A DNA stretch of 64,000 bases, taken from IMG/VR virus record IMGVR_UViG_3300006329_000001, positions 98,718 to 162,717 of that record; one strand, 5' to 3'. Made by a program: the position numbers and the translations under genes. Source of the DNA: a virus. How positions within the stretch are numbered: position 1 is the first letter of the stretch; every line of letters begins with the position of its first letter. Positions 1-64,000 of this stretch are shown piece by piece. A model generated the notes under the pieces. It had not been told where the DNA came from. It saw only the letters and a program-made list of their open reading frames with translations, and did no database searches.

Positions 1-29
1 TATTAACAGAACTTAGAGTTTGCATCTAA

Positions 30-2126
30 TTAGAAACAGGATTCGACTTCTGGATACTCGAAAGCATCGATTGGGTAACTGATGATATTTATTGGGGTTC
101 CACCGTAGTTCCATCCACCAAAGTTATTAGGATCAAATGTTGGAACAGTTGTTGGGTTAGTAATGAAATCAATTGGGTAAACTTCAGGGTTAAAGATTGT
201 AGGATCAACTCCTGGTGGAATTGTAATCGAATCTGAGTCTGGGTATACAACAACAGGAATTCTTGGAGTGCCATCAGATGTATCAGCAACATCTAAAGGT
301 CCTACACAAACTATACCGTTTTGATAATCAACGGTTCCTATGCTGTTATTAAGAATTACTTCTTTTTCGTTACGAGTGGCAACTAATAGAAGATTTCCTT
401 TTCCATCATCACGAATATTAACTGGTACTAACACTTCAGTTGTTCTAGTACCTGAGGCATATACAGCTTCTGATGCATCTGACGAAGCAGTACCACCACC
501 TGCAGTAGATCCGTCCGCTAAGAGGTCTGCAAGGTTCTCTGTGTACCCTGTAGCGTAGAACTTACCAGATTTAACTGCACTATACTTAGGAGGGCATGTG
601 GAGTCTCCTGCATCGTTTCCACCTAAGTCACTTGGGTTCGTAATTGGGTTACCAAAGTCTAAACATTGGGTAAATACGTTTCCAAATGTAAATTGGTCTA
701 AATTTTGACCCATAGTAAGTTGAGTACTGGTTCCAGAAATAGCATCGTCTGAAGCATCAACCATTGAGTTAAATTTAGATTTCTCTAATCTATTGTTAAA
801 CCTATTTTCACGATTCTGACCGTTATACTGGTCAATAGACTTGAGAATTTCAGTACCTAGTTCATTTGACGATCTAGAAGTTTCGTTACCGTTATAGAAA
901 GGATAAACTTTAGGTGTAATATAGAATATTCTTGGGTCAACGATTACTGGTTCGATAGATGCCATCGAATACTTCAGTAATTGGTTCTTAATACGAACCT
1001 TTGTGGTAGTATTAAGGTTAACACCTGATTTTGACCTAACAGCAATATAAACCTTACCGTAAATAGGAGGATTTAACTTCTCACCACCATATGCGGTAAC
1101 TGCTGCTGCTTGAGGATACAGAGTAGAAACGATATAAGCATAATCGTCTTCTGTAACTGCCCTAGACTGCGTTGAGAACTGCCTAGGAGCACGGAATTTG
1201 ACTGCCAACGCTGATTCCCTGTCAGTACCATCTTGACTGCTGTCTATGGTCGCTAGAGACATGCTAGAAGGAGGTATAGCACGACCTTGGGAGTCTACTG
1301 CTTGTCCAATAAAGGAGAACTTAGTACATCCGTTTGCTTCGGTTCCTGCAGTACTTACATACTCTAATATAATGAACTCATTATCAATCAATTTACGTCC
1401 TAGAACCCCATCACCGAAGATTACCTTGTATCTAAGGTCTTCAGTCTCCTCTAGGAAGTAGTTTCTTGATGTAGATGTTAAATCTACCACGTTTGTAGAC
1501 AATGAATACTCATCAAGCTCTACAGACTGTTCTGAAGGTTTAACAGAAACAGTCAAAAGTTCAGTATCGACTGATTCAGCAGGTATTACAAACTCTTGCT
1601 TTTTAGTGTCATCAACTGTGTATGTAAATCTAAGTAAATTACCCTGATGAATAATAACCTTAGTAAAACTTGCTATACCATTGTTTTGGTCAACTGATAC
1701 AGTTACATCATCTAGTAAACAATAAGTGTAGGTGTCATTTGTGTTACTAGAAATGTAGACATCACCCTTTCTGATAGTTACTGTGTCTGGGTATGATTGT
1801 CCACCTGGAATCAGTGCAGTCTGAATTGCCATTCTGACGCACGCTTTTGATGCTTTAATGGAACGAGGGGTATAACCAAGCTGCTTTGCTATTCTTACAA
1901 TATTATCCCTTACCGTTGCTGACTCAAGAAACGCTTCATTCATGCTCATGTTAGCATTAAATGAAGTGTAGTATGTGTTGTAGGCAAGTATGTCTATTAA
2001 GTATGAAGCAGCCGATCCCTCAAAGTCATAATCGGTAAACTCATCACGAGTACGCAAATACGACTTAATGGACTCTTTTATCTCAAAGAAATCCAGAGAG
2101 GTTAATTCTGATGGGGTAGCTGGCAT
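30..2126 (-). CDS. gp6: Baseplate wedge subunit gp6
   Basis: N-terminus LDFFEIKESIKSYLR..FTDYDFEGS..LIDILAYNTYY and RAVTEDDY are typical of T4 gp6; next to gp25. Confidence 0.95.
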   Translation of the reverse strand: MPATPSELTSLDFFEIKESIKSYLRTRDEFTDYDFEGSAASYLIDILAYNTYYTSFNANMSMNEAFLESATVRDNIVRIAKQLGYTPRSIKASKACVRMAIQTALIPGGQSYPDTVTIRKGDVYISSNTNDTYTYCLLDDVTVSVDQNNGIASFTKVIIHQGNLLRFTYTVDDTKKQEFVIPAESVDTELLTVSVKPSEQSVELDEYSLSTNVVDLTSTSRNYFLEETEDLRYKVIFGDGVLGRKLIDNEFIILEYVSTAGTEANGCTKFSFIGQAVDSQGRAIPPSSMSLATIDSSQDGTDRESALAVKFRAPRQFSTQSRAVTEDDYAYIVSTLYPQAAAVTAYGGEKLNPPIYGKVYIAVRSKSGVNLNTTTKVRIKNQLLKYSMASIEPVIVDPRIFYITPKVYPFYNGNETSRSSNELGTEILKSIDQYNGQNRENRFNNRLEKSKFNSMVDASDDAISGTSTQLTMGQNLDQFTFGNVFTQCLDFGNPITNPSDLGGNDAGDSTCPPKYSAVKSGKFYATGYTENLADLLADGSTAGGGTASSDASEAVYASGTRTTEVLVPVNIRDDGKGNLLLVATRNEKEVILNNSIGTVDYQNGIVCVGPLDVADTSDGTPRIPVVVYPDSDSITIPPGVDPTIFNPEVYPIDFITNPTTVPTFDPNNFGGWNYGGTPINIISYPIDAFEYPEVESCF

Positions 2127-2127
2127 G

Positions 2128-2541
2128 TTAGGTTCTCTCTAGGATGAACTCAACTGTTTGTGTAATATTCTGACCAATTATAGAATATTCGATTCCAACG
2201 TCTAACTCATTATCATCTAATGATTGGTTAACGCTTATTTGCTTAACCGCCACTCTGGGTTCTAATCGTTTAATCGTATTTTCTATTTCATCACGAAGAT
2301 CTTCTGCAAGAAAGACATCAAAGGGTTCGAAGAGTAGTCCTGCTACTCTAGATCCAATGTCATACTGATAAGGTCTTTCACCAAACTGAGTAAGTATTAA
2401 ATTACGAACAGATTGCTTAATTGCATTCTCATTTTTGACAGCACTAAAGTCCCTAGTATTAGGATTTGACTTAAAGGAAATTGCAAAATCCTTAAAACCT
2501 CTACTAAAGAACTTCTCAGACCTAAATCTGTAGCCTGCCAT
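2128..2541 (-). CDS. gp25: Baseplate wedge subunit gp25
   Basis: AIKQSVRNLILT..GERP....GS....LFEP and EPRV motifs. Confidence 0.95.
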   Translation of the reverse strand: MAGYRFRSEKFFSRGFKDFAISFKSNPNTRDFSAVKNENAIKQSVRNLILTQFGERPYQYDIGSRVAGLLFEPFDVFLAEDLRDEIENTIKRLEPRVAVKQISVNQSLDDNELDVGIEYSIIGQNITQTVEFILERT

Positions 2542-2571
2542 TATTTAATTGTTTATAACAGTTATCTGGAT

Positions 2572-2579
2572 TATTTATA
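2572..2579 (-). promoter_or_regulatory. T4-type late promoter TATAAATA for gp25-gp6
   Basis: Exact TATAAATA on minus strand about 30 nt upstream of the gp25 start. Confidence 0.75.
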
Positions 2580-2862
2580 GCACTTTGTAGAAAGTATACT
2601 TTAAAAACAATTCTTCACCTTTTTTAATGGGTTTAATGGTCTTCATATAGTACTTCGAACCTTCTGACCACTTCCTACAGTTAGGTTTTTCACTGTGATT
2701 TATAAACCCTCCTAGGGGTGTTCTAATTATCTCTTCATCTACAACAATATGGGACATCCCAAGTAACAAATTCTCAGGAATATCCTGTGAGGCAAAAATG
2801 CCCTGTCCTGAGACAGGGCTATCTTTTATATGTAAGTACTTTGGCAATGCCTGATAGCTCAC
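2575..2862 (-). CDS. Minimal SET-domain protein (putative lysine methyltransferase)
   Basis: SGQGIFA, GFINHS..PN and IKKGEELFLKY are the hallmark SET motifs. Confidence 0.9.
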   Translation of the reverse strand: MSYQALPKYLHIKDSPVSGQGIFASQDIPENLLLGMSHIVVDEEIIRTPLGGFINHSEKPNCRKWSEGSKYYMKTIKPIKKGEELFLKYTFYKVL

Positions 2863-2993
2863 TTTCCTTGTCCTCTATATTTCTTCTTTGCTCCATTACG
2901 GGAAGTTGCAGAGTACTTTGTATTCATCGATGACCCTTGTCTGGTCTTCTTTGGTTTAGTCTCTTTTAAATTCCCTGCGATGTAAACTGCCAT
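2859..2993 (-). CDS. 44-aa Lys/Arg-rich basic peptide (not in ORF track)
   Basis: Hand translation MAVYIAGNLKETKPKKTRQGSSMNTKYSATSRNGAKKKYRGQGK; AAAGGAG RBS; stop overlaps the SET GTG start. Confidence 0.8.
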   Translation of the reverse strand: MAVYIAGNLKETKPKKTRQGSSMNTKYSATSRNGAKKKYRGQGK

Positions 2994-3011
2994 AATCTCC
3001 TTTGAGTGTTT

Positions 3012-3542
3012 CTATGATGATAGCACATTAGGACTACCATATGCAACCACTGAAGAACATGGCCAAGAAAAACCAGGAAATCCAATACCCAGAGGATCGA
3101 ATATTCGACCTATAGGGAGTTTGTAGCAAAAGACAGTCTTAGATTGTGCAATGAGGATTCTAGTGTGACCTATACCACCATCTTCTATGGTCAATAGGGA
3201 ACATGGGTACGGAGTTGGTATCGGGCATACCGCTTTACCGCACGGACACATGTGTATTACTATATTAGTACACGGTGAGGGGTGATTAATGAACCTGTCA
3301 CCAAATGTCATAGTTGGTAAGAAGTTCGTTAGTACTGTTGCCTTCAGTGGATGTAGCGGACCAAAGGGTATCAAAGGAAGAGGTGGCCACCAACATGTCC
3401 ACTGTTTAATCTTGATAGGGTACATGGGAGGTGGTCCTGCACATCCCATGACACAATGAACCGTAGACGGAATACAGATTCCGTGCCCAGAGCAAGGCAA
3501 TCCCGTAATGGGTGCTACAGGTAATAGAAATCCGTATGCCAT
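3012..3542 (-). CDS. PAAR-like spike-tip protein (gp5.4-like), Cys/Pro-rich
   Basis: CSGHG, GDRFINH, PIGRIFDP and C-terminal GSPNV resemble PAAR repeats; located beside gp25. Confidence 0.7.
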   Translation of the reverse strand: MAYGFLLPVAPITGLPCSGHGICIPSTVHCVMGCAGPPPMYPIKIKQWTCWWPPLPLIPFGPLHPLKATVLTNFLPTMTFGDRFINHPSPCTNIVIHMCPCGKAVCPIPTPYPCSLLTIEDGGIGHTRILIAQSKTVFCYKLPIGRIFDPLGIGFPGFSWPCSSVVAYGSPNVLSS

Positions 3543-3545
3543 AAT

Positions 3546-6500
3546 CTAGTCTGCAGAATAATGTGTGTCAGGTATTATAAACTCCTTGTCAAATTCATCC
3601 CTATCCTCATCGGAAGGATCGTGTGACGCAGGGTTAATCCGCTTAGTATTATCTATTAGAGTACCAGGATTGGTTAAATTGGTCATGTTTCCGAATACAA
3701 GATCGCATTCACTGAAGTATGGGTTACCAAAGTTCTTAATAGATTCACCATAGGTGATAGTTGACCCAGTATTATAGTTCAGTACCGTCATAGTTCCGTT
3801 AAACGGTCCTAATAGTATCTCAAACTCACTCACGAGTTTCGGATTTATAGCAATTGCACAGTCAGATACGAAGTCAAGTGCTAGAGAACCTCCCGAACAA
3901 GGAGGATTGGCAATATACCCAACTCCCCAATATCCCGTAGATGCAGTTTTATTGGTACCTGGGTTTGCAGGGTTATATCCGCAATACACATCTAAGCATC
4001 CATTAGGGTTACTAGCATGGCGGAGATAGGTATCCCAACACTCATTAGGAGGTACTCCATTTACGGGCATGGCTACACCTATGTTCGTATAGTACCAATA
4101 TCGTACATCAAGTTCCTGCCCAGTCTCAGGATCTTCCTCATGGGCAATCCAACCTACCTGAGTTCCTGGTGCATGAGTAGATAAGTTGTCACCTAACCAA
4201 GTTTTAAACTGTTCATACTCCGAAAATCCTGATCTGTTGTAATCGTAAGTATTTTCATCACTTCCAACAGGCACAAATACAATATCAGACGCATTACTTG
4301 GGTCACGATAGCACCTACCCTCAATATCACCTCGTTTACATGGCCAACACTTGCTATTTCCACCTGGTCCTGAGTCTCTAGTCCAAGTTAAATTGGGTTC
4401 TGGTAAATTCCTTAGGAAGTTCATGAAAGCTTGCCCCTGAGGACCAATTGTATGCCCCTCTAATGCCATCGAAACCCTGAAACTAGCCTTCTCTGCCTTC
4501 GAAGCACAATATTTGTATACCATGTACCCATATGCCCTCTGTTTACCCTCTTCATTTAACTCAATATAGGGGCAAGGTATGTCAAAGAAACGTGTAGCGG
4601 TGTATAACTTAGGTTGAGGTAGTTTAATACAGTTGTCTTTGTTGTTCCAACCCCATAAATCGGAGAATCCGTCACTTCTATCGTCTGTTATCCTCACTCC
4701 CTTTAACATTTCGGGGTATTGGTTATTCATCATCTCATTAAAACGTGGAGATGCCTTAATCGGACCTGATAAATCCTCCGCAGTAAACAATGCGTCCTCA
4801 TATATCCTTGGAAATTCGATGTTTATGCAACTTGCGGGGAAGTTTGAGCACAAATTCGTAGTCTCATCATCATAATCCTTGATTCTGACGTAACCAGTAG
4901 GGTACTTTGTGGTAAATCCGTTCATCATAGTGTTAAAACCGCCTATGATACCGTCATCCATCTGGTCTATCTGATCATCTGAGGCATCTGCACGCCCTTT
5001 GATGCTCTCTTTTAGTCCATTCTCTGCTCTAATGTTATCTTTAAAGGTTTTTGTCGATAAATTTACGTTAGGACCACGCATTTTATACGATTCCTTCTCA
5101 GTATCGACGATATAAACGTTAGGTCTATTGTTTGGGTCTGGATCATAACCTGATCCACGGTCTTTTATGAGCACTTCTATCACAGATCCGTCCTCATTGA
5201 TCTGTGCAATCTCTAAAACTGCCTTTTTGAGTGGAGTTTTACCTTTTCCTTCCCCACTTGCTCTCCGTAATTGCTTTGCTCCTGTGTTTATACTCTCGTT
5301 TGTACCTTTTATCTGCACATCTCCTGGTGCAGCACCCTTACCATAGGGCATTAAGTTCTCTCTTTCCTGATATGACTCACTCATATCCTCTTCTAGCACC
5401 GCAGACTGCTTCTTTTTGATATCTTTCATACCAAAATTGTTCTTACTACCGTCTGGATTGTTAACTGGGTCGTTCGGAGAGTTCACAAATGTCTGATCCC
5501 AACCTCCCATGTTGTGAAATACCTTCCTTGCATTGTCATTAGCGGATCTTTCGGTCAAAACTGCAGGTTGTTCGATCTCAATCTTCGGTGCAGCATACCC
5601 AAATCCACCATTTATGATGTCTATACTCTCAACTTGTCCTTCAGAATTGATATTTGCTCTTATTTCTGCTGTATCTAAGGTACGATTTGCGATTAATTGT
5701 GATGGATCTATCTCAATACGGTAGTAAGTGATCTTTTTAGGGAACTCATACACTCCAAAGAACGCACCTTTGTCCTTAATACCATATCCTGCAAGTACTT
5801 GGATCTCTCCTAAGTCCGTAGAAGTGAATGCTTGCTGATATGTGAACTCATTTCCTTGACCAGATAGCTCCATATACCCAACTTTTAGCTCATCACCGAA
5901 GTATCTGACCTGTGTGATGTCCCATCCGTTGATTTGTTCACCTATAAAGAAGGAACCTGTGGTAGTTGTGTATCGAAATAGTATTCTTGTACTGGTAGTA
6001 TCCGCAACTAAGAACGATTCATTGACATTTTTCGACTTCATGTCGGATAGAGACATCTTAGTTTTGAGTGTTTCCCACGAATCTGACCTTATTTCATAGA
6101 ATCTACTGTATTCTACAGGTACAGGAACGCAGACAGGGCACCCTGAATAGTCAGTATCGTTAGGGCAACACGCTGCATCACTCAAACTGAAGTTAATTCC
6201 GTAGATTGGACCGTTCCATGGGAACGATGTATCATACAGATAGTACATAAACTGCGAATCATACGACTGTTCGTATGAAAGATAGCGGGGAAGTGCTGCT
6301 TTTACTGCACCATTCCTACCATAGAACCACTCAAACAGTGCATCTGTGGTATTAACACCAGCTACATTGTCAGGATTACCCCAACCTTGGATCGAAGGTA
6401 CGCCATTTTGCTCTCGAAGATACTTTAAGAGTGTCCAGTCGTTGTTCCACTGGTACCAATTTGACCTATTTACGTTACATTCTCCCGTTGGACCGATAGA

Positions 6501-7310
6501 TCCGATGTCAGCATACTGGGTAACTGCACTACTTGCCTTGTTTAACTCAAAACAGTAACCAACTATACCTACATATCCCCATAATTGATCTCTAGGATCC
6601 TTACAATCTGGCACTCCACCACCAGGATTCTGCAATCCAACCTCATTTTGAGGAGAAATAGTGTAGAAGTGGTCTCTCTTCATTGTATTTGTATTGTAAT
6701 AATACTCATACAACGGTCTTACCGACTCACCAGGTGCAGCATACGGTGCTGCGTTCGCTGCACTTGTCCAAATATATCCAATTATCTCTCTTAATGCATA
6801 TCCAGAAGGAGGAGATGCAGTCGTAGACAGCATTGTGTCGTTCAGAGTTGCATTGTAATGTGCATACAACGCTGTAGAACCTGCTGCTTGGTCTCTTGCT
6901 ATATGAAATACTGGTCTTCCATCACGAGGTTCCTTGTTATAACCCTCCATGACCTTCTTTGCATTGGGGTCATTGGGGAAATCACTCCTGTGATCTAATA
7001 CTTTGTTCCTTGTATAGGTATGATCTTGATATTTACTACGATACCATCTATAAACTCCTGAACGAAACCCGTCACAAGTTCCCACACAGGTCTCATCATC
7101 ATCTCCCAGATATAAAACTACGTCTTTACCCGCAATCATAGATCCAGGACCGAATCCATTAAACGTTATATTGTAATTAGTTCCTGGTCCGCTATGGTTA
7201 TCGTGAGATTGATACCCACCAAAAGCAGGACGCTGAAACGTCTGTGAAAACGTAGACGATGATACAACGTTAGGATAACTTCTTCCAGTCTCTATTATAT
7301 AAGCTGGCAT
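3546..7310 (-). CDS. Large virion structural protein (baseplate/fibre associated)
   Basis: 1254 aa; N-terminal repeats (YRWY..DHTYT / LYEYY..DHFYT..GIVGY) and INGGFGY / DRGSGY beta-repeats; structural context. Confidence 0.6.
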   Translation of the reverse strand: MPAYIIETGRSYPNVVSSSTFSQTFQRPAFGGYQSHDNHSGPGTNYNITFNGFGPGSMIAGKDVVLYLGDDDETCVGTCDGFRSGVYRWYRSKYQDHTYTRNKVLDHRSDFPNDPNAKKVMEGYNKEPRDGRPVFHIARDQAAGSTALYAHYNATLNDTMLSTTASPPSGYALREIIGYIWTSAANAAPYAAPGESVRPLYEYYYNTNTMKRDHFYTISPQNEVGLQNPGGGVPDCKDPRDQLWGYVGIVGYCFELNKASSAVTQYADIGSIGPTGECNVNRSNWYQWNNDWTLLKYLREQNGVPSIQGWGNPDNVAGVNTTDALFEWFYGRNGAVKAALPRYLSYEQSYDSQFMYYLYDTSFPWNGPIYGINFSLSDAACCPNDTDYSGCPVCVPVPVEYSRFYEIRSDSWETLKTKMSLSDMKSKNVNESFLVADTTSTRILFRYTTTTGSFFIGEQINGWDITQVRYFGDELKVGYMELSGQGNEFTYQQAFTSTDLGEIQVLAGYGIKDKGAFFGVYEFPKKITYYRIEIDPSQLIANRTLDTAEIRANINSEGQVESIDIINGGFGYAAPKIEIEQPAVLTERSANDNARKVFHNMGGWDQTFVNSPNDPVNNPDGSKNNFGMKDIKKKQSAVLEEDMSESYQERENLMPYGKGAAPGDVQIKGTNESINTGAKQLRRASGEGKGKTPLKKAVLEIAQINEDGSVIEVLIKDRGSGYDPDPNNRPNVYIVDTEKESYKMRGPNVNLSTKTFKDNIRAENGLKESIKGRADASDDQIDQMDDGIIGGFNTMMNGFTTKYPTGYVRIKDYDDETTNLCSNFPASCINIEFPRIYEDALFTAEDLSGPIKASPRFNEMMNNQYPEMLKGVRITDDRSDGFSDLWGWNNKDNCIKLPQPKLYTATRFFDIPCPYIELNEEGKQRAYGYMVYKYCASKAEKASFRVSMALEGHTIGPQGQAFMNFLRNLPEPNLTWTRDSGPGGNSKCWPCKRGDIEGRCYRDPSNASDIVFVPVGSDENTYDYNRSGFSEYEQFKTWLGDNLSTHAPGTQVGWIAHEEDPETGQELDVRYWYYTNIGVAMPVNGVPPNECWDTYLRHASNPNGCLDVYCGYNPANPGTNKTASTGYWGVGYIANPPCSGGSLALDFVSDCAIAINPKLVSEFEILLGPFNGTMTVLNYNTGSTITYGESIKNFGNPYFSECDLVFGNMTNLTNPGTLIDNTKRINPASHDPSDEDRDEFDKEFIIPDTHYSAD

Positions 7311-7549
7311 TACTCAAGTTCTTTGATACGACCCTCCAACATATTTAGTCTCGTATACAGATCGTCAAATAATTGACTTAAGTTTAAATACTCTTCATAC
7401 CCCTCAGGTTTGTATTTTACCATATTAGCACCAGGCGGGGGTATCTTACTAAATGCTTCTTCCAATCTCTTGGATCTCTCGGCAAGGTTTTCGAGTGCCT
7501 TACCGATCATCTCCATATGTTCTTTGTACTGATCTAAGAATTCTTCCAT
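7310..7549 (-). CDS. Hypothetical coiled-coil protein
   Basis: 79-aa ORF coupled to the next gene by a TAATG overlap. Confidence 0.7.
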   Translation of the reverse strand: MEEFLDQYKEHMEMIGKALENLAERSKRLEEAFSKIPPPGANMVKYKPEGYEEYLNLSQLFDDLYTRLNMLEGRIKELE

Positions 7550-7587
7550 AATGAAACGACGGTATTTTTTTTTACGGTAATTTTTTT

Positions 7588-7752
7588 TTAATCCTTTACC
7601 TTATTAAGTATAACAGACCCGTCAATATCTTCTTCGAAATCTAACAAAGTCCCTTCTATCCATCCCAAGTCCTCAACAAGTGCCTCAGGGAGTCTCATGA
7701 AGAAATCTCCTTCATCGTCCAATTCTACTTTCATAGCATATCTGTGATCCAT
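7588..7752 (-). CDS. AbrB/MazE/SpoVT-like small protein
   Basis: MRLPEALVEDLGWIEGTLLDF..DGSVIL matches the AbrB-fold pattern; start trimmed relative to the ORF track. Confidence 0.65.
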   Translation of the reverse strand: MDHRYAMKVELDDEGDFFMRLPEALVEDLGWIEGTLLDFEEDIDGSVILNKVKD

Positions 7753-7777
7753 TAGTATTTTTGTATCTCTAGACACT

Positions 7778-8269
7778 TTATATAGTGTTTTCTTTTTTCC
7801 GAAGTACAAGTTCTGTATAACTTAAATACATCTTCCCATCAGTATCTAAATCCACCAATGTGGAATTGCACTGGTATGGATGATGTAACATATAACCTCC
7901 CTCAAGGTATATTCCGATATGATTCGCTAAACGATGCCCTTCAGCGTTCCTATACCCTCCTTGTAGAGGTTGTATGTACAGTCTCATGATCATGACATCA
8001 CCCTCTTTCATGATATGATGATCAAAAGATTCCATGTTGTTTCCCTGATATATTACAGTACTGCCACCAGGTGCAGCAGCATGTATATAATCTGTTTTAA
8101 AGTAATACTTCTTCTCTGAGGGATAGTCATATAAAGGTATACCGTATTGCTCCTCATAGAACTTAAGGATAACACCATAACATCCTCCGATGTTCTGTTT
8201 TTGTTTCCACCACGGTAAGTCCATATAAGACTTCCACTTCTGCCAAGTGTCTGAGTAGGTAGGTCTCAT
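7778..8269 (-). CDS. NlpC/P60-family cysteine peptidase
   Basis: GCYGVI (catalytic Cys), GDVMIM, NHIGIYLEGGYMLHH (catalytic His). Confidence 0.75.
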   Translation of the reverse strand: MRPTYSDTWQKWKSYMDLPWWKQKQNIGGCYGVILKFYEEQYGIPLYDYPSEKKYYFKTDYIHAAAPGGSTVIYQGNNMESFDHHIMKEGDVMIMRLYIQPLQGGYRNAEGHRLANHIGIYLEGGYMLHHPYQCNSTLVDLDTDGKMYLSYTELVLRKKENTI

Positions 8270-8469
8270 TTCTTTTTAGGGTAGTATTGGAAACCTTCTG
8301 TAACTTCCTCAAGTTCAGAAATTCTAAAGGTAATCATCTTATCCCATGGGGTATGTTGATCCATTAGAATTGCTGCTTTCTTTCCTTGTACTCTCTGTAC
8401 ACACCCAACATACCCTCTGTAGATTGAGTTTTCATCAATTACTTTAACTGTAGTACCTGGTAAAATCAT
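8266..8469 (-). CDS. ndhS: NDH-1 subunit NdhS homolog (ferredoxin-docking SH3-like subunit)
   Basis: MILPGTTVKV...Y.GYVG.VQRV..KKAAIL....WDKMITFRISELE closely matches cyanobacterial NdhS. Confidence 0.85.
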   Translation of the reverse strand: MILPGTTVKVIDENSIYRGYVGCVQRVQGKKAAILMDQHTPWDKMITFRISELEEVTEGFQYYPKKK

Positions 8470-8705
8470 ACTGATATAACTTGCTGAACTTCTGGAAATC
8501 TTTCCTTAACCAACTTCTCAATACCCATTGCCATTGTCTGAGCACTCATAGCACATCCTGCACAAGCACCCAACATTCTTACCATTACTATAGGACCTTC
8601 CTTAAGATAATCTATAGCAACAAACTCCAAATACCCTCCATCTGCTTCGATGTAAGGACGTATCTCATCGAGTACGTTGTTCACGTTAAGATCAGTTAGT
8701 TCCAT
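8466..8705 (-). CDS. nfuA: NifU/NfuA C-terminal-domain Fe-S carrier
   Basis: VLDEIRPYIEADGG..EFV and GACAGC (CxxC) motifs. Confidence 0.9.
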   Translation of the reverse strand: MELTDLNVNNVLDEIRPYIEADGGYLEFVAIDYLKEGPIVMVRMLGACAGCAMSAQTMAMGIEKLVKERFPEVQQVISV

Positions 8706-8857
8706 ACTCTCCTCAACTGCCTTACATCTGTTACACCAAAGAGTGATTTACATTTGTTTTCAGCATCCTCTCGTAGGTTACTCTCACAAAGAAACTCTAC
8801 ACTAACTAAACGGTTGCTAGGGTAGAGTACTTGTGCTGTCCATGTTGTAGGTTTCAT
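8696..8857 (-). CDS. Hypothetical 53-aa protein (not in ORF track)
   Basis: MKPTTWTAQVLYPSNRL...RRVWN; fills the gap and overlaps both neighbours. Confidence 0.65.
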   Translation of the reverse strand: MKPTTWTAQVLYPSNRLVSVEFLCESNLREDAENKCKSLFGVTDVRQLRRVWN

Positions 8858-9489
8858 GCAGGTGTTACGTTAAATGTCAATGTGATTCTATTATCTGTCT
8901 GGTTACTTTCATATCCATGAGTCAGATTACTAGGATAGATTACCACATCACCTTTCTTAAACGGTACTGTTGCTTCCTGTAGATTAAAAGCAGTCATCTG
9001 TTTAAACGGTAACATCATTACAGGGAACATCTGAGACTGTACCTGACGTTTAAACTTGAGAAAACTATGTGCTTCCTGATCATAGTTAATAAAGAACGTA
9101 CCACTAAACACACAGTTAGCATGTTCATGGGGAGCATAGATAGCACCTTGATGTGCAACCTCTACATATACATCATTAATACGAAACTCAGAAGCATAGT
9201 TTAAACCTTCATTATTATGAAAGTGTACACATTCCATTAACTGCTTCTCTAGATCAGGCATATCCTTAAGGATCTGATTCGTTTTACCTACCTGTTGTAC
9301 GTTATGACATAGAACTGCTCTCTCGTTTATCTCAACGAAATCCTGATTCTTCATCCATTTCAGTACAGGATCTACAAACTCTTCTATATTAAACTTACTC
9401 ACAGGAGTCATAAAAAGACCATACGTCTCTCTATCCAAGCGAGTATGTTCACTAAAGTCCTGCTTGATGTCGTGTATGCTAGTGCTCAT
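8854..9489 (-). CDS. Putative 2OG-Fe(II) oxygenase (TIGR02466-like, HxH type)
   Basis: PHEH..CVFSG, GDVVIYPSNLTH, RITLTFN. Confidence 0.85.
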   Translation of the reverse strand: MSTSIHDIKQDFSEHTRLDRETYGLFMTPVSKFNIEEFVDPVLKWMKNQDFVEINERAVLCHNVQQVGKTNQILKDMPDLEKQLMECVHFHNNEGLNYASEFRINDVYVEVAHQGAIYAPHEHANCVFSGTFFINYDQEAHSFLKFKRQVQSQMFPVMMLPFKQMTAFNLQEATVPFKKGDVVIYPSNLTHGYESNQTDNRITLTFNVTPA

Positions 9490-9625
9490 TGTGTTTCTTG
9501 GTAGTACGCTTTATTAATTTAGCATACTTAACTTCTTCTTTAGTATACCACCCTTTATGCTCTTTAGCAAGTTTGATGATTTTCTTTGCGGACTTTCTGT
9601 CCGACTTCCTCTGTGTCTCATCCAT
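9479..9625 (-). CDS. Hypothetical basic 48-aa protein (not in ORF track)
   Basis: MDETQRKSDRKSAKKIIKLAKEHKGWYTKEEVKYAKLIK... Confidence 0.65.
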   Translation of the reverse strand: MDETQRKSDRKSAKKIIKLAKEHKGWYTKEEVKYAKLIKRTTKKHNEH

Positions 9626-9787
9626 ATGAGAAATTTTTATATACGAAAAATATTTTTAATATAACATAATATAACGACCCCTCTGGGATACGTTTATAGC
9701 TTAGAAAGACGGTACTTTTTTAATTATAGACAACGAACGGACGAAATTAACTGTCATAAGTGTTAATAACTGTGTGCGTGCTATGTA

Positions 9788-9994
9788 TTACATAGTGTCC
9801 TCAATATATCCCACATCATAACATAAACCCTCTGCTATGAAGTAGTCACATAACTGTTGTAATTGTCCATGCAATTCTTCATTTAAACCTGTGTCAATTA
9901 GACCCTGTGCTAACAAGATCTGTTCATCAGGTGGACAACATCCAGACTCATAAAGTTCCAGGAGAAACTGTAAAGAATAGGGAATAGATTTCAT
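9788..9994 (-). CDS. Hypothetical protein
   Basis: 68-aa ORF; ATGA overlap with upstream ORF. Confidence 0.7.
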   Translation of the reverse strand: MKSIPYSLQFLLELYESGCCPPDEQILLAQGLIDTGLNEELHGQLQQLCDYFIAEGLCYDVGYIEDTM

Positions 9995-10173
9995 GCTAAT
10001 TGTTTACTATAACTCTCAGCATCTTTGAGTGCTAATTGATAAGATTTAAACGCTCCGTTAGGTTTACAATTTGGGTAATCATATGCCCAAAAATGTTTAC
10101 TACCCTTTGTCCACAATTTAATAGTAACTGGGGGGTTAGTTTCCAAAGTAATTGTTTTAGTCATTAGAGGCAA
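9991..10173 (-). CDS. Hypothetical protein
   Basis: 60-aa ORF; coupled to downstream ORF. Confidence 0.6.
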   Translation of the reverse strand: MPLMTKTITLETNPPVTIKLWTKGSKHFWAYDYPNCKPNGAFKSYQLALKDAESYSKQLA

Positions 10174-10225
10174 TTAAGGCAAAAAAGTGTTAAGCAATTA
10201 AGGCAATATAGGCATCTAATTCTTG

Positions 10226-10393
10226 TTACTTAGTGGGCATATTAGGCAGGTCATTGTTAATAGTTTTCCACAAGTCTGTGGATAACTTGTTAGAAACTCC
10301 CTTATGATTAGGTCGGGATTGTTTCCTCTTTTCTCTCAAACTTTTCGCCTTATGTGATACATAGAGGTCGTTTCGTTTGTATGTCCTACCCAT
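10226..10393 (-). CDS. Hypothetical basic 55-aa protein (not in ORF track)
   Basis: MGRTYKRNDLYVSHKAKSLREKRKQ...; directly downstream of a consensus sigma70 promoter. Confidence 0.65.
   Translation of the reverse strand: MGRTYKRNDLYVSHKAKSLREKRKQSRPNHKGVSNKLSTDLWKTINNDLPNMPTK
10264..10285. promoter_or_regulatory. Inverted pair of DnaA-box-type 9-mers
   Basis: TTTTCCACA (10264-10272) and TGTGGATAA (10277-10285, reverse complement of TTATCCACA). Confidence 0.5.
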
Positions 10394-10435
10394 TGGTAAT
10401 TAGTGTTATTAATTAACACTTAAGTAACTGCTAGT

Positions 10436-10464
10436 ATTATATAGCAAAAATGCCTATGTGTCAA
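10436..10464 (-). promoter_or_regulatory. Consensus sigma70 promoter
   Basis: TTGACA-N17-TATAAT exactly, on minus strand. Confidence 0.85.
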
Positions 10465-10590
10465 ATTGTGTTGACGTGCTGATAGTGTTGACAATTCGGT
10501 GATGATATGAGACAATTTGAGACACCAACAACTCCGTACATTCCGAAAGGTATAAAACACTTAACTATGTTTTTTAAAACATTTATAAAG

Positions 10591-10620
10591 TTTTCCACAA
10601 TTTCCCGTAACTGTGGATAA
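10591..10620. promoter_or_regulatory. Second inverted pair of DnaA-box-type 9-mers
   Basis: TTTTCCACA (10591-10599) and TGTGGATAA (10612-10620), intergenic. Confidence 0.5.
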
Positions 10621-10633
10621 CTCTATACGCCCA

Positions 10634-10849
10634 CTAGGTTATTTCTACCCAATTCTCTCTGGGGAACTCTGGTAACTCTGGGTCATTTGCTGACTTTAGT
10701 TCAGTTGCTGTGATGCCCTCTAGTGCATCAAAATGGGGATAAAACAGTTCATCTAGAATTTTCTCTGACATGACTTCCTGTTCATCATCCATAAAAACCC
10801 GATAATGCTTAAAGGCATTGTAGATTAGTTCATACTCTTTTCTGTTCAT
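10634..10849 (-). CDS. Hypothetical early protein
   Basis: 71-aa acidic ORF in a co-oriented array. Confidence 0.7.
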   Translation of the reverse strand: MNRKEYELIYNAFKHYRVFMDDEQEVMSEKILDELFYPHFDALEGITATELKSANDPELPEFPRENWVEIT

Positions 10850-10883
10850 TGGTTTCTGTCCTATAGTGTGAATAAATGGGGGA

Positions 10884-11222
10884 TTATCTCAAATAGAGAT
10901 AACCACCTGCCCAACTAGCACGATTTAGACATAAATTCCTGGAATTCTCGTCTAGTAGGTTATAGCGTACATGTTTAGCGGGTGCTTTCCATGAAGCAGG
11001 TTTGTAAACGTCACCTGTTTTTTTATCAACAAATGCGTGTACTGATCTACTGGAATACTCGCCATTTCTCTTTTCGCATTGGTTGATTTTAAAATACTTT
11101 CTACCTGATTCGATTCTAAACTGTAAATCTTGCCCCTGTGGGTACTGGTGGTTATAGTCCTCTGTGAGTGCTGTGCATAACTGTTGAGCGTAGTTTAGAA
11201 CTGGGTTTGTTGCTGTTGTCAT
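10884..11222 (-). CDS. Conserved phage hypothetical protein
   Basis: GRKYFKI...SVHAFVDKKTGDVYKPASWKAPAKHVRYNL, a motif I recognise from T4-like marine phages. Confidence 0.8.
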   Translation of the reverse strand: MTTATNPVLNYAQQLCTALTEDYNHQYPQGQDLQFRIESGRKYFKINQCEKRNGEYSSRSVHAFVDKKTGDVYKPASWKAPAKHVRYNLLDENSRNLCLNRASWAGGYLYLR

Positions 11223-11268
11223 GATGTTTAATAAAAAAAAATTTGCGTGCTGTGAGTGATTGTGAGAT

Positions 11269-11502
11269 TTACTGATTGATTGCTCTTGTGTTGATTACGA
11301 GGTCTCTGACTCTTTCCCTGTCTAGTGAGTCTCCGTTGCCCCAAGTGACGTGAGTTCCCTCTTCGCATAAATCCAGATAATTTAGTGTTGCTAGTGCTAA
11401 CTCTTGTCTGGTTAACCCTTGGATAGGGTAGAGGGCATCAGGATGACTAGGTAAATAGAACATTTCGCAATAGTCAAGAAAGTCTTTAAAATTAGTTGGC
11501 AT
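11269..11502 (-). CDS. Hypothetical early protein
   Basis: 77 aa with GDSLDRERVRD motif. Confidence 0.75.
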   Translation of the reverse strand: MPTNFKDFLDYCEMFYLPSHPDALYPIQGLTRQELALATLNYLDLCEEGTHVTWGNGDSLDRERVRDLVINTRAINQ

Positions 11503-11653
11503 TGTTCCATCCTCTGTAAATGTTTAAAATTGTCATTAACTCGTTGTATTCTTGAGTTGAGTATGCTCTTTTGTCCTCTGGTATGAAGTCTGACCAATCT
11601 GTGCCATCAAACTTGATTTCGAGGGTGTTTTCTGGTGAGAGTCTTGTTTGCAA
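11492..11653 (-). CDS. Hypothetical 53-aa early protein, TTG start (not in ORF track)
   Basis: First ORF after the promoter cassette and GGAG RBS; MQTRLSPENTLEIKFDG... Confidence 0.65.
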   Translation of the reverse strand: MQTRLSPENTLEIKFDGTDWSDFIPEDKRAYSTQEYNELMTILNIYRGWNNAN

Positions 11654-11662
11654 TTTTTGATG

Positions 11663-11743
11663 CTCCGTAGGTGTCTATAATAGTATTATAAAGGATTTTC
11701 TGAATAAAGTATATACAGAATGTGCGGAAATTAATCCGTCACA
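11663..11743 (-). promoter_or_regulatory. Early promoter/leader cassette, copy 1
   Basis: Upstream boxes TGTGACG..CCGCACA, then TATAAT-N3-ATTATAGACACCTACGGAG. Confidence 0.8.
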
Positions 11744-12117
11744 TTGTAGTGCTTTTTGATGAGATTTCTGTATCTAACTGCATTGCTTCCTAATACTGAT
11801 TCTATCGCTACCTCGTCAAATTCGATTCTGTCGATTTCCCACTTATCATTTTCGATTGCTCTAATAAATGCGTACTCGTCAGAATGTGCATCATGATCGA
11901 AATTGTTATATGTTAATGTGCCACCATATAGATTTCTGGTTAAATCCTCTCTTGAGTGAACATAAAAAACTGTGCATATGTGTGCATCATTTACTCTGAT
12001 CTCTGAAGTGAACTCGTTACCTGTGTGAGTTGAGTTCCATACCATTACGTTATTTCTTAAGGAACAGGTGTTTCTCTTGTCGATTGCTTCGATTACTCTT
12101 GTTTGGTAAGCATCCAT
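11731..12117 (-). CDS. Hypothetical early protein
   Basis: 128 aa, lying between cassette copies 2 and 1. Confidence 0.8.
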   Translation of the reverse strand: MDAYQTRVIEAIDKRNTCSLRNNVMVWNSTHTGNEFTSEIRVNDAHICTVFYVHSREDLTRNLYGGTLTYNNFDHDAHSDEYAFIRAIENDKWEIDRIEFDEVAIESVLGSNAVRYRNLIKKHYNVTD

Positions 12118-12125
12118 TTTTCGTA

Positions 12126-12206
12126 CTCCGTAGGTGTCTATAATATAATTATAGTCTATTTTGGTGCTTATTCTATACTGAGTGTGTAGATATTATTATT
12201 GGCACA
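12126..12206 (-). promoter_or_regulatory. Early promoter/leader cassette, copy 2
   Basis: TGTGCCA-N10-CTACACA, then TATAAT-N3-ATTATAGACACCTACGGAG. Confidence 0.8.
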
Positions 12207-12381
12207 AGATCGGTTTACAAATCTGTGTTTCTCTGCTCTTCTAATAATTGAGTAATACAATTATCAATACATTCGAAAATTGTGGTTTCTGTTCCCTCGT
12301 TATCCTTAGGTAGATTTCCAAAATCTGTGAATTCTGCCATCCTTCGAATATCGTAGAGATCGCATAAAATGTCTTGTATGT

Positions 12382-12645
12382 TCATGAAAGTTCCTCCAAA
12401 TTAAATTCCTTTTGTATGTCCTCAAATATAATACTATCCCAAGAATTCATTTCCTCAAATACACTTTGCTGTCCTGTATCTTGTCTTATGTTCTCGAAAT
12501 CAATATGACTTGACTCTGCAATTAATTCTCTCATCTGATCGGGTGTAAGGTTATTTACATAATCGTTAACAAATTTCCTTACTACCTTATCATATTCCTT
12601 AATTGATAATGTCATCATGCCACCTCCAAATCTGATAGATAGCAC
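12382..12645 (-). CDS. Hypothetical early protein
   Basis: Acidic ORF; true start probably MMTLS. Confidence 0.7.
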   Translation of the reverse strand: MLSIRFGGGMMTLSIKEYDKVVRKFVNDYVNNLTPDQMRELIAESSHIDFENIRQDTGQQSVFEEMNSWDSIIFEDIQKEFNLEELS

Positions 12646-12905
12646 TCAACTGTCATCATTTCATATTCGATAATGTCTGTCATGATAACTGCATAGTTAT
12701 TAATTGGTTCACATATAACAACGTGACCTGTTAAATCGTCATGTATTTTTGACTTAACATTAGTTCCAATTTTAATCATTGTGCCATGTCCTCAAATAGT
12801 CGGTTAGTTAGTGCAATTTGCTCATCCTCTGTGAGTTCGGGAAAATCTGCTTGCACTTCCTCAAATAGATTTTCCAGGATTTCGGTGTTTACTGAATGTG
12901 ACATA

Positions 12906-13103
12906 TTAAACTCCAACCATTTTTGCTATATCTGCCATGAACTCTTCATATTTCCATTGTGCTGATTGAGTTAACATTTTTGCTCCGTACATAGGAAAAT
13001 CGCCTGTGTCCTTCGCTTCTGCTACTACCTCGTCATAACATGCTTGGAAAATACCTTCCTGTGTTACTGGGTATGCTGTGATGTCAATGTATAAGAATTG
13101 CAT
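12906..13103 (-). CDS. Hypothetical early protein
   Basis: First ORF after cassette copy 3, with GGAG RBS. Confidence 0.8.
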   Translation of the reverse strand: MQFLYIDITAYPVTQEGIFQACYDEVVAEAKDTGDFPMYGAKMLTQSAQWKYEEFMADIAKMVGV

Positions 13104-13112
13104 TTTTAAAGT

Positions 13113-13193
13113 CTCCGTAGGTGTCTATAATACTATTATAATAAAAAATAGGACTAATTTAATACTGAGTGTGTAGATTTCTTTTCTGTCCAC
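13113..13193 (-). promoter_or_regulatory. Early promoter/leader cassette, copy 3
   Basis: GTGGACA-N10-CTACACA, then TATAAT-N3-ATTATAGACACCTACGGAG. Confidence 0.8.
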
Positions 13194-13202
13194 CATTTGC
13201 TT

Positions 13203-13388
13203 TTAATTCTCTGAATCTATGGTAAGTAAACCATCATGTAATATCTGGAATAAATCAGATAACTCATTTACTAATTTTTCATCATCATTACCTTGCATAT
13301 ATCCCTCAATGGTATAAAGTAAGGTTTCGATTTGATAATTAGTGAAATCGTATGATGCTGTTGTTTTAGGTGTGATAGTTACTTTCAT
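13203..13388 (-). CDS. Hypothetical early protein
   Basis: ATGA-coupled 61-aa ORF. Confidence 0.7.
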   Translation of the reverse strand: MKVTITPKTTASYDFTNYQIETLLYTIEGYMQGNDDEKLVNELSDLFQILHDGLLTIDSEN

Positions 13389-13594
13389 TTTCTTATTTCG
13401 TAGTAAATGTTAGTGATCTCATAACCTGATTTATCAGTAATTAGATCGATTAGGTCATTTTCGTTGTTTGCTTCGTATTGTCCTAAATGCCGATCTCTAA
13501 GTGCAATTTCCTCATCATAAGTAAATTGTAAATCTGGGTCTCCATCCCCTATCTCATCTAAGTAAAACTCAATATCAGTTACTAAGTATTTCAT
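13385..13594 (-). CDS. Hypothetical early protein
   Basis: ATGA-coupled acidic 69-aa ORF. Confidence 0.75.
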   Translation of the reverse strand: MKYLVTDIEFYLDEIGDGDPDLQFTYDEEIALRDRHLGQYEANNENDLIDLITDKSGYEITNIYYEIRK

Positions 13595-13842
13595 GACTCA
13601 ATTAACCTCAATTCTTTATAATTATGACACATAATCCTTTGATTATCGTTATTAATTAATACAGTACGATTTGATGCAGGTGTATATCCTTTTGCATCAA
13701 TTTGTCCTTTAATGTAGTTAATTAACACATAATAAACTCTATCATTAAATGATACTAAATCACCTACTCCAATATGGTAAGGTGTATGATATTGATTATT
13801 TGGCATTGTAAACCTCACCTGATAATACTTTATCAAATACAC
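13591..13842 (-). CDS. Hypothetical early protein
   Basis: ORF in the array; start probably MPNNQ. Confidence 0.65.
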   Translation of the reverse strand: MYLIKYYQVRFTMPNNQYHTPYHIGVGDLVSFNDRVYYVLINYIKGQIDAKGYTPASNRTVLINNDNQRIMCHNYKELRLIES

Positions 13843-14264
13843 TTCTCTGGAGATCGGTCAATTCGAAATCCATATCCCTGAGAATGTCATATAATTTGAT
13901 GAGTTCATATTGCTCATCAAATGTTATCGCAAATAGGTTCACTTCATCACCTCATCAACTAAGTTATCATATGTTTGGATGTCCCATCCTTTTTGCTCTG
14001 GTACATCCATTTCATAAGCAAACATAACTAAGTCCTGTAAGTACTCAAGTTGTGAATCTGTCAATTTTAAAGTTTTCATGATCTTATACTGTTATAAATG
14101 GTTGATTAAGTTGGATAGGGTCGGTTTCATTCGCTAGAAATATATTACTAGCAACGTGGTAACCCTTATAGGATTTGTTGTAAACTATTACATCCTGTAA
14201 TAGTTGGTCATCAGTTAAATTACTGAGTTCGGTTAATAGGTCGAGATACTTCATTAATTACTCC

Positions 14265-14582
14265 TTATGAAAATGCTAGTTCGAAACCATTTACAAAATC
14301 CTCGGATAGATTTTTGTAACCTACGAACCACTCCCAGTTCTTCTGAAATACTCTTGCACCATAAGAAAACTCATAGCAAAGTGCATTTAGTCTGGATTTG
14401 GTGGTGTTGCTCTGCCAACCACCATCAAAGAGAATTAAAGAGTTGTTTGTAACAGTTGCAATATGGTTACCATGTAGGTAAACGTTAGCACCTTCTGAAT
14501 CATGAGTAACTTGTGTGTTACTGTTGCTGAAGTTGCTTCCGTTGCGGATTGCTCTGTTCATTGCTCTTTCGATTTGTCTCAT
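14265..14582 (-). CDS. Conserved cyanophage early hypothetical protein
   Basis: MRQIERAMNRAI...VYLHGNHIA...DGGWQSNTTKSRLNAL; strong AAAGGAG RBS. Confidence 0.85.
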   Translation of the reverse strand: MRQIERAMNRAIRNGSNFSNSNTQVTHDSEGANVYLHGNHIATVTNNSLILFDGGWQSNTTKSRLNALCYEFSYGARVFQKNWEWFVGYKNLSEDFVNGFELAFS

Positions 14583-14604
14583 GAATTCTCCTTTGAGATT
14601 GATT

Positions 14605-14660
14605 TGGGTTAAGGGTCAGGTGACGTGAGAGGCATAACCCATGACTCCGTTTGACCCTTA
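14605..14660 (-). ncRNA. Candidate structured 5' leader RNA with possible pseudoknot
   Basis: 9-bp closing stem UAAGGGUCA/UGACCCUUA; inner hairpin loop GGGUU complementary to AACCC just 3' of the stem; starts at the predicted TSS. Confidence 0.5.
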
Positions 14661-14667
14661 TGAATCT

Positions 14668-14725
14668 ATTATAGTCGATCAGGTCGCTTATTCTATATAA
14701 AATGGACACTCTTTTAACTGTCCAC
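14668..14725 (-). promoter_or_regulatory. Early promoter with upstream palindromic boxes
   Basis: TGGACA-N10-TGTCCA upstream of TATAAT (14668-14673). Confidence 0.75.
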
Positions 14726-14828
14726 TCAATATTTACTTCGTTCGCATTGTATGGTAGGTGATATGCTATTGTAGTTTATGGTAAGGTTTATTGTAGATAA
14801 CAATACCAATAGTGTTAAACATATATTT

Positions 14829-15149
14829 CTATACATCTTCTAGAAATATAATGCTATCATTTTGTCTAGACCAATTATCAGGTATTGCATCAGGTGGTGG
14901 GATGAGTGGTTCATATAATCCTCTACCTTTTGGAATAGGTACTAATTTTAATCTATTATTAAGTGAAAATCGATCTATCAAAATATCATTTAATACATTA
15001 ATCGATTCATTCATTTGTTGATAACCTCTACCTACAAATATTTGACCACTAACTACACTTATTGTAGCAATGCCCCAAAATAGATAATAAAATCTGCTTT
15101 TAACTTGTGCTTTAATTTTAGTCTTTTTAGTTGTGTAATCCTTAACCAT
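14829..15149 (-). CDS. Hypothetical membrane protein
   Basis: KAQVKSRFYYLFWGIATISVVSGQIFVG, one TM segment. Confidence 0.75.
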   Translation of the reverse strand: MVKDYTTKKTKIKAQVKSRFYYLFWGIATISVVSGQIFVGRGYQQMNESINVLNDILIDRFSLNNRLKLVPIPKGRGLYEPLIPPPDAIPDNWSRQNDSIIFLEDV

Positions 15150-15384
15150 GCTTAACCTCGAAATGCTTTTTAATTGTTAAATGTCTGACTATCTCAAATA
15201 ATTTGTTATAGTCAACTCCTTCCCACTCTGTCCACTCTGAAACATAATCAGATTGAGATTTATCAAATCCTCCTTTTATTAAGGTAGGTGCTGACATTAA
15301 TTCATTATTAGTATCGAACCAAAATGTTCTTCCGAACTCTTCAGATACTATATAATTCTCATCATTATAAAGTTTTCTGTTCAT
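15142..15384 (-). CDS. Hypothetical early protein
   Basis: Overlapping co-oriented ORF. Confidence 0.7.
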   Translation of the reverse strand: MNRKLYNDENYIVSEEFGRTFWFDTNNELMSAPTLIKGGFDKSQSDYVSEWTEWEGVDYNKLFEIVRHLTIKKHFEVKHG

Positions 15385-15643
15385 TTAATCTGTCCTCCAT
15401 TGGTTTTTTAAATTTACTGTTTGCATAGTCTTTAACTTCATTAACAACGTCATCAAAATGATCTTCCCAATAGTTAATACAATCATCTATAAATTCTGTT
15501 TCTGATTGAGAATCTACATATCTATTCATGTCATCAATTACATAACTAACTAAATCTTTTACTGACATATTATCAACAATTCTATCAACATAATGATATT
15601 TTAATTCTTGTAATTCTTCAGTTGTTAGTTTTGGATTTGTCAT
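15365..15643 (-). CDS. Hypothetical early protein
   Basis: 92-aa acidic helical ORF. Confidence 0.75.
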   Translation of the reverse strand: MTNPKLTTEELQELKYHYVDRIVDNMSVKDLVSYVIDDMNRYVDSQSETEFIDDCINYWEDHFDDVVNEVKDYANSKFKKPMEDRLNEQKTL

Positions 15644-15910
15644 TTAATTGTCCTCCTCTAGTGATTGATCTAATTTAGTTTCATCAGGTTGTTCAGTAAG
15701 TGATTCATCATAAACTCTGATTGATAATTCACCCATGTGATGATCTGGAAATCCGTTTCTATCAAGTGCTTCGCCCACTATTCCCCAGATTTTATGAACT
15801 TCGGCATCATTTAGATAGAGTGCCATGTTATAATAGAATTCATTTTGCATTGTCAAGTCTCTCCATAATGTGTGAATCGAAAGGGAAATTTGGATGTGTT
15901 TTTCTAACAT
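15644..15910 (-). CDS. Hypothetical early protein
   Basis: Start probably MQNEF. Confidence 0.65.
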   Translation of the reverse strand: MLEKHIQISLSIHTLWRDLTMQNEFYYNMALYLNDAEVHKIWGIVGEALDRNGFPDHHMGELSIRVYDESLTEQPDETKLDQSLEEDN

Positions 15911-16031
15911 CCTCTGCCCATATTTTGAGTTGTTTATCTGACATTAAACTCAATTCTGGTTCATGTCTGTTAAGCACTCTAGGCAATTTAAACCTATGAA
16001 ATTGCGTTGTGTTACACATTTTCATCCTCAT
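15840..16031 (-). CDS. Hypothetical early protein
   Basis: 63-aa ORF in the array. Confidence 0.55.
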   Translation of the reverse strand: MRMKMCNTTQFHRFKLPRVLNRHEPELSLMSDKQLKIWAEDVRKTHPNFPFDSHIMERLDNAK

Positions 16032-16151
16032 CTACTGTGAAGCGAACATATGTTAATCCTTCTGTTTGCTGAACAAATGAAGCATCTAGGTCATGCTCTA
16101 AAACAAAATCAGTAATTAAACTTTCTAATTTTGATCTGGTTATGTAAGAAG

Positions 16152-16337
16152 TCATGTTACATCCTCTGGGTCAAATTGGTCATAAACTGTTGCTGTTAGT
16201 TGCATATCCCACAATTCTGGATAGACATTTTGGGCATTTAAGGCATCTGAAAAAATCTCTGAGATCAATTCTAGTTTCTCTACTGTGAGTAGAGGATAGA
16301 TGTCAAATTGTATTGGTTCTTTAGTCTGCATCTTCAT
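16152..16337 (-). CDS. Hypothetical early protein
   Basis: Acidic ORF in the array. Confidence 0.65.
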   Translation of the reverse strand: MKMQTKEPIQFDIYPLLTVEKLELISEIFSDALNAQNVYPELWDMQLTATVYDQFDPEDVT

Positions 16338-16506
16338 CTACCTCGATTGATCTCATGAACTGTGATGTAAACTCATCTAGTTTTTCTCTTGTTGTTATTC
16401 TGGAATCTGTTACCTTATCATCAGACTCACCAAAATAATAAAAGTATTTGTTTAGATTATTGATGAGATTTAAGAGTGCTATCTCATTTGTTGTGTAGTC
16501 GCTCAT
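16321..16506 (-). CDS. Hypothetical early protein
   Basis: TAATG-coupled ORF. Confidence 0.7.
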   Translation of the reverse strand: MSDYTTNEIALLNLINNLNKYFYYFGESDDKVTDSRITTREKLDEFTSQFMRSIEVDEDAD

Positions 16507-16769
16507 TAGTCTGCTGTTCCTCCATAATACTTGTAGTGGTCATCAATAGTTTCATCATTGTGGATGTAACCCTCGTCATCAACATAACCTGCATCCATGT
16601 AGTAATCAAGTTGTTCTCTGAGAGTTTGTTGCTCTTCATTGGTTAGTTTCTGAATGAAACCACCAACAACATCAGCAAGGAAATCTGAATCTTTATGTGC
16701 TTGTCTTACTGTGTCTCTTGTGAGATCAGATAGATTGATTTCAGATTTGGGTGTTCTAGGTGTAATCAT
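16506..16769 (-). CDS. Hypothetical early protein
   Basis: ATGA-coupled 87-aa ORF. Confidence 0.75.
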   Translation of the reverse strand: MITPRTPKSEINLSDLTRDTVRQAHKDSDFLADVVGGFIQKLTNEEQQTLREQLDYYMDAGYVDDEGYIHNDETIDDHYKYYGGTAD

Positions 16770-16957
16770 AATTCTGATAGATTTTGTAAGAGTAAGAACT
16801 CATACTGGATGTCCTCATCTTCTGGGTCAACACCATCAACTACCCATTCTTGGAATAGAGCATGAGCATTTTCGTATTGCTCATTGGTTATTTGATGTGT
16901 AATAGACTTGAGAAGTGAGTCACCCATGTTGTCGATTAATGGTTGTCTGTCAATCAT
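16766..16957 (-). CDS. Hypothetical early protein
   Basis: First ORF after the promoter at 16986-17044. Confidence 0.75.
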   Translation of the reverse strand: MIDRQPLIDNMGDSLLKSITHQITNEQYENAHALFQEWVVDGVDPEDEDIQYEFLLLQNLSEL

Positions 16958-16985
16958 GAGTGGTAGTTCTCTTGTGTATGAACTA

Positions 16986-17044
16986 ATTATAGTCTATTTT
17001 ATGGTAGAATTCATTGTAATATGTGCGGTATTATTATTGGCACA
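16986..17044 (-). promoter_or_regulatory. Early promoter with upstream boxes
   Basis: TGTGCCA-N9-CCGCACA upstream of TATAAT; shares blocks with cassette copy 2. Confidence 0.75.
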
Positions 17045-17614
17045 CTACCGAACATCCAAATTAAATGATAGAGTGGTTCTCTTAGTATCATTCTTTTGTA
17101 GGTGAACTCCATGACGTATGAAACTAGGAAATACTATCATATCACCTTGACGTATGGGTGGGTACATGATAGGGTCTTGTTTCATGATATGAGTATAACC
17201 TGAGATAGTATGATCTAGATTCATATTCTCAAAATAGAATTTAGCATCCTTCTCAGCATCATAGTTAATGAATATCACACCACTAAAATTGATGAACTCT
17301 GGAAATTGTATATGGTGATGTGGTTCTTGCCAATTACCTTGATTATATACATTTACCCAACTGTTAACTATTTTAATATTCACCTCAGGTGGAAAATATT
17401 GATATAGATATGGTGCTAAGAATTGTCCTAACTCATCAGGTGGTATTATGTCATTCTCATCAAAGAATGTTGTAGTTGTATCACAATTCCATTTATCCTT
17501 ACTACTTGATAATAGATGAGAACAAGAATCAGTTAATTGTCCAAAAATATCACCATGATCTCTAATATGAACATGATGATATTTGATAGGGAATAAATCG
17601 TATGTATTCCTCAT
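17045..17614 (-). CDS. Putative 2OG-Fe(II) oxygenase (TIGR02466-like)
   Basis: WVNVY..G.WQEPHHH..FSG, GDMIVFPSFIRH, RTTLSFN. Confidence 0.85.
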   Translation of the reverse strand: MRNTYDLFPIKYHHVHIRDHGDIFGQLTDSCSHLLSSSKDKWNCDTTTTFFDENDIIPPDELGQFLAPYLYQYFPPEVNIKIVNSWVNVYNQGNWQEPHHHIQFPEFINFSGVIFINYDAEKDAKFYFENMNLDHTISGYTHIMKQDPIMYPPIRQGDMIVFPSFIRHGVHLQKNDTKRTTLSFNLDVR

Positions 17615-18753
17615 TAAATTGCTTCCCTTAGTCTTAAGTATGTGTTGGTAGAGGTTGCTAACTCTTTTGATTTAGCAGGTCTTCTCTCTCCCCATGCTAA
17701 TAATACTTTCTTACCTTTATCCTTCTTCTCTCTTAATCCTTCGAACCTATCCTCATTTAATGCGTGCCATGCTCCATTTTTCTGAAGTGTGCAGGGTTGA
17801 TTGATAGTTAGGATCACACCTTTTGGATCGCATATTTCATAGAATACTGATTGACCTCTAGCATATGTGTTAACATTAGTAGCATTGCCTAGTCTCTCTT
17901 GTAACTTAGCATAATCCTTATTTGTTATGCTGAATAAGTAGTTTCCTTTACCTATGCACAATAAATGCTCATCAGATACAATACCAGTTGCTTTTAATAG
18001 TCTCTTGAGTACTAACTTATTATCAATCTGGTTAACTGCTTCAGATATAGTTTGAGCAACTTGCTTACCAATAGATTTGCAATCTGACTCCCATTGTGTC
18101 TTTACATCATCCCAGTATCTTGCTTGATCGCTATTGATGTAGAAATTACGAACTGCATCATTAATAGCATCTAATTGATGATAATAACCCAATAATTGTG
18201 GTGCAATCTCTTCTACTAAATTATCTCTTACTTCTCTCTTACTACCTTTAAACTTCTTACCTTGAGCATCCTTATAAATTCCTGGTGAACAATTAGTATT
18301 GTCAAATAAGAAATTATTTAATGTGCTGTTAAATGTACCTGAGCATACTTGTATAGAATCAAATCCATTTTTGTAGTTCTTAACTGATACTGATAACTGT
18401 TCACAATTATCAAATGTGATTAATAGATCACCTTTTAAATTCTTGTTTCTATACTCTGCATCTACACAAGTGAAGTAAAACTTTCTGTTAGGGAACTGAT
18501 TAATAAACTCTGGTAATAGTTGATGTACTGTCTTATCAACATTTGTTTTATACTTAGAGGATAGGAACTTGCTTAATACTCCTCTCTCTGTACAATATGA
18601 AATCCACTCCTCTTCCTGAGTAGCAGAGCAATGTGAAATTGCAACATCATGATTCTCTGCGTGCTTTTGTAGTTCTGAAGCAAGATAGATTTCAGCAGCA
18701 TCTTGGATGTAGTGATCTGTAGATGAACCTGCTCCTCTTTTTGTTTTTGTCAT
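17614..18753 (-). CDS. PD-(D/E)xK nuclease, type II restriction-endonuclease-like
   Basis: N-terminal helix with QDAAE and KGDLLI...SVSVKNY (D...xK) motif; ~380 aa; start trimmed to MTKTK. Confidence 0.55.
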   Translation of the reverse strand: MTKTKRGAGSSTDHYIQDAAEIYLASELQKHAENHDVAISHCSATQEEEWISYCTERGVLSKFLSSKYKTNVDKTVHQLLPEFINQFPNRKFYFTCVDAEYRNKNLKGDLLITFDNCEQLSVSVKNYKNGFDSIQVCSGTFNSTLNNFLFDNTNCSPGIYKDAQGKKFKGSKREVRDNLVEEIAPQLLGYYHQLDAINDAVRNFYINSDQARYWDDVKTQWESDCKSIGKQVAQTISEAVNQIDNKLVLKRLLKATGIVSDEHLLCIGKGNYLFSITNKDYAKLQERLGNATNVNTYARGQSVFYEICDPKGVILTINQPCTLQKNGAWHALNEDRFEGLREKKDKGKKVLLAWGERRPAKSKELATSTNTYLRLREAI

Positions 18754-18779
18754 TGATTCGCCTTTGCAAATAGTGTTTA

Positions 18780-18998
18780 TTAATCTAACCAAGAATCGTT
18801 TTCTGTAATCTTGAGTAGGTTGGGATTCTTTCGAACCTCATGTTGATAGTCTAACTCTTTATACAACTTATTGAGCAACTTTGTAACATAAGTTGATCTC
18901 TCTAATTTGTGTGATAATGAGAGTAGTTCCTCAACGTGCTGTTTACATTTTACAAGTGTAAAACATTCTTGGGTTGATACATCTATTTTACTATCCAT
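18780..18998 (-). CDS. Hypothetical protein
   Basis: MDSKID...; overlaps the upstream oxygenase stop. Confidence 0.6.
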   Translation of the reverse strand: MDSKIDVSTQECFTLVKCKQHVEELLSLSHKLERSTYVTKLLNKLYKELDYQHEVRKNPNLLKITENDSWLD

Positions 18999-19560
18999 TT
19001 GCAGAATAACCTCCTTGTGTTGTGATACTAGGTGAACTGTCCTTATGGTCAGCGATTGCACCTAAACTGATTCTCATTTTATCATGCACATAAGGTGGAT
19101 TCCCCTTATGTATCATGCTACTATCAAATACTATTATTCTACCTTGTCTAAATCTAACTCTATCCCCAGTTATAAATTCTGTATCACCTGATTCACCAAA
19201 TGCGTGGTATATTATACTTGTTGCAGGTATGTGTCTATCATCATGTAATTGTGATTCCATATCAGGTGATTGAGCATTAACTAATAACCTATGGATATGT
19301 GATATGGGTTTATCCTTACATATATCTTTCTTTATACATTCACAAAAATAACTAAAAAACCAATAGAATGGTGATGTATCACTAAAGTTATCATCCCTGA
19401 TAACAGTATTTCCCCAAAACCTAGTCTCTTTATAATCACCATAAGGTGCATTATTATAGTACATAGGGCAATATTCAGTTATCCATTGTGCCACGTCATC
19501 AACAATCCAATCAGGAAAATATCCATCAATGACCTTGACACCTTTAATATTATATGTCAT
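18991..19560 (-). CDS. 2OG-Fe(II) oxygenase (HxD type)
   Basis: LHDD, GDTEF, GRIIVFDS..IHKG, RIS. Confidence 0.85.
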   Translation of the reverse strand: MTYNIKGVKVIDGYFPDWIVDDVAQWITEYCPMYYNNAPYGDYKETRFWGNTVIRDDNFSDTSPFYWFFSYFCECIKKDICKDKPISHIHRLLVNAQSPDMESQLHDDRHIPATSIIYHAFGESGDTEFITGDRVRFRQGRIIVFDSSMIHKGNPPYVHDKMRISLGAIADHKDSSPSITTQGGYSANG

Positions 19561-20192
19561 GCTATATCTCTCCTTATCTCTTCTTGAGTTGGGATATACT
19601 TATTACCTGTTAACCTAAAGTTAGCAGATATAGTAATACGTTTATGTTCTGATTTTTGCATACTTACTTGATGATGTTGGTAGGCAGGGAATATAATAAT
19701 ATCCCCTTCTTTGACCTCAGGAAACCATGTAGTATGTACTGGGTAGTATTTACTAAAGTTACCTAAATGTACCTTTTGGTCAGGATGATAAAATATAAAA
19801 TTAGCATCCTCCTCAGGTATATAGTCTAAGAAATATGCACAACTAAATGTACAATCATCCCCACCTGCGTGAGTATGTACATCTTGCATATCTCCCTGAT
19901 TATATACATTAATCCATGACTCAAACATACTTATTCTATTGTTGACATCACCACCTAATTTCATGTGCATATCCATGAGACTATCTTGTATTGCCTTCTC
20001 AAAAACATCCCATGAAAAGTCTGTTAGATTTGTATTACTATCAAAACTGGATGATAGGTTACAATTCCACTCACTTGGATTATTTAATTGTGCATCATCT
20101 AATTCTTTAAGAAATAATCTCTTAAGGTATTGATGACTTGGCACTTCTCCATGATAATAAAATCCTGGAAATAGTGCCTTAATGTCTCCCAT
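19557..20192 (-). CDS. Putative 2OG-Fe(II) oxygenase (TIGR02466-like)
   Basis: WINVY..GDMQDVHTH, EGDIIIFP...HQV, RITISAN. Confidence 0.85.
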   Translation of the reverse strand: MGDIKALFPGFYYHGEVPSHQYLKRLFLKELDDAQLNNPSEWNCNLSSSFDSNTNLTDFSWDVFEKAIQDSLMDMHMKLGGDVNNRISMFESWINVYNQGDMQDVHTHAGGDDCTFSCAYFLDYIPEEDANFIFYHPDQKVHLGNFSKYYPVHTTWFPEVKEGDIIIFPAYQHHQVSMQKSEHKRITISANFRLTGNKYIPTQEEIRRDIA

Positions 20193-20193
20193 G

Positions 20194-21396
20194 TTATGTT
20201 ACTAAAGAAACTGGTGGTTGTCCATCAACAAATATAGCATCAACAACTTTCTGTAGTCTCTTGATGATATGTTTAGTCTTAGGATGTACTGGTACTGTTA
20301 CATAACCTGTTGGTTTATTGTATAGTTTCCAGTTCATAGGTGCTAACTCACCTGAGTTGATTCTATTACGATCATCACTATCTAGTCTAATAACCCGACC
20401 TATAGTCTGTGCCATTTCGACAACTGATAAGTAACGTAACATAATAGTATGAGTCAAACCAGATACGTTAATGCCCTCTGAAAGTATGCTGTAATGAAAG
20501 CATATAAAGGATATTGTAGCATCTTTTGACCACTCATGCAATGTTTTAAGGAACTCATGACGTGAGACTTTCTTGTCATTAACGTATGCACCAAATTTAC
20601 TGGTAACGTGTAATACATTGATGTCTCTCTCTTTTAGTTCCTCTAAGAGTGAAGTATGTCCTAACATATGACCTAATACCTTAGAACTAGGAACTGATAC
20701 TAATACCTTAAGAATACCATCATCATAAGCATTATCAATGATGTCTATTATACTATCTTGTGCAGGTTTTTCTGTATTAAATGGAACAATAGTAGGTGGT
20801 AGTATAGTTCCACTCTCTATTAATTCTTGTGCCTTTACATTGCAAATAGTATTACCATAGACATCAACATTATTCATACCTCTTTCATGCTTACGAGATA
20901 TACGAGGTGTTGCTGTAAAGAAATAGTTGCGTGTAGCATATTCTGAGAAGTATTTGGTACTCTCAAAGAATGATCTCGCTACACTATTATGTGATTCATC
21001 ATAATATACTGTATCAACCTCAACATCTAAACACTCTTGTATCTTGTGAAGTGAATGATATGTTGTAAATATCAGTTGATTATTGATGCTATTGTGAAAC
21101 CATTGTGTGATCTCATCATGCTTAGTAGTATTAAGGTATTCACTCTTACCACTATGAACATGTAATACATCAGCATCACAATATTCCATGAAATCTCTGC
21201 ATAGTTGTTGTGCCAATAATATACGAGGGGCGACTACAACTAAAGTCTGTGGGATGCTTTTTGAGAACTGGTTTAGAGCATCCTGTATCATAATATATGT
21301 TTTGCCTCCACCAGTAGGCACTATGATTTGACCTTTATCATCCGATACCATAGAGTCTAATGCCCTCTGTTGATGTGGTCGTAATGAAATAGTCAA
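20194..21396 (-). CDS. SF2 helicase/ATPase (type III restriction Res-subunit-like)
   Basis: LRPHQ Q-motif, PTGGGKT Walker A, DESH, TATP, LSEGINV, QTIGRVIR; TTG start chosen downstream of the promoter. Confidence 0.9.
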   Translation of the reverse strand: MTISLRPHQQRALDSMVSDDKGQIIVPTGGGKTYIMIQDALNQFSKSIPQTLVVVAPRILLAQQLCRDFMEYCDADVLHVHSGKSEYLNTTKHDEITQWFHNSINNQLIFTTYHSLHKIQECLDVEVDTVYYDESHNSVARSFFESTKYFSEYATRNYFFTATPRISRKHERGMNNVDVYGNTICNVKAQELIESGTILPPTIVPFNTEKPAQDSIIDIIDNAYDDGILKVLVSVPSSKVLGHMLGHTSLLEELKERDINVLHVTSKFGAYVNDKKVSRHEFLKTLHEWSKDATISFICFHYSILSEGINVSGLTHTIMLRYLSVVEMAQTIGRVIRLDSDDRNRINSGELAPMNWKLYNKPTGYVTVPVHPKTKHIIKRLQKVVDAIFVDGQPPVSLVT

Positions 21397-21419
21397 TGAA
21401 TTAATAATGTAATAATTTA

Positions 21420-21478
21420 ATTGTACCAATAAAAAAGCACCTGTGTAAAGGTGCTTGTGACAGTTACTTAATTGCTAC
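21420..21478 (-). promoter_or_regulatory. Early-type promoter for the helicase operon
   Basis: TTTACA-N18-(TGG)TACAAT with a degenerate upstream box pair at the same spacing as the other copies. Confidence 0.6.
21430..21456 (-). terminator. Rho-independent terminator
   Basis: AAGCACC/GGTGCTT stem followed by a U-tract on minus strand. Confidence 0.7.
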
Positions 21479-21688
21479 TCTGTCAGGAACTTTGATGCCT
21501 GTATTCATAACAAAGTTAACTACAAATGCTTCTAGGTATATTAGAGGTAGTATAACAAAATCAATACCTGATAGTTTGGATAGATCAGGGGATGTTGTCT
21601 TGGGTTCTACCTTAATAACCTCAACTTTAGGTTTCGCAGGTGTTGTCTTGCGTGTCCTTCTTTTGCGAGGTGTTGTAGGTGTTGTCAA
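21464..21688 (-). CDS. Hypothetical protein with basic N-terminus and C-terminal hydrophobic segment
   Basis: TTG start; PRKRRTRK..IDFVILPLIYLEAFVVNFV. Confidence 0.6.
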   Translation of the reverse strand: MTTPTTPRKRRTRKTTPAKPKVEVIKVEPKTTSPDLSKLSGIDFVILPLIYLEAFVVNFVMNTGIKVPDRVAIK

Positions 21689-21710
21689 TGTAGATAATAA
21701 TAAATGACGA

Positions 21711-21849
21711 GAGAAAACAAAACGATTAACTGAGAGGTTCGACTTAAAGACCTGTTCCACCTCGTTTTAACTATGCTAGTTAAATCTTTAGTCATCTAAT
21801 GACTTAAGGGATGAGATCACCCATGCCTCAGTAGGTGGTTTGTTTTCCC
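21711..21849 (-). ncRNA. Candidate multi-stem structured RNA (leader or sRNA)
   Basis: 11-bp closing stem GGGAAAACAAA/UUUGUUUUCUC, second stem ACUGAG/CUCAGU, three inner hairpins and a possible pseudoknot; begins at the predicted TSS. Confidence 0.6.
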
Positions 21850-21855
21850 ATTTAT

Positions 21856-21915
21856 ATATTACCACAAGGTCAACCCATTGCAATCATGCTTGTGCCAGTT
21901 TGTTGACCTGTCCAC
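21856..21915 (-). promoter_or_regulatory. Early promoter with upstream boxes, driving the structured RNA
   Basis: GTGGACA-N10-CTGGCAC, then TTGCAA-N16-TAATAT. Confidence 0.65.
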
Positions 21916-22069
21916 ACTTACAATCGGGGCAATCGATCTCTGATCGGTAACCTTCCAGTTTATTCAGTAGGTTTCCCAGTTCTAAACCATTTTGACAATA
22001 GTTCCCCATTGTCTTGCGAACTGTATCAATCATAAGATCAGTTTCTTGCTGACTAAAAACATATCTCAT
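21884..22069 (-). CDS. Hypothetical protein with C-terminal CPDCKC
   Basis: MRYVFSQQE...; ATGA-coupled. Confidence 0.6.
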   Translation of the reverse strand: MRYVFSQQETDLMIDTVRKTMGNYCQNGLELGNLLNKLEGYRSEIDCPDCKCGQVNKLAQA

Positions 22070-22221
22070 AGTAGTATTGCTCCAATAATAAATCCTTTGC
22101 CAAATGCTAGGCATAACATTTGATAGTCTGTTAGATTCCACTTAACTTGTATCTTCTTAGCAAGTGCTTTATCCCAATCTTTAATTTTAGTCAGGGCATT
22201 ACCCAAGTTAAAATTATACAT
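22066..22221 (-). CDS. Small membrane protein, 51 aa (not in ORF track)
   Basis: KIKDWDKALAKKIQ..LTDYQMLCLAFGKGFIIGAILL; AGGAGG RBS; ATAAATA late motif at 22241-22247. Confidence 0.75.
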   Translation of the reverse strand: MYNFNLGNALTKIKDWDKALAKKIQVKWNLTDYQMLCLAFGKGFIIGAILL

Positions 22222-22239
22222 AAGTGTCCTCCTAAAATA

Positions 22240-22587
22240 CTATTTATTCTCAGGTTCTTTACCAGTTATTTCTTTTGGCAAATCCTCATTTCCAGGATGT
22301 TCTCTTATATAACCAGTATAATTTTTCTTGTTGTGGAAATGGGTGTCCTCCATCCATAAATCATCCCATTGATGTGCATAAACTAATACTTTTACCTGTC
22401 TCTTGCCGTTCATAGTCTCTGGGTCATCCCACTCATGTGTAACGACAGTAATATATTGATCTGATATGAAATCAATATAACCTTCCTCTCCGTCAGGTGT
22501 CTTGACTCTCATACCCTTCTCAAGTGACTTGAGTATGTTTCTTAATTCCAATCTTACAGACTCCGATAGAAAAATAGGTGTACTCAT
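22240..22587 (-). CDS. Hypothetical protein (SH3-like beta barrel)
   Basis: GMRVK..GEEGYIDFISDQYITV. Confidence 0.7.
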   Translation of the reverse strand: MSTPIFLSESVRLELRNILKSLEKGMRVKTPDGEEGYIDFISDQYITVVTHEWDDPETMNGKRQVKVLVYAHQWDDLWMEDTHFHNKKNYTGYIREHPGNEDLPKEITGKEPENK

Positions 22588-23189
22588 AATTTTAGTAGTG
22601 AAGTTGGATTACCAAAATCACCCTTAAGAAATATATTAAATGCTAGTGAGTATCTCTCTCGCATTATTTGATTAGGTGTAACTAGATGCACTAAAGAACT
22701 GGGGAACATTACCACCATGCCATCCTTAGGTTGTATTGTCCATTGCTTACTATTATATAGATTACCTGTTTTGATACGAGGTGCAACCATACAATAAGAT
22801 TGATCTCTGAATACTAAATCACCACATCTTTCATGTGTTTGTAGATAACAAATACCACTAAACATGCTGTTGCGGTGGGAATGGTCATGTGTTTTCTCTT
22901 GGAATTTATGTCTATTAATCCATGAGCAAGTATATGTTATTTCATGACATCTTTCATCAATTCCTAATACTTTCCATACATATTCTTCCACATGATATTG
23001 TAACCAATCTCTAAATTTAGGTAGTTTATTCAGAACATTCATTTCGAATGTCTGACTACCTTCTCTTGGTGCTTTGTGATACTCCCATCCCTCAATGTCT
23101 CTAATAATATTAGGCATTGATGGGTCTTCTGCAACATATACAGGGGATGAGAACAGAGGTAGTATATCAGTTCTTACTGAAGTTCGCAT
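22584..23189 (-). CDS. Putative 2OG-Fe(II) oxygenase (TIGR02466-like)
   Basis: WIN..HSH.NSMFSGICY, FPSSLVH, RYSLAFN. Confidence 0.88.
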   Translation of the reverse strand: MRTSVRTDILPLFSSPVYVAEDPSMPNIIRDIEGWEYHKAPREGSQTFEMNVLNKLPKFRDWLQYHVEEYVWKVLGIDERCHEITYTCSWINRHKFQEKTHDHSHRNSMFSGICYLQTHERCGDLVFRDQSYCMVAPRIKTGNLYNSKQWTIQPKDGMVVMFPSSLVHLVTPNQIMRERYSLAFNIFLKGDFGNPTSLLKL

Positions 23190-23655
23190 TGATTAGAATC
23201 CTATTCTTGTGTTCACTTGGAGAATGACCAGTATGTTCTATCTTGCCATCAAATAATAATAGTCTGTTCGCTTTCGGTTCTACTTGCCATGTAATTCCTT
23301 CTTCTTTTAGTAGGGTGTTGCCATCACTATCATTAACATAGTATATACACACCCAATGTGGTTCTTTCTCATCAACGTGCCACCCATGTCTATACCCATT
23401 TGGATTAAGTATTGTCATGTCTGCTCTAACCCTCAAGACATTTCGGGCATTTAGGGCAGATTCCATCATTTCTACGAGGTGTGCAAATATGGGGTGTTCC
23501 TCAGCAGTTAACCAATGATTAAAACCAAATGCTTGTAGGTCATCATTACCATAGGTTAAAGTTTGTTGCATAAACCAAGGGAACTCCCATGATGTCATGT
23601 AATCATGTAGTTCTTTCCATTTGTCATGATCGAGGAAGTTATCCTCAATCTTCAT
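23167..23655 (-). CDS. 2OG-Fe(II) oxygenase (HxD type)
   Basis: WHVD, IYYVNDSDGNT, NRLLLFDG..EH, RILINAN. Confidence 0.88.
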   Translation of the reverse strand: MKIEDNFLDHDKWKELHDYMTSWEFPWFMQQTLTYGNDDLQAFGFNHWLTAEEHPIFAHLVEMMESALNARNVLRVRADMTILNPNGYRHGWHVDEKEPHWVCIYYVNDSDGNTLLKEEGITWQVEPKANRLLLFDGKIEHTGHSPSEHKNRILINANFSKN

Positions 23656-23821
23656 GCTTGAGATGTAAGGCGGACGCAATTTCATCTATCAGTTCACGTT
23701 GTTCTTCTGGAAGTTTTCCCAACTTATTATACCATTCTTTTTGTAATAAGAAAAGTGCCTTAGTTAATGTTTGTTTATGCTTCTGCTGTAGAGTCAAACA
23801 CTCTACTGCTATTGATGTCAT
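23645..23821 (-). CDS. Hypothetical 58-aa helical protein (not in ORF track)
   Basis: MTSIAVECLTLQQKHKQTLTKALFLLQKEWY...; overlaps the next start. Confidence 0.55.
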   Translation of the reverse strand: MTSIAVECLTLQQKHKQTLTKALFLLQKEWYNKLGKLPEEQRELIDEIASALHLKHED

Positions 23822-23849
23822 GATGCCCCCACATGCGGATTAATACTAT

Positions 23850-24548
23850 TTAGAATAGTTGATACGATTCCCGATCACTACACTCACACCTCTTAGGACA
23901 CCAGATAGGTACTGATATTGAGAGTCTCTTCTTAGAGGGATATGCTTTGTGTAGTTTCCTTTGTGGCAAGTATAGCACATCTCCCGCTTTAAGCACAGTA
24001 TCCAACTGAATTGTTAGTTCATCCTGACTTGGTACATGTGGGTACTCTTCTGTGCTTGGTATCAATGCACTTGCTCTGTTCTCATACACTACCCATCTAG
24101 TCTCACCATCCATCTGCATAATATAAGTTGGACCTTGATCCCAATGTGGATGAAATGATTTTGCTTGTGGTCTTGTACCTAAGTTCATAAAGATATGACA
24201 GTCAGCACACCCATCAAATCTAGTCTCGAACTCAGTTAATAGTTCTTCTACCTTACTATTACCATGACCATACTGTGATATATTTACTGTCCATCCATCC
24301 TTTGCATACGCAAATAGATCAGTCTTCTTATATACTCCCTTATAAAACCATGGTTCTTCTACTGTCTCTAAATCTATTCTCTTACCATCATCACCTAATA
24401 CTGTAGTGATGTAATTCCATGGGGCATTTAGGGCATTTTCTGCATCCTCCCATGTGACTATCTGACCTACAGCATTATGCCATACTCTAGGTTCATCATT
24501 ATATTTGTAGACCTCAGGGTCAAGAAATTCGTAGTTTAAAATTGACAT
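23850..24548 (-). CDS. JmjC/cupin_4 (ROXA/YcfD-like) oxygenase
   Basis: SFHPHWD..YIMQMDGETRW, L.AGDVLYLP...H. Confidence 0.85.
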   Translation of the reverse strand: MSILNYEFLDPEVYKYNDEPRVWHNAVGQIVTWEDAENALNAPWNYITTVLGDDGKRIDLETVEEPWFYKGVYKKTDLFAYAKDGWTVNISQYGHGNSKVEELLTEFETRFDGCADCHIFMNLGTRPQAKSFHPHWDQGPTYIMQMDGETRWVVYENRASALIPSTEEYPHVPSQDELTIQLDTVLKAGDVLYLPQRKLHKAYPSKKRLSISVPIWCPKRCECSDRESYQLF

Positions 24549-25050
24549 TCATTGCAATCCTAATACCCTGTGTAGGTGATGATGAAGCATGGATCTCTGA
24601 TCCACCGAATACTATCATCTTACCTTTAAGTGGTGACTCTCTGTGAATAATTTTATGATCCTTATCAAAGAAAAATGTATCACCCTCTGCTTCATTGACA
24701 TAATATAATGCAGTAGTGTGATCGAAATCATAATCTGTATGTGGTGCATGATGTAGCATACCATCAGGATAACATAGTCCTAATCGTACACGATATATGT
24801 CCTCCACTCTTGCATCACATTTCTCTGCAATGCAATATAATGCACTCTCAAATAATCCTGTCTGTTCACTAACAGGTTGATACTCATCTATTAATTGATG
24901 AGAGAATGACTGTGCCTTGATACCATCATGACTGTCTGCAACTTGATATGTAGTATCATCTAACCAATACCATGGAAATGTAGGGTTACGACAAATACTG
25001 TCCAGTTGATTAACTATAGGTTCTGGTAACGTATTAAAAACGGATTTCAT
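24520..25050 (-). CDS. 2OG-Fe(II) oxygenase (HxD type)
   Basis: PHTD, LYYVNEAEGDT, HASSSP, RIAMNVN. Confidence 0.88.
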   Translation of the reverse strand: MKSVFNTLPEPIVNQLDSICRNPTFPWYWLDDTTYQVADSHDGIKAQSFSHQLIDEYQPVSEQTGLFESALYCIAEKCDARVEDIYRVRLGLCYPDGMLHHAPHTDYDFDHTTALYYVNEAEGDTFFFDKDHKIIHRESPLKGKMIVFGGSEIHASSSPTQGIRIAMNVNFKLRIS

Positions 25051-25738
25051 ACTGTCTCCTATCACTTGGTACATCACGAGGATATGCACATGGTATGCTC
25101 ATACTTAATCTCTTACCACCTGGAAATGGTTTATGGTATGTCCTCGCAGGGAAATACATTACATCACCTGCTTCTAGTGTAACGTCAAGATCAACTGTTA
25201 GGTTATGTCCTTCATTATCAGGACTATATGGGTTGTCATCCATCTTAATTAATGCACTACACCTCTCTTTATATACTTGCCAGTGTGTTTCTCCTTCTAA
25301 CTGACATATAAAATTGGGTGGTAAATCCCAGTGTGCACCAAAGGATACACCATTTGGTTTAGCATTACCAAATATATGTGCATCACAATTACAATCATAT
25401 CTGTCCTCTATATTTTCTAATAGATTATCTACTGCTGCATTAAAATGTCCATACTGTTCTATAGTAAATGTTAACCCCTCCTCAATACCTTGGAACAGTT
25501 CTTCCTTAATAGGAAACTTATCTTCATACCATACCTCAAACTTCTCAGTAAGGTCTAGTCTCCTACCATCAGTATTGAGCAAGCAACATCTATAATGCCA
25601 TGGGTTATTCATGCACTTGGTTACATCATCCCATGTACAATACTGTTCGGGATTCTTTAATGCACCTTTCCAGACTCTTGGTCTATCATCTGTCTGGAAT
25701 ATATTTGGATTTAGAAATGGTAAATTAAGAACTTCCAT
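25034..25738 (-). CDS. JmjC/cupin_4 oxygenase, paralog of 23850-24548
   Basis: SFGAHWD..FICQLEGETHW, LEAGDVMYFP...H. Confidence 0.85.
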   Translation of the reverse strand: MEVLNLPFLNPNIFQTDDRPRVWKGALKNPEQYCTWDDVTKCMNNPWHYRCCLLNTDGRRLDLTEKFEVWYEDKFPIKEELFQGIEEGLTFTIEQYGHFNAAVDNLLENIEDRYDCNCDAHIFGNAKPNGVSFGAHWDLPPNFICQLEGETHWQVYKERCSALIKMDDNPYSPDNEGHNLTVDLDVTLEAGDVMYFPARTYHKPFPGGKRLSMSIPCAYPRDVPSDRRQYEIRF

Positions 25739-26363
25739 AGTCTCCTTCACTTGGGTCTAGTGGGAACCCACTAAAATTTATACTAATAGCAATGCGTTCA
25801 TCTTTGCCATTTGGTTGTGTCTCATGATATAACCATGATGGGAATATAACATAATCATATGATTTTGCTTTATATGTATAATGTTTCTTATCGTTAATAA
25901 AACTAGATTCTAGAGGTGACATACCCCAAATAGTTTCTAGTGGATCACGAAATAATAAATGACCATAGTCAGGGTTCTTCTTAAGATAATATACACATGA
26001 TACATGTGACTTACCTCTACCTGCTGAGTGATTATGCTCTGATGTAGTATCTCCTTCGAAATGCTGATTCGACCACATACTGTCAATATACATGTGGAAG
26101 TCTCTGCGATAATCAAGAGTATTATCCCAGTAATCATGTACTTCATCTAACATAGGCATGGTTAACCAATCAAATGTAGGTGATTGATACAATTCCATTC
26201 CTTGTTTTAGTTCACCAGTTGATTTACCTGATTCACCTGCCCATACACCACGATTAGCAACTGACCATGCTTCATCTAAGAATGATAGTGATGCTGTCAG
26301 TTGTTCATCAGTTGGTACTATCGTTCCCGTCACTACGGGTACCGAGAATAGTTGTTCTATCAT
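25725..26363 (-). CDS. Putative 2OG-Fe(II) oxygenase (TIGR02466-like)
   Basis: WSN..EHNH..VSCVYY, FPSWLYH, RIAISIN. Confidence 0.88.
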   Translation of the reverse strand: MIEQLFSVPVVTGTIVPTDEQLTASLSFLDEAWSVANRGVWAGESGKSTGELKQGMELYQSPTFDWLTMPMLDEVHDYWDNTLDYRRDFHMYIDSMWSNQHFEGDTTSEHNHSAGRGKSHVSCVYYLKKNPDYGHLLFRDPLETIWGMSPLESSFINDKKHYTYKAKSYDYVIFPSWLYHETQPNGKDERIAISINFSGFPLDPSEGDYGSS

Positions 26364-27024
26364 GACTTTTAATAATATCAGACATATCTCTTTTGTTCCT
26401 GTTCGGAATCAAATTAAATGAGATACTAATACGATCTTCATCAGTATGGTTCTCTCTCACACCATGAGATACCCATGATGGAAATAGAACTAATCGACCT
26501 TCTTTTGGTGGATAAGACATAGTTGCATGAGTATGTGGTGCTTCTGCCTTACTCAAATCCTCTGCTAATCCGAGAGAATGAACTACATATCCCTCCATAG
26601 GATTCTTATGGAATGTGATACTACCACAATCCCCTTCCTTAGGAGTCTTGACATAAAATGCACCAGACATTATAGAACCTGGATGCACATGTACCTCATT
26701 GTATCCTCCCTTATTATTAATATTAATCCATACGTTAGCAAATTCCAACGTAGTAGCACATGACTCAAATGAATCAAATGCTTTATTACCCCAGTGTTTA
26801 ATTTGTCTGCATAAATTAGCAAACTCATCATCCTCTGGTTCTTGCACTAATTCCTCACCAAAAAAGTCAGGGGACTGATAATTCAGTATTCCCCTGTTAC
26901 TTCTTTCTTTTGTAGGCATACCCTCAGCAATACCATAACATATTTCTTGCATTGCTGCTACATCAATATCTAAATCCAACCACCAAATAGGAGTGGGGAA
27001 AATATAATCAAGATTGAGATCCAT
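26308..27024 (-). CDS. Putative 2OG-Fe(II) oxygenase (TIGR02466-like)
   Basis: WININ..GGYNEVHVHPGS..SGAFYV, EGRLVLFPSWVSH, RISISFN. Confidence 0.92.
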   Translation of the reverse strand: MDLNLDYIFPTPIWWLDLDIDVAAMQEICYGIAEGMPTKERSNRGILNYQSPDFFGEELVQEPEDDEFANLCRQIKHWGNKAFDSFESCATTLEFANVWININNKGGYNEVHVHPGSIMSGAFYVKTPKEGDCGSITFHKNPMEGYVVHSLGLAEDLSKAEAPHTHATMSYPPKEGRLVLFPSWVSHGVRENHTDEDRISISFNLIPNRNKRDMSDIIKSHDRTTILGTRSDGNDSTN

Positions 27025-27581
27025 TAGGTCAACTTGTTAAGATCGTCTCTTACTTCTCCTTGCCAATCTGATAATTTACTATAGTCTTTCTTCTTAGTTG
27101 CACTATCTGAGTACTTAGAGGAAGTTGCTACCTTGATATTACTTCTCTCCTTCGCCATTTCAGATTCTAACCATGGTTGCTCAGGTTCTTTAAGTACAAA
27201 CTTACGATACATGTTGATAGTCTCAAGACCACCTTCGATCTTAACCAAATCATCCCTCATTTCATTGAGTTCAGTGAAATTGATTCTAGTCTCAGGTCTA
27301 TCGAATGACATGGATGTCATACCTTCTTGCATCTCTTGATACTTAAGGAACATTTCTCTATGCTGATAGATAAGATTCTTCCATAAGTCATCAAGTGTTT
27401 GCACTGCTTCATATGCAGTTTTTACTTCTTCTATTACCTCAGGGGGCAATTCGGGCAATCCTAGGTCTTCTAAATCCTGATTTATATTTTCTGGATCGAG
27501 ATTAGTTGGTGCACCACTGGGGTTAATACCATCTACCTCAGCATCCTCAAGGTTAGTTACCTTTTTTACATCTTCTGACAT
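27024..27581 (-). CDS. Hypothetical acidic coiled-coil protein
   Basis: 185 aa, coupled on both sides. Confidence 0.7.
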   Translation of the reverse strand: MSEDVKKVTNLEDAEVDGINPSGAPTNLDPENINQDLEDLGLPELPPEVIEEVKTAYEAVQTLDDLWKNLIYQHREMFLKYQEMQEGMTSMSFDRPETRINFTELNEMRDDLVKIEGGLETINMYRKFVLKEPEQPWLESEMAKERSNIKVATSSKYSDSATKKKDYSKLSDWQGEVRDDLNKLT

Positions 27582-27582
27582 T

Positions 27583-29163
27583 TTACTCCTTATAAATGGT
27601 CTGGTTTAAAAACTCGTAAGACGAGGGTAAAGTCTCACAATATTCTAGCATGTGTTGGTGCCACTCGTCAATGATCTTCTCTGCGTTGGTGAGTGCTTGC
27701 TCATCCTCCTCAGGAATTATCTCATTGCACATCCTTGATAAAGGTAGTGTCACTTTATTTATAGGATTAAATCCCATACCTGCTGCACAATATCTGGGTC
27801 CATCATTATACTCTATGCTACCAAGATTTGTTAAGAAATCAAAGTTTATGTACTTATGTGACCCATAACGCATGAATAGGTTGTCAGTACCACAGAAATC
27901 ATAGTCCACCACCTCTGATGCTGTCCTCCAGAAATCTGTCTTACGTTCAGAGAAAGCATAGTGAGCAGCAACGAAGTTCTTATGTCCTTCTATCTCATGG
28001 TCTGCTATCTGATTAATCATTTCCTTTTCTACCTTAGGAATGAACCCCCTACGTCCTGATAGTGCATTACATAATCTAATCACTTGTTCATGTGTAACCA
28101 ACAGACCAGTGGACTCTAATGGTTCTACAAAACAATTAGATAAACCAACAGCAATAACATTACCAACAAATGATTTCTTATGCTTACCCATCTTAAATGG
28201 GATAGTTCTATATGATACCTGATCTGCTCTATACTTTCCTCTTGTCTTTACCAAATAATTATGCAACTCTACTTGTGCTTCATCTTCTGATATAAAATTA
28301 CTAGAGTAAACATATCCTAGTCCACCACGTTCCCACAATGGTACATCCCACACCCATCCATTATCTAATGCTGTACAGTTGGTTGTATTAGTAACTTCTT
28401 TCTCAGGATTTTCATGTGGTACTGATATTGATATTGCTTTATCATTTAATAGGCAACCTCCATCATTATAATGGAATGACTCAAAGGGTACATCCATTGC
28501 TTCTCCTAATAGCAATGACTTAAACCCACTGCAATCTACAAATAGATCAGCACTTAATGTCTTACCATTATATACTACACAATCAATATCACCATTCTCT
28601 TTTTTAATTACTCCCGTTACTGTACCCGTAATATGTTTTACTCTCTTACATACATTATTCTTTAACCACTGTCCAAACTTAATAGCATCTATATGATATG
28701 CAGTATCAACCCATGGTTTCCAATAGGTAGTATCATATGTGAGTTTATTATATTTGGTGAAGTGTGCTACTGGATTAAATGTAGTAGCAAATGTATCGTT
28801 AGTATATTTTCCTGGTTTAGTTGCATTAAGTACGAACCATGCCATCCATGGAACTTTACTTTCCATCTCATCTGGTGATCCAAAGGGATATAACCAACTC
28901 TCTCCTTTCTTCCAAAAGTCATTAAAACTAATAGCAGTTTTATAGGTTGCACCTATATCTTTCATCCAATCAGAATCTTTGAGTCCTAATAATGATATAA
29001 ATCTACGAATCTGTTGTAGTGATGACTCACCCACACCTATAACACCCTGATTTGGATCCTCAATTAATGTGACGTTAACATGAGGGCATAGCACATCCAA
29101 TGCTGCAGCAGTCATCCAACCACTACTACCACCACCAACAATAACTATGTCCTTAACTTGCAT
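27583..29163 (-). CDS. Flavin-dependent (tryptophan-type) halogenase
   Basis: GGGSSG FAD motif, GVGES, catalytic ATYK, GWVWDVP, FVEPLESTG. Confidence 0.93.
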   Translation of the reverse strand: MQVKDIVIVGGGSSGWMTAAALDVLCPHVNVTLIEDPNQGVIGVGESSLQQIRRFISLLGLKDSDWMKDIGATYKTAISFNDFWKKGESWLYPFGSPDEMESKVPWMAWFVLNATKPGKYTNDTFATTFNPVAHFTKYNKLTYDTTYWKPWVDTAYHIDAIKFGQWLKNNVCKRVKHITGTVTGVIKKENGDIDCVVYNGKTLSADLFVDCSGFKSLLLGEAMDVPFESFHYNDGGCLLNDKAISISVPHENPEKEVTNTTNCTALDNGWVWDVPLWERGGLGYVYSSNFISEDEAQVELHNYLVKTRGKYRADQVSYRTIPFKMGKHKKSFVGNVIAVGLSNCFVEPLESTGLLVTHEQVIRLCNALSGRRGFIPKVEKEMINQIADHEIEGHKNFVAAHYAFSERKTDFWRTASEVVDYDFCGTDNLFMRYGSHKYINFDFLTNLGSIEYNDGPRYCAAGMGFNPINKVTLPLSRMCNEIIPEEDEQALTNAEKIIDEWHQHMLEYCETLPSSYEFLNQTIYKE

Positions 29164-30739
29164 AAATCTTTCTTAACGTATAATCGTATGACGATTCCAT
29201 ATCCTTTGTCCAATCATACATGGTCTTCCTCCATTCGTCAAATGTCCTATCTGCTTCATTTAGATAGAACTCATCATAATCCTCAGACAGATTATTCATC
29301 AGACGCTTGAGGTATAGAGTATGGTCACAAATAGGATTAAATCCCATACCTGCTGCTATATATCTGACACCATCATTATGTGCAGGATCACCGATCCACT
29401 CATATGATACATGCTTCTCTGCTGAGTATTTGACAAATAGATTATCTAATCCACCCTCTGTGAAATTATATGATATATCATCTGTTACTGTCTGCCAATA
29501 TTTACCTTCTCTTCTACTGAAAGCATAGTGAGCAGAAATAAATGTCATGAAACCATCTATCTCTAGGTCTGCTACTAGATTCATCATATCTATTTCTGCT
29601 CTATTAGTATATCCTTCTCTACCTGCTAGAGTTGTACATAGTCTAGTGATCTGTTCATGTGTAGTTACTAAACCAGTTGCTTCTAATGGTTCTACAAAAC
29701 AATTAGAGAGACCAATAGCACATACATTCTTTACCCATGACTTCTCATGCTTTCCATTCTTAAATGGAATAGTTCTCATGGATGCTTTGTCTGCTCTCTC
29801 CTTTCCTCTTGTCCTAACCAAATAATCATATAGCTCTTGCTCTGGATTCTCTGCGAAATCCTTTGAGTACACATATCCTACACCAGATCTCTCCCATAAT
29901 GGTACATCCCAGACCCAACCATTATCTATAGCAGTACAGTTAGTGCTATTGGTTATCTCTGTAGATGGGTCTACATGGGGCATGTGACACGCTACAGCAG
30001 TGTCATTTAGCAATGAACCCCCATCATTATGGTGATAACTAATAAATTTAGATCCACATGTCTGTTCTAATAGTAGAGACTTAAATCCTGTACAATCAAT
30101 ATATAAATCTGCTTCGAACTCTCTACCATCATCCGTGTATAATTTCTCAATATAACCACGGGCATCTTGGGCAAATTTAGCAACATTACCCGTATGATAT
30201 TCCAATCCTCTTGGCAAACAATAGTTATCCTTTAACCACTGTCCAAACTTAAGTGCATCAAAATGATATGCACTGTCCACCCATGGGTTCCAATGGGTTT
30301 CATCATCACTTAATTTATTATACTTAGCTAATGCACCTACACTATTAAAACACTCAGCAAATGTACCCCTGTGATATTTCTCAGGTCTAGTTAAATTTAA
30401 TGAGAACCATGACATCCACCCATGTGGTACTTCCTTCAGTACTTTCTCAGCACTACCGAATGGATAATCCCATGTCTCACCTTTCTGATAGAAATCATTA
30501 AATCTTATATTTACCTTATAAGTTGCACCAGTCGCTGCCATCCACTGTTCATCTTTTAAGTCCAATAACTTAAAAAACTCGTTGATCTGTCCGAGAGTAG
30601 ATTCCCCGACACCACTAACAGGGTAGTCGGGACTCTCGATCAACGAGGTTTTAATGTGTGGGCATAATTTTAGGAGTGCTGCAGCAGTCATCCAACCTGC
30701 AGTTCCACCCCCAACAATGAGGACATTACGAATTTTCAT
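29153..30739 (-). CDS. Flavin-dependent (tryptophan-type) halogenase, paralog
   Basis: GGGTAG, GVGES, ATYK, GWVWDVP, FVEPLEATG. Confidence 0.93.
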   Translation of the reverse strand: MKIRNVLIVGGGTAGWMTAAALLKLCPHIKTSLIESPDYPVSGVGESTLGQINEFFKLLDLKDEQWMAATGATYKVNIRFNDFYQKGETWDYPFGSAEKVLKEVPHGWMSWFSLNLTRPEKYHRGTFAECFNSVGALAKYNKLSDDETHWNPWVDSAYHFDALKFGQWLKDNYCLPRGLEYHTGNVAKFAQDARGYIEKLYTDDGREFEADLYIDCTGFKSLLLEQTCGSKFISYHHNDGGSLLNDTAVACHMPHVDPSTEITNSTNCTAIDNGWVWDVPLWERSGVGYVYSKDFAENPEQELYDYLVRTRGKERADKASMRTIPFKNGKHEKSWVKNVCAIGLSNCFVEPLEATGLVTTHEQITRLCTTLAGREGYTNRAEIDMMNLVADLEIDGFMTFISAHYAFSRREGKYWQTVTDDISYNFTEGGLDNLFVKYSAEKHVSYEWIGDPAHNDGVRYIAAGMGFNPICDHTLYLKRLMNNLSEDYDEFYLNEADRTFDEWRKTMYDWTKDMESSYDYTLRKIYAS

Positions 30740-30754
30740 AATAAAGGATTAAAT

Positions 30755-31429
30755 TTATCCTACATCAGTAGTTATACGATCATCAGAGTCAGGTGCATGT
30801 GATGTTGGCACATCAGATCCACTTACAACATCTGGATTAGTATCCACTGCTTCTGTGACAGGTGCTTGAGTTACAGGTTGTGCATCAACATGATCTGAAC
30901 CTGTTGCTACATCACCACGATCAGCAAATTCACAAAGTTTAAACTCTCTGCGAACACCAATTTCCATTTCCTCTGGAGTATTCCAAGCGGGCATGTTGTC
31001 ATCATGTGGGAATGGTTGATCTGGTTCTTCTGCTACTCTTTCAGTAACAGTTGCAGCAGGGTCTGCAGGGTCAACTACTTCTATCTCTTTCCATGTGATA
31101 GGACGTGCTTCTGATTTAACTTTCTTAATGTGCTGATAGAACTTACCTTCTTTAGCTTTCTCACCAAAGAGACCTGCATCTATATCTTTCCAGAGCATTC
31201 CTAATTGAGTACCTGGTTCACCATAGGCAATAAGTTTCTCTTGCAATGGATCTGTGTATAAGAAGTCAGGGATCCACTCTCCTAACATCATTCTCCATTC
31301 GATATCTACCTCGTCAGGTGCATCAACCCATTTAAGTGAAGATCCTGGACCTGTGTAGACTTCGAACTCTTCGCCTTTCTCGACGATATCGGTAATGAAA
31401 CCGTCTGATCTAATTAAACAACTTTTCAT
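30755..31429 (-). CDS. Putative tail-fibre-associated/assembly protein
   Basis: Y..PGTQLGMLWKDIDAG..GKFYQHIKKVK resembles phage fibre accessory proteins; follows Gly-rich fibre genes. Confidence 0.45.
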   Translation of the reverse strand: MKSCLIRSDGFITDIVEKGEEFEVYTGPGSSLKWVDAPDEVDIEWRMMLGEWIPDFLYTDPLQEKLIAYGEPGTQLGMLWKDIDAGLFGEKAKEGKFYQHIKKVKSEARPITWKEIEVVDPADPAATVTERVAEEPDQPFPHDDNMPAWNTPEEMEIGVRREFKLCEFADRGDVATGSDHVDAQPVTQAPVTEAVDTNPDVVSGSDVPTSHAPDSDDRITTDVG

Positions 31430-31430
31430 T

Positions 31431-32231
31431 TTAATCGAATTCGTAAACTACTACAATACCCTGACGACCATCGCCACCTCTCTCACCGTTTCTTCCAGAT
31501 GAACCACCTGCACCGTATGCAGCATGTGATCTGTAACGCTGAGCCCATTGCTGTCTCCTGTGGGTAGTAGGAGACGAACCGCCCCAGAAACTTGTACCAC
31601 CATGTCCTAAACCTGGTGGGTTTCTGTGTGCCTGACCTGAACCACCATAGATTCTAACAGAACCTTGATTAGGGTTACCACCCAGTGATCCTTCATGTTG
31701 TTGGTTCCTGTTAGCACCTTGTCCACCACCTGATGAACAATAGTTACCAAAGGATGAAGTACCTCCATTACCACCACGAGACTGGTAATTAGTACCACCA
31801 CCACCGCCACCAACAGAGACGGAAATGGAGTTAATGTTTTCTACATTAACAATACTTTCGGTGTGTGCACCTGCGGATCCAGATTCACCATAACCTGATC
31901 CACCGCCACCACCTGCAGTGCATTTCACCCATATACGCTTAATTCCACTGGGTTTGTTCCATGTGGAATTAGAGTTATATACACTGATTGATTTTGGTCC
32001 ACCACCTGCTTCGATCTGACCCCATGACATTGATGATCCGTTAGTAGTAAGAAACTTACCTGACTGACCCGATACTGATGGGATAACCTGTGATGAAGAA
32101 CCTGATATGGTTCCGTTGATGTTGATGTTGGATACGGTTAGAGTACCATTCACTGTAATAGAACCAGAACTGAGGTCTAAACCACCAGAACCAGAAAGGT
32201 CTCTAATTGCCGATACTTTGAGGGTACTCAT
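31431..32231 (-). CDS. Glycine-rich tail-fibre-like protein A
   Basis: MSTLKV start, GQSGKFLTTNGS..SW motif, TWNKPSG...GGGGGG...GIVVVYE Gly-rich domain. Confidence 0.7.
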   Translation of the reverse strand: MSTLKVSAIRDLSGSGGLDLSSGSITVNGTLTVSNININGTISGSSSQVIPSVSGQSGKFLTTNGSSMSWGQIEAGGGPKSISVYNSNSTWNKPSGIKRIWVKCTAGGGGGSGYGESGSAGAHTESIVNVENINSISVSVGGGGGGTNYQSRGGNGGTSSFGNYCSSGGGQGANRNQQHEGSLGGNPNQGSVRIYGGSGQAHRNPPGLGHGGTSFWGGSSPTTHRRQQWAQRYRSHAAYGAGGSSGRNGERGGDGRQGIVVVYEFD

Positions 32232-32255
32232 TGATTACTCTGTCTCCTTCCTTGT

Positions 32256-32263
32256 TATTTATA
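32256..32263 (-). promoter_or_regulatory. T4-type late promoter TATAAATA
   Basis: Exact motif, followed by AAGGAG RBS for 31431-32231. Confidence 0.75.
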
Positions 32264-33067
32264 CTATAAAAATTCATAGACAACTATGATACCTTGGCGA
32301 CCATCGCCACCTCTTTCAGGGTTCTTACCTGATGAACCACCTGCACCGTATGCAGCATGACCCCGATATCTTTGTGCCCACTGTTGTCTTCTATGGGTTG
32401 TTGGTGAAGCACCACCCCAAAAACTACAACCACCATGTCCTAAACCTGGTGGGTTTCTATGTGCTTGAGAAGAACCACCATAGATTCTAACTGAACCTTG
32501 GTTGGGATTACCACCTAATGCACCTTCATGTTGTTGGTTACGGTTTGCACCTTGACCACCACCTGATGAGCAGTAATTACCAAAGGATGAAGTTCCTCCG
32601 TTACCACCACGAGATTGATAATTGGTACCACCACCTCCACCTCCAACTGATACTGAGATAGAGTTAATGTTGGTTACATCAACGAATGATTCGGTGTGTG
32701 CACCTGCTGCACCTGACTCTCCATATCCTGAACCACCTCCTCCACCTGCAGTACACTTAACCCAAATACGTCTGATGCCACTTGGTTTATTCCAAGTAGA
32801 ACTTGAGTTATATACTGATATAGAGTTTGGTGCTCCTCCACCACCTGATACAGCAGACCATGATATGCTTGATCCGTTAGTGTAGAGAAAACTACCTGCT
32901 TGACCACTTTGTGAGGGAATTATATACCCTGAGGATCCACTTATAGTTCCGTTGATAACCAATTTATTGACTGTTAACGAGCCATTAGCAGTGATCGCTC
33001 CACCAGAGAACGACATACCGCCTTGGTTAGATAAATCCTTTACTTGTGCGACATTTAAACGAGTCAT
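32264..33067 (-). CDS. Glycine-rich tail-fibre-like protein B (paralog of A)
   Basis: C-terminal ~190 aa nearly identical to 31431-32231. Confidence 0.7.
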   Translation of the reverse strand: MTRLNVAQVKDLSNQGGMSFSGGAITANGSLTVNKLVINGTISGSSGYIIPSQSGQAGSFLYTNGSSISWSAVSGGGGAPNSISVYNSSSTWNKPSGIRRIWVKCTAGGGGGSGYGESGAAGAHTESFVDVTNINSISVSVGGGGGGTNYQSRGGNGGTSSFGNYCSSGGGQGANRNQQHEGALGGNPNQGSVRIYGGSSQAHRNPPGLGHGGCSFWGGASPTTHRRQQWAQRYRGHAAYGAGGSSGKNPERGGDGRQGIIVVYEFL

Positions 33068-33807
33068 TGGTTATGATTTAGCTCCTTCCTTCTATTTAGC
33101 TGAGTAGGACTTATATGTTGTAACGGTTGTACCTTAAAAGCATATTTACCGTTATCTATAATTTCTGGTAAGAAATTCATACTGATAGTTCTTCTACCCT
33201 TCCAAAGATTATATATTGCTTCATATCCATGGAGCATCTCAGCGTTCCAGATGAATAACATACCCTCTTCGGGTGAGGATTGGTGAACTTCCTTTGTATA
33301 TTTATTACCTTGATTTGCTATGCGTGGTTGACGCATCTGTGACAGACTGGGTACACTGTCCTTATATGTACTTCTGTAGAAATCTAATGGTGCATGTAAT
33401 TTTGGATCGAAATCCACAAAGTATGTACCAACTATCATACAGTTATTATGATTATGCTTGATCTGCCAAGTGTGCTCTGTCTGGCACATGTTCATCCAAC
33501 AGTCTGTGATCAGCATATTAGATTCATTTAGATCATACTCTAATAATTCAGTAAAGAAATGAGTAGATGATTCTAAAAGAAAATTCTCAAAATCATTTAA
33601 CCTATCATCAAACCTTAATAAACTACTATTAGAAATATTAAAGTAATGATGTAGATTCTCTTCGGCAACGTTGTCGTTCCACTCATCATGTCCTTTAGGT
33701 ATTTCCTCAAGAACACGATCACATACATCTTTTACGACCTGTTGGTCACCACCATACCTATATTTCCCAATAAACTTGGGAAAAAATTCCTCAATCTCAA
33801 AATCCAT
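33064..33807 (-). CDS. Putative 2OG-Fe(II) oxygenase (TIGR02466-like)
   Basis: WMN..KHNH.N, EEGMLFIW...LH, RRTISMN. Confidence 0.8.
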   Translation of the reverse strand: MDFEIEEFFPKFIGKYRYGGDQQVVKDVCDRVLEEIPKGHDEWNDNVAEENLHHYFNISNSSLLRFDDRLNDFENFLLESSTHFFTELLEYDLNESNMLITDCWMNMCQTEHTWQIKHNHNNCMIVGTYFVDFDPKLHAPLDFYRSTYKDSVPSLSQMRQPRIANQGNKYTKEVHQSSPEEGMLFIWNAEMLHGYEAIYNLWKGRRTISMNFLPEIIDNGKYAFKVQPLQHISPTQLNRRKELNHNQ

Positions 33808-33810
33808 AGT

Positions 33811-35070
33811 TTAGAAATTATGTTGATTAGTCGATAAGAGATAATAGTTACCTATCGAATACGCTCCACCATCATTAAATCCGATGTTAGAGAGGTTTTT
33901 AAGGTTATTACGAGAACCTCCGTACATATTTAGATACCCGTCAGCAGAGTAATCCCCGTTGGGTTCTGAATGTGTATTGTCTCTTAACCACCATCTACCA
34001 CCATCTGTAACTCTCCAGTCATGAGTATTGTTACCACCATAATCAGCAGATCTCATGATCCTTCCAGTATAGTTGCCCCCGCCACCAGTCTTGTAGACAT
34101 CACCACAACCGACAAAGAAGTTTGGCCAGTTGCCACCATTAACTATTGTAGCATAGTTTGCTGCTGCTCTCCATGCATACTTTGATCTGCCATAGAACAT
34201 ATCAAGTCCTAAGTCAGCACCAGTATGGTATTGTCCATGATAATTAATGTTTCTACCACTACCATTAACAGGATAGAAATCATATCCACCACCATCTTCA
34301 GTAGCATCAACATACATCTGAAGTGGATTAGGCATGGAATGTGACTGAACCCAATATTGTCCACTGGTCTGTACAGCACCATATGCCACACCAAACTTCC
34401 CAGATTCCATAGCGGACTCTGGACTGGATCCATTTCCGAAATTTAATTCTGAGGCATTAACAACTCTAATACGAGAATGGGAAATATAATATGCTTCGTC
34501 TCCTCTACTCTGGTTAAGATCCGTTCTATGATCCACCTGCACACTTGCAGATGTATGAGGAATCCATCCAGATGAAAATCTTAGATAACACATAGTGCCA
34601 TCATTAGAACCGTTCCATGGTTCATAACTATAGTCATTATCACATCTACACAATAGGGTTGCACCACCTGTTACTGATCTATCATGGTTCCCTACTAATT
34701 CTCTAAATCTATTCTCATTCCACTGCTTTCGCCAGTTAGCAAATCTATTACCATCAATATTAATATGCTGATACTCATTATCCCATGAGTCTACATGGTG
34801 GATAAGACAATCATAAGATAGGTATTGATGTGCAGGGAGTCCACCTACATTAAGTTGATATGTACGTCCTGAACCACCCCAACCATGCCAGTATCCACCA
34901 CCACCACTATATCCTGGCGGTGTAGGACTAACTGACATCGAGGAAGTTTCAGAATAATTCCAGTTACTTATATAATTTCTTACATCATTTCCTTCATCAT
35001 ATACTGTCTCTCTTCGGACTGATCCTCCACCAGCTCCACCAGTTACAATTTTCGCAATTCCAATAGGCAT
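33811..35070 (-). CDS. Putative receptor-binding/lectin-like fibre protein
   Basis: Trp/Gly/Asn-rich; fibrinogen-like SGQYWV...YVD..EDGGG motif. Confidence 0.55.
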   Translation of the reverse strand: MPIGIAKIVTGGAGGGSVRRETVYDEGNDVRNYISNWNYSETSSMSVSPTPPGYSGGGGYWHGWGGSGRTYQLNVGGLPAHQYLSYDCLIHHVDSWDNEYQHINIDGNRFANWRKQWNENRFRELVGNHDRSVTGGATLLCRCDNDYSYEPWNGSNDGTMCYLRFSSGWIPHTSASVQVDHRTDLNQSRGDEAYYISHSRIRVVNASELNFGNGSSPESAMESGKFGVAYGAVQTSGQYWVQSHSMPNPLQMYVDATEDGGGYDFYPVNGSGRNINYHGQYHTGADLGLDMFYGRSKYAWRAAANYATIVNGGNWPNFFVGCGDVYKTGGGGNYTGRIMRSADYGGNNTHDWRVTDGGRWWLRDNTHSEPNGDYSADGYLNMYGGSRNNLKNLSNIGFNDGGAYSIGNYYLLSTNQHNF

Positions 35071-35072
35071 GA

Positions 35073-35930
35073 TTATTCAGTATATTGTACTTGGTTTCCA
35101 AATACGTTCCAACTTTCGCCATCAACGTAGAAGAAGTAGTTTATAACATCCCATCCACTTCCAGAACTAGGTGGTGATGCATACATTGTAGTAGTATTCT
35201 GTCCATTTATATTTACATCATTTACAGTACCAGTACCATTTACCTGTTTTATAATTATCTGTGCAGTATATACGAAACCACCGACATTAGGAACATTGTT
35301 AAAGTTAACTGAGAAGTTACCATTATAACCTGAGGGGTTAGTAGTAATAAAAATTGTTCCTTGACTATGATCTAGAGTAACACTACCACCCTTACCAAAT
35401 CCTATGAAATTTTCTTTTGTTTGTCCAAACTCAAGTGTAGAACCTGGAATTAACCTTAAGTGTTCATTGACACCAATGTTGTTAAAATATCTGTATGCAG
35501 TTAGATCTTCGTCAGGACCAATAATTGTCCATGTTGCACCATTCTCAATAGTAACAGTGTAACCGTTTGCAATAGTAATAGGAGCAGCAGTGAAACCGTT
35601 TGTAAATTCTACACCACCGTTAGCTGTTGGACCAACTGTAAGATTCTCTGATATTGTAGTTCCGTTGGTTCTAATAATAGAATTCTCACCAACTGAGGGA
35701 CCACCACCACCTACGCTATCCCAACCAGGTGAACCAGATACATCTTGTTTCCATATCTGTGCTTCATCTTCTGTAGAGTTATATACTAACGTTCCATAAG
35801 CAGGAGTACCAAGTGCATTAACTGCTGCTTGGTTAAGTTCTGGCAGATTAAGTTGCTCTGTAACTGTTAGAGCAGTAACAATCGCTCTAGTTGCAGCATC
35901 AATCTGGTTTCCAATAATCTTTGTTGACAT
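35073..35930 (-). CDS. Tail-fibre-like structural protein
   Basis: GTLVYNST..W...GGGGPS...IIRTN..ISENLT fibre motifs. Confidence 0.65.
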   Translation of the reverse strand: MSTKIIGNQIDAATRAIVTALTVTEQLNLPELNQAAVNALGTPAYGTLVYNSTEDEAQIWKQDVSGSPGWDSVGGGGPSVGENSIIRTNGTTISENLTVGPTANGGVEFTNGFTAAPITIANGYTVTIENGATWTIIGPDEDLTAYRYFNNIGVNEHLRLIPGSTLEFGQTKENFIGFGKGGSVTLDHSQGTIFITTNPSGYNGNFSVNFNNVPNVGGFVYTAQIIIKQVNGTGTVNDVNINGQNTTTMYASPPSSGSGWDVINYFFYVDGESWNVFGNQVQYTE

Positions 35931-35945
35931 AATCCCCTCGTGATG

Positions 35946-38900
35946 TTATATAACCAGTTCACGAATCTGAATAACGTCACCAGTTGCAGGTGGAGCAGAT
36001 ATACTAAAGTCAACAGCATTACCTGTTACTGTATAGTCCACACCAGGAACTTGAGCGACACCATTTAGAAATACTAAAAGTGAGAAAGCAGTGTGTCCAG
36101 GCGAAATGTTAAACGTCTGTGTTGCACCATTTCCATTATATGTAACACCGTTATTGCTATTTGCAATACCAGTTGCTAAAGAGTATTTATCTGCACAACC
36201 GTATTTACCAGTAACATCTAAGTCACCAGAAATATAAGTGTTACCACCAATCTTCATCCTGTTGGATGCGTCAGGTGACATACCAATACCATAATGAGTT
36301 ACACCACTGTATCTGTTAGATGTAATAGGTGTAGTATCACTCAATCCAATCTTGTACCATACACCAGTATCATACACCCATCCGAGTGATTGACCAGGTG
36401 CCCAGTCAATGTTATAACAAATGTCACCATTGTTAAAAGCTAACCCTGACTGTAGGTCTGGTAGTCCATTAAGTTCTTCTGCTAGGAATGTCTGCTTCAG
36501 AACTGTACCATCAGTGTTAGAGTAAGTGTACTTAAGTGACTGTATCTCATCTGATGATGTGACTTTCTTCTGGAAAGTAACAGGACCAGAGAATACTGAT
36601 TCTAACTGGTTAGACGCACCACCGATTACGGTTAGTTTGTCAGTTAAAACCAATTCAGAGAACGTTTCGATAGTTGTGTCCTCTTCACCCAACACGTTAA
36701 GTTGAGCAATATCTTCGTTAGTGATCTGACCTGTAACTGGGTTAATAACCTGGTTACCAACGAACAGTTCACCATCACTGTTAACACCAGAGTAGTATGC
36801 CACACCTGCTGCTTCCTTAAGTGACTGTGATAGTCTGACCTGTTGTGGTGATAGAACCTCAACCTGTGTAGATGGGAATGCAGTAGAGTAGTTACCTGGA
36901 CCAAATCCAAGATACTCAAACGTGTGACCTGATGCTCTCAGAATTGAGTACCTTCGTAACTCAACCTGTAGCGGAGCAACAGACTGGTCTGGATTTAATT
37001 TCAGTGCTATCTTTCTTTCTTCCTCATCACCTAAACGTGCAGTAACAACTATACTATTCAGTACGTTAGATGTAGTGTTATATCCTAAGTTATTTTCAGT
37101 CTCTAACAGTATAAACTGTGTAGTTTCCTTCGTAATAGATAACTGTTTGTTCTCATTAGGTGTTGGAGTAGCACCATCAGTGGTCTTAACTACACCCAAT
37201 ACTTCATTATCAGCAATAGAAACAGCAGGTGCAGGGTCAGCAACTGGGTTGTCTCTGTCAAATGCAGGGTAGATATCTACAGTCTGTTGTGAGAATGCGA
37301 AGTCATCAAAGTTAGATGTTGCAGGTGATACTGACGCTGATAGTAGAGTCAAATAATATATACCATCCTGTACACCTCGAATAAACTCTTGGAATGTTTC
37401 TACGTCGTAGATGTAGTAAGTTTTGCTATACGAAGGAGAGTTAGTTTCACTAGAGCGAGGCTGAAGTACGAAACCAGTAATGGGCGGTCTAGGGATTGGG
37501 AAAGCGTCCTTATCAAGGATGTATCTAAATCTGTATGTTCTGTCATTTAAGTCACGAGCGTCGGGTACACGACGGATAAAGGTAGTAGGAGTAAATCCTA
37601 GGTTTTGATACAAGTTATTAGCTTGTAGTGTGGTGTAAATGGTATTAGCGGAACTATCTACCTGAATATACCACTGTCCCCTATTAGTATCATACTTAAT
37701 AGGTGATTCATCATCACCTGCTCTAGTACCTGTAACTTCAGGACCAGCAGGGTTGATGTCTGCATAGTGTGTAGTAGGTTCACTAGCACCTGATGCAATC
37801 AATGCAACATATAATCTGTCGGGAGTATTAACGTCATCTCTTCTTGCACCAATAGTATAACCCTGAATCTTAGAGGGTGGTCTTCCTAACTGACTGGTAT
37901 ATCCATAAAGATACAGTCTAGTGGAGTCTGCCTGTGATCTTGTTGATGCAATATCAATAGTAACCCAGTTAATTGAGATCTCATCTACATCACTAAGTGA
38001 TTTAGGTGGTATAACATGAGTTAATTGACCTGCTTTATCTTTTGTAAAAGCAGTTGCTTTAAATCCTTTACTTCTGAGAGAAGTGTTACCAAAGTTTGAG
38101 TTTGAGTTGGTGATAGAGAGGTCACCGCCTGAGTCGGAGAAGAAATGATCACCGAAACCAACAGCGAACACCGAGACGACTTGGATAAACGCATCATTTG
38201 ATGCTTTAATGTGACGATGCCTCCAACTCTTTCTGTATTCGGCAAGTCCATTAATATGAGCACCAGATCCCGCAGCTTGGGGTTCATATGCTCCAGTACT
38301 TTGGTTGTATAGTACGAATGCTCTGTCATCTTTCTGCAGAGAGATACCAGTGAACTGAGCAACAACCATGGACTTAAATCCAGTTGCTTCAGCACCATCT
38401 GCGTGCATACCATTGATACCCCAAACTGATCTTAGAGAACAGTTAAAGACATATGGTGATGCTGAGTCAACTGTGTCAATTTCGACCTTAACCAGAATAT
38501 TGGAACCGATAGCATTACCTGACGGTTCAGTTGACATTTGATAAGTGAATTGGTTACCCTGAGCAGACGTTACCAAGAACGAACCATTATAGAGGAGCTG
38601 ATCCTGCTCAGTAGGACCAGTAACCCCAGATATATTAACAGCGACACCCACGGAGAATCCATGATTCTTCGGATTACCGAGTGCGTCAACTGTGAATGCT
38701 GTGGCGGTTTGTCCATTTCTTATGATTTGTGAGATAGCAAATTCGTCAGATATAGGACCAACAATTCTGTTTTCCTCAACCCTTACCTGTAACTGGTCTT
38801 GTGCGACAACACCTGATGAGTCAGGTATAGTAGCGTATGCTTTAGATATCTTCTGATAGTATAGTTCTAGGTCAGTAATATTAGCAAACTCAAAACACGT

Positions 38901-39518
38901 TAGCTTATGGTGTGAGAAGTTTGGTGCAATAGTACTTATATCGTCGCCTCTGTAATAGACTCCGTTAGTGTCTCCATCAAAAAAGGATTGCTGCCAGAAA
39001 TAGCATCCACCTGTGAGTTTAAAAATCGCAGCAGTAAGAGGCTCGTTAGTAGCAGTAATACCGAGACTACCCTGAACTGTGGGATAAGGGACGTATTTCG
39101 GAATGATTTTGGTTCGACGTAAGTCCGAACCAACAACAGAGACACCACGAGGAGCAATGATGCCACCAGCAGCTGCATTAAATTTATAAAGAACATTGCT
39201 AGAAGAAGTTAAGTCAAAGTTTGAGTTAGCATCAAAAGGTTGTATTTCATTATAATCTGCTACACCAGGTCTATTGTCAATAACATAATCTGACGGATAC
39301 AAGTATATACTGAATGCGTCGAATTCGTCATTACTTAGACCAACTCTGTATGAAAATCTTGCTACTTCTAGGAATGCACGCTGTAACGTCTTAAATGGAC
39401 GTAACGCTGAGTTACCTCTGTTATCGTAAGCATCCGAAGCATCAAAGTCGTCGGGGTTGACGTATATAATACGACCAGTCCTCGACGTGATGATATTTTT
39501 AAGACGGGTTAGTGCCAT
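35946..39518 (-). CDS. Large tail fibre/baseplate-associated structural protein
   Basis: IIYVNP.DFDASD...RPFKTLQRA, SGHTFEYLGFGPGNYSTAFP, C-terminal VFLNGVAQVPGVDY. Confidence 0.75.
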   Translation of the reverse strand: MALTRLKNIITSRTGRIIYVNPDDFDASDAYDNRGNSALRPFKTLQRAFLEVARFSYRVGLSNDEFDAFSIYLYPSDYVIDNRPGVADYNEIQPFDANSNFDLTSSSNVLYKFNAAAGGIIAPRGVSVVGSDLRRTKIIPKYVPYPTVQGSLGITATNEPLTAAIFKLTGGCYFWQQSFFDGDTNGVYYRGDDISTIAPNFSHHKLTCFEFANITDLELYYQKISKAYATIPDSSGVVAQDQLQVRVEENRIVGPISDEFAISQIIRNGQTATAFTVDALGNPKNHGFSVGVAVNISGVTGPTEQDQLLYNGSFLVTSAQGNQFTYQMSTEPSGNAIGSNILVKVEIDTVDSASPYVFNCSLRSVWGINGMHADGAEATGFKSMVVAQFTGISLQKDDRAFVLYNQSTGAYEPQAAGSGAHINGLAEYRKSWRHRHIKASNDAFIQVVSVFAVGFGDHFFSDSGGDLSITNSNSNFGNTSLRSKGFKATAFTKDKAGQLTHVIPPKSLSDVDEISINWVTIDIASTRSQADSTRLYLYGYTSQLGRPPSKIQGYTIGARRDDVNTPDRLYVALIASGASEPTTHYADINPAGPEVTGTRAGDDESPIKYDTNRGQWYIQVDSSANTIYTTLQANNLYQNLGFTPTTFIRRVPDARDLNDRTYRFRYILDKDAFPIPRPPITGFVLQPRSSETNSPSYSKTYYIYDVETFQEFIRGVQDGIYYLTLLSASVSPATSNFDDFAFSQQTVDIYPAFDRDNPVADPAPAVSIADNEVLGVVKTTDGATPTPNENKQLSITKETTQFILLETENNLGYNTTSNVLNSIVVTARLGDEEERKIALKLNPDQSVAPLQVELRRYSILRASGHTFEYLGFGPGNYSTAFPSTQVEVLSPQQVRLSQSLKEAAGVAYYSGVNSDGELFVGNQVINPVTGQITNEDIAQLNVLGEEDTTIETFSELVLTDKLTVIGGASNQLESVFSGPVTFQKKVTSSDEIQSLKYTYSNTDGTVLKQTFLAEELNGLPDLQSGLAFNNGDICYNIDWAPGQSLGWVYDTGVWYKIGLSDTTPITSNRYSGVTHYGIGMSPDASNRMKIGGNTYISGDLDVTGKYGCADKYSLATGIANSNNGVTYNGNGATQTFNISPGHTAFSLLVFLNGVAQVPGVDYTVTGNAVDFSISAPPATGDVIQIRELVI

Positions 39519-39540
39519 TGGGATCTGCTACCTATTTTAT

Positions 39541-39547
39541 TATTTAT
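39541..39547 (-). promoter_or_regulatory. Late promoter (ATAAATA)
   Basis: Motif about 22 nt upstream of the 39518 start. Confidence 0.55.
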
Positions 39548-41730
39548 CCAGTGGTCTTACTGTTCAGTATTTGTGTGTAATCATCTGACTGAGACTCAAA
39601 ACCAGTTACATTATATGAGATATCAGCAGCAGAACTATAAACTAGAACGTTTTGTCCTGGACCGACTACGATACCAGTTGTGCGATCAACAGCATTTGCT
39701 GCAATCGCTTTACCATAAGCGAAATAATCTTCATCATTAACATAAGTTGTTGCAGTTGCACCTATAGACTGTCCTGTACCTATAGTTGCCACATCAAATG
39801 TCAATGATGCTCCACCTCCACCACCAAGAACGGAGTCTGTAAGAGTTACAGTATCATTTGCTTGATAGTTCTTACCACCATTGATAAGAGTTACAGTAGC
39901 AGCACCTGATCCATCGACTGTTACATCAACTTTCAGAAGTGTTCCATTACCACCTGTAGGTGTCAATCCAGTGTATGTACCTGCAGCACGAGAACCGTCA
40001 GCACCACTTACACTGTCCAGAGTTCTTCCTTTACCTGCAACAATAGTTGCCATAACTCTATTTTCATTAGCAATAGTTGGTGTATCATATATTGCATCAC
40101 CTGCTACAAATGCTGCAGAAGCACCATCAAGTGAAACTTTCAGTAAGTTAAGTGCCTTATCAAATTCATGAACATAACCCCATGGACCTGCAGTTACACC
40201 AGCTGGTTCGATAGTGTAAGTTGTCTCACCTAAAGTAAACTGATCAGCAGCAGCGAAAGGTGCACCTCTTAGTTTATAGATAAAAATCTCTTCATAAGCA
40301 GGAGCAGATACAACGTTTAGTGACCAACCAAATCCTGCGTTACTGTCAGCAGTGTTTGCTACTGCAGGTTCTGCGTATGAAGATAACGATAGTGGTGAGG
40401 TAGCAGTGATCTCAATCTCCAAATAACATCCTGCTTGTCCTGCGGTTCCTACCTTAGTTACATTAGTGGTATACTCTGTACCACTTAATGACTGAGTACC
40501 ATCAGTCTCTTCAGATAATCTGAAAGGATGTCCTGTGTTAGAAGCATCTGTCTGCCAGAATCTATATGTTCTTTCATTATTAAGGTTCTTATTCAGATAT
40601 AGTTCGTATGTATTACCACTAGCACCCTCTGCAACAATAAATCTATCTTGGTTAGTGATAGGGTTAGAAAGTTGAGAGAAGTTTAATGGTAAAGTAGCAT
40701 TAGATGTACCACCAGTAATAGTCTCACCTTCAGTAAAGAAGTTAAGATGATAATCACCTGCATCAGTTAACTGTGTAACTGTAGTACCATCATTATGGTT
40801 AACAGCAGAAGTACCGTACATACCACGAACAACAGTCAAGTCGTTACCTGCAACAGCAGAAACCTGAATTGTCTCGTTACCAATCTGTATGAAACCACCT
40901 TCTAAGAATCCAGTTGCATCTGCAAGTGTAAGAGTTGTATCACCTGCAGCGAAAGTAGCACCTTCGTTGATAGTAGATGTAGTAGCAGAGTCGATAAAGC
41001 ACTTAGCAAATGCTCCTGCAGGGATTGCACTTGCGGTTGTACCATATACTCCTCTTGTTACTGTCAATACATTGGTAGTAGTGTTAATACCAGAAGCATT
41101 AATAGATATAATTTCTGTACCAGTATTACCTGCAGTATCAGAGATCATTAACCTTGCAGCATCTGCAAGACCTGTGTTTCTTGATACGTTAACTGCTGTG
41201 GCCCCCGAAGCTACATCTGCTATAGCGACGTGAAAAGTTCCAGACTCAGTGTCTAGACTTCTCAATGTACCTGCAACACCTGATGTACCACCAGTAACTG
41301 TGTCAACACCTACTTGGAATATACCCGTTAAACTTGCGTTATCACCCGTTGTCTCAAGTAATTTCTCTACCTTAACCCATCTCTCTAAAAGAGAAGTGTC
41401 CTTAAACACATCAAGGAGTTTTGCTGTAGCTCCATTCTGGGTCGTAATATCTGCACCAGGTGTAGCATCAGTGAAACTGATACCTGGACTAATTTTTAAT
41501 TTATATTCTGATACTGGGTTCCCTTTCTGAAACTCTAATGCAGTCGTTTCATCACCATCAAGTGTTAAAATCTGATCATAGTCACGCAATGCTGCACGAT
41601 ATGTCACACCTGATCCTGAATGATTTGCTGCTGTCAATACTACAGATGCACTATTGTCTATATCAGGACTGTATAGTATTGTTGATGTCGTTGCCCCTGG
41701 TTTTGAGGCGGCTAACCTTCCTGCTGTCAT
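39544..41730 (-). CDS. Virion structural protein
   Basis: Thr/Gly/Ala-rich with repeated LTV.RG.YGT.A..H units. Confidence 0.7.
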   Translation of the reverse strand: MTAGRLAASKPGATTSTILYSPDIDNSASVVLTAANHSGSGVTYRAALRDYDQILTLDGDETTALEFQKGNPVSEYKLKISPGISFTDATPGADITTQNGATAKLLDVFKDTSLLERWVKVEKLLETTGDNASLTGIFQVGVDTVTGGTSGVAGTLRSLDTESGTFHVAIADVASGATAVNVSRNTGLADAARLMISDTAGNTGTEIISINASGINTTTNVLTVTRGVYGTTASAIPAGAFAKCFIDSATTSTINEGATFAAGDTTLTLADATGFLEGGFIQIGNETIQVSAVAGNDLTVVRGMYGTSAVNHNDGTTVTQLTDAGDYHLNFFTEGETITGGTSNATLPLNFSQLSNPITNQDRFIVAEGASGNTYELYLNKNLNNERTYRFWQTDASNTGHPFRLSEETDGTQSLSGTEYTTNVTKVGTAGQAGCYLEIEITATSPLSLSSYAEPAVANTADSNAGFGWSLNVVSAPAYEEIFIYKLRGAPFAAADQFTLGETTYTIEPAGVTAGPWGYVHEFDKALNLLKVSLDGASAAFVAGDAIYDTPTIANENRVMATIVAGKGRTLDSVSGADGSRAAGTYTGLTPTGGNGTLLKVDVTVDGSGAATVTLINGGKNYQANDTVTLTDSVLGGGGGASLTFDVATIGTGQSIGATATTYVNDEDYFAYGKAIAANAVDRTTGIVVGPGQNVLVYSSAADISYNVTGFESQSDDYTQILNSKTTG

Positions 41731-41736
41731 TTTAAT

Positions 41737-43071
41737 TTACCACCCTGCTTGGAAAAAAGATTGGAGTCGGAGTCTACCACCGAATGTAGGTGCTGATAAA
41801 GGACCACCAAAGCTAACACCAACCGCCTCGATGTTGTTAGTAGATAGTAATGTAGCATCCGCACCTGGAAACTGAATATTAACTCCTTCAGTAATGTTAG
41901 TCGCATCAATAGTAATTAATCCGTTAACATTCTCTGGGTTGTTAATCTTCATAAATTCCATAGTCTTGTTAGCAAGAGTCTGCGTTGCTTTCTCTGCTAC
42001 AATAACGTTGGAATCAGTACCATTATTTAGAGGTTCTGAAAGAGAACCTTCTGGGAAAGTGAACTGTAAATTGCTGTTAGCATTGAGGTTAGTTAAGTTA
42101 AAACTAATCTTCTTGGTAACATCAGCACTGTCCTCAAAAATGGCACCCTTATAAACTTTGTTTGTTAATGTCTGAGTTGATGCTTCACCAACTACCTTAA
42201 CGTTAAGATCTGGCCAAGTAACTGTACGGTCTGAAGTTAATCCAGATTGATCGAAGATAATATACTTGGTTGGATCATTCTCATCTGTAGACGGTGTAGT
42301 AGAGAACGTGGGGTTAACCATGTTCTTGTTCTTAACGTCTTGCTGAGTTATATCATCAAGTAATGTTGATTGCGTAATGGTAGTACCATAGTCAGGAAGA
42401 CGATAGATATGCTGACCAGGAGCATCCCATGCGTCTGTCTCGAACTTTGCAATCTTAGCAACATTTGTAGAACCAGTAATACTAAGGTCAGCATCTTTGA
42501 TGATAACTACCTTATTAGTTAACGTCTGGAAAGTATCTGCTGCAACAATAGTTGCTGAAGTATTTGCTCCTACATTTGGAAAGTCGAAACGACGTACACC
42601 ACCTGCAGTAGAAACTGTATCTACGTTAAAGACTACCTTCTTACCTGGGTTTTGATCACCCTCAAAGAATACGTTAGAGTCTGTAAATGTAGCAGATCCA
42701 TTAACAGTGAAATATCCACTACCTTGAGGAACTATCTCTACATTAGAGTTTGCTGACGCTGTATCAACCGCACGAATCTGCAATGTTGATGAACCGTCTT
42801 GGTTCGAGTTACGTTGATTATATAATGATGCACTACCGAACGTGAGTCCAATTTCATTAACTGCACTCTGGTATATTCCTGTATCCCTATCCAAATCGAA
42901 AGCCAGTCCTGGAGCGGCTTGGGAGCCTGCAGAAACTGACCTAAAAAGTTGATTAACCTTTGATTTTCTATTCGGAATAAGTGGATCAGAAATAACAATA
43001 GGAAGCACTGCTTCCCCTGTCACCAACGCATCAGCTATAGTATCAAGTTGTGATATTCTTTTAGTTGCCAC
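41737..43071 (-). CDS. Virion structural/fibre protein
   Basis: MATKRISQL start; repeated QTLTNK motifs. Confidence 0.7.
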   Translation of the reverse strand: MATKRISQLDTIADALVTGEAVLPIVISDPLIPNRKSKVNQLFRSVSAGSQAAPGLAFDLDRDTGIYQSAVNEIGLTFGSASLYNQRNSNQDGSSTLQIRAVDTASANSNVEIVPQGSGYFTVNGSATFTDSNVFFEGDQNPGKKVVFNVDTVSTAGGVRRFDFPNVGANTSATIVAADTFQTLTNKVVIIKDADLSITGSTNVAKIAKFETDAWDAPGQHIYRLPDYGTTITQSTLLDDITQQDVKNKNMVNPTFSTTPSTDENDPTKYIIFDQSGLTSDRTVTWPDLNVKVVGEASTQTLTNKVYKGAIFEDSADVTKKISFNLTNLNANSNLQFTFPEGSLSEPLNNGTDSNVIVAEKATQTLANKTMEFMKINNPENVNGLITIDATNITEGVNIQFPGADATLLSTNNIEAVGVSFGGPLSAPTFGGRLRLQSFFQAGW

Positions 43072-43098
43072 TATTCATCTATATGGGTTCTTCCGAGT

Positions 43099-43106
43099 TA
43101 TTTATA
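43099..43106 (-). promoter_or_regulatory. T4-type late promoter TATAAATA
   Basis: Exact motif upstream of the fibre operon. Confidence 0.75.
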
Positions 43107-43368
43107 CGTCCAAATTACTGTCTCCCTGTAATAGTACTTTTAGTTTCTTTGCTTTCTCTAATTGTTCTTTATGATAGTCTATCCATGACTGCACTTCAGT
43201 CAATATATCCTCATAGGTTTCGTCTGAAGAGGTTTCGCTAGTAAGATAATCCCCTATAACATCGTTAAGTGTATTAAGACGATGTTGTGACTCTGGGGGT
43301 GGACTACTATTGTAGTTTTCTACATGTGGACCGCTCATTTTTGGTATTTCTTGATAGATTCTTCCCAC
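43102..43368 (-). CDS. Hypothetical protein
   Basis: Co-oriented ORF. Confidence 0.65.
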   Translation of the reverse strand: MGRIYQEIPKMSGPHVENYNSSPPPESQHRLNTLNDVIGDYLTSETSSDETYEDILTEVQSWIDYHKEQLEKAKKLKVLLQGDSNLDV

Positions 43369-43568
43369 TCACTCATTGATGAACTACAATCAGGTGGTTC
43401 TGGATATTTATATCCCTTTACTTTCATCCATTTCTGGTGTAATGCTTGTAATATCCATGATTGCGATAAACTTTTAGGACCATTTTCCAATAGTTCCAAC
43501 TGTTTCTTGTTAGAAGTGTACGCTTTGTACTCTTCCCTCCAATTACTATCGTCCCAATCTGTTGTCAT
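43335..43568 (-). CDS. Conserved cyanophage hypothetical protein
   Basis: DDSNWREEYK..ELLENGPKSLSQSW..KGYKYPEPPDCSSS. Confidence 0.75.
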   Translation of the reverse strand: MTTDWDDSNWREEYKAYTSNKKQLELLENGPKSLSQSWILQALHQKWMKVKGYKYPEPPDCSSSMSEWEESIKKYQK

Positions 43569-43570
43569 AG

Positions 43571-43744
43571 TTACTCCTCTATGTCGAATGACCACTTAAT
43601 GTGTTTAATGTAGTCGAATGTACATGATATATCTGCATCACAACTTATATCATACTTACGATCACACAAGAATCGTCTCAGTTCCTCTACTGATGCAAAG
43701 CAACCTTGATGTCTTTCTTTGTCGTCGTAAAGATGATACTTCAT
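43571..43744 (-). CDS. Hypothetical 57-aa protein (not in ORF track)
   Basis: MKYHLYDDKERHQGCF...; ATGA-coupled. Confidence 0.7.
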   Translation of the reverse strand: MKYHLYDDKERHQGCFASVEELRRFLCDRKYDISCDADISCTFDYIKHIKWSFDIEE

Positions 43745-44013
43745 GCTTCCATTTCTTTCTGCATTTCGTTTAGGGTTTCTGACACATAAGTCTGTACACC
43801 AAGTGGATCAGGTTTCCAATCCTGTGGCATAGGAATATCTGGCAGTTGATCTTGCTCGTAAGTTTTTACGAACTCAGGAACTGGTGTCATTATGATAGAT
43901 GGTTTCCCATCTTGCACAATCTTTATTGTATTACCTCTTTCACATAATGTCAAGAGGAAATCAAGGTTGCTTTTGATCTCATCAGTAGAGACCTCTAGGA
44001 TTTGAGATTTCAT
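43741..44013 (-). CDS. Phd/YefM-like protein
   Basis: EVSTDEIKSNLDFLL...ERGNTIKIVQDGKP..IM.P matches the Phd N-terminal pattern. Confidence 0.55.
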   Translation of the reverse strand: MKSQILEVSTDEIKSNLDFLLTLCERGNTIKIVQDGKPSIIMTPVPEFVKTYEQDQLPDIPMPQDWKPDPLGVQTYVSETLNEMQKEMEA

Positions 44014-44207
44014 TAGAATACAAATGTAAGGTCGTCTGGGTCTAGGAAGTCTTGTAATAAGGATATAGTATCCTCAAAACTACCCATACCCTCTTCATCA
44101 AAGTTAAACCGAACTTCTTCGGTATAACCTTCTTCATCCCTAAGAATAACTTTTCTAGTAGACATGTGTATAAACGCATGTTCTACATAATCGATTAATT
44201 CATCCAT
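44013..44207 (-). CDS. Hypothetical acidic protein
   Basis: MDELIDYVE...; TAATG-coupled to gp5. Confidence 0.7.
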   Translation of the reverse strand: MDELIDYVEHAFIHMSTRKVILRDEEGYTEEVRFNFDEEGMGSFEDTISLLQDFLDPDDLTFVF

Positions 44208-46939
44208 TAATTCAGCATAACAGGCAGTCCGTAAATCTGGGTTGCTCCCAAAGCAGTACCAAAGGCAGAAAAACCTACCCCGACACCGTATGAAATTATA
44301 CCAGAAGTACACTGGTTTATTATAGCACCTTTTCCTGCAGTTACAACCTCCCCTATGCCACCAGTCGGACTGGCTACTAGAGTCATGTGACCACCTGCAC
44401 TAGCTCCTGTTACTATGTCTGCCATCGCTGTGGGCATTGACTGCCCAAGAGAAAGACGAACCTGAGCTGGTGGTGATGCACCTGGGAAAGGTAGATCCAT
44501 TGTAACATCAACAATAGATCCTTTTACTATACTATACTGTCCTGTTATAACTGGCATGAACTGGAATATGCCGATAATATCGAAACGTCCGCAGTTAAGG
44601 AATGAAGTAATCCAGTTAGCTTCGTTTATGATCTCACCATGTGCAGTATTGTTAATTGCACCTGCCTCAACGTTATAATTCTGACCCTTCATGTTGATTG
44701 CAGATATGGCAGTGAAGTTAAACTTGTTAGCTTGTACTGTCCAGTCACCTTGATAGTTACAATCGTGGTCACCTGCTACCGTATGTACTGACTTGGATTC
44801 TCTTTCTCCTACCTCCACATCAAACTGTGGTTTAGCACGTTTTGCTATCTTATCTTGTAGAACTGCTTGCATTTGCTGCACTCCAGTTGCTGCACTACCT
44901 CCAGCCGCTTCGAGAGCCTCAAATCCATCTTCAGGATCTAGTTCTTTATAATCTGCTGCTGTAAATTTAGCACTTTCACCTGCATTTTGTAATGGTTTTT
45001 GATCACCCCATGTACTACCTGAGGAGAAACCACCGTTAGCATCAGATGCTTGAGCACCAGGACCATTTGATACATGAGTATTCATGGATCCTGAGACCTC
45101 AATATGGAAGTCACCCATAACTTTTAGGTGATAATCACCTTCCACAGTATGAACATGATTACCTTTAGTATCATGTACCAAGTCACCACCATAGATAGCA
45201 GTCCAGTTTCCAGGTGTATTTAAGTGCTCATTACCTCTCTTATCTTGGAAGTAAGTAACACCACCTGGACCTGAAACTACAAATTTCTCCTTACCTGGCG
45301 TTGCATCATTAAGTATTCTAGTACCATTGAGTGATGTCTGAGTCTCCATCAAGAATGGGTTAATATTCTTATAGAAGTCATCAAAGAATGAACCAGTTTC
45401 TGCAGTACCACCAGAGTTTTGAGTAAGACCTGGTGCATTAGAACCTGACGGTGGTGGGCAATTACTATAGTCTCCTCCACCTGGACCTGAAATTCCTGGT
45501 GTATCCTCAGGGTCGCACTGTGTAGTACCTAACAATGGAACCCATGCTTGGGATCGGGGTTTTCGACTTGTCCTATCACATCCTTTATTACCAAGGATCA
45601 TAGCAAGGATTGCCTTAAGGATGCTAAGAAGTGAGTTAAAGTCTAACTTAGTAAAATCAATAGAGAATATACTTTGGATTCCACTTGCCAGATCTGCTAT
45701 ACCCTTAGCCATGGATATTGCTGACAGTATTTTATCCGCAGCCTTATTAATACTATTGAGTGCCTTACATATCTGATTCTGAATACCAGACATTGCGTTC
45801 TCAACCCAATTAAGGATTTTGGATTCCATCTCACCAATGAAATCCATTATATTATCGAAGACTTTATTCAGATAACTCGTTATGAATCCCATTATGTTCT
45901 TCATAACACTGACCCACTGTGGGGTAGGTTTACAGAACATAGCGAATATAATTTCTAGGATAGCACCGATTGCTGTCACTACGACAACAGGAACCATATT
46001 AGAAATTAGCTTTAATATAGTATCAATCGCTTGCTGAATCAGTCTCGCTGCCAACTCCTTCAGGGGAGCAAGCATACCTGAAACTGCATTAGTTACATAG
46101 TTGGTTACATTAGATAATTGATTAAGTATTGCTTTACCTTCTACCACTCTGCCTGAAATAGCAGACATGAAATTACCTGTATCACTATCCTTTGCTAGAC
46201 CACCTACCTGTACACCAATATCAGATAGCATCCTCTTCATGTCCAGTTGGAAACCTTTGTTTGCTGGACCTGTAGTACCATCAGCAATACCACCTGGCAT
46301 TCCTGACAACTTGATAGGGTTAGTATATACGTTAGCAGGTGTATCTACTTCACCTTTAGAAACTGCACCTCTTGCTACTTCTTCACCACCTTCTGCAGAT
46401 CCAGGTGTCTGACCCTGAACCTTAGCAAATGGGTGACCACCAAGTGCAAATTGATTATTGACTGCTTTCTGCTGAGGAGTATTAGTTGCTAATTGATTAC
46501 CAATTTCAGGATCAGCAATAGTTGTACGTCCTAGCTGGTTAGGTGTATCACGTTCACTACCACTTGGATCATCACTATTCCTTCTTTCAGCATGTTTAAA
46601 ACTACGGAAAGCACCCATAACACAAGGTAACTGACCTTCTTCTCCATCCAAAAAGAAACCAAGAACATTAGAACCTACCTGCAATTCAGTAGTTGTACCT
46701 GCGTTCTTAGTCTGTGGTTTATCTGTGGGTAATAAGACAGTTGCCCAAGGTAATAGTTCCCTAGGTAGTTCTTGGGTGTGAGCTGAGTTACCATCCTTAT
46801 CGGTTTTATTACTCGTATACCATCCAAGCACACGAACTTTAACCCTTCCTAACTGAGAAGGATCCAGTATATCTTCTACTTCACCGACCCACCAATTAAA
46901 TCCATCACGACCTGTAAAGTCAGTCTTAACTGCTACCAT
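44207..46939 (-). CDS. gp5: Baseplate hub/tail spike gp5
   Basis: N-terminal OB fold WWVGEVED..DP..LGRVKVR..G...LPWA...GFFLDG; C-terminal beta-helix repeats. Confidence 0.9.
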   Translation of the reverse strand: MVAVKTDFTGRDGFNWWVGEVEDILDPSQLGRVKVRVLGWYTSNKTDKDGNSAHTQELPRELLPWATVLLPTDKPQTKNAGTTTELQVGSNVLGFFLDGEEGQLPCVMGAFRSFKHAERRNSDDPSGSERDTPNQLGRTTIADPEIGNQLATNTPQQKAVNNQFALGGHPFAKVQGQTPGSAEGGEEVARGAVSKGEVDTPANVYTNPIKLSGMPGGIADGTTGPANKGFQLDMKRMLSDIGVQVGGLAKDSDTGNFMSAISGRVVEGKAILNQLSNVTNYVTNAVSGMLAPLKELAARLIQQAIDTILKLISNMVPVVVVTAIGAILEIIFAMFCKPTPQWVSVMKNIMGFITSYLNKVFDNIMDFIGEMESKILNWVENAMSGIQNQICKALNSINKAADKILSAISMAKGIADLASGIQSIFSIDFTKLDFNSLLSILKAILAMILGNKGCDRTSRKPRSQAWVPLLGTTQCDPEDTPGISGPGGGDYSNCPPPSGSNAPGLTQNSGGTAETGSFFDDFYKNINPFLMETQTSLNGTRILNDATPGKEKFVVSGPGGVTYFQDKRGNEHLNTPGNWTAIYGGDLVHDTKGNHVHTVEGDYHLKVMGDFHIEVSGSMNTHVSNGPGAQASDANGGFSSGSTWGDQKPLQNAGESAKFTAADYKELDPEDGFEALEAAGGSAATGVQQMQAVLQDKIAKRAKPQFDVEVGERESKSVHTVAGDHDCNYQGDWTVQANKFNFTAISAINMKGQNYNVEAGAINNTAHGEIINEANWITSFLNCGRFDIIGIFQFMPVITGQYSIVKGSIVDVTMDLPFPGASPPAQVRLSLGQSMPTAMADIVTGASAGGHMTLVASPTGGIGEVVTAGKGAIINQCTSGIISYGVGVGFSAFGTALGATQIYGLPVMLN

Positions 46940-47415
46940 TATGTTAAATTTAGTTTCCTGCTGTTATTTAGCTTAGTAAAAGTAAAGAAACCTTCATGCT
47001 TTTCTTTACCCCAAGAAAATTTTCCTGTCTCTATATTATATCCAGTGTCCAATGACCTGTAGTCTGTGCCATTAAATTCTACATGACTTTCGACTCTTGT
47101 ATCCCTGACTATACATTCACCTTTTACTTCACCATACCATGTACCTTGGAAGAATCCCCACTGCATTTCACATCCCTTTTTATCAATCAAAAGGTTATGT
47201 GCTTTAGTGAAAACCGTATCAGGTGCATCATATGAGAAAGTTATATGGTAGTGTCTGTACGGGTCATCCTCCCCTGCATAGTTATACCACTGCTTGAGTT
47301 CTAATACGTTAGGTTTTATTTTGGTATAGAGAATGTTTACCCATGGCCACTTAGTAGGATTTGAGTATGCTTGTTTCTTATTCTCATAATGACCAATAAT
47401 CAATTCATCGAACAA
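46939..47415 (-). CDS. cpeT: CpeT/CpcT-like bilin lyase
   Basis: GHYENKKQAYSNP..W, PYR, S.D.G....G...WG; cyanophage CpeT pattern. Confidence 0.8.
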   Translation of the reverse strand: MFDELIIGHYENKKQAYSNPTKWPWVNILYTKIKPNVLELKQWYNYAGEDDPYRHYHITFSYDAPDTVFTKAHNLLIDKKGCEMQWGFFQGTWYGEVKGECIVRDTRVESHVEFNGTDYRSLDTGYNIETGKFSWGKEKHEGFFTFTKLNNSRKLNLT

Positions 47416-48010
47416 GGTTATACCATCCTGTAATAATCATCTTCTCTTCATTGGGTGCAGGGCATCCCTTATGAAAATGTGTCCAGTCACTTGGCCAGAT
47501 CAATGTCAACCCCTTCTTGGGTTTTACCTTTGCTTGTTGTACATCAAATAATGTTTCTCCACCTTCTTCTACATCATTACAGTATGTCATCCATGCCATA
47601 ACACGAGTGACCGCTTCTATATCTGCATTGTTTCTCTCACAATGCATCTGTTTAAATCCTCCACCTTTGGGATACCACTGCAAGTTAAAATCACTCTGCA
47701 GATCCCAATGGATAGTCCTAAGCATTGGCCAGTAGTTTACATATTCTCTCGTAATCTCTGCTAGACCATCTATGTAATCACAAATTCTTTTATCTTTAAT
47801 ATACCGAGGAATGGTCATGTCAATGGAGTCTTTGACCTCCTTATTGACCTTCTCTCCCATACCACCACAATGACCTTCTGTTTTCTCAAACAACTTTTCC
47901 ATCGCAGGATCATTCCAAAAGTCCCACAATCCATCAATAATTTCAGGTTCCATCACCCCACCCCCTATGAAAGAGTAGGGTGCATCTATATCAATATAGT
48001 CACCAATCAT
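47405..48010 (-). CDS. 2OG-Fe(II) oxygenase (prolyl-hydroxylase-like)
   Basis: HCE, WMTYCNDVEEGGET, IWPSDWTHFHKG, K.IITGW. Confidence 0.9.
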   Translation of the reverse strand: MIGDYIDIDAPYSFIGGGVMEPEIIDGLWDFWNDPAMEKLFEKTEGHCGGMGEKVNKEVKDSIDMTIPRYIKDKRICDYIDGLAEITREYVNYWPMLRTIHWDLQSDFNLQWYPKGGGFKQMHCERNNADIEAVTRVMAWMTYCNDVEEGGETLFDVQQAKVKPKKGLTLIWPSDWTHFHKGCPAPNEEKMIITGWYNLVR

Positions 48011-48026
48011 AATATGGTTTTAATTG

Positions 48027-48254
48027 TTAGTCGTCGTAAACCAAGCACTCAGGCTCGTCGGGATGCATTTCGCAAAATAGTTCTAATGCATTAGGATCAT
48101 GATGATCTCCTGCATCTATTTCTGATTTATGATGCTGCATGTACTCTTCGAGTTCATGTAGTTCCTCTTTATAATGTCTGCGTGCTGCAGGATTAGTTTG
48201 AGGATCATCAACTATCTGCTTATCTTTTTCGATGTGTTCTTCTATTGTATGCAT
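48027..48254 (-). CDS. cp12: CP12 Calvin-cycle inhibitor
   Basis: C-terminal LELFCEMHPDEPECLVYDD. Confidence 0.95.
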   Translation of the reverse strand: MHTIEEHIEKDKQIVDDPQTNPAARRHYKEELHELEEYMQHHKSEIDAGDHHDPNALELFCEMHPDEPECLVYDD

Positions 48255-48306
48255 AATCCGTACCTTATATAGTACACTACTATTTAGGTAAATTATAGCA
48301 CAAAAC

Positions 48307-49923
48307 CTAAGTATTGGGTACTGAATCCCGACATAACACCAGTTGTGTCTGCATTCCCTCTTTATTGTAACTGTGTTTTAGTCCTTTTATTAGGTACTTA
48401 CCACTATATTTCTCATCTCCTTCGACTGTATTAGTACCCTCAGTCTGTTTAGATGAAGGTATAACACATGTGATAACTCCTCCTGCGTACAATGCAGTAT
48501 TACCTGGCACGGTAATAGTTAATGATAATGTATTCAGTAATGCCACTCTAGCAGATGCATAATTCATAACTGCGAGTATGTCTTCTGGTGCATTGTCAGC
48601 ACCATTATTAGTTTGATTATTCGTCTGTTGTGTATATTTTGGAAGAACTTTAACCTTTATCCTAGTGGGATGATCTTCTTCATATAAAGCAATCTTTTTC
48701 TTATCATATGGAAATCCCTCCTCTAAGGTAGATGCTATCTGAAAAACTTTACCAAAGAAAGTAATAGCTGGTGGTAACTTAGTTCCTCCTGGTTTTGTCT
48801 GATTCTCTGCAGTATTGATTTGAGTTTGAGTATTCTTCCAGTTTAGGAGATTGGCATTAATATCCATACTGAATGAACGATTTGCTTCTCCACCTGAGTT
48901 AAAGAAATTAATCTGTGTTCGTGCATCTGCTAGGTAATCTGAGAACTCTCCTTCATTAACTGCAGTAATAGCATCCCCAACAATCTCTGTAGTATTATTG
49001 TATATCTCACCTAATCTATCAAATAGACCACTGCTAGTAGCAGATGTATTAGGTACAGCACTCTCAGAAAGAGCAGGAACGACAAGACCATAACTAATAC
49101 TCTTATATAATCCTGATCTCATTTTATCCAAATGATTCATTCTTTCTGGATACACAATACTCTCAATACGATAAGCACTATCACCTGTAGTTTTACCTTC
49201 TACGTTAGCCTGCATATAAGTATAGGTCTCTATGCTGTCCTGTTCACAGAGTTTATCGATACTATGGAAATTAAATCCAAATCTATTTTCATAGAAGAAA
49301 AACCCTGACTGAGATATCTTCTTACCACCTGTTCCACCTTTAGGTTCCTTTCTAACTACCTTATCAGTCAAATAACTGATGCAGTCAACAGGTCTCCAAT
49401 TAGGTGATACAAAATTAATATTACTATGTGCTTCTATTGCTTCATCGTGCTTTATCTTTTGAGGTGCTTTAAGTTTATTAACTATGACATCCTTTACTAC
49501 CTCTGCTTTCTGAGCATAAGGACCATACCCACCGAATGTTCTGTTTGCTTCGTTTAGATATACTTCTGGTGATGCACAATGGAGTATATACGCTTTCTTC
49601 CTTTCCATCTTAGATACTGATCCAATCTTATAGATCTGTAGATCATGATCTATAATTTCTCTTTCTGGATCTCTTGTTCCCCTGTTCTCAGGTTTAACAG
49701 CTGCATAGGTCTCAAAGCATAACTTTAACATTTCATCGCCAAATAGATTATCACCAAACTGGATAGTATCTAACATAGTAATATCACAACGGATGAATGG
49801 TGAATCTATAGTTTCATACCACTGGAATTCAGCAATCATACCTGTAATGTCGTACTTATCATCATTCATAAGAATGTACGCATCATGTAATCTATATTCT
49901 TTAGCGGATTGTGTAGTTGACAT
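48307..49923 (-). CDS. Baseplate hub/tail protein (gp27-like)
   Basis: YETIDSPF, FFFYENRFGFNFHSID, ITVPGN..L.AG..I, YSGKYLI..LKH. Confidence 0.7.
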   Translation of the reverse strand: MSTTQSAKEYRLHDAYILMNDDKYDITGMIAEFQWYETIDSPFIRCDITMLDTIQFGDNLFGDEMLKLCFETYAAVKPENRGTRDPEREIIDHDLQIYKIGSVSKMERKKAYILHCASPEVYLNEANRTFGGYGPYAQKAEVVKDVIVNKLKAPQKIKHDEAIEAHSNINFVSPNWRPVDCISYLTDKVVRKEPKGGTGGKKISQSGFFFYENRFGFNFHSIDKLCEQDSIETYTYMQANVEGKTTGDSAYRIESIVYPERMNHLDKMRSGLYKSISYGLVVPALSESAVPNTSATSSGLFDRLGEIYNNTTEIVGDAITAVNEGEFSDYLADARTQINFFNSGGEANRSFSMDINANLLNWKNTQTQINTAENQTKPGGTKLPPAITFFGKVFQIASTLEEGFPYDKKKIALYEEDHPTRIKVKVLPKYTQQTNNQTNNGADNAPEDILAVMNYASARVALLNTLSLTITVPGNTALYAGGVITCVIPSSKQTEGTNTVEGDEKYSGKYLIKGLKHSYNKEGMQTQLVLCRDSVPNT

Positions 49924-52161
49924 TTAGAACATCTCAACGGGAGGAGTATTTGATTCTGCCATCATTCCATATCTAGTACGGAAATAATCATTAGCTGGTG
50001 GTTCATATTTATTGTCAATGAATATAGGTTTAGCAGGTTTCATGTCAGTTTTATTTTGACCACTACCTAGATTTATGGGTGCAAGATCACCGTTAGTTAC
50101 ATTTACTTCATTTCCTGCTTCTTCTTCCTCTTCCACCATACTATCAACATCTATATAATCACCTGTACTCATTCCACCTGTATCCTGATGTGGAGTTGGT
50201 ACTACACCACCCATATCTAAATGAACAGGTTGTACTTCACCACCCTGAGATTTTCCTCTTCTATTCCATAGTCTTGCCACCTCTTCTGGAGGAATTCCTG
50301 CTTTGATCGCAATATTCTTAGGTGAATTTTTAGCTTTCTCGTATAATCTATATGCTGCTGTACCAGGTATCTCTCTATTAAGATTAAATGCTAAGTCTGA
50401 CTTAAAGTGAGGATTATCTAGAGTCTGGCTCCTAATCCATGCCATTTTCTTAAGTAATGCTTCTTTAACTTCTGCCTCTATTGCTTCATTAGCCTCTATC
50501 ATACTCACACCTTCATTAAATGCCCATTCACTCATATTAGCAACAGTCTTACCAAAGTTAGGCATCTTACCGTCTCTATCCATCTCAATTCTCATATGAG
50601 TTCCAAAGAACTCAGGATCACTATCAATCAATTCATTATGCTGTTTCATAAACGCTATCAATGAAGGAGCAGCAGCTTCTACTAATTCTTTGGTGCTCAT
50701 GTTACCTAGTTCAGGTGTAGGACCACCTGCTGCCATACCTTTAATCAGTCCACCACTACTAAAACTTGGTAAAGCATACCCTTTATCTGCTGCTTCTTTC
50801 TGTCTTCTACCTGTCAGAGCTGAATTTCCTCTTGTTGCAGGGGTGTCATATGGTACTACAAATGCACCACCACTCTTCTTTCTTGCAACATATTCTGTAC
50901 CATGACCTATAAATGAGGTACTCCTTCCACCATCTAATGATACAGGATATCCTGTTTGTGGTCCTTGTATCCATCCACCTGCTGCCATCTGGGGTAAAGC
51001 AACTTCACCACCAATCGCTTTCTGATTGTTTTTATTCATCATTTCGATGAAGCTTTCTCTACTCTCTTTTAGTGCTTCCTCAAAACCATCATCACCTTCC
51101 CCTAATTCTACACCCTCTTTTGTTTGTATCCTTGTATTCGAAGCATCATAATTTGCTCTCCATTCATCATAACTTTGTGGTTCAGTTTTTTGTTCATTGT
51201 TTTTATTATCTTTCTCTTCTTTCTGCTCTTCTTCTTGCTCCTCTTCTTCATCCTTCGTCATTACCTTCTTTAATCCCCATGCTGCAAGCAATGCACCACC
51301 AATCATCAAAGCAGCTCTGGGTCTCATCATAATGAATCCCAATATACCCCTAAAGACACCCATCAGTCCTTTAAGCATTCCTTTTATTAATTTAAAGAGT
51401 TTACCCCCTTTAAACAATGACATCACTGCTTTTAGACCAAACTTAGCCATCTTAGCAGGTGCAAAAAAGATTGCTGCTGCAGTGAGGAACTTAATAATTC
51501 CAAATATACCCTTAAAACTTACGGGATTTGATATAAAATCTACAAGACCACCAAGTCCGAAATCAATTAACCATCCACCCAACGTGAACAGCCATTTTCC
51601 TATTCTAGCTATACCTGATATCAGTTTCTTTAGTTTCTTCTGGTTTTCAGGATTACCCATCCATTTGAGTAATGTGAAGGTAATTAACGTCTTAAAGGCA
51701 TTACCTATGAATTTTGCTATACCTGAAAAGAATCCAAATGCATTAGAAACAGCAGTACCAACTACCTCTCCTGCAGTATAAGCGAGTCCTCCTCCCTTTT
51801 TCTTCCCTTTTCCTTCCTGCAGATTTTCTGCAGCTAAATCATCTTCTAGATCTTTTTGCCTTTCTAAATCCTCTGCTTCTTCTTTTCTCTGTGTAACTAA
51901 CTTCTCTACTCCTGCTTCTCTTTGATCTGCTAAATCCTGTTGCTGTTGTATCTGCATTTGCATACTGTCAGCAAATGTCTTGTTCATCTTCTCCACAATA
52001 ATAGCAATACTATTAGTAGTCGCACCTATACTATTGGTTGCTTTTATCAATGAGGTCATACCCTCACTAGCACCAGTAACTGTCTTACCACCAACTTGTA
52101 TAGTAAGTCCACCCTTTATCTTGGGTGGTGTAACCATTTTGTATAGTCTTGCTTTTGCCAT
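49924..52161 (-). CDS. Tape-measure/baseplate-hub-like protein (gp29-like)
   Basis: Coiled coil plus amphipathic/hydrophobic segments; in the tail module. Confidence 0.55.
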   Translation of the reverse strand: MAKARLYKMVTPPKIKGGLTIQVGGKTVTGASEGMTSLIKATNSIGATTNSIAIIVEKMNKTFADSMQMQIQQQQDLADQREAGVEKLVTQRKEEAEDLERQKDLEDDLAAENLQEGKGKKKGGGLAYTAGEVVGTAVSNAFGFFSGIAKFIGNAFKTLITFTLLKWMGNPENQKKLKKLISGIARIGKWLFTLGGWLIDFGLGGLVDFISNPVSFKGIFGIIKFLTAAAIFFAPAKMAKFGLKAVMSLFKGGKLFKLIKGMLKGLMGVFRGILGFIMMRPRAALMIGGALLAAWGLKKVMTKDEEEEQEEEQKEEKDNKNNEQKTEPQSYDEWRANYDASNTRIQTKEGVELGEGDDGFEEALKESRESFIEMMNKNNQKAIGGEVALPQMAAGGWIQGPQTGYPVSLDGGRSTSFIGHGTEYVARKKSGGAFVVPYDTPATRGNSALTGRRQKEAADKGYALPSFSSGGLIKGMAAGGPTPELGNMSTKELVEAAAPSLIAFMKQHNELIDSDPEFFGTHMRIEMDRDGKMPNFGKTVANMSEWAFNEGVSMIEANEAIEAEVKEALLKKMAWIRSQTLDNPHFKSDLAFNLNREIPGTAAYRLYEKAKNSPKNIAIKAGIPPEEVARLWNRRGKSQGGEVQPVHLDMGGVVPTPHQDTGGMSTGDYIDVDSMVEEEEEAGNEVNVTNGDLAPINLGSGQNKTDMKPAKPIFIDNKYEPPANDYFRTRYGMMAESNTPPVEMF

Positions 52162-52162
52162 A

Positions 52163-54589
52163 CTACTTCATCTTATCGGATAACATCATTGGAGACTGAC
52201 CATACACAACCGTTGGAGCAGGTGCAGATACTGACTGACCAGGAGTGAATATTTGTTGCCTTGCAACAATTATATTGGTTATAGTCTTTTTCTTAGGCTT
52301 TCTCCTAAAAGGTTTACCTATTTTACTAAGTATTCCACCAAGTTTATCTTTAGTATTTATGGCAAAATCTTCTATTTTCTCACCCATAGGTGAATCTAAT
52401 AACGCTTGTATCCTTTTATTCTGTTCTATCCATGGAACTACTCCTCCCCTAGAGAAATCATAAGGATTATCTTCATTATTCATGGATAAATCTTCACCAG
52501 TTGTTACCTCATTTTCTGATAGTGCATCGTCTACTTCTGAGTCACGAGCAGGTGCTTTAACACGACCACTCTCAAGAATATAGTTATTAGGATTTTCTAA
52601 AATTAAATCTATATCACCCTCATATGCAGGGTTACCATCCCAATCATTATTTGATAAACCTGCACCAATACGAGCTCTATAAAGAGCATTAGATATACGA
52701 TGACGTTCTCCAGACTGGAGTTCTGTCATTATTGCAGGTTCATTTCTTTGGATTACTGTTGTCTGATTATTTGTTGTAGGAGTCTCGTCCTTTACCTCTT
52801 CTTTCTCTTCTTCTTCACCACCACCGAAAGGATCTCTTACAAGCATCCTACCATCATTCATTATAGGATCTGGTATCTTTGATAATCCAGTCTTAGCTAA
52901 CCCTTGTAGTAATTTACTTGCTATAAAATCTCCAACCATTGCACCTGCCATACCAGTGATGAAACCAGGTGCACCACCGAACGGAGCACCAATCGCAAAA
53001 CCTGCAGTATATCCTACAAGTCCACCTATTGCATTTACAATAGCGTTGATAGGAGATTCCTGAAATACAGTATAGTCAAGAAGACCCATAACAGCAGCAA
53101 TAACTGCATCAACACCACCAATCTTTGCTGCTTTAGCTGCTTTAAGTCCTTCTCTTAGTTTTAAAATGTTTTTATTATTCTTCGCACCCTTTAATAATCC
53201 TTTTATTGCTTTTCCTGCTTTCTTGGGATCTTTAACCATCCCCATAATCTTTGCTACTGTCTTATTCTTCTTAACGAGATCATCCATTGATCCCTTAAGC
53301 ATATTCTTAACTTTTTCTCCTAATAATTTAGGATTCTTAGCAAGTTCTACAATATCACCAATCTTCTTAGCCCAAGTAGCAGCTTTCTCTTTTATACCAG
53401 CTACTATGCCATTTATTCTCTTACTAAATGATTTACCAAAGTCATCTGCCCATTGACCAAATTTTTGACCTTGTTTTCCAGCCCACTCTACACCCTCCGA
53501 TACCAAGTTTTTAGTTTGATTAATCTTCTTACCCGTAAAGTCTTTTAGTCTACCCCACAATCCCTTACCAGTTTGTCCTGCTTGTCCCAGACGATTTTTG
53601 ATACCTTTCCAAAGACCTTTACCCTTTTTCCAAAGATCTTTACCAGTTTTTAGTGCATTCTTTCCAAAATTTTTGACATTCTGTATCGTTCTACCTGCCT
53701 TTACCTGTAGTTTCCTACGCATGGTACGAACACGGTCACCAATATTCTTAAACCTTCTTGTCTTAGGTTTAGGTGGTTTTGGTGGTTTATCTGGCATCTC
53801 CCCTTTAGTTAATGCCTTACCGATGTTTTTCATCGCTTTGACATCACTTAAAAGTTTCCATGGCATCATCATCCTAGATGCTAACCAGAAACTTGCCATT
53901 CCACCTATGATCTTAAAGACCCCAAACATTGCTTCGAATGCTTTCTCAAAGTTAGTTTGACCTGGATCTTTATCTCCGAATATATTACCAACACCCGTCA
54001 GAACATTATCCATGCCCCAACTGACTAACTTAAAGACCATCTTACCCATTGCTCCAAAGAATTTGAGCAATGTTTTTATAGTTTCATTTTGTTTTTTATC
54101 TCCCAGAAACTTAAAGAACTTATATGCAACAAATCCCTGTAATAGACTTCCTAAGAAACCTGCTATTGGTGCAAATGGTTTTAGAAACTCCTCCATCCAA
54201 GATAATTCCTTCTTAGGAGTCTGTTTCGCTTTGTTTACACCTTCTTCATTTGCTTCATCCTCATCTAGACCCTCTTGTGCTTCTTCTGCTTCTAAATCTT
54301 CTTCTAGATTTGCTTCTTTCTTCTTTTTCTTTGCAGTAGCAGTCCTCATGTCGAGTTTCTTATCGACCTCTTCATCCTGCTCTTTCTTTCTGTCTAAGAA
54401 ATTATCAGAGAGAAACTCTTTCTGAAACTCCATCATATTGACGATATTTGCCAAGTTCTGACCAATACCAGTTAATGTACCACCAAGTCTATTATAAGCA
54501 ATAGTCTGAGCTTTAATCTGCGTCCCAAAAGGAGTACTTCCTCTTTTGGGATTAATTGAGATAAACTTTCTTACTGCTGCAGTTGCCAT
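52163..54589 (-). CDS. Tape-measure/baseplate-hub-like protein (gp29-like)
   Basis: Lys/Gly-rich amphipathic helices and glycine-zipper TM region; follows gp51. Confidence 0.6.
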   Translation of the reverse strand: MATAAVRKFISINPKRGSTPFGTQIKAQTIAYNRLGGTLTGIGQNLANIVNMMEFQKEFLSDNFLDRKKEQDEEVDKKLDMRTATAKKKKKEANLEEDLEAEEAQEGLDEDEANEEGVNKAKQTPKKELSWMEEFLKPFAPIAGFLGSLLQGFVAYKFFKFLGDKKQNETIKTLLKFFGAMGKMVFKLVSWGMDNVLTGVGNIFGDKDPGQTNFEKAFEAMFGVFKIIGGMASFWLASRMMMPWKLLSDVKAMKNIGKALTKGEMPDKPPKPPKPKTRRFKNIGDRVRTMRRKLQVKAGRTIQNVKNFGKNALKTGKDLWKKGKGLWKGIKNRLGQAGQTGKGLWGRLKDFTGKKINQTKNLVSEGVEWAGKQGQKFGQWADDFGKSFSKRINGIVAGIKEKAATWAKKIGDIVELAKNPKLLGEKVKNMLKGSMDDLVKKNKTVAKIMGMVKDPKKAGKAIKGLLKGAKNNKNILKLREGLKAAKAAKIGGVDAVIAAVMGLLDYTVFQESPINAIVNAIGGLVGYTAGFAIGAPFGGAPGFITGMAGAMVGDFIASKLLQGLAKTGLSKIPDPIMNDGRMLVRDPFGGGEEEEKEEVKDETPTTNNQTTVIQRNEPAIMTELQSGERHRISNALYRARIGAGLSNNDWDGNPAYEGDIDLILENPNNYILESGRVKAPARDSEVDDALSENEVTTGEDLSMNNEDNPYDFSRGGVVPWIEQNKRIQALLDSPMGEKIEDFAINTKDKLGGILSKIGKPFRRKPKKKTITNIIVARQQIFTPGQSVSAPAPTVVYGQSPMMLSDKMK

Positions 54590-54783
54590 TAGAGACTTAC
54601 TCTGTTCTTATTCTGTGCTTGTTTTCTTTGCTGCTCAACCTCATTAATATGTGCAATTAGAAGGTTGACATAAATGTCTCTCTCCCAAGGCATCATATTT
54701 TCCAATTCAGTAAGACTATATTTGTGATGTTGCATCAATGCGAAATTAGTCTTGTACATGTTCTCAAGACTATCGTGCATCAA
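54589..54783 (-). CDS. gp51: Baseplate hub assembly protein gp51
   Basis: NFALMQHHKYSLTELENMMPWERDIY. Confidence 0.85.
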   Translation of the reverse strand: MMHDSLENMYKTNFALMQHHKYSLTELENMMPWERDIYVNLLIAHINEVEQQRKQAQNKNRVSL

Positions 54784-54785
54784 TG

Positions 54786-55487
54786 CTACCCGAAAAAACT
54801 TGCAAGTCCCTCCAGTTTTAGCTCACTCTTTTTCTTAGTCTTAGGATTAAATACGGTAATCGTATGCTCAAGTTTAGGCATAGTCTCAAAGAAATCTTGG
54901 ATCTTAGCAAATTGATCCTGATTCATATCACCAATGAAATCATGTGCTTCTTTCGCTGTGAAAGAGTCATAGATCTCTTCTCCCTGATATACTTTGTCAA
55001 TACATGATGCAGATAAGTCAAAAACGTCTTCCATAGTAGGGTCGTTCTTCATATTACGATCAATAAACGCATTTAGAGACGGATATTTCATCTCAATCTT
55101 AATATCATCATCTATAGTAAGGATTCTTTTATGTTCCTTCGGTACTTGTACCTCAATTTCTTCCAAGTCGAGTTTGACATCGATCTTTGTCTTTTTATCA
55201 TCAGGGCATGTTACTTTAAATTCACTTGATTCACCGACTGCTTTAGCACGGATTCTCAAAAACAAATACTCAATCTCAAAGGTAGGCAGTTTATTGATAT
55301 CTTTCACATTGGTACATGCTTTAAGGATAGTCTTAACTGCTTTTGCCATTTCTTTCTCATCTTGAGTTTCCATTGCTATGTAAAGCAATTTCTCCTCTTT
55401 CACAAGAAATGGTCTATAACTGACTTTTGTACCAGTAACAGGTAGTACGCAGTCATAGTCAGGCACTGCAAGTTTTGGTAAAGGCAT
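54786..55487 (-). CDS. gp26: Baseplate hub subunit gp26
   Basis: MPLPK..P.Y...YRPFLVKEEK.L...EYLFL.IRAKAVGE. Confidence 0.9.
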   Translation of the reverse strand: MPLPKLAVPDYDCVLPVTGTKVSYRPFLVKEEKLLYIAMETQDEKEMAKAVKTILKACTNVKDINKLPTFEIEYLFLRIRAKAVGESSEFKVTCPDDKKTKIDVKLDLEEIEVQVPKEHKRILTIDDDIKIEMKYPSLNAFIDRNMKNDPTMEDVFDLSASCIDKVYQGEEIYDSFTAKEAHDFIGDMNQDQFAKIQDFFETMPKLEHTITVFNPKTKKKSELKLEGLASFFG

Positions 55488-55513
55488 AATTTAATATATT
55501 ACGATATTTTTAT

Positions 55514-56299
55514 TTAGACACCATATTTGGAGAACTCTCCACCAGAAGGGATGGTGCTCGCAGTTACATGCTTAGCTTGTGCTGTAGTCTTGAGTCCATC
55601 AATATTAACTGTGTCAAATCTATATCTTTCCATCTGAAACTGAATATTCAGTTCTAGGAGAGACCTAGCGTCATTATTTAGGGTGATTGTGCCTATGTTC
55701 TTTGGGAATACCCCAAAGCACTTATAGACAGCAGTCGCTTGATTCATTCTAAACTTGTAATCTACTCTATCGCTTCCTTCACCTATTTGTTTGTTTAACC
55801 ATGTATTAGATCCACTCTCCCACTTAACTATTTGCAACTGTGTTGTATATTGATCGTAAAATCCTACTGTATTATCTGCATCAGAAGCACAGTTATGCAT
55901 CCATTGCTCAAAAAATGCTCTATGTTGGTTATCTTTAGTTACCAAAAAAGTAATATCCAAATCAGTTGGTGACTGCCCACTAGCATAACTACGGTTCATT
56001 CCACCCACATGAACTTCTGTAGTTGCTACATTTCTCGATGGAACAGTAACACTGGTTGCAAATAAACTAATATTCTTTCTTATATTTCTACCATTAGCAT
56101 CCGAAGACAACCATCCTGTAGATGCCTGACTAAGCTGATTAACAGGTCCCATAACTACTGGTATACTCATGACAATCTCAAATAAGTTATTGCGTGCGGG
56201 TTCCAAATGACCCATTGCAACAGCTTCCTGGAATGTCTGAAAATAATTCGGACTATAATTAAGTTCATCAACTACAGTCGGTGTCTCTTCGAATGCCAT
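55514..56299 (-). CDS. Tail tube-like protein (gp54/gp19 fold)
   Basis: ARNNLFEI, R.FFEQW, FYDQY, FPKNIG. Confidence 0.65.
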   Translation of the reverse strand: MAFEETPTVVDELNYSPNYFQTFQEAVAMGHLEPARNNLFEIVMSIPVVMGPVNQLSQASTGWLSSDANGRNIRKNISLFATSVTVPSRNVATTEVHVGGMNRSYASGQSPTDLDITFLVTKDNQHRAFFEQWMHNCASDADNTVGFYDQYTTQLQIVKWESGSNTWLNKQIGEGSDRVDYKFRMNQATAVYKCFGVFPKNIGTITLNNDARSLLELNIQFQMERYRFDTVNIDGLKTTAQAKHVTASTIPSGGEFSKYGV

Positions 56300-56775
56300 T
56301 AAACTCTACTCCATATATGGCTGCTAGGAATATCCATCCACATTCCCCCTCGCTTAATCCAGAATTTTTCTAGTGGCAAGGGGTTCCAATTAACAAATTC
56401 TTCCCTAGGTACTATTTTAGGGTTAGATACACTTGACATAAAGTATTTATGATAGCACTGCATAGGATATTGATATGCACCAGTTGCCCACATTTTACCT
56501 ACTGACCTTCGGAAGTTTGGTCGTAGATAATGTAGATTACCACCTGTAAATTGTCCTTTATTGGTATCTCTCTCCGTTACCTGTACCATAGGATATTGGT
56601 CATACCATGGTAATGGTGGTGATGGAGTTTGTGGACTGTATGAGAAAAATATGATGTCACCAGTCTTAAAACCACCATCATAGTCCTGTAACCCATAAAG
56701 TAGCTGTGAACGGTACCAATCTCTGCTCTTTGGTTGACCGCCCGCTAAATCCTTTACGTCGTTAAAAATGCTCAT
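56299..56775 (-). CDS. gp2: DNA end protector gp2-like
   Basis: G..FFSY.P..LPWYDQYP...G.NLHYL.P. Confidence 0.75.
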   Translation of the reverse strand: MSIFNDVKDLAGGQPKSRDWYRSQLLYGLQDYDGGFKTGDIIFFSYSPQTPSPPLPWYDQYPMVQVTERDTNKGQFTGGNLHYLRPNFRRSVGKMWATGAYQYPMQCYHKYFMSSVSNPKIVPREEFVNWNPLPLEKFWIKRGGMWMDIPSSHIWSRV

Positions 56776-57209
56776 ACCCTGAGTTCGTTTTCTGTTAATA
56801 TCAAGAAAGTCATTCTACGATCCTTACAATATTCACCTGCAGCCTTCCATTTAGCGTTATTTACTGCAAAAGTCTTTACTTCTGATAAATAGGATCTAGT
56901 TACCTTAATCTTCTTACGTTTCGGTTGCTGAGTCTGTGCATAAGGTTTAATTTCGATAATGCTCTTTGCGAGCTTTCCTGTCTTGGTTCTTGCCTTAACG
57001 TAAAAATCGGGAAAATAACGGTGAATACGATTATCCACGGGACTACGATAAGGAATAATAATTTCTTCACTTCCCCACTCCAAAATGTTTTCATTCTTGT
57101 CACAGTATAGCATAAACTTTTTTTCCCACAAAGACCTATAAATAATGTTAGTAGGATCCCCTTTATACTTTTTGTAATTAATTGGTTTAAATTTTCCAGA
57201 ATAAGACAT
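56772..57209 (-). CDS. gp4: Head completion protein gp4
   Basis: MSYSGKFKP.N..KYKGDP..IIYRSLWE...HRYFPDF...EIKP...N.AKW.AA. Confidence 0.93.
   Translation of the reverse strand: MSYSGKFKPINYKKYKGDPTNIIYRSLWEKKFMLYCDKNENILEWGSEEIIIPYRSPVDNRIHRYFPDFYVKARTKTGKLAKSIIEIKPYAQTQQPKRKKIKVTRSYLSEVKTFAVNNAKWKAAGEYCKDRRMTFLILTENELRV
57137..57144 (+). promoter_or_regulatory. Late promoter for gp48-gp53, inside gp4
   Basis: Exact TATAAATA on plus strand about 64 nt upstream of the gp48 ATG. Confidence 0.6.
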
Positions 57210-58347
57210 GGCTACAGCTCGATATATGTACCCAATGGTTCCACCCAAAGGACCTCTGAACAATGATGAAGACATCACTGCAGGGAGACAGTGGCCAGCT
57301 AAAAATATAGATTATTTAAAATTAACTATATACGACCCTGAGAAAGGTGGTAACCCATACACATACATTGGTAATAGTTCGGGTTCTATAGTAGAAGGGA
57401 ATAGTACCTTTGGTCAGTTTGGTGGTGGATCAGCAAACGAAGATGCTATTCATGGAAGTATTTATCTCCATATGCCCCATCAATTAAATGAGAACTATCA
57501 GGTAAGATATAATAAAGCAACTTTAGGACCATTCGGTGATGCTCTAACTCAAACTATTGATAAAGTATCAGGTGGTGGTAGCACTTTAGATTCTATTACA
57601 ACTGCGTTACAAGGTGGTGCTAACACTGCTGCACCTCAAGCAGTATTTAATGCTATCGGTGGTTCATTTAGTAATTTAAACCAAGCACTTGGTACAGACG
57701 GAAATGTCAGTAGAGACCAATTAACAGGGTTAACTAAACAAAGAGTTTTTAACCCATACGAAGAAACAGTATTTGAGGGAACTAACTACCGTAGTCATAG
57801 TTTTGAGTTTGACATGGTACCTAGAAACCCACAAGAAGTTGCACAAATAAGAAATATCATATCAATGTTGAGAGATTCCATGCTACCTGGTATGGACGGT
57901 ACTACTAACTCATGGTTAACTATTCCTAGATTCTTTAAAGCATCTATGGTGAGATATAGTCCACCTGTAGCAGGAGGTAATATTATTGATGGTGAAGAAA
58001 CTCTTAAAGAACCTGCAATGTTATCATATATTATGCAATTCCCTGTAAAAATGGTTCTTACAGGAATGGAAGTAAATCTAACTCCTATGGGTTCACATAC
58101 GAGTTTAAGGGATATGACCAAAGGTGGTGACGCAAATTCAGATCAAGGTCCTGCTGCATATAAGATGAGTCTAAACTTTGATGAAACTGCATTCATCACA
58201 AGAAATCTACTTGCAGGTGGTACTGGTTACAAATCAGATTGGGATGGAGTTGGTGAAGAATACAAAGATCTAGATCTACTGTATAGTACCTACAATACAG
58301 ACAACCCTCAACCAACTGATGACGCTAATTCGGATGGTAACAAATAA
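57208..58347 (+). CDS. gp48: Baseplate tail-tube cap gp48
   Basis: IYLHMP, NPYEE.VFEG...R.HSFEFDM.PRN..E. Confidence 0.85.
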   Translation: MATARYMYPMVPPKGPLNNDEDITAGRQWPAKNIDYLKLTIYDPEKGGNPYTYIGNSSGSIVEGNSTFGQFGGGSANEDAIHGSIYLHMPHQLNENYQVRYNKATLGPFGDALTQTIDKVSGGGSTLDSITTALQGGANTAAPQAVFNAIGGSFSNLNQALGTDGNVSRDQLTGLTKQRVFNPYEETVFEGTNYRSHSFEFDMVPRNPQEVAQIRNIISMLRDSMLPGMDGTTNSWLTIPRFFKASMVRYSPPVAGGNIIDGEETLKEPAMLSYIMQFPVKMVLTGMEVNLTPMGSHTSLRDMTKGGDANSDQGPAAYKMSLNFDETAFITRNLLAGGTGYKSDWDGVGEEYKDLDLLYSTYNTDNPQPTDDANSDGNK

Positions 58348-59207
58348 TGGCATATTTTAGATCCCTACCTAACGTAAAAGTTAGAATAAAAAGCACTAGG
58401 AACAATAACGTAGAACCATACGTTGTTGCTAAGAATATCTTTAGAAGAATTAAACTTGTAGATAGTATACAAGGTAATGTATTAGGATTTGAGCAATATA
58501 CCATTGGTAATGACGTAAAACCCTACCAAGTTGCTCAAAGTGTATATGGTAATTCCCAATATGACTGGATTATCATGTTATGCAATAATATAACAAATTG
58601 CTATAAAGAGTGGCCAATGTCAGAACATGAGTTATACACATATGTCGAAAAGAAGTATAATGGTGCTGTAACCATGGTTCACCATTATGAGACAAATGAG
58701 GTAAAATCCGATAAAGGTGAAACTATCCTCCAAAAGGGACTACAGGTAAATGGCGAATTTCGCTATTATAACTCAGATGGCACTATAGTCCCAAATGTCA
58801 CATATCCTGTTTCTAACTTCGAATACGAAAGAGACCAAAATGAGAGAAAAGCGAATATTTGGTTATTACGCAAAGGATACGTTGCTGACTTTATTACAGA
58901 ATATCGCAATTTAGTCAAATATGCTCCAAATGACGAAGTTGGCGATGATGATATTAAGATGACATGGAAAGCAGTGGAAGAAGTCTTTAATACTAGAAAA
59001 GACACATATACTACTCGTTACGGTGCAATACCATCTATCGAGTTTGCTTCTTCACAAGAATTGGTCAATAGAACCGTTACTATCGAAACTACAGAATCTG
59101 GTGCACAGGTCAGAACAGTAGATACTGCAAATACTGGTCAGAACAGTAGTGGAGTTACAGCAGGTACTACTGATTCATCATCAACTCAATCAGGTAGTTC
59201 GTACTAG
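58347..59207 (+). CDS. gp53: Baseplate wedge subunit gp53
   Basis: MAYF..LP...KNIFRR, YG....DWII.L.NNI...EWP, HHYET. Confidence 0.9.
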   Translation: MAYFRSLPNVKVRIKSTRNNNVEPYVVAKNIFRRIKLVDSIQGNVLGFEQYTIGNDVKPYQVAQSVYGNSQYDWIIMLCNNITNCYKEWPMSEHELYTYVEKKYNGAVTMVHHYETNEVKSDKGETILQKGLQVNGEFRYYNSDGTIVPNVTYPVSNFEYERDQNERKANIWLLRKGYVADFITEYRNLVKYAPNDEVGDDDIKMTWKAVEEVFNTRKDTYTTRYGAIPSIEFASSQELVNRTVTIETTESGAQVRTVDTANTGQNSSGVTAGTTDSSSTQSGSSY

Positions 59208-59235
59208 GTATTAATACTTAAGCGACCCTACAGAC

Positions 59236-59270
59236 AAAAAAATACCCCGAATTTTTTATCGGGGTTTTTT
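59236..59270. terminator. Bidirectional intrinsic terminator
   Basis: A-tract, ACCCCGA/TCGGGGT stem, T-tract between convergent genes. Confidence 0.85.
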
Positions 59271-59293
59271 AGTTTCTAAAGGCGAATTATATA

Positions 59294-59779
59294 TCACCCT
59301 CCGTCTATATCACATCCAATGGTAGCACCAGTCACCACACCGAGTGGTATTGCCCACCATCTTCCGTCTCCTCTTGATAATGCTGCACCTGCTGCACCAC
59401 CTAAGATACCACCTGCAATCTTACCATCAGAACAATCGTTAGTATCATACTCTATGGTTGTCCGTCTTCTGAATACTTTATCCTCAGAACATGGTACTTC
59501 TATGTTCTCTCGCCATGATCTAATATGTCCTGGTCTTTTTGCTGTGCCAGGAGTATACTCTTCTCGGTATTCCTGACGATAACATTTCCTGTCTAAACTA
59601 TGTCCAGTACTTGATGATTGAGGTGCTTGACTTGTATGTCTTCTGTTCCACAATCTATAACCATTATTATAGTCGTGATGTTGATATGTTGGTCTATTTG
59701 TATCCCAATGTCTAGGTTCCATATAGGAACCTGCTGACACTGGACTAGCAAATAATAAACCTGCTAGTAGTAGTTTCAT
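59294..59779 (-). CDS. Secreted/membrane protein with glycine-zipper 2TM domain
   Basis: Signal peptide; GGILGGAAGAAL..G.GRWWAIPLG..G..IG. Confidence 0.75.
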   Translation of the reverse strand: MKLLLAGLLFASPVSAGSYMEPRHWDTNRPTYQHHDYNNGYRLWNRRHTSQAPQSSSTGHSLDRKCYRQEYREEYTPGTAKRPGHIRSWRENIEVPCSEDKVFRRRTTIEYDTNDCSDGKIAGGILGGAAGAALSRGDGRWWAIPLGVVTGATIGCDIDGG

Positions 59780-60684
59780 TAGTCCTCCTCTGCTAATCGA
59801 GAGAAATATGCGAGGTCTGGATCCTCGTCTGTCTTTAATGATTCTACCGCACTTCCGAACCCTCTGCTAGGGGTAGGGGTCTCTTCTTTAACTGTCACAG
59901 GAAGTTCTAATTCTTCCTCTTCCTCACGAGATACTACTCTCGCTTTTCCTTTACCAAGAACAAGGTTGAGACGCTTCTCAAGATCCTCGTAAGACTTAAA
60001 GTTCTTAGGACTTGTGAATTCTACCAAAGAATATTCTTGGTTGTAAATCTCTTCCAGTTTAGCATCATCATAATCACCTAGTGTTGATGAGGAAGCGAAC
60101 TCAGAACGATCATAGTTCCAGTATCCATCTTGCTTAACTATCTTTAATTTAAAGTCAGCACCCTTCCAGAAATCGAATGGGTTGATGGGTTCTTCATCCT
60201 CAAACTGAGGTTTCATTGCTTCTACCAACTTGTCATGGATCTTCTTACCATACTTGTATAAAAAGACACGACCTTCATTCTCTGGGTGTAGTGGGTCTTT
60301 GACTACTAAGATGTTACTGAAGTAAGAGAGTTTTCTCTTCTGCTTTCTTGCTACATCTTTATCAGAATCAATACCACTGTTCCATAGTACACGGTTTAGT
60401 TCACCGACAGGATCATTTTGACCTAGTGTAGTCAAACTGTTCTCGATGTACCAACCACCAGTTCCTTGGAATGCATGACTCCAGACCTGTGCCCATGGTA
60501 ACTCCTCTCCTGTAGGTGCAGGAAGGAATCTTATTACAGCGTAACCGTTACCTGCTTTATCGACTTCTGGTTTCCAGAGTCTATCATCAGGACCGTTACC
60601 GCCTCCTTTGCTGCTAAGTTTTTCTAGCTCCTTAGTTAGTTTTGCAACTGAACCTGAGGATTTCTTAAGCGATGCAAATGACAT
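59779..60684 (-). CDS. gp32: Single-stranded DNA-binding protein gp32
   Basis: DKAGNGYAVIRFLP, WYIENSLTT, GADFKLK, acidic tail. Confidence 0.97.
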   Translation of the reverse strand: MSFASLKKSSGSVAKLTKELEKLSSKGGGNGPDDRLWKPEVDKAGNGYAVIRFLPAPTGEELPWAQVWSHAFQGTGGWYIENSLTTLGQNDPVGELNRVLWNSGIDSDKDVARKQKRKLSYFSNILVVKDPLHPENEGRVFLYKYGKKIHDKLVEAMKPQFEDEEPINPFDFWKGADFKLKIVKQDGYWNYDRSEFASSSTLGDYDDAKLEEIYNQEYSLVEFTSPKNFKSYEDLEKRLNLVLGKGKARVVSREEEEELELPVTVKEETPTPSRGFGSAVESLKTDEDPDLAYFSRLAEED

Positions 60685-60743
60685 TTGTATTCTCCGTATG
60701 TTTGTATTTGGCTTGTTTGTACTTTGTTATCGTACCTTATTAT

Positions 60744-61118
60744 TTAGGCTTTGTCAAGTAGTCCCTGTCTCCATGTCAGCAGTTTCTGTTCCATGGCATC
60801 CAAGACTGCCATTAGGTTTTGACCACCTGAGTACACGCTACTACAGGCATCGATCTTGTCCTTGATTGCTTTGATATCATTGTCTTCTCCCTCTGCTTCC
60901 AACTCAACGTGCTGCTGCATTAGATTGAGTCTAGCATAAAATACTTTCTGTTTAGCTATGAGTTCTAGTGTCTTCTCAATGTGTTCTAACTGTCCGTTCT
61001 CATCTAGTGTCTGAAAGTTCTGTGACATTCTTAACAGATCAGTATAAGTCTGCTGAAGATCATCTAACTCCTCTGCTATAACTTCTGACTTAAAAAAATC
61101 TTCTGCTGAATTTGTCAT
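60744..61118 (-). CDS. DUF1825-like cyanophage protein
   Basis: FFKSEVI.EEL....L.HIE....LI.KQKVFYARL. Confidence 0.7.
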   Translation of the reverse strand: MTNSAEDFFKSEVIAEELDDLQQTYTDLLRMSQNFQTLDENGQLEHIEKTLELIAKQKVFYARLNLMQQHVELEAEGEDNDIKAIKDKIDACSSVYSGGQNLMAVLDAMEQKLLTWRQGLLDKA

Positions 61119-61360
61119 AGTGGTAACACTCCTCTCGTAGTTCTCTTTATACAATTAAGTAGTTGTGCGTTTGCTTTAATCTTATCCTTCAGTGGTTTAG
61201 AAATGAGTTTGTTTACTACCTCAACCTCAATATCATAGTCATCACATACAGTTGCTACTGCTTCTATGTAGTTTATCAATCCATTTGATTCTGCTACACA
61301 GGTCTCAACTAAACCACTAAACTTTGCTTGTGTCATAAAGTTTTCTTCTAGTTCTTTCAC
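61115..61360 (-). CDS. gp33: Late transcription coactivator gp33
   Basis: NYIEAV..C....IE.E.V.KLISKPLK.KIK..A..LN. Confidence 0.9.
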   Translation of the reverse strand: MKELEENFMTQAKFSGLVETCVAESNGLINYIEAVATVCDDYDIEVEVVNKLISKPLKDKIKANAQLLNCIKRTTRGVLPL

Positions 61361-62058
61361 GCACCGACCTCCTCTTTCACCCAGTCAGTTAACATACTCA
61401 TCTTAAACTCTGTGATCCATTCACATAGTGTATCAATGTAAGGTGCCTTGTCGTAACGTTGTTCTACCTGTGTCTGTCCATCTTCTGCTACAGATAAAGT
61501 GACAAGTTTATCAACCTCAACACCAGTTCTTTCCCAATACATGTAAGCATATGCTGCTTCCTGTACGAAATACTTTTCCAACCACTCTACTTTCTTAATA
61601 GCATTGGTTGTTTTAAAATCTATTATAGCAAGTTCGTTATCAAATTCAGCGATGCAATCAACACGACCAGCCACACCAAGGTCATCGGAATAAAGAGGAG
61701 CTTCCAAGAGATGAATATTATCGATCCGATCAAGCACCTCACGAGAAGACCCGAAAAGGAACTGGGGAAGACCTTCGCTTTCTTTAATTTTTTCAGCTTC
61801 ATTGTTTAAATAATACTCCACTATACTATGGTACTGTGTACCTCGCCATGCAGATTGTCTTCTGATCTTCTCTGCCTTCATGTATCCAATCCTTTGTTCC
61901 CACTTCTTGATACCATCTATAGATTGTTTACCAACCACAGTAGTAACAGAAGGATACCACTTACCTGATGGTGACTTATAGAACCTTTGACCCTCAACGT
62001 TTTGGGTTTTTAATTCTGCTAGATCACTAGCAGCACCCACATGATTAAATGTTTTCAT
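61357..62058 (-). CDS. Exonuclease (PD-(D/E)xK, Cas4-like)
   Basis: YPSVTTV, RGT..H, AGRVDCIAE....IIDFKT, Q..AYA. Confidence 0.9.
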   Translation of the reverse strand: MKTFNHVGAASDLAELKTQNVEGQRFYKSPSGKWYPSVTTVVGKQSIDGIKKWEQRIGYMKAEKIRRQSAWRGTQYHSIVEYYLNNEAEKIKESEGLPQFLFGSSREVLDRIDNIHLLEAPLYSDDLGVAGRVDCIAEFDNELAIIDFKTTNAIKKVEWLEKYFVQEAAYAYMYWERTGVEVDKLVTLSVAEDGQTQVEQRYDKAPYIDTLCEWITEFKMSMLTDWVKEEVGA

Positions 62059-62813
62059 TAAACAAGTCCTGATTGGATTTTACTGACGAGATATTCTCTG
62101 ACTAAACCGCTTCTAACGATGTCTTCTATACCAAACTCTATTATATCAAATGATGGCATAGTTTGCAAGATCTTCATGAAATCTAGCACACCAGTCTTCT
62201 CATGAGTTTTAATTAAGTCAGACTGGGAGTAGTCTCCAGAGAATATGATCTTACAATCCTGACCTACACGAGTGACAATAGAATCTAATTCATGGAAGTT
62301 TAAATTAGAAAACTCATCCACTATTATAATACACCTGTCAAATGTAGTACCTCTAATGAATGATGTAGACCAGAAAGAAATAGTTGCTTGAGTCCTTAGG
62401 TTATCATAAAGCATCTCGAAAGATGATTCATCAGGCATCTCAAACATGTACTTCACCATGTTCTTGTATGGTATCTGATACAGGTTACTCTTATCCTCAT
62501 GGTCACCTGGTAAGAAACCAATCTCTCTAGTAGGTACGAGTGATCGAACCATGTAGATCTTCTCGTAAGGAGAATTTAGATCTAGTATTTGTTCGAGTGC
62601 AAGGTATAAACTAATGAATGTCTTACCTGTACCTGCAGCACCATGTAGTACAAGGTTTTTACCTGCCTTGTAAGACTCAAAGACCTTCTTCTGATTGTCC
62701 GTTAAAGGCTCAATCGTCTTGAGGTGGTCAATGTTAATAGGTTTTGCTCTTCGGATTTGTTTCGATGACATGGCCGCTATCGGAGTACCACCGTTCTTTC
62801 TTTTCCTTGGCAT
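62058..62813 (-). CDS. phoH: PhoH-family ATPase
   Basis: GAAGTGKT, REIGFLPG, FIRGTT, GDYSQSD, DIVRSGLV. Confidence 0.95.
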   Translation of the reverse strand: MPRKRKNGGTPIAAMSSKQIRRAKPINIDHLKTIEPLTDNQKKVFESYKAGKNLVLHGAAGTGKTFISLYLALEQILDLNSPYEKIYMVRSLVPTREIGFLPGDHEDKSNLYQIPYKNMVKYMFEMPDESSFEMLYDNLRTQATISFWSTSFIRGTTFDRCIIIVDEFSNLNFHELDSIVTRVGQDCKIIFSGDYSQSDLIKTHEKTGVLDFMKILQTMPSFDIIEFGIEDIVRSGLVREYLVSKIQSGLV

Positions 62814-63043
62814 TAAGTATACTGGGATAGGTTTGCTTTAGGGTGTGCGTTCTGTATTTTAGACATCACATCCTTAAATCCATCGGATTGTTTTGGTTTG
62901 CCATAGATGGCAGACGTTCCTTGATTGCCAAAGTATCTTTCTAATTCTGGGTGATCCTCTTTATATTTATCTAGAGCAGTCATAGACATGGATACTTCTA
63001 TGATCTCACCAGTTTCTTTGTTTCTAAAATCGTAGTTGGGCAT
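62813..63043 (-). CDS. FmdB-like small regulatory protein
   Basis: MPNYDF.N..TGE..E; lacks the Zn-ribbon Cys; TAATG-coupled to thyX. Confidence 0.65.
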   Translation of the reverse strand: MPNYDFRNKETGEIIEVSMSMTALDKYKEDHPELERYFGNQGTSAIYGKPKQSDGFKDVMSKIQNAHPKANLSQYT

Positions 63044-63747
63044 TAGTCTATCCTCAGACATGGTTGTAGGTCATTCCAATAGTCATCACAATCGCAATCT
63101 TCTACAGTAGGACACCACCCCATTGCTTTAGATACTGTGGGGAAGTTACAGATGAAGTGGTCACGACATAGGTTTGCTATGTCCATGTGCTCCTTCTGTG
63201 TACCGTTGGCAGTTCTTAATGTTATGTAGTGCATCCAAGAACGTGCACTTCCTGTCATGTATATTCTAGTAGGTGTTGCTAGTGGGAGAACCATTCTCGC
63301 ACATTCCTTCGCAATCCCCTCACGAATAAGTTCGCTGTATAAATCAATTCCTTCAGCGAAGTACTGCGAGATCCTCCCCTGTAAGAACGCAACTTGTTTT
63401 TCATCTAGGTCATCAATAGAGTTTTGTCTGTTCTTTTCATCCTGTCTCCTTAAGTCTGGAACTTCTATGTTACTACCAAGTAGTTCGGTATTAGCATAGC
63501 GTTGTGAGAACTCTTGGAAAGTAAATGATCTATGTCTGAGAATTTGTGCACCAATAGCACGAGAAGTATTAATCTCTAGTGTCATGTGTGCTTGCTCAAA
63601 GATAGACCAATGTCCATGCTCAATACAATACTCCAACAACTTCTCAACCTTAGGGTTGTCTTGGTTGTTGGGGTTAGATACTCTTGCGATGTATCCTATA
63701 GTTTTTTCAGCGTCAGGAGTGACGGAAACGAAACAGACTTTACTCAT
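63043..63747 (-). CDS. thyX: Flavin-dependent thymidylate synthase
   Basis: HWSIFE, QILRHRSFTFQEFSQRY, E.AR.VLP. Confidence 0.97.
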   Translation of the reverse strand: MSKVCFVSVTPDAEKTIGYIARVSNPNNQDNPKVEKLLEYCIEHGHWSIFEQAHMTLEINTSRAIGAQILRHRSFTFQEFSQRYANTELLGSNIEVPDLRRQDEKNRQNSIDDLDEKQVAFLQGRISQYFAEGIDLYSELIREGIAKECARMVLPLATPTRIYMTGSARSWMHYITLRTANGTQKEHMDIANLCRDHFICNFPTVSKAMGWCPTVEDCDCDDYWNDLQPCLRID

Positions 63748-63974
63748 CTAAGAATTTTAAATAAACAATACAGTGCTAAAGAATAAACATATCCTATAGG
63801 TGGTAGTCCAAACAATGCAGGAATACATATGTTCCATGCTCCCCATACTATAAAGGGTGCGAATATTAAACCGAGAGTATTATCAACAAACTTGGAACCT
63901 AGTTCCTGATATACTTTGTCATCCTCTGTACCATCTTTAAATCCCTGTTTAAATTGATAGAAAGGACTCTTCAC
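63744..63974 (-). CDS. Hypothetical membrane protein
   Basis: Hydrophobic C-terminal half, PALFGLP.IGY. Confidence 0.7.
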   Translation of the reverse strand: MKSPFYQFKQGFKDGTEDDKVYQELGSKFVDNTLGLIFAPFIVWGAWNICIPALFGLPPIGYVYSLALYCLFKILR

Positions 63975-64000
63975 TTCTTCTTCCTTACTTTCTTCTTGCT

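Follow-up and report, generated by a model that had tools for sequence, protein, structure and literature searches.

Organization of the locus

What do phage-encoded halogenases and Fe/2OG oxygenases act on when their genes follow directly behind those for tail fibres? The question is raised by a 64,000-nucleotide stretch of DNA from a marine cyanophage (the window; part of IMG/VR record IMGVR_UViG_3300006329_000001) that is ~96% identical to the cyanomyovirus P-RSM6. Every gene between 39518 and 22240 is encoded on the minus strand, in line with the co-orientation claimed from the sequence. Along that strand the tail-fibre genes come first, then two Gly-rich genes, a small accessory gene, two VirX1-type halogenase genes and finally the oxygenase genes (Table 1). 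Pfam/PHROG assignments return the same inventory as the original prediction, namely two halogenases, two JmjC proteins and six further Fe/2OG oxygenases, while its statement that gaps are under 35 nt holds if a 58-aa ORF (23645-23821) is counted but otherwise fails at a gap of 164 nt.

The fibre-halogenase-oxygenase array is confirmed as an observation. The interpretation attached to it fared less evenly: the linkage to fibre genes is supported, but the choice of a 419-aa Trp-rich protein as substrate is not. The region is best explained as a conserved cyanomyovirus module in its P-RSM6 form, which would run from a tail fibre through two to four Gly-rich paralogues (fibre-tip, receptor-binding proteins resembling Pam3 gp24) and a small fibre-chaperone-like protein to one or more VirX1-type halogenases and a series of JmjC and other Fe/2OG oxygenases. 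The enzyme array itself is already published (Syn9, Iyer 2010; VirX1, 2019); added here are the fold of the Gly-rich proteins, the chaperone-like accessory gene, a metagenomic count of the linkage and the association with a Trp-bearing tail.

Table 1. Features of the module and its surroundings (window coordinates).
Feature	Coordinates	Strand	Basis or remark
Large tail-fibre protein, 1190 aa, upstream context of module	35946..39518	-	phrog_529, E 0
Fibre-region protein, 285 aa	35073..35930	-	phrog_29506
Trp-, Tyr-, Asn-, Gly-rich "virion structural protein", 419 aa	33811..35070	-	phrog_15727
2OG-FeII_Oxy_5 oxygenase between fibre genes	33064..33807	-	PF13759, E 1.2e-9; phrog_81
Gly-rich fibre-tip (receptor-binding) protein B, 267 aa	32264..33067	-	Gly_rich_2, PF21722; phrog_863
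TATAAATA, T4-type late-promoter-like motif	32256..32263	-	24 nt before ATG at 32231 (Gly-rich protein A)
Gly-rich fibre-tip (receptor-binding) protein A, 266 aa, TNF-like plus polyglycine domain	31431..32231	-	Gly_rich_2 / phrog_863; AF2 fold
Chaperone-like accessory protein PRE, 224 aa	30755..31429	-	phrog_1787
Codon of Trp149 in motif MPAWNTP of PRE, candidate halogenation or docking site	30983..30985	-	
VirX1-type flavin-dependent halogenase 1, 528 aa	29153..30739	-	PF04820 Trp_halogenase, E 1e-96
VirX1-type flavin-dependent halogenase 2, 526 aa	27583..29163	-	PF04820 Trp_halogenase, E 7e-95
Acidic, helical 185-aa protein between halogenases and oxygenase run	27024..27581	-	no Pfam or PHROG match
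2OG-FeII_Oxy_5 oxygenase	26308..27024	-	PF13759, E 1.9e-27
2OG-FeII_Oxy_5 oxygenase	25725..26363	-	PF13759, E 2.1e-14
JmjC_2 (MINA/NO66/YcfD-clade) catalytic domain protein, 238 aa	25034..25750	-	PF08007, E 6.3e-16
Oxy_3-like (P4H-like) small oxygenase	24520..25089	-	PF13640, 25.9 bits; phrog_274
JmjC_2 catalytic domain protein, 232 aa	23850..24548	-	PF08007, E 1.3e-18
Oxy_3-like small oxygenase	23167..23685	-	PF13640, 27.1 bits; phrog_274
2OG-FeII_Oxy_5 oxygenase, last of run	22584..23189	-	PF13759, E 1.4e-21
Best intrinsic-terminator-like hairpin downstream of run	21435..21456	-	8-bp stem, then TTTTATT

Halogenases and oxygenases

Both halogenases are intact, as predicted, with GxGxxG, the Lys of TYK, WVWDVP and EPLE present in each; they are 53% identical to one another and match VirX1 (6QGM) over their full length (E 8e-105 for halogenase 1 and 3e-106 for halogenase 2). 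The 185-aa protein that follows them has homologues in 20 ORFs, which occupy the same position in related loci.

Among the oxygenases, the pattern in the Oxy_5 proteins is HxH...H with an Arg, not HxD...H, and it is kept in the enzyme encoded between the fibre genes, whose placement there had been called correctly. For the first enzyme of the run (26308-27024) the nearest solved relatives, 2RG4 and 3BVC, are both uncharacterised. The two Oxy_3 matches lie at or below the Pfam cut-off of 27 bits, and the one at 24520-25089 retains HTD117 and H167 and bears the RefSeq label "DNA endonuclease V". The longer JmjC protein shows HWD140 together with a distal His, and the shorter has NO66, MINA53 and YcfD as its closest solved relatives. 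Further oxygenases lie past the limit originally drawn (17045-20192, 8854-9489, 47405-48010 and elsewhere in the genome), bringing the genome-wide scatter to eleven Oxy_5 genes and further Oxy_3 genes.

Promoters and terminators

A late promoter had been proposed upstream of Gly-rich protein A, and the motif is indeed there, but across the window it is no commoner than expected (6 occurrences against 7.6); its action as a promoter is inferred. Late-promoter-like motifs lie within 60 nt upstream of 55% of accessory and 47% of fibre genes, compared with 15% of other ORFs, 1% of oxygenase and 0% of JmjC genes, a pattern that agrees with the original prediction in that promoter-like motifs accompany the fibre and accessory genes and are almost absent from those of the oxygenases and JmjC proteins. 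No strong terminator was found in the run before 21456 (~21.45 kb), where the best hairpin is overlapped by a sigma-70-like promoter (TTTACA-18-TACAAT, 21449-21420). At the end of halogenase 2, near 27.6-27.8 kb, a sigma-70-like promoter (11/12 match), a copy of TATAAATA and a hairpin with a T-run occur together, and with this promoter-like pair and hairpin the oxygenase run may be transcribed apart from the fibre genes.

The Gly-rich proteins and their neighbours

By their predicted fold, the Gly-rich proteins are real fibre receptor-binding proteins. Proteins A and B are 82% identical, and the AF2 model of A (pLDDT 84) superposes on the Pam3 fibre gp24 (7ypx_A) with Z 21.6 and an rmsd of 2.4 over 179 aa (Foldseek E 6e-8). 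They hold no conserved Trp specific to halogenase-bearing phages, Trp91 being common to halogenase-free relatives too. Among 50,697 phage records, the Gly-rich subfamily of the window occurs only in those that also encode a VirX1-like halogenase, while a gp38-like Gly-rich and accessory pair is common without any halogenase (111 records). It may be the Gly-rich subfamily, and not the halogenase, with which the Trp tail of PRE (described below) co-varies.

Upstream, the 285-aa fibre-region protein is syntenic in many loci, and its homologue S-SZBM1_51 was detected in the S-SZBM1 virion proteome by one peptide; the 1192-aa S-SZBM1 homologue of the large tail-fibre protein was likewise detected in virions.

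Linkage of halogenase and fibre genes in related phages

The synteny of halogenase and fibre genes, on which the original prediction had staked itself, extends to related genomes. Isolates from at least five genera have a VirX1-type halogenase next to Gly-rich fibre genes, and the order fibre, Gly-rich, accessory, halogenase, oxygenases recurs in S-SZBM1, S-WAM1, Syn9, P-TIM40 and S-RIM44. Among the 58 IMG/VR halogenase loci that extend 4 kb or more upstream, 47 encode Gly-rich homologues and 44 the accessory gene; all come from related phages, so that these counts are not independent events. Several of the metagenomic exceptions hold divergent Gly-rich triplets, to which L047 and L088 add a fibre gene, and the halogenase-fibre adjacency is kept in three loci of convergent layout (L078, L086 and L089). 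Departures from the linkage are S-B64/S-H35, with a VirX1-like halogenase in the replication module, and L040, without fibre genes nearby.

A Trp-bearing tail in the accessory protein

The PRE gene always lies between the Gly-rich genes and the halogenase. Alignments show a conserved N-terminal domain in its product (~residues 1-107), followed by a C-terminal extension in which one Trp is nearly invariant. The best Foldseek match of the N-terminal beta-sandwich is the Pam3 chaperone gp25 at a low score (Z 4.1), which weakly suggests a fibre-chaperone-like protein. The Trp-bearing tail is present in all 56 PRE proteins that adjoin a same-strand halogenase (55 upstream of it, one just downstream). 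It is absent from PRE of four halogenase-free isolates and from the ~40 Gly-rich-linked accessory genes found in a control set of 67 loci without a halogenase within 6 kb; three convergent loci adjoin a halogenase but have PRE without the tail. The region around Trp149 is modelled at high confidence (pLDDT ~90), and the Trp could therefore be structural. A tail found only where a halogenase follows offers a concrete guess at the target of a viral halogenase, and the Trp tail of PRE, or else the fibre tips, is the best candidate.

Candidate substrates of the enzymes

Given the fibre fold, the linkage in 47 of 58 loci and the Trp-tail association, the halogenases look tied to fibre assembly. The reading that we tentatively prefer, with a probability of roughly 40%, is a late-made module directed at proteins. 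The enzymes would be made late, together with the fibre proteins, and their substrate would be a protein rather than a small-molecule scaffold; supplied with reduced flavin from the host, the halogenase would modify the Trp in the C-terminal extension of PRE, or dock by it onto the nascent fibre tip, and the hydroxylases would add hydroxyl groups to side chains on these clients. In its favour, besides the promoter and terminator pattern described above, the JmjC proteins have protein hydroxylases as their nearest relatives of solved structure. VirX1 forms a trimer with an active site that is large and open, and it has no listed natural product (PMC8407142), and neither an adenylation domain nor a flavin reductase was found in the 162.7-kb record. 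Against this reading stand the lack of a halogenase-specific Trp in the Gly-rich proteins, the Gly-rich and accessory pairs without a halogenase, the convergent loci whose PRE has no Trp tail, the departures S-B64/S-H35 and L040, the confident model around Trp149 and the oxygenases dispersed through the genome. The Gly-rich homologues, accessory protein and enzymes are also unlisted in the S-SZBM1 virion proteome, though GlyA has eight tryptic peptides of suitable size.

Somewhat less probable is that the enzymes are unrelated auxiliary genes that gathered at a hot spot, where the late fibre operon meets an early hypervariable region. Their targets would then lie in the host, for instance ribosomal proteins or others, nucleic acids, or the pool of 2-oxoglutarate, and adjacency to fibre genes would reflect shared ancestry and a permissive insertion site and not a shared substrate. 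In halogenase-free phages small hypervariable ORFs come directly after the accessory gene, and the enzymes thus sit at a known boundary; oxygenases of these families turn up across the genome, at 17-20 kb adjoining a helicase, and the run could have its own transcript from the signals near 27.6-27.8 kb. YcfD, NO66 and MINA53 hydroxylate ribosomal proteins, and published work assigns such oxygenases to DNA repair or to turnover of 2OG (PMC3037559; PMC9146016). A hot spot would leave unexplained, however, why PRE gains its Trp tail exactly beside a same-strand halogenase, why VirX1-like halogenases are almost never found elsewhere and why the adjacency survives a change to the convergent layout.

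It is unlikely that the genes form a small-molecule or peptide secondary-metabolite cluster of the kind put forward by Iyer et al. (2010), in which an amino-acid-derived metabolite of the infected cyanobacterium would undergo successive hydroxylation and halogenation. This is the published reading of the Syn9 array (PMC2938197), and clusters in jumbo cyanophages have been read similarly (PMC7824862); in vitro, many small aromatic compounds are halogenated by VirX1 (PMC8407142), and the clusters that contain bacterial relatives include TonB-type receptors and peptide synthetases (PMC2938197). Yet the 162.7-kb record has no adenylation domain, and a Pfam scan showed no synthetase or exporter family among the 18 genes on the minus strand at 22240-39518, in keeping with the original statement that no scaffold enzyme is evident in the window. 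It would be unusual to find some dozen tailoring enzymes and no scaffold enzyme, and the fibre linkage and Trp-tailed accessory protein would be left unexplained.

Least probable is that the substrates are fibre proteins of the mature virion, their modifications persisting in the particle, and above all the 419-aa protein, which has 14 Trp as originally stated, belongs to a family annotated as virion structural, adjoins an oxygenase and is related to a domain fused to Gly-rich proteins in L078 and L086: it is the best match for only five ORFs in 80 metagenomic and nine phage-record loci, and being confined to a handful of halogenase loci it is no conserved partner and cannot be a general substrate, while no homologue is detectable in S-SZBM1, S-WAM1, Syn9 and P-TIM40, all of which have the enzymes.

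Comparison with known systems

A close counterpart is the Syn9/Syn10 neighbourhood (Syn9 gp41-gp54; PMC2938197), where, as in the window, two Trp-halogenase genes precede tandem, mutually distant 2OG oxygenases that include a MINA/NO66-clade JmjC protein; the oxygenases are fewer in the window than in Syn9, and a dUTPase-fold Cys protein is mentioned for the Syn9/Syn10 neighbourhood. Iyer, Abhiman, de Souza and Aravind drew no tie to fibre genes or gp40. VirX1 of cyanophage Syn10 (PDB 6QGM) is the best solved relative of both halogenases, which keep its GxGxxG, Lys, WxWxIP and Glu at an identity to the Syn10/Syn9 gene of ~39% (39% to Syn9).

Pam3 gp24 and its chaperone gp25 (PDB 7YPX; PMC9608196) share with the proteins described here a TNF-like plus glycine-rich receptor-binding domain and the order fibre, chaperone, whereas here there are two to four tandem fibre paralogues, with an N-terminal part of low confidence in the model; Pam3 has no halogenase, and its gp25 no Trp-bearing extension.

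YcfD/RoxA, NO66 and MINA53 are the closest solved relatives of both JmjC proteins (E 5e-9 to 1e-4), which retain HxD...H but, at 232-238 aa, consist of the catalytic domain only; the 373-489-aa enzymes have dimerisation and winged-helix domains in addition. Peptide- or protein-directed Trp halogenases are also reportedly at work in RiPP pathways, MibH in that of NAI-107 (PDB 5UAO) and SrpI on the C-terminal Trp of SrpE, and 5UAO is among the solved relatives of halogenase 1 (E 9e-43). Whereas the leader-peptide machinery, protease and exporter of RiPP pathways are absent here and the candidate substrate would be a folded chaperone-like protein, in both cases the halogenase is encoded beside a ribosomal polypeptide with a conserved Trp near its C-terminus.

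Results

Pfam and PHROG scans of the window recovered a gene array that starts at a tail fibre gene and ends in a run of oxygenase genes (see the table), and they agreed with the original prediction in counting two halogenases, two JmjC proteins and six further oxygenases. Between 39518 and 22240 the ORFs are all on the minus strand, so that the predicted co-orientation holds throughout; the short spacing claimed with it holds across one 164-nt gap only if a 58-aa ORF is counted there. A composition count likewise returned the 14 Trp residues ascribed to the 419-aa protein, and a motif search of the window found the late-promoter-like motif TATAAATA at its predicted place ahead of the gene for Gly-rich protein A; over the whole window this motif is not enriched (6 found vs 7.6 expected). 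These results confirm the observation itself, while the array of enzymes had been described before. The cyanomyovirus P-RSM6 (NC_020855, 151000-163435) is 95.8% identical in DNA to window 22584-35070, and all genes of this stretch are annotated in its record.

Features of the fibre and enzyme gene array and its borders (window positions)
Feature	Position	Strand	Basis or remark
Tail fibre, first of array	35946-39518	-	Pfam and PHROG scans
Fibre-region protein, 285 aa	after tail fibre	-	Pfam and PHROG scans
"Virion structural protein", 419 aa, Trp-rich	33811-35070, after 285-aa protein	-	Pfam and PHROG scans
Oxy_5 oxygenase	33064-33807, after 419-aa protein	-	Pfam and PHROG scans
Two Gly_rich_2 proteins (B, A), 82% identical mutually	32264-33067, 31431-32231, after first Oxy_5	-	Pfam and PHROG scans
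PRE, 224 aa	30755-31429, after Gly_rich_2 pair	-	phrog_1787
Codon of PRE Trp149	30983-30985	-	Tail Trp
Two Trp halogenases (1, 2), 53% identical mutually	29153-30739, 27583-29163, after PRE	-	Pfam and PHROG scans
185-aa protein, no family	after halogenases	-	Pfam and PHROG scans
Seven oxygenases: Oxy_5, Oxy_5, JmjC_2, Oxy_3, JmjC_2, Oxy_3, Oxy_5	end of array	-	Pfam and PHROG scans
Other Oxy_5 proteins of the array	26308-27024, 25725-26363, 22584-23189	-	HxH motif
Oxy_5 protein	19557-20192		HxH motif
Small proteins labelled "DNA endonuclease V"	24520-25089, 23167-23685	-	HxD and distal His
Small protein labelled "DNA endonuclease V"	18991-19560		HxD and distal His
Sigma-70-like TTAACA-18-TATAAT, 11/12 match	27834-27805	-	Inside halogenase 2 3' end
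Exact TATAAATA	27763-27756	-	Inside halogenase 2 3' end
5-bp hairpin, then TTTTT	27625-27608	-	3' end of halogenase 2, just ahead of 185-aa gene
Best minus-strand terminator of the window	21456-21435	-	Behind oxygenase run
This hairpin (strong, terminator-like) with overlapping sigma-70-like promoter, extended -10	21420-21456	-	Directly before helicase gene

The predicted integrity of the halogenase motifs was borne out in both window proteins, which carry the FAD-binding GxGxxG, WxWxIP, the catalytic Lys equivalent to PrnA K79 and the Glu (GGGTAG/GGGSSG at residue 10, TYK Lys at 75, WVWDVP, EPLE), at positions invariant across 42 relatives. The best solved relative of both is VirX1 (PDB 6QGM), which they match over their full length (halogenase 1, residues 2-528 at E 8e-105; halogenase 2, residues 2-524 at E 3e-106), and both are VirX1-type flavin-dependent Trp halogenases (PF04820) with predicted activity. 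The flavin reductase family PF01613 is absent from the 162.7-kb IMG/VR source record (estimated completeness 87%), which would leave the supply of reduced flavin to an enzyme of the host.

The JmjC_2 proteins match PF08007 (E 1e-18 and 6e-16), harbor the metal motifs HWD135 with H200 and HWD140 with H206, and stop at residues 232 and 238, right behind the JmjC match. The Oxy_5 (PF13759) proteins score 38.8-96 bits (cut-off 27), and all five share an invariant HxH, a distal His, an Arg and an Asn, the acidic ligand being swapped for His to give HxH...H, not the usual HxD/E...H triad. We found no Oxy_5 member with a known substrate, and the nearest structures, 2RG4 and 3BVC, are both uncharacterised. 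Two proteins resembling Oxy_3 (PF13640, P4H-like) match at 27.1 and 25.9 bits, that is, at the Pfam cut-off of 27, and carry HVD103 and HTD117, each with a distal His; no solved relative was found for them by sequence. Three small proteins labelled "DNA endonuclease V" in RefSeq and PHROG (phrog_274) have a 2OG-FeII_Oxy_3 match near the Pfam cut-off. For 23167-23685 and 24520-25089 we dropped this label in favor of small 2OG-oxygenase-like proteins on the basis of domain match, motifs and phrog_274; denV, as used in cyanophage records, seems to be a misannotation that has been carried over. The whole record holds 11 PF13759 genes and several Oxy_3 genes, many of them distant from the fibres; at least five Oxy_5/Oxy_3 genes lie outside the window (e.g., 16119-17110, 27018-27320, 31822-32109 and 3831-4073 on C1 of the whole record, G000). 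For the cyanophage oxygenases, Sullivan et al. 2010 (PMC3037559) saw a connection with 2OG and nitrogen status or with DNA repair.

The two Gly-rich proteins match PF21722 at 35-37 bits (cut-off 24.3). A PDB sequence search with Gly-rich protein A returned nothing and the fold search alone gave matches: its AF2 model (pLDDT 84) superimposes on the Pam3 fibre protein gp24 (7ypx_A) with Z 21.6 and an rmsd of 2.4 Å over 179 residues at 26% identity (Foldseek E 6e-8), followed by Bxb1 tail-tip proteins and the glycine-rich domain of ALK. On this model, Gly-rich protein A has a predicted TNF-like and polyglycine receptor-binding domain of the Pam3 gp24 type. Its gene and that of its paralogue are followed directly by PRE, at the place where a tail-fibre assembly chaperone of the Pam3 gp25 or TfaMu type is expected. 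The AF2 model of PRE (pLDDT 83) shows an N-terminal beta-sandwich, with strands in residues 1-53, and a helical domain with helices in residues 61-107. Pam3 gp25 (7ypx_a) is its top Foldseek match and its second VIA match, and TfaMu ranks seventh, but the gp25 match is weak (Foldseek E 0.19; 49 aa superimposed at Z 4.1 and rmsd 2.2), and for this reason we call PRE chaperone-like, as the models weakly suggest, and not a proven chaperone.

Synteny of halogenase and fibre genes across relatives had been set beforehand as a test, and the outcome was positive both in isolates and in metagenomic loci. The modules of S-SZBM1, S-WAM1, Syn9, P-TIM40 and S-RIM44 all run from fibre through two to three Gly-rich genes and PRE to halogenase(s) and then oxygenases. 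A VirX1-like halogenase profile retrieved 80 IMG/VR loci. Upstream sequence of 4 kb or more was available for 58 of them, and of these 58, Gly-rich homologues are present in 47 and PRE in 44. Several apparent exceptions carry Gly-rich or fibre genes: L047 and L088 have convergent triplets of ~315-aa Gly-rich ORFs and a fibre gene, in L080 a giant fibre gene and genes for proteins with a Gly content of 29-31% surround those of the enzymes, and L023 and L043 also contain Gly-rich ORFs; L040 appears to be a true exception. The more distant halogenases of P-SSM2 and S-MbCM6 (25-31% identical) lie elsewhere, amid metabolic genes, and one VirX1-like gene (S-B64/S-H35) is located in the replication module. 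A second architecture was seen in five loci (L047, L078, L086, L088, L089), where up to eight oxygenases and three to four halogenases converge on a fibre operon ending in three ~315-aa Gly-rich genes, and the PRE homologue, where found, is without a Trp tail. The S-RIM44 records (KX349291-97, NC_047734) comprise two genome types under one name, those of ~197.5 kb with the VirX1-like halogenase, Gly-rich and PRE module, and those of ~193 kb with only a distant Syn1-like halogenase.

Across 50,697 phage records, the Gly-rich subfamily of the window and PRE are essentially confined to phages with VirX1-like halogenases, and the JmjC gene occurs in largely the same set. Perfect nesting, with Gly-rich proteins only where a halogenase occurs, was considered and dropped: cyanomyoviruses that have no VirX1-like halogenase commonly encode Gly-rich proteins of a sister subfamily (269 aa, "gp38"), and behind each of these comes a short PRE (111 records). 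The enzymes therefore need the fibre module or its location, and not vice versa. Gly-rich genes usually form two to four tandem paralogues in halogenase-linked loci and are single in the halogenase-free loci found with the short-PRE profile.

PRE differs between these settings in its C-terminus. Wherever a halogenase lies alongside on the same strand, PRE extends 20-110 residues past the conserved domain, and this tail bears a Trp that hardly varies (Trp149 in the window), the motifs around it including MPAWNTP, LPAWKRYPGW, DPAWNHLP and AVLAWN; in Syn9, where PRE is gp40, the tail reads PCWKRYPGW. The Trp tail is found in 56/56 such PRE proteins (55 with PRE then halogenase, one with the reverse order), counts drawn from related phages and not to be read as independent events. 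The PRE proteins of four halogenase-free isolates from four genera stop right at the domain end. As a control, a short-PRE profile retrieved 67 further IMG/VR loci, none with a halogenase within 6 kb, and in all of the about 40 with a Gly-rich neighbour PRE stops 0-4 residues past the domain. The exceptions are L078, L086 and L089, loci of convergent layout in which a halogenase adjoins and the PRE tail lacks Trp. The Trp tail could instead follow the Gly-rich subfamily and not the halogenase, and a purely structural role of Trp149 is possible, its region being modelled by AF2 with high confidence. A complex prediction for halogenase 1 with PRE residues 112-180, run without controls, scored 0.00 and counts neither way on binding. 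A conserved segment of Gly-rich protein A (TWNKP, residues 89-94) and the PRE tail (AWNTP, residues 147-153) have W-x-x-P in common, and other PRE tails have W-x(2,3)-P; the likeness may be chance, or the PRE tail may mimic the fibre segment. We looked for a Trp conserved solely in halogenase-linked Gly-rich proteins and found none, and among five longer relatives none has an enzyme domain, whether of an oxygenase or of a halogenase, fused to its Gly-rich part, which is weak evidence.

Late-promoter-like motifs (TATAAATA, NATAAATA and CTAAATA) were scored across the loci within 60 nt upstream of each gene. They precede 55% of PRE genes, 50% of genes of the 185-aa family, 47% of fibre genes and 27% of Gly-rich genes, while halogenase genes (16%) are at the background level (15%) and oxygenase (1%) and JmjC genes (0/39) fall below it (Fisher p 1e-11 for PRE enrichment and 6e-14 for oxygenase and JmjC depletion). 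From this pattern we infer that the enzymes probably depend on upstream promoters, and the motifs would place their expression late. The promoter-like and terminator-like elements at 27608-27834 could start or end a transcript there, which would argue for a separate transcript of the oxygenase run and against a single transcript. The hairpin and promoter at 21420-21456 look like the point where the late run gives way to a unit of early type.

Discussion

Our comparisons of isolates and metagenomic loci support a functional link of VirX1-type halogenases to a module of Gly-rich fibre and chaperone-like proteins, and the correlation with the Trp tail turns a vague "guilt by association" into one defined, bench-testable peptide. 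Our main reading, to which we assign a probability of roughly 40%, is that the enzymes act on the Gly-rich fibre and chaperone-like proteins during late assembly. A more specific and distinctly tentative proposal is that the halogenases would be protein halogenases of the fibre-assembly pathway, with the PRE Trp tail as their natural substrate or as a tether bringing halogenase and hydroxylases onto nascent receptor-binding tips; on this view, Trp residues of the fibres or their chaperone would be halogenated and other side chains hydroxylated, affecting adsorption or host range. Weighing against these readings, the LC-MS table of S-SZBM1 virions lists homologues of the 1190-aa, 728-aa, 444-aa and 285-aa proteins, neighbouring fibre proteins included, and has no entry for the Gly-rich gp48 and gp49, the PRE homologue gp47, the halogenase or the oxygenases. 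In silico, Gly-rich protein A yields eight suitable tryptic peptides; gp48 and gp49 may have escaped the list through a low copy number or because their peptides are modified. The scatter of Oxy_5 and Oxy_3 genes over the record and the lack of a halogenase-specific Trp in the Gly-rich proteins are further limits.

That the enzymes are unrelated cargo at a hot spot is only somewhat less probable than our main reading; against it, the PRE tail changes with the presence of a same-strand halogenase. A small-molecule pathway appears improbable; Iyer et al. 2010 (PMC2938197) regarded the Syn9 array as a source of halogenated secondary metabolites, and the Gly-rich and PRE genes adjoin the halogenases in most of the loci surveyed. 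The Trp-rich 419-aa protein, the substrate favored by the original prediction, is an unlikely one, being uncommon among halogenase loci.

Reports of viral flavin-dependent halogenases in cyanophage genomes go back to 2005, prnA-like genes having been noted in cyanomyoviruses in 2005 and 2010; in vitro work exists for one such enzyme, VirX1. A full-text literature search returned no paper that ties these enzymes to fibre genes in its title or abstract. If our proposal is correct, it would provide the first example of a viral protein that is halogenated and would show what VirX1 acts on in nature; if the enzymes work on fibre or chaperone proteins, abundant ocean phages would chemically edit their own receptor-binding apparatus, so that host range would be determined at a further, new level and protein halogenation would gain a new class of biocatalytic interest.

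VirX1 of Syn10 is a trimer whose active site is large and open; it prefers iodide, acts on 6-azaindole with a kcat/KM of about 0.18 per uM per min, and has no natural product listed (PMC8407142). The protein hydroxylases YcfD, NO66 and MINA53 (373-489 aa) possess C-terminal dimerisation and winged-helix domains, whereas the JmjC proteins of the window are without them. In Pam3, the gene of the chaperone gp25 comes next after the fibre gene, and PRE likewise follows the Gly-rich genes.
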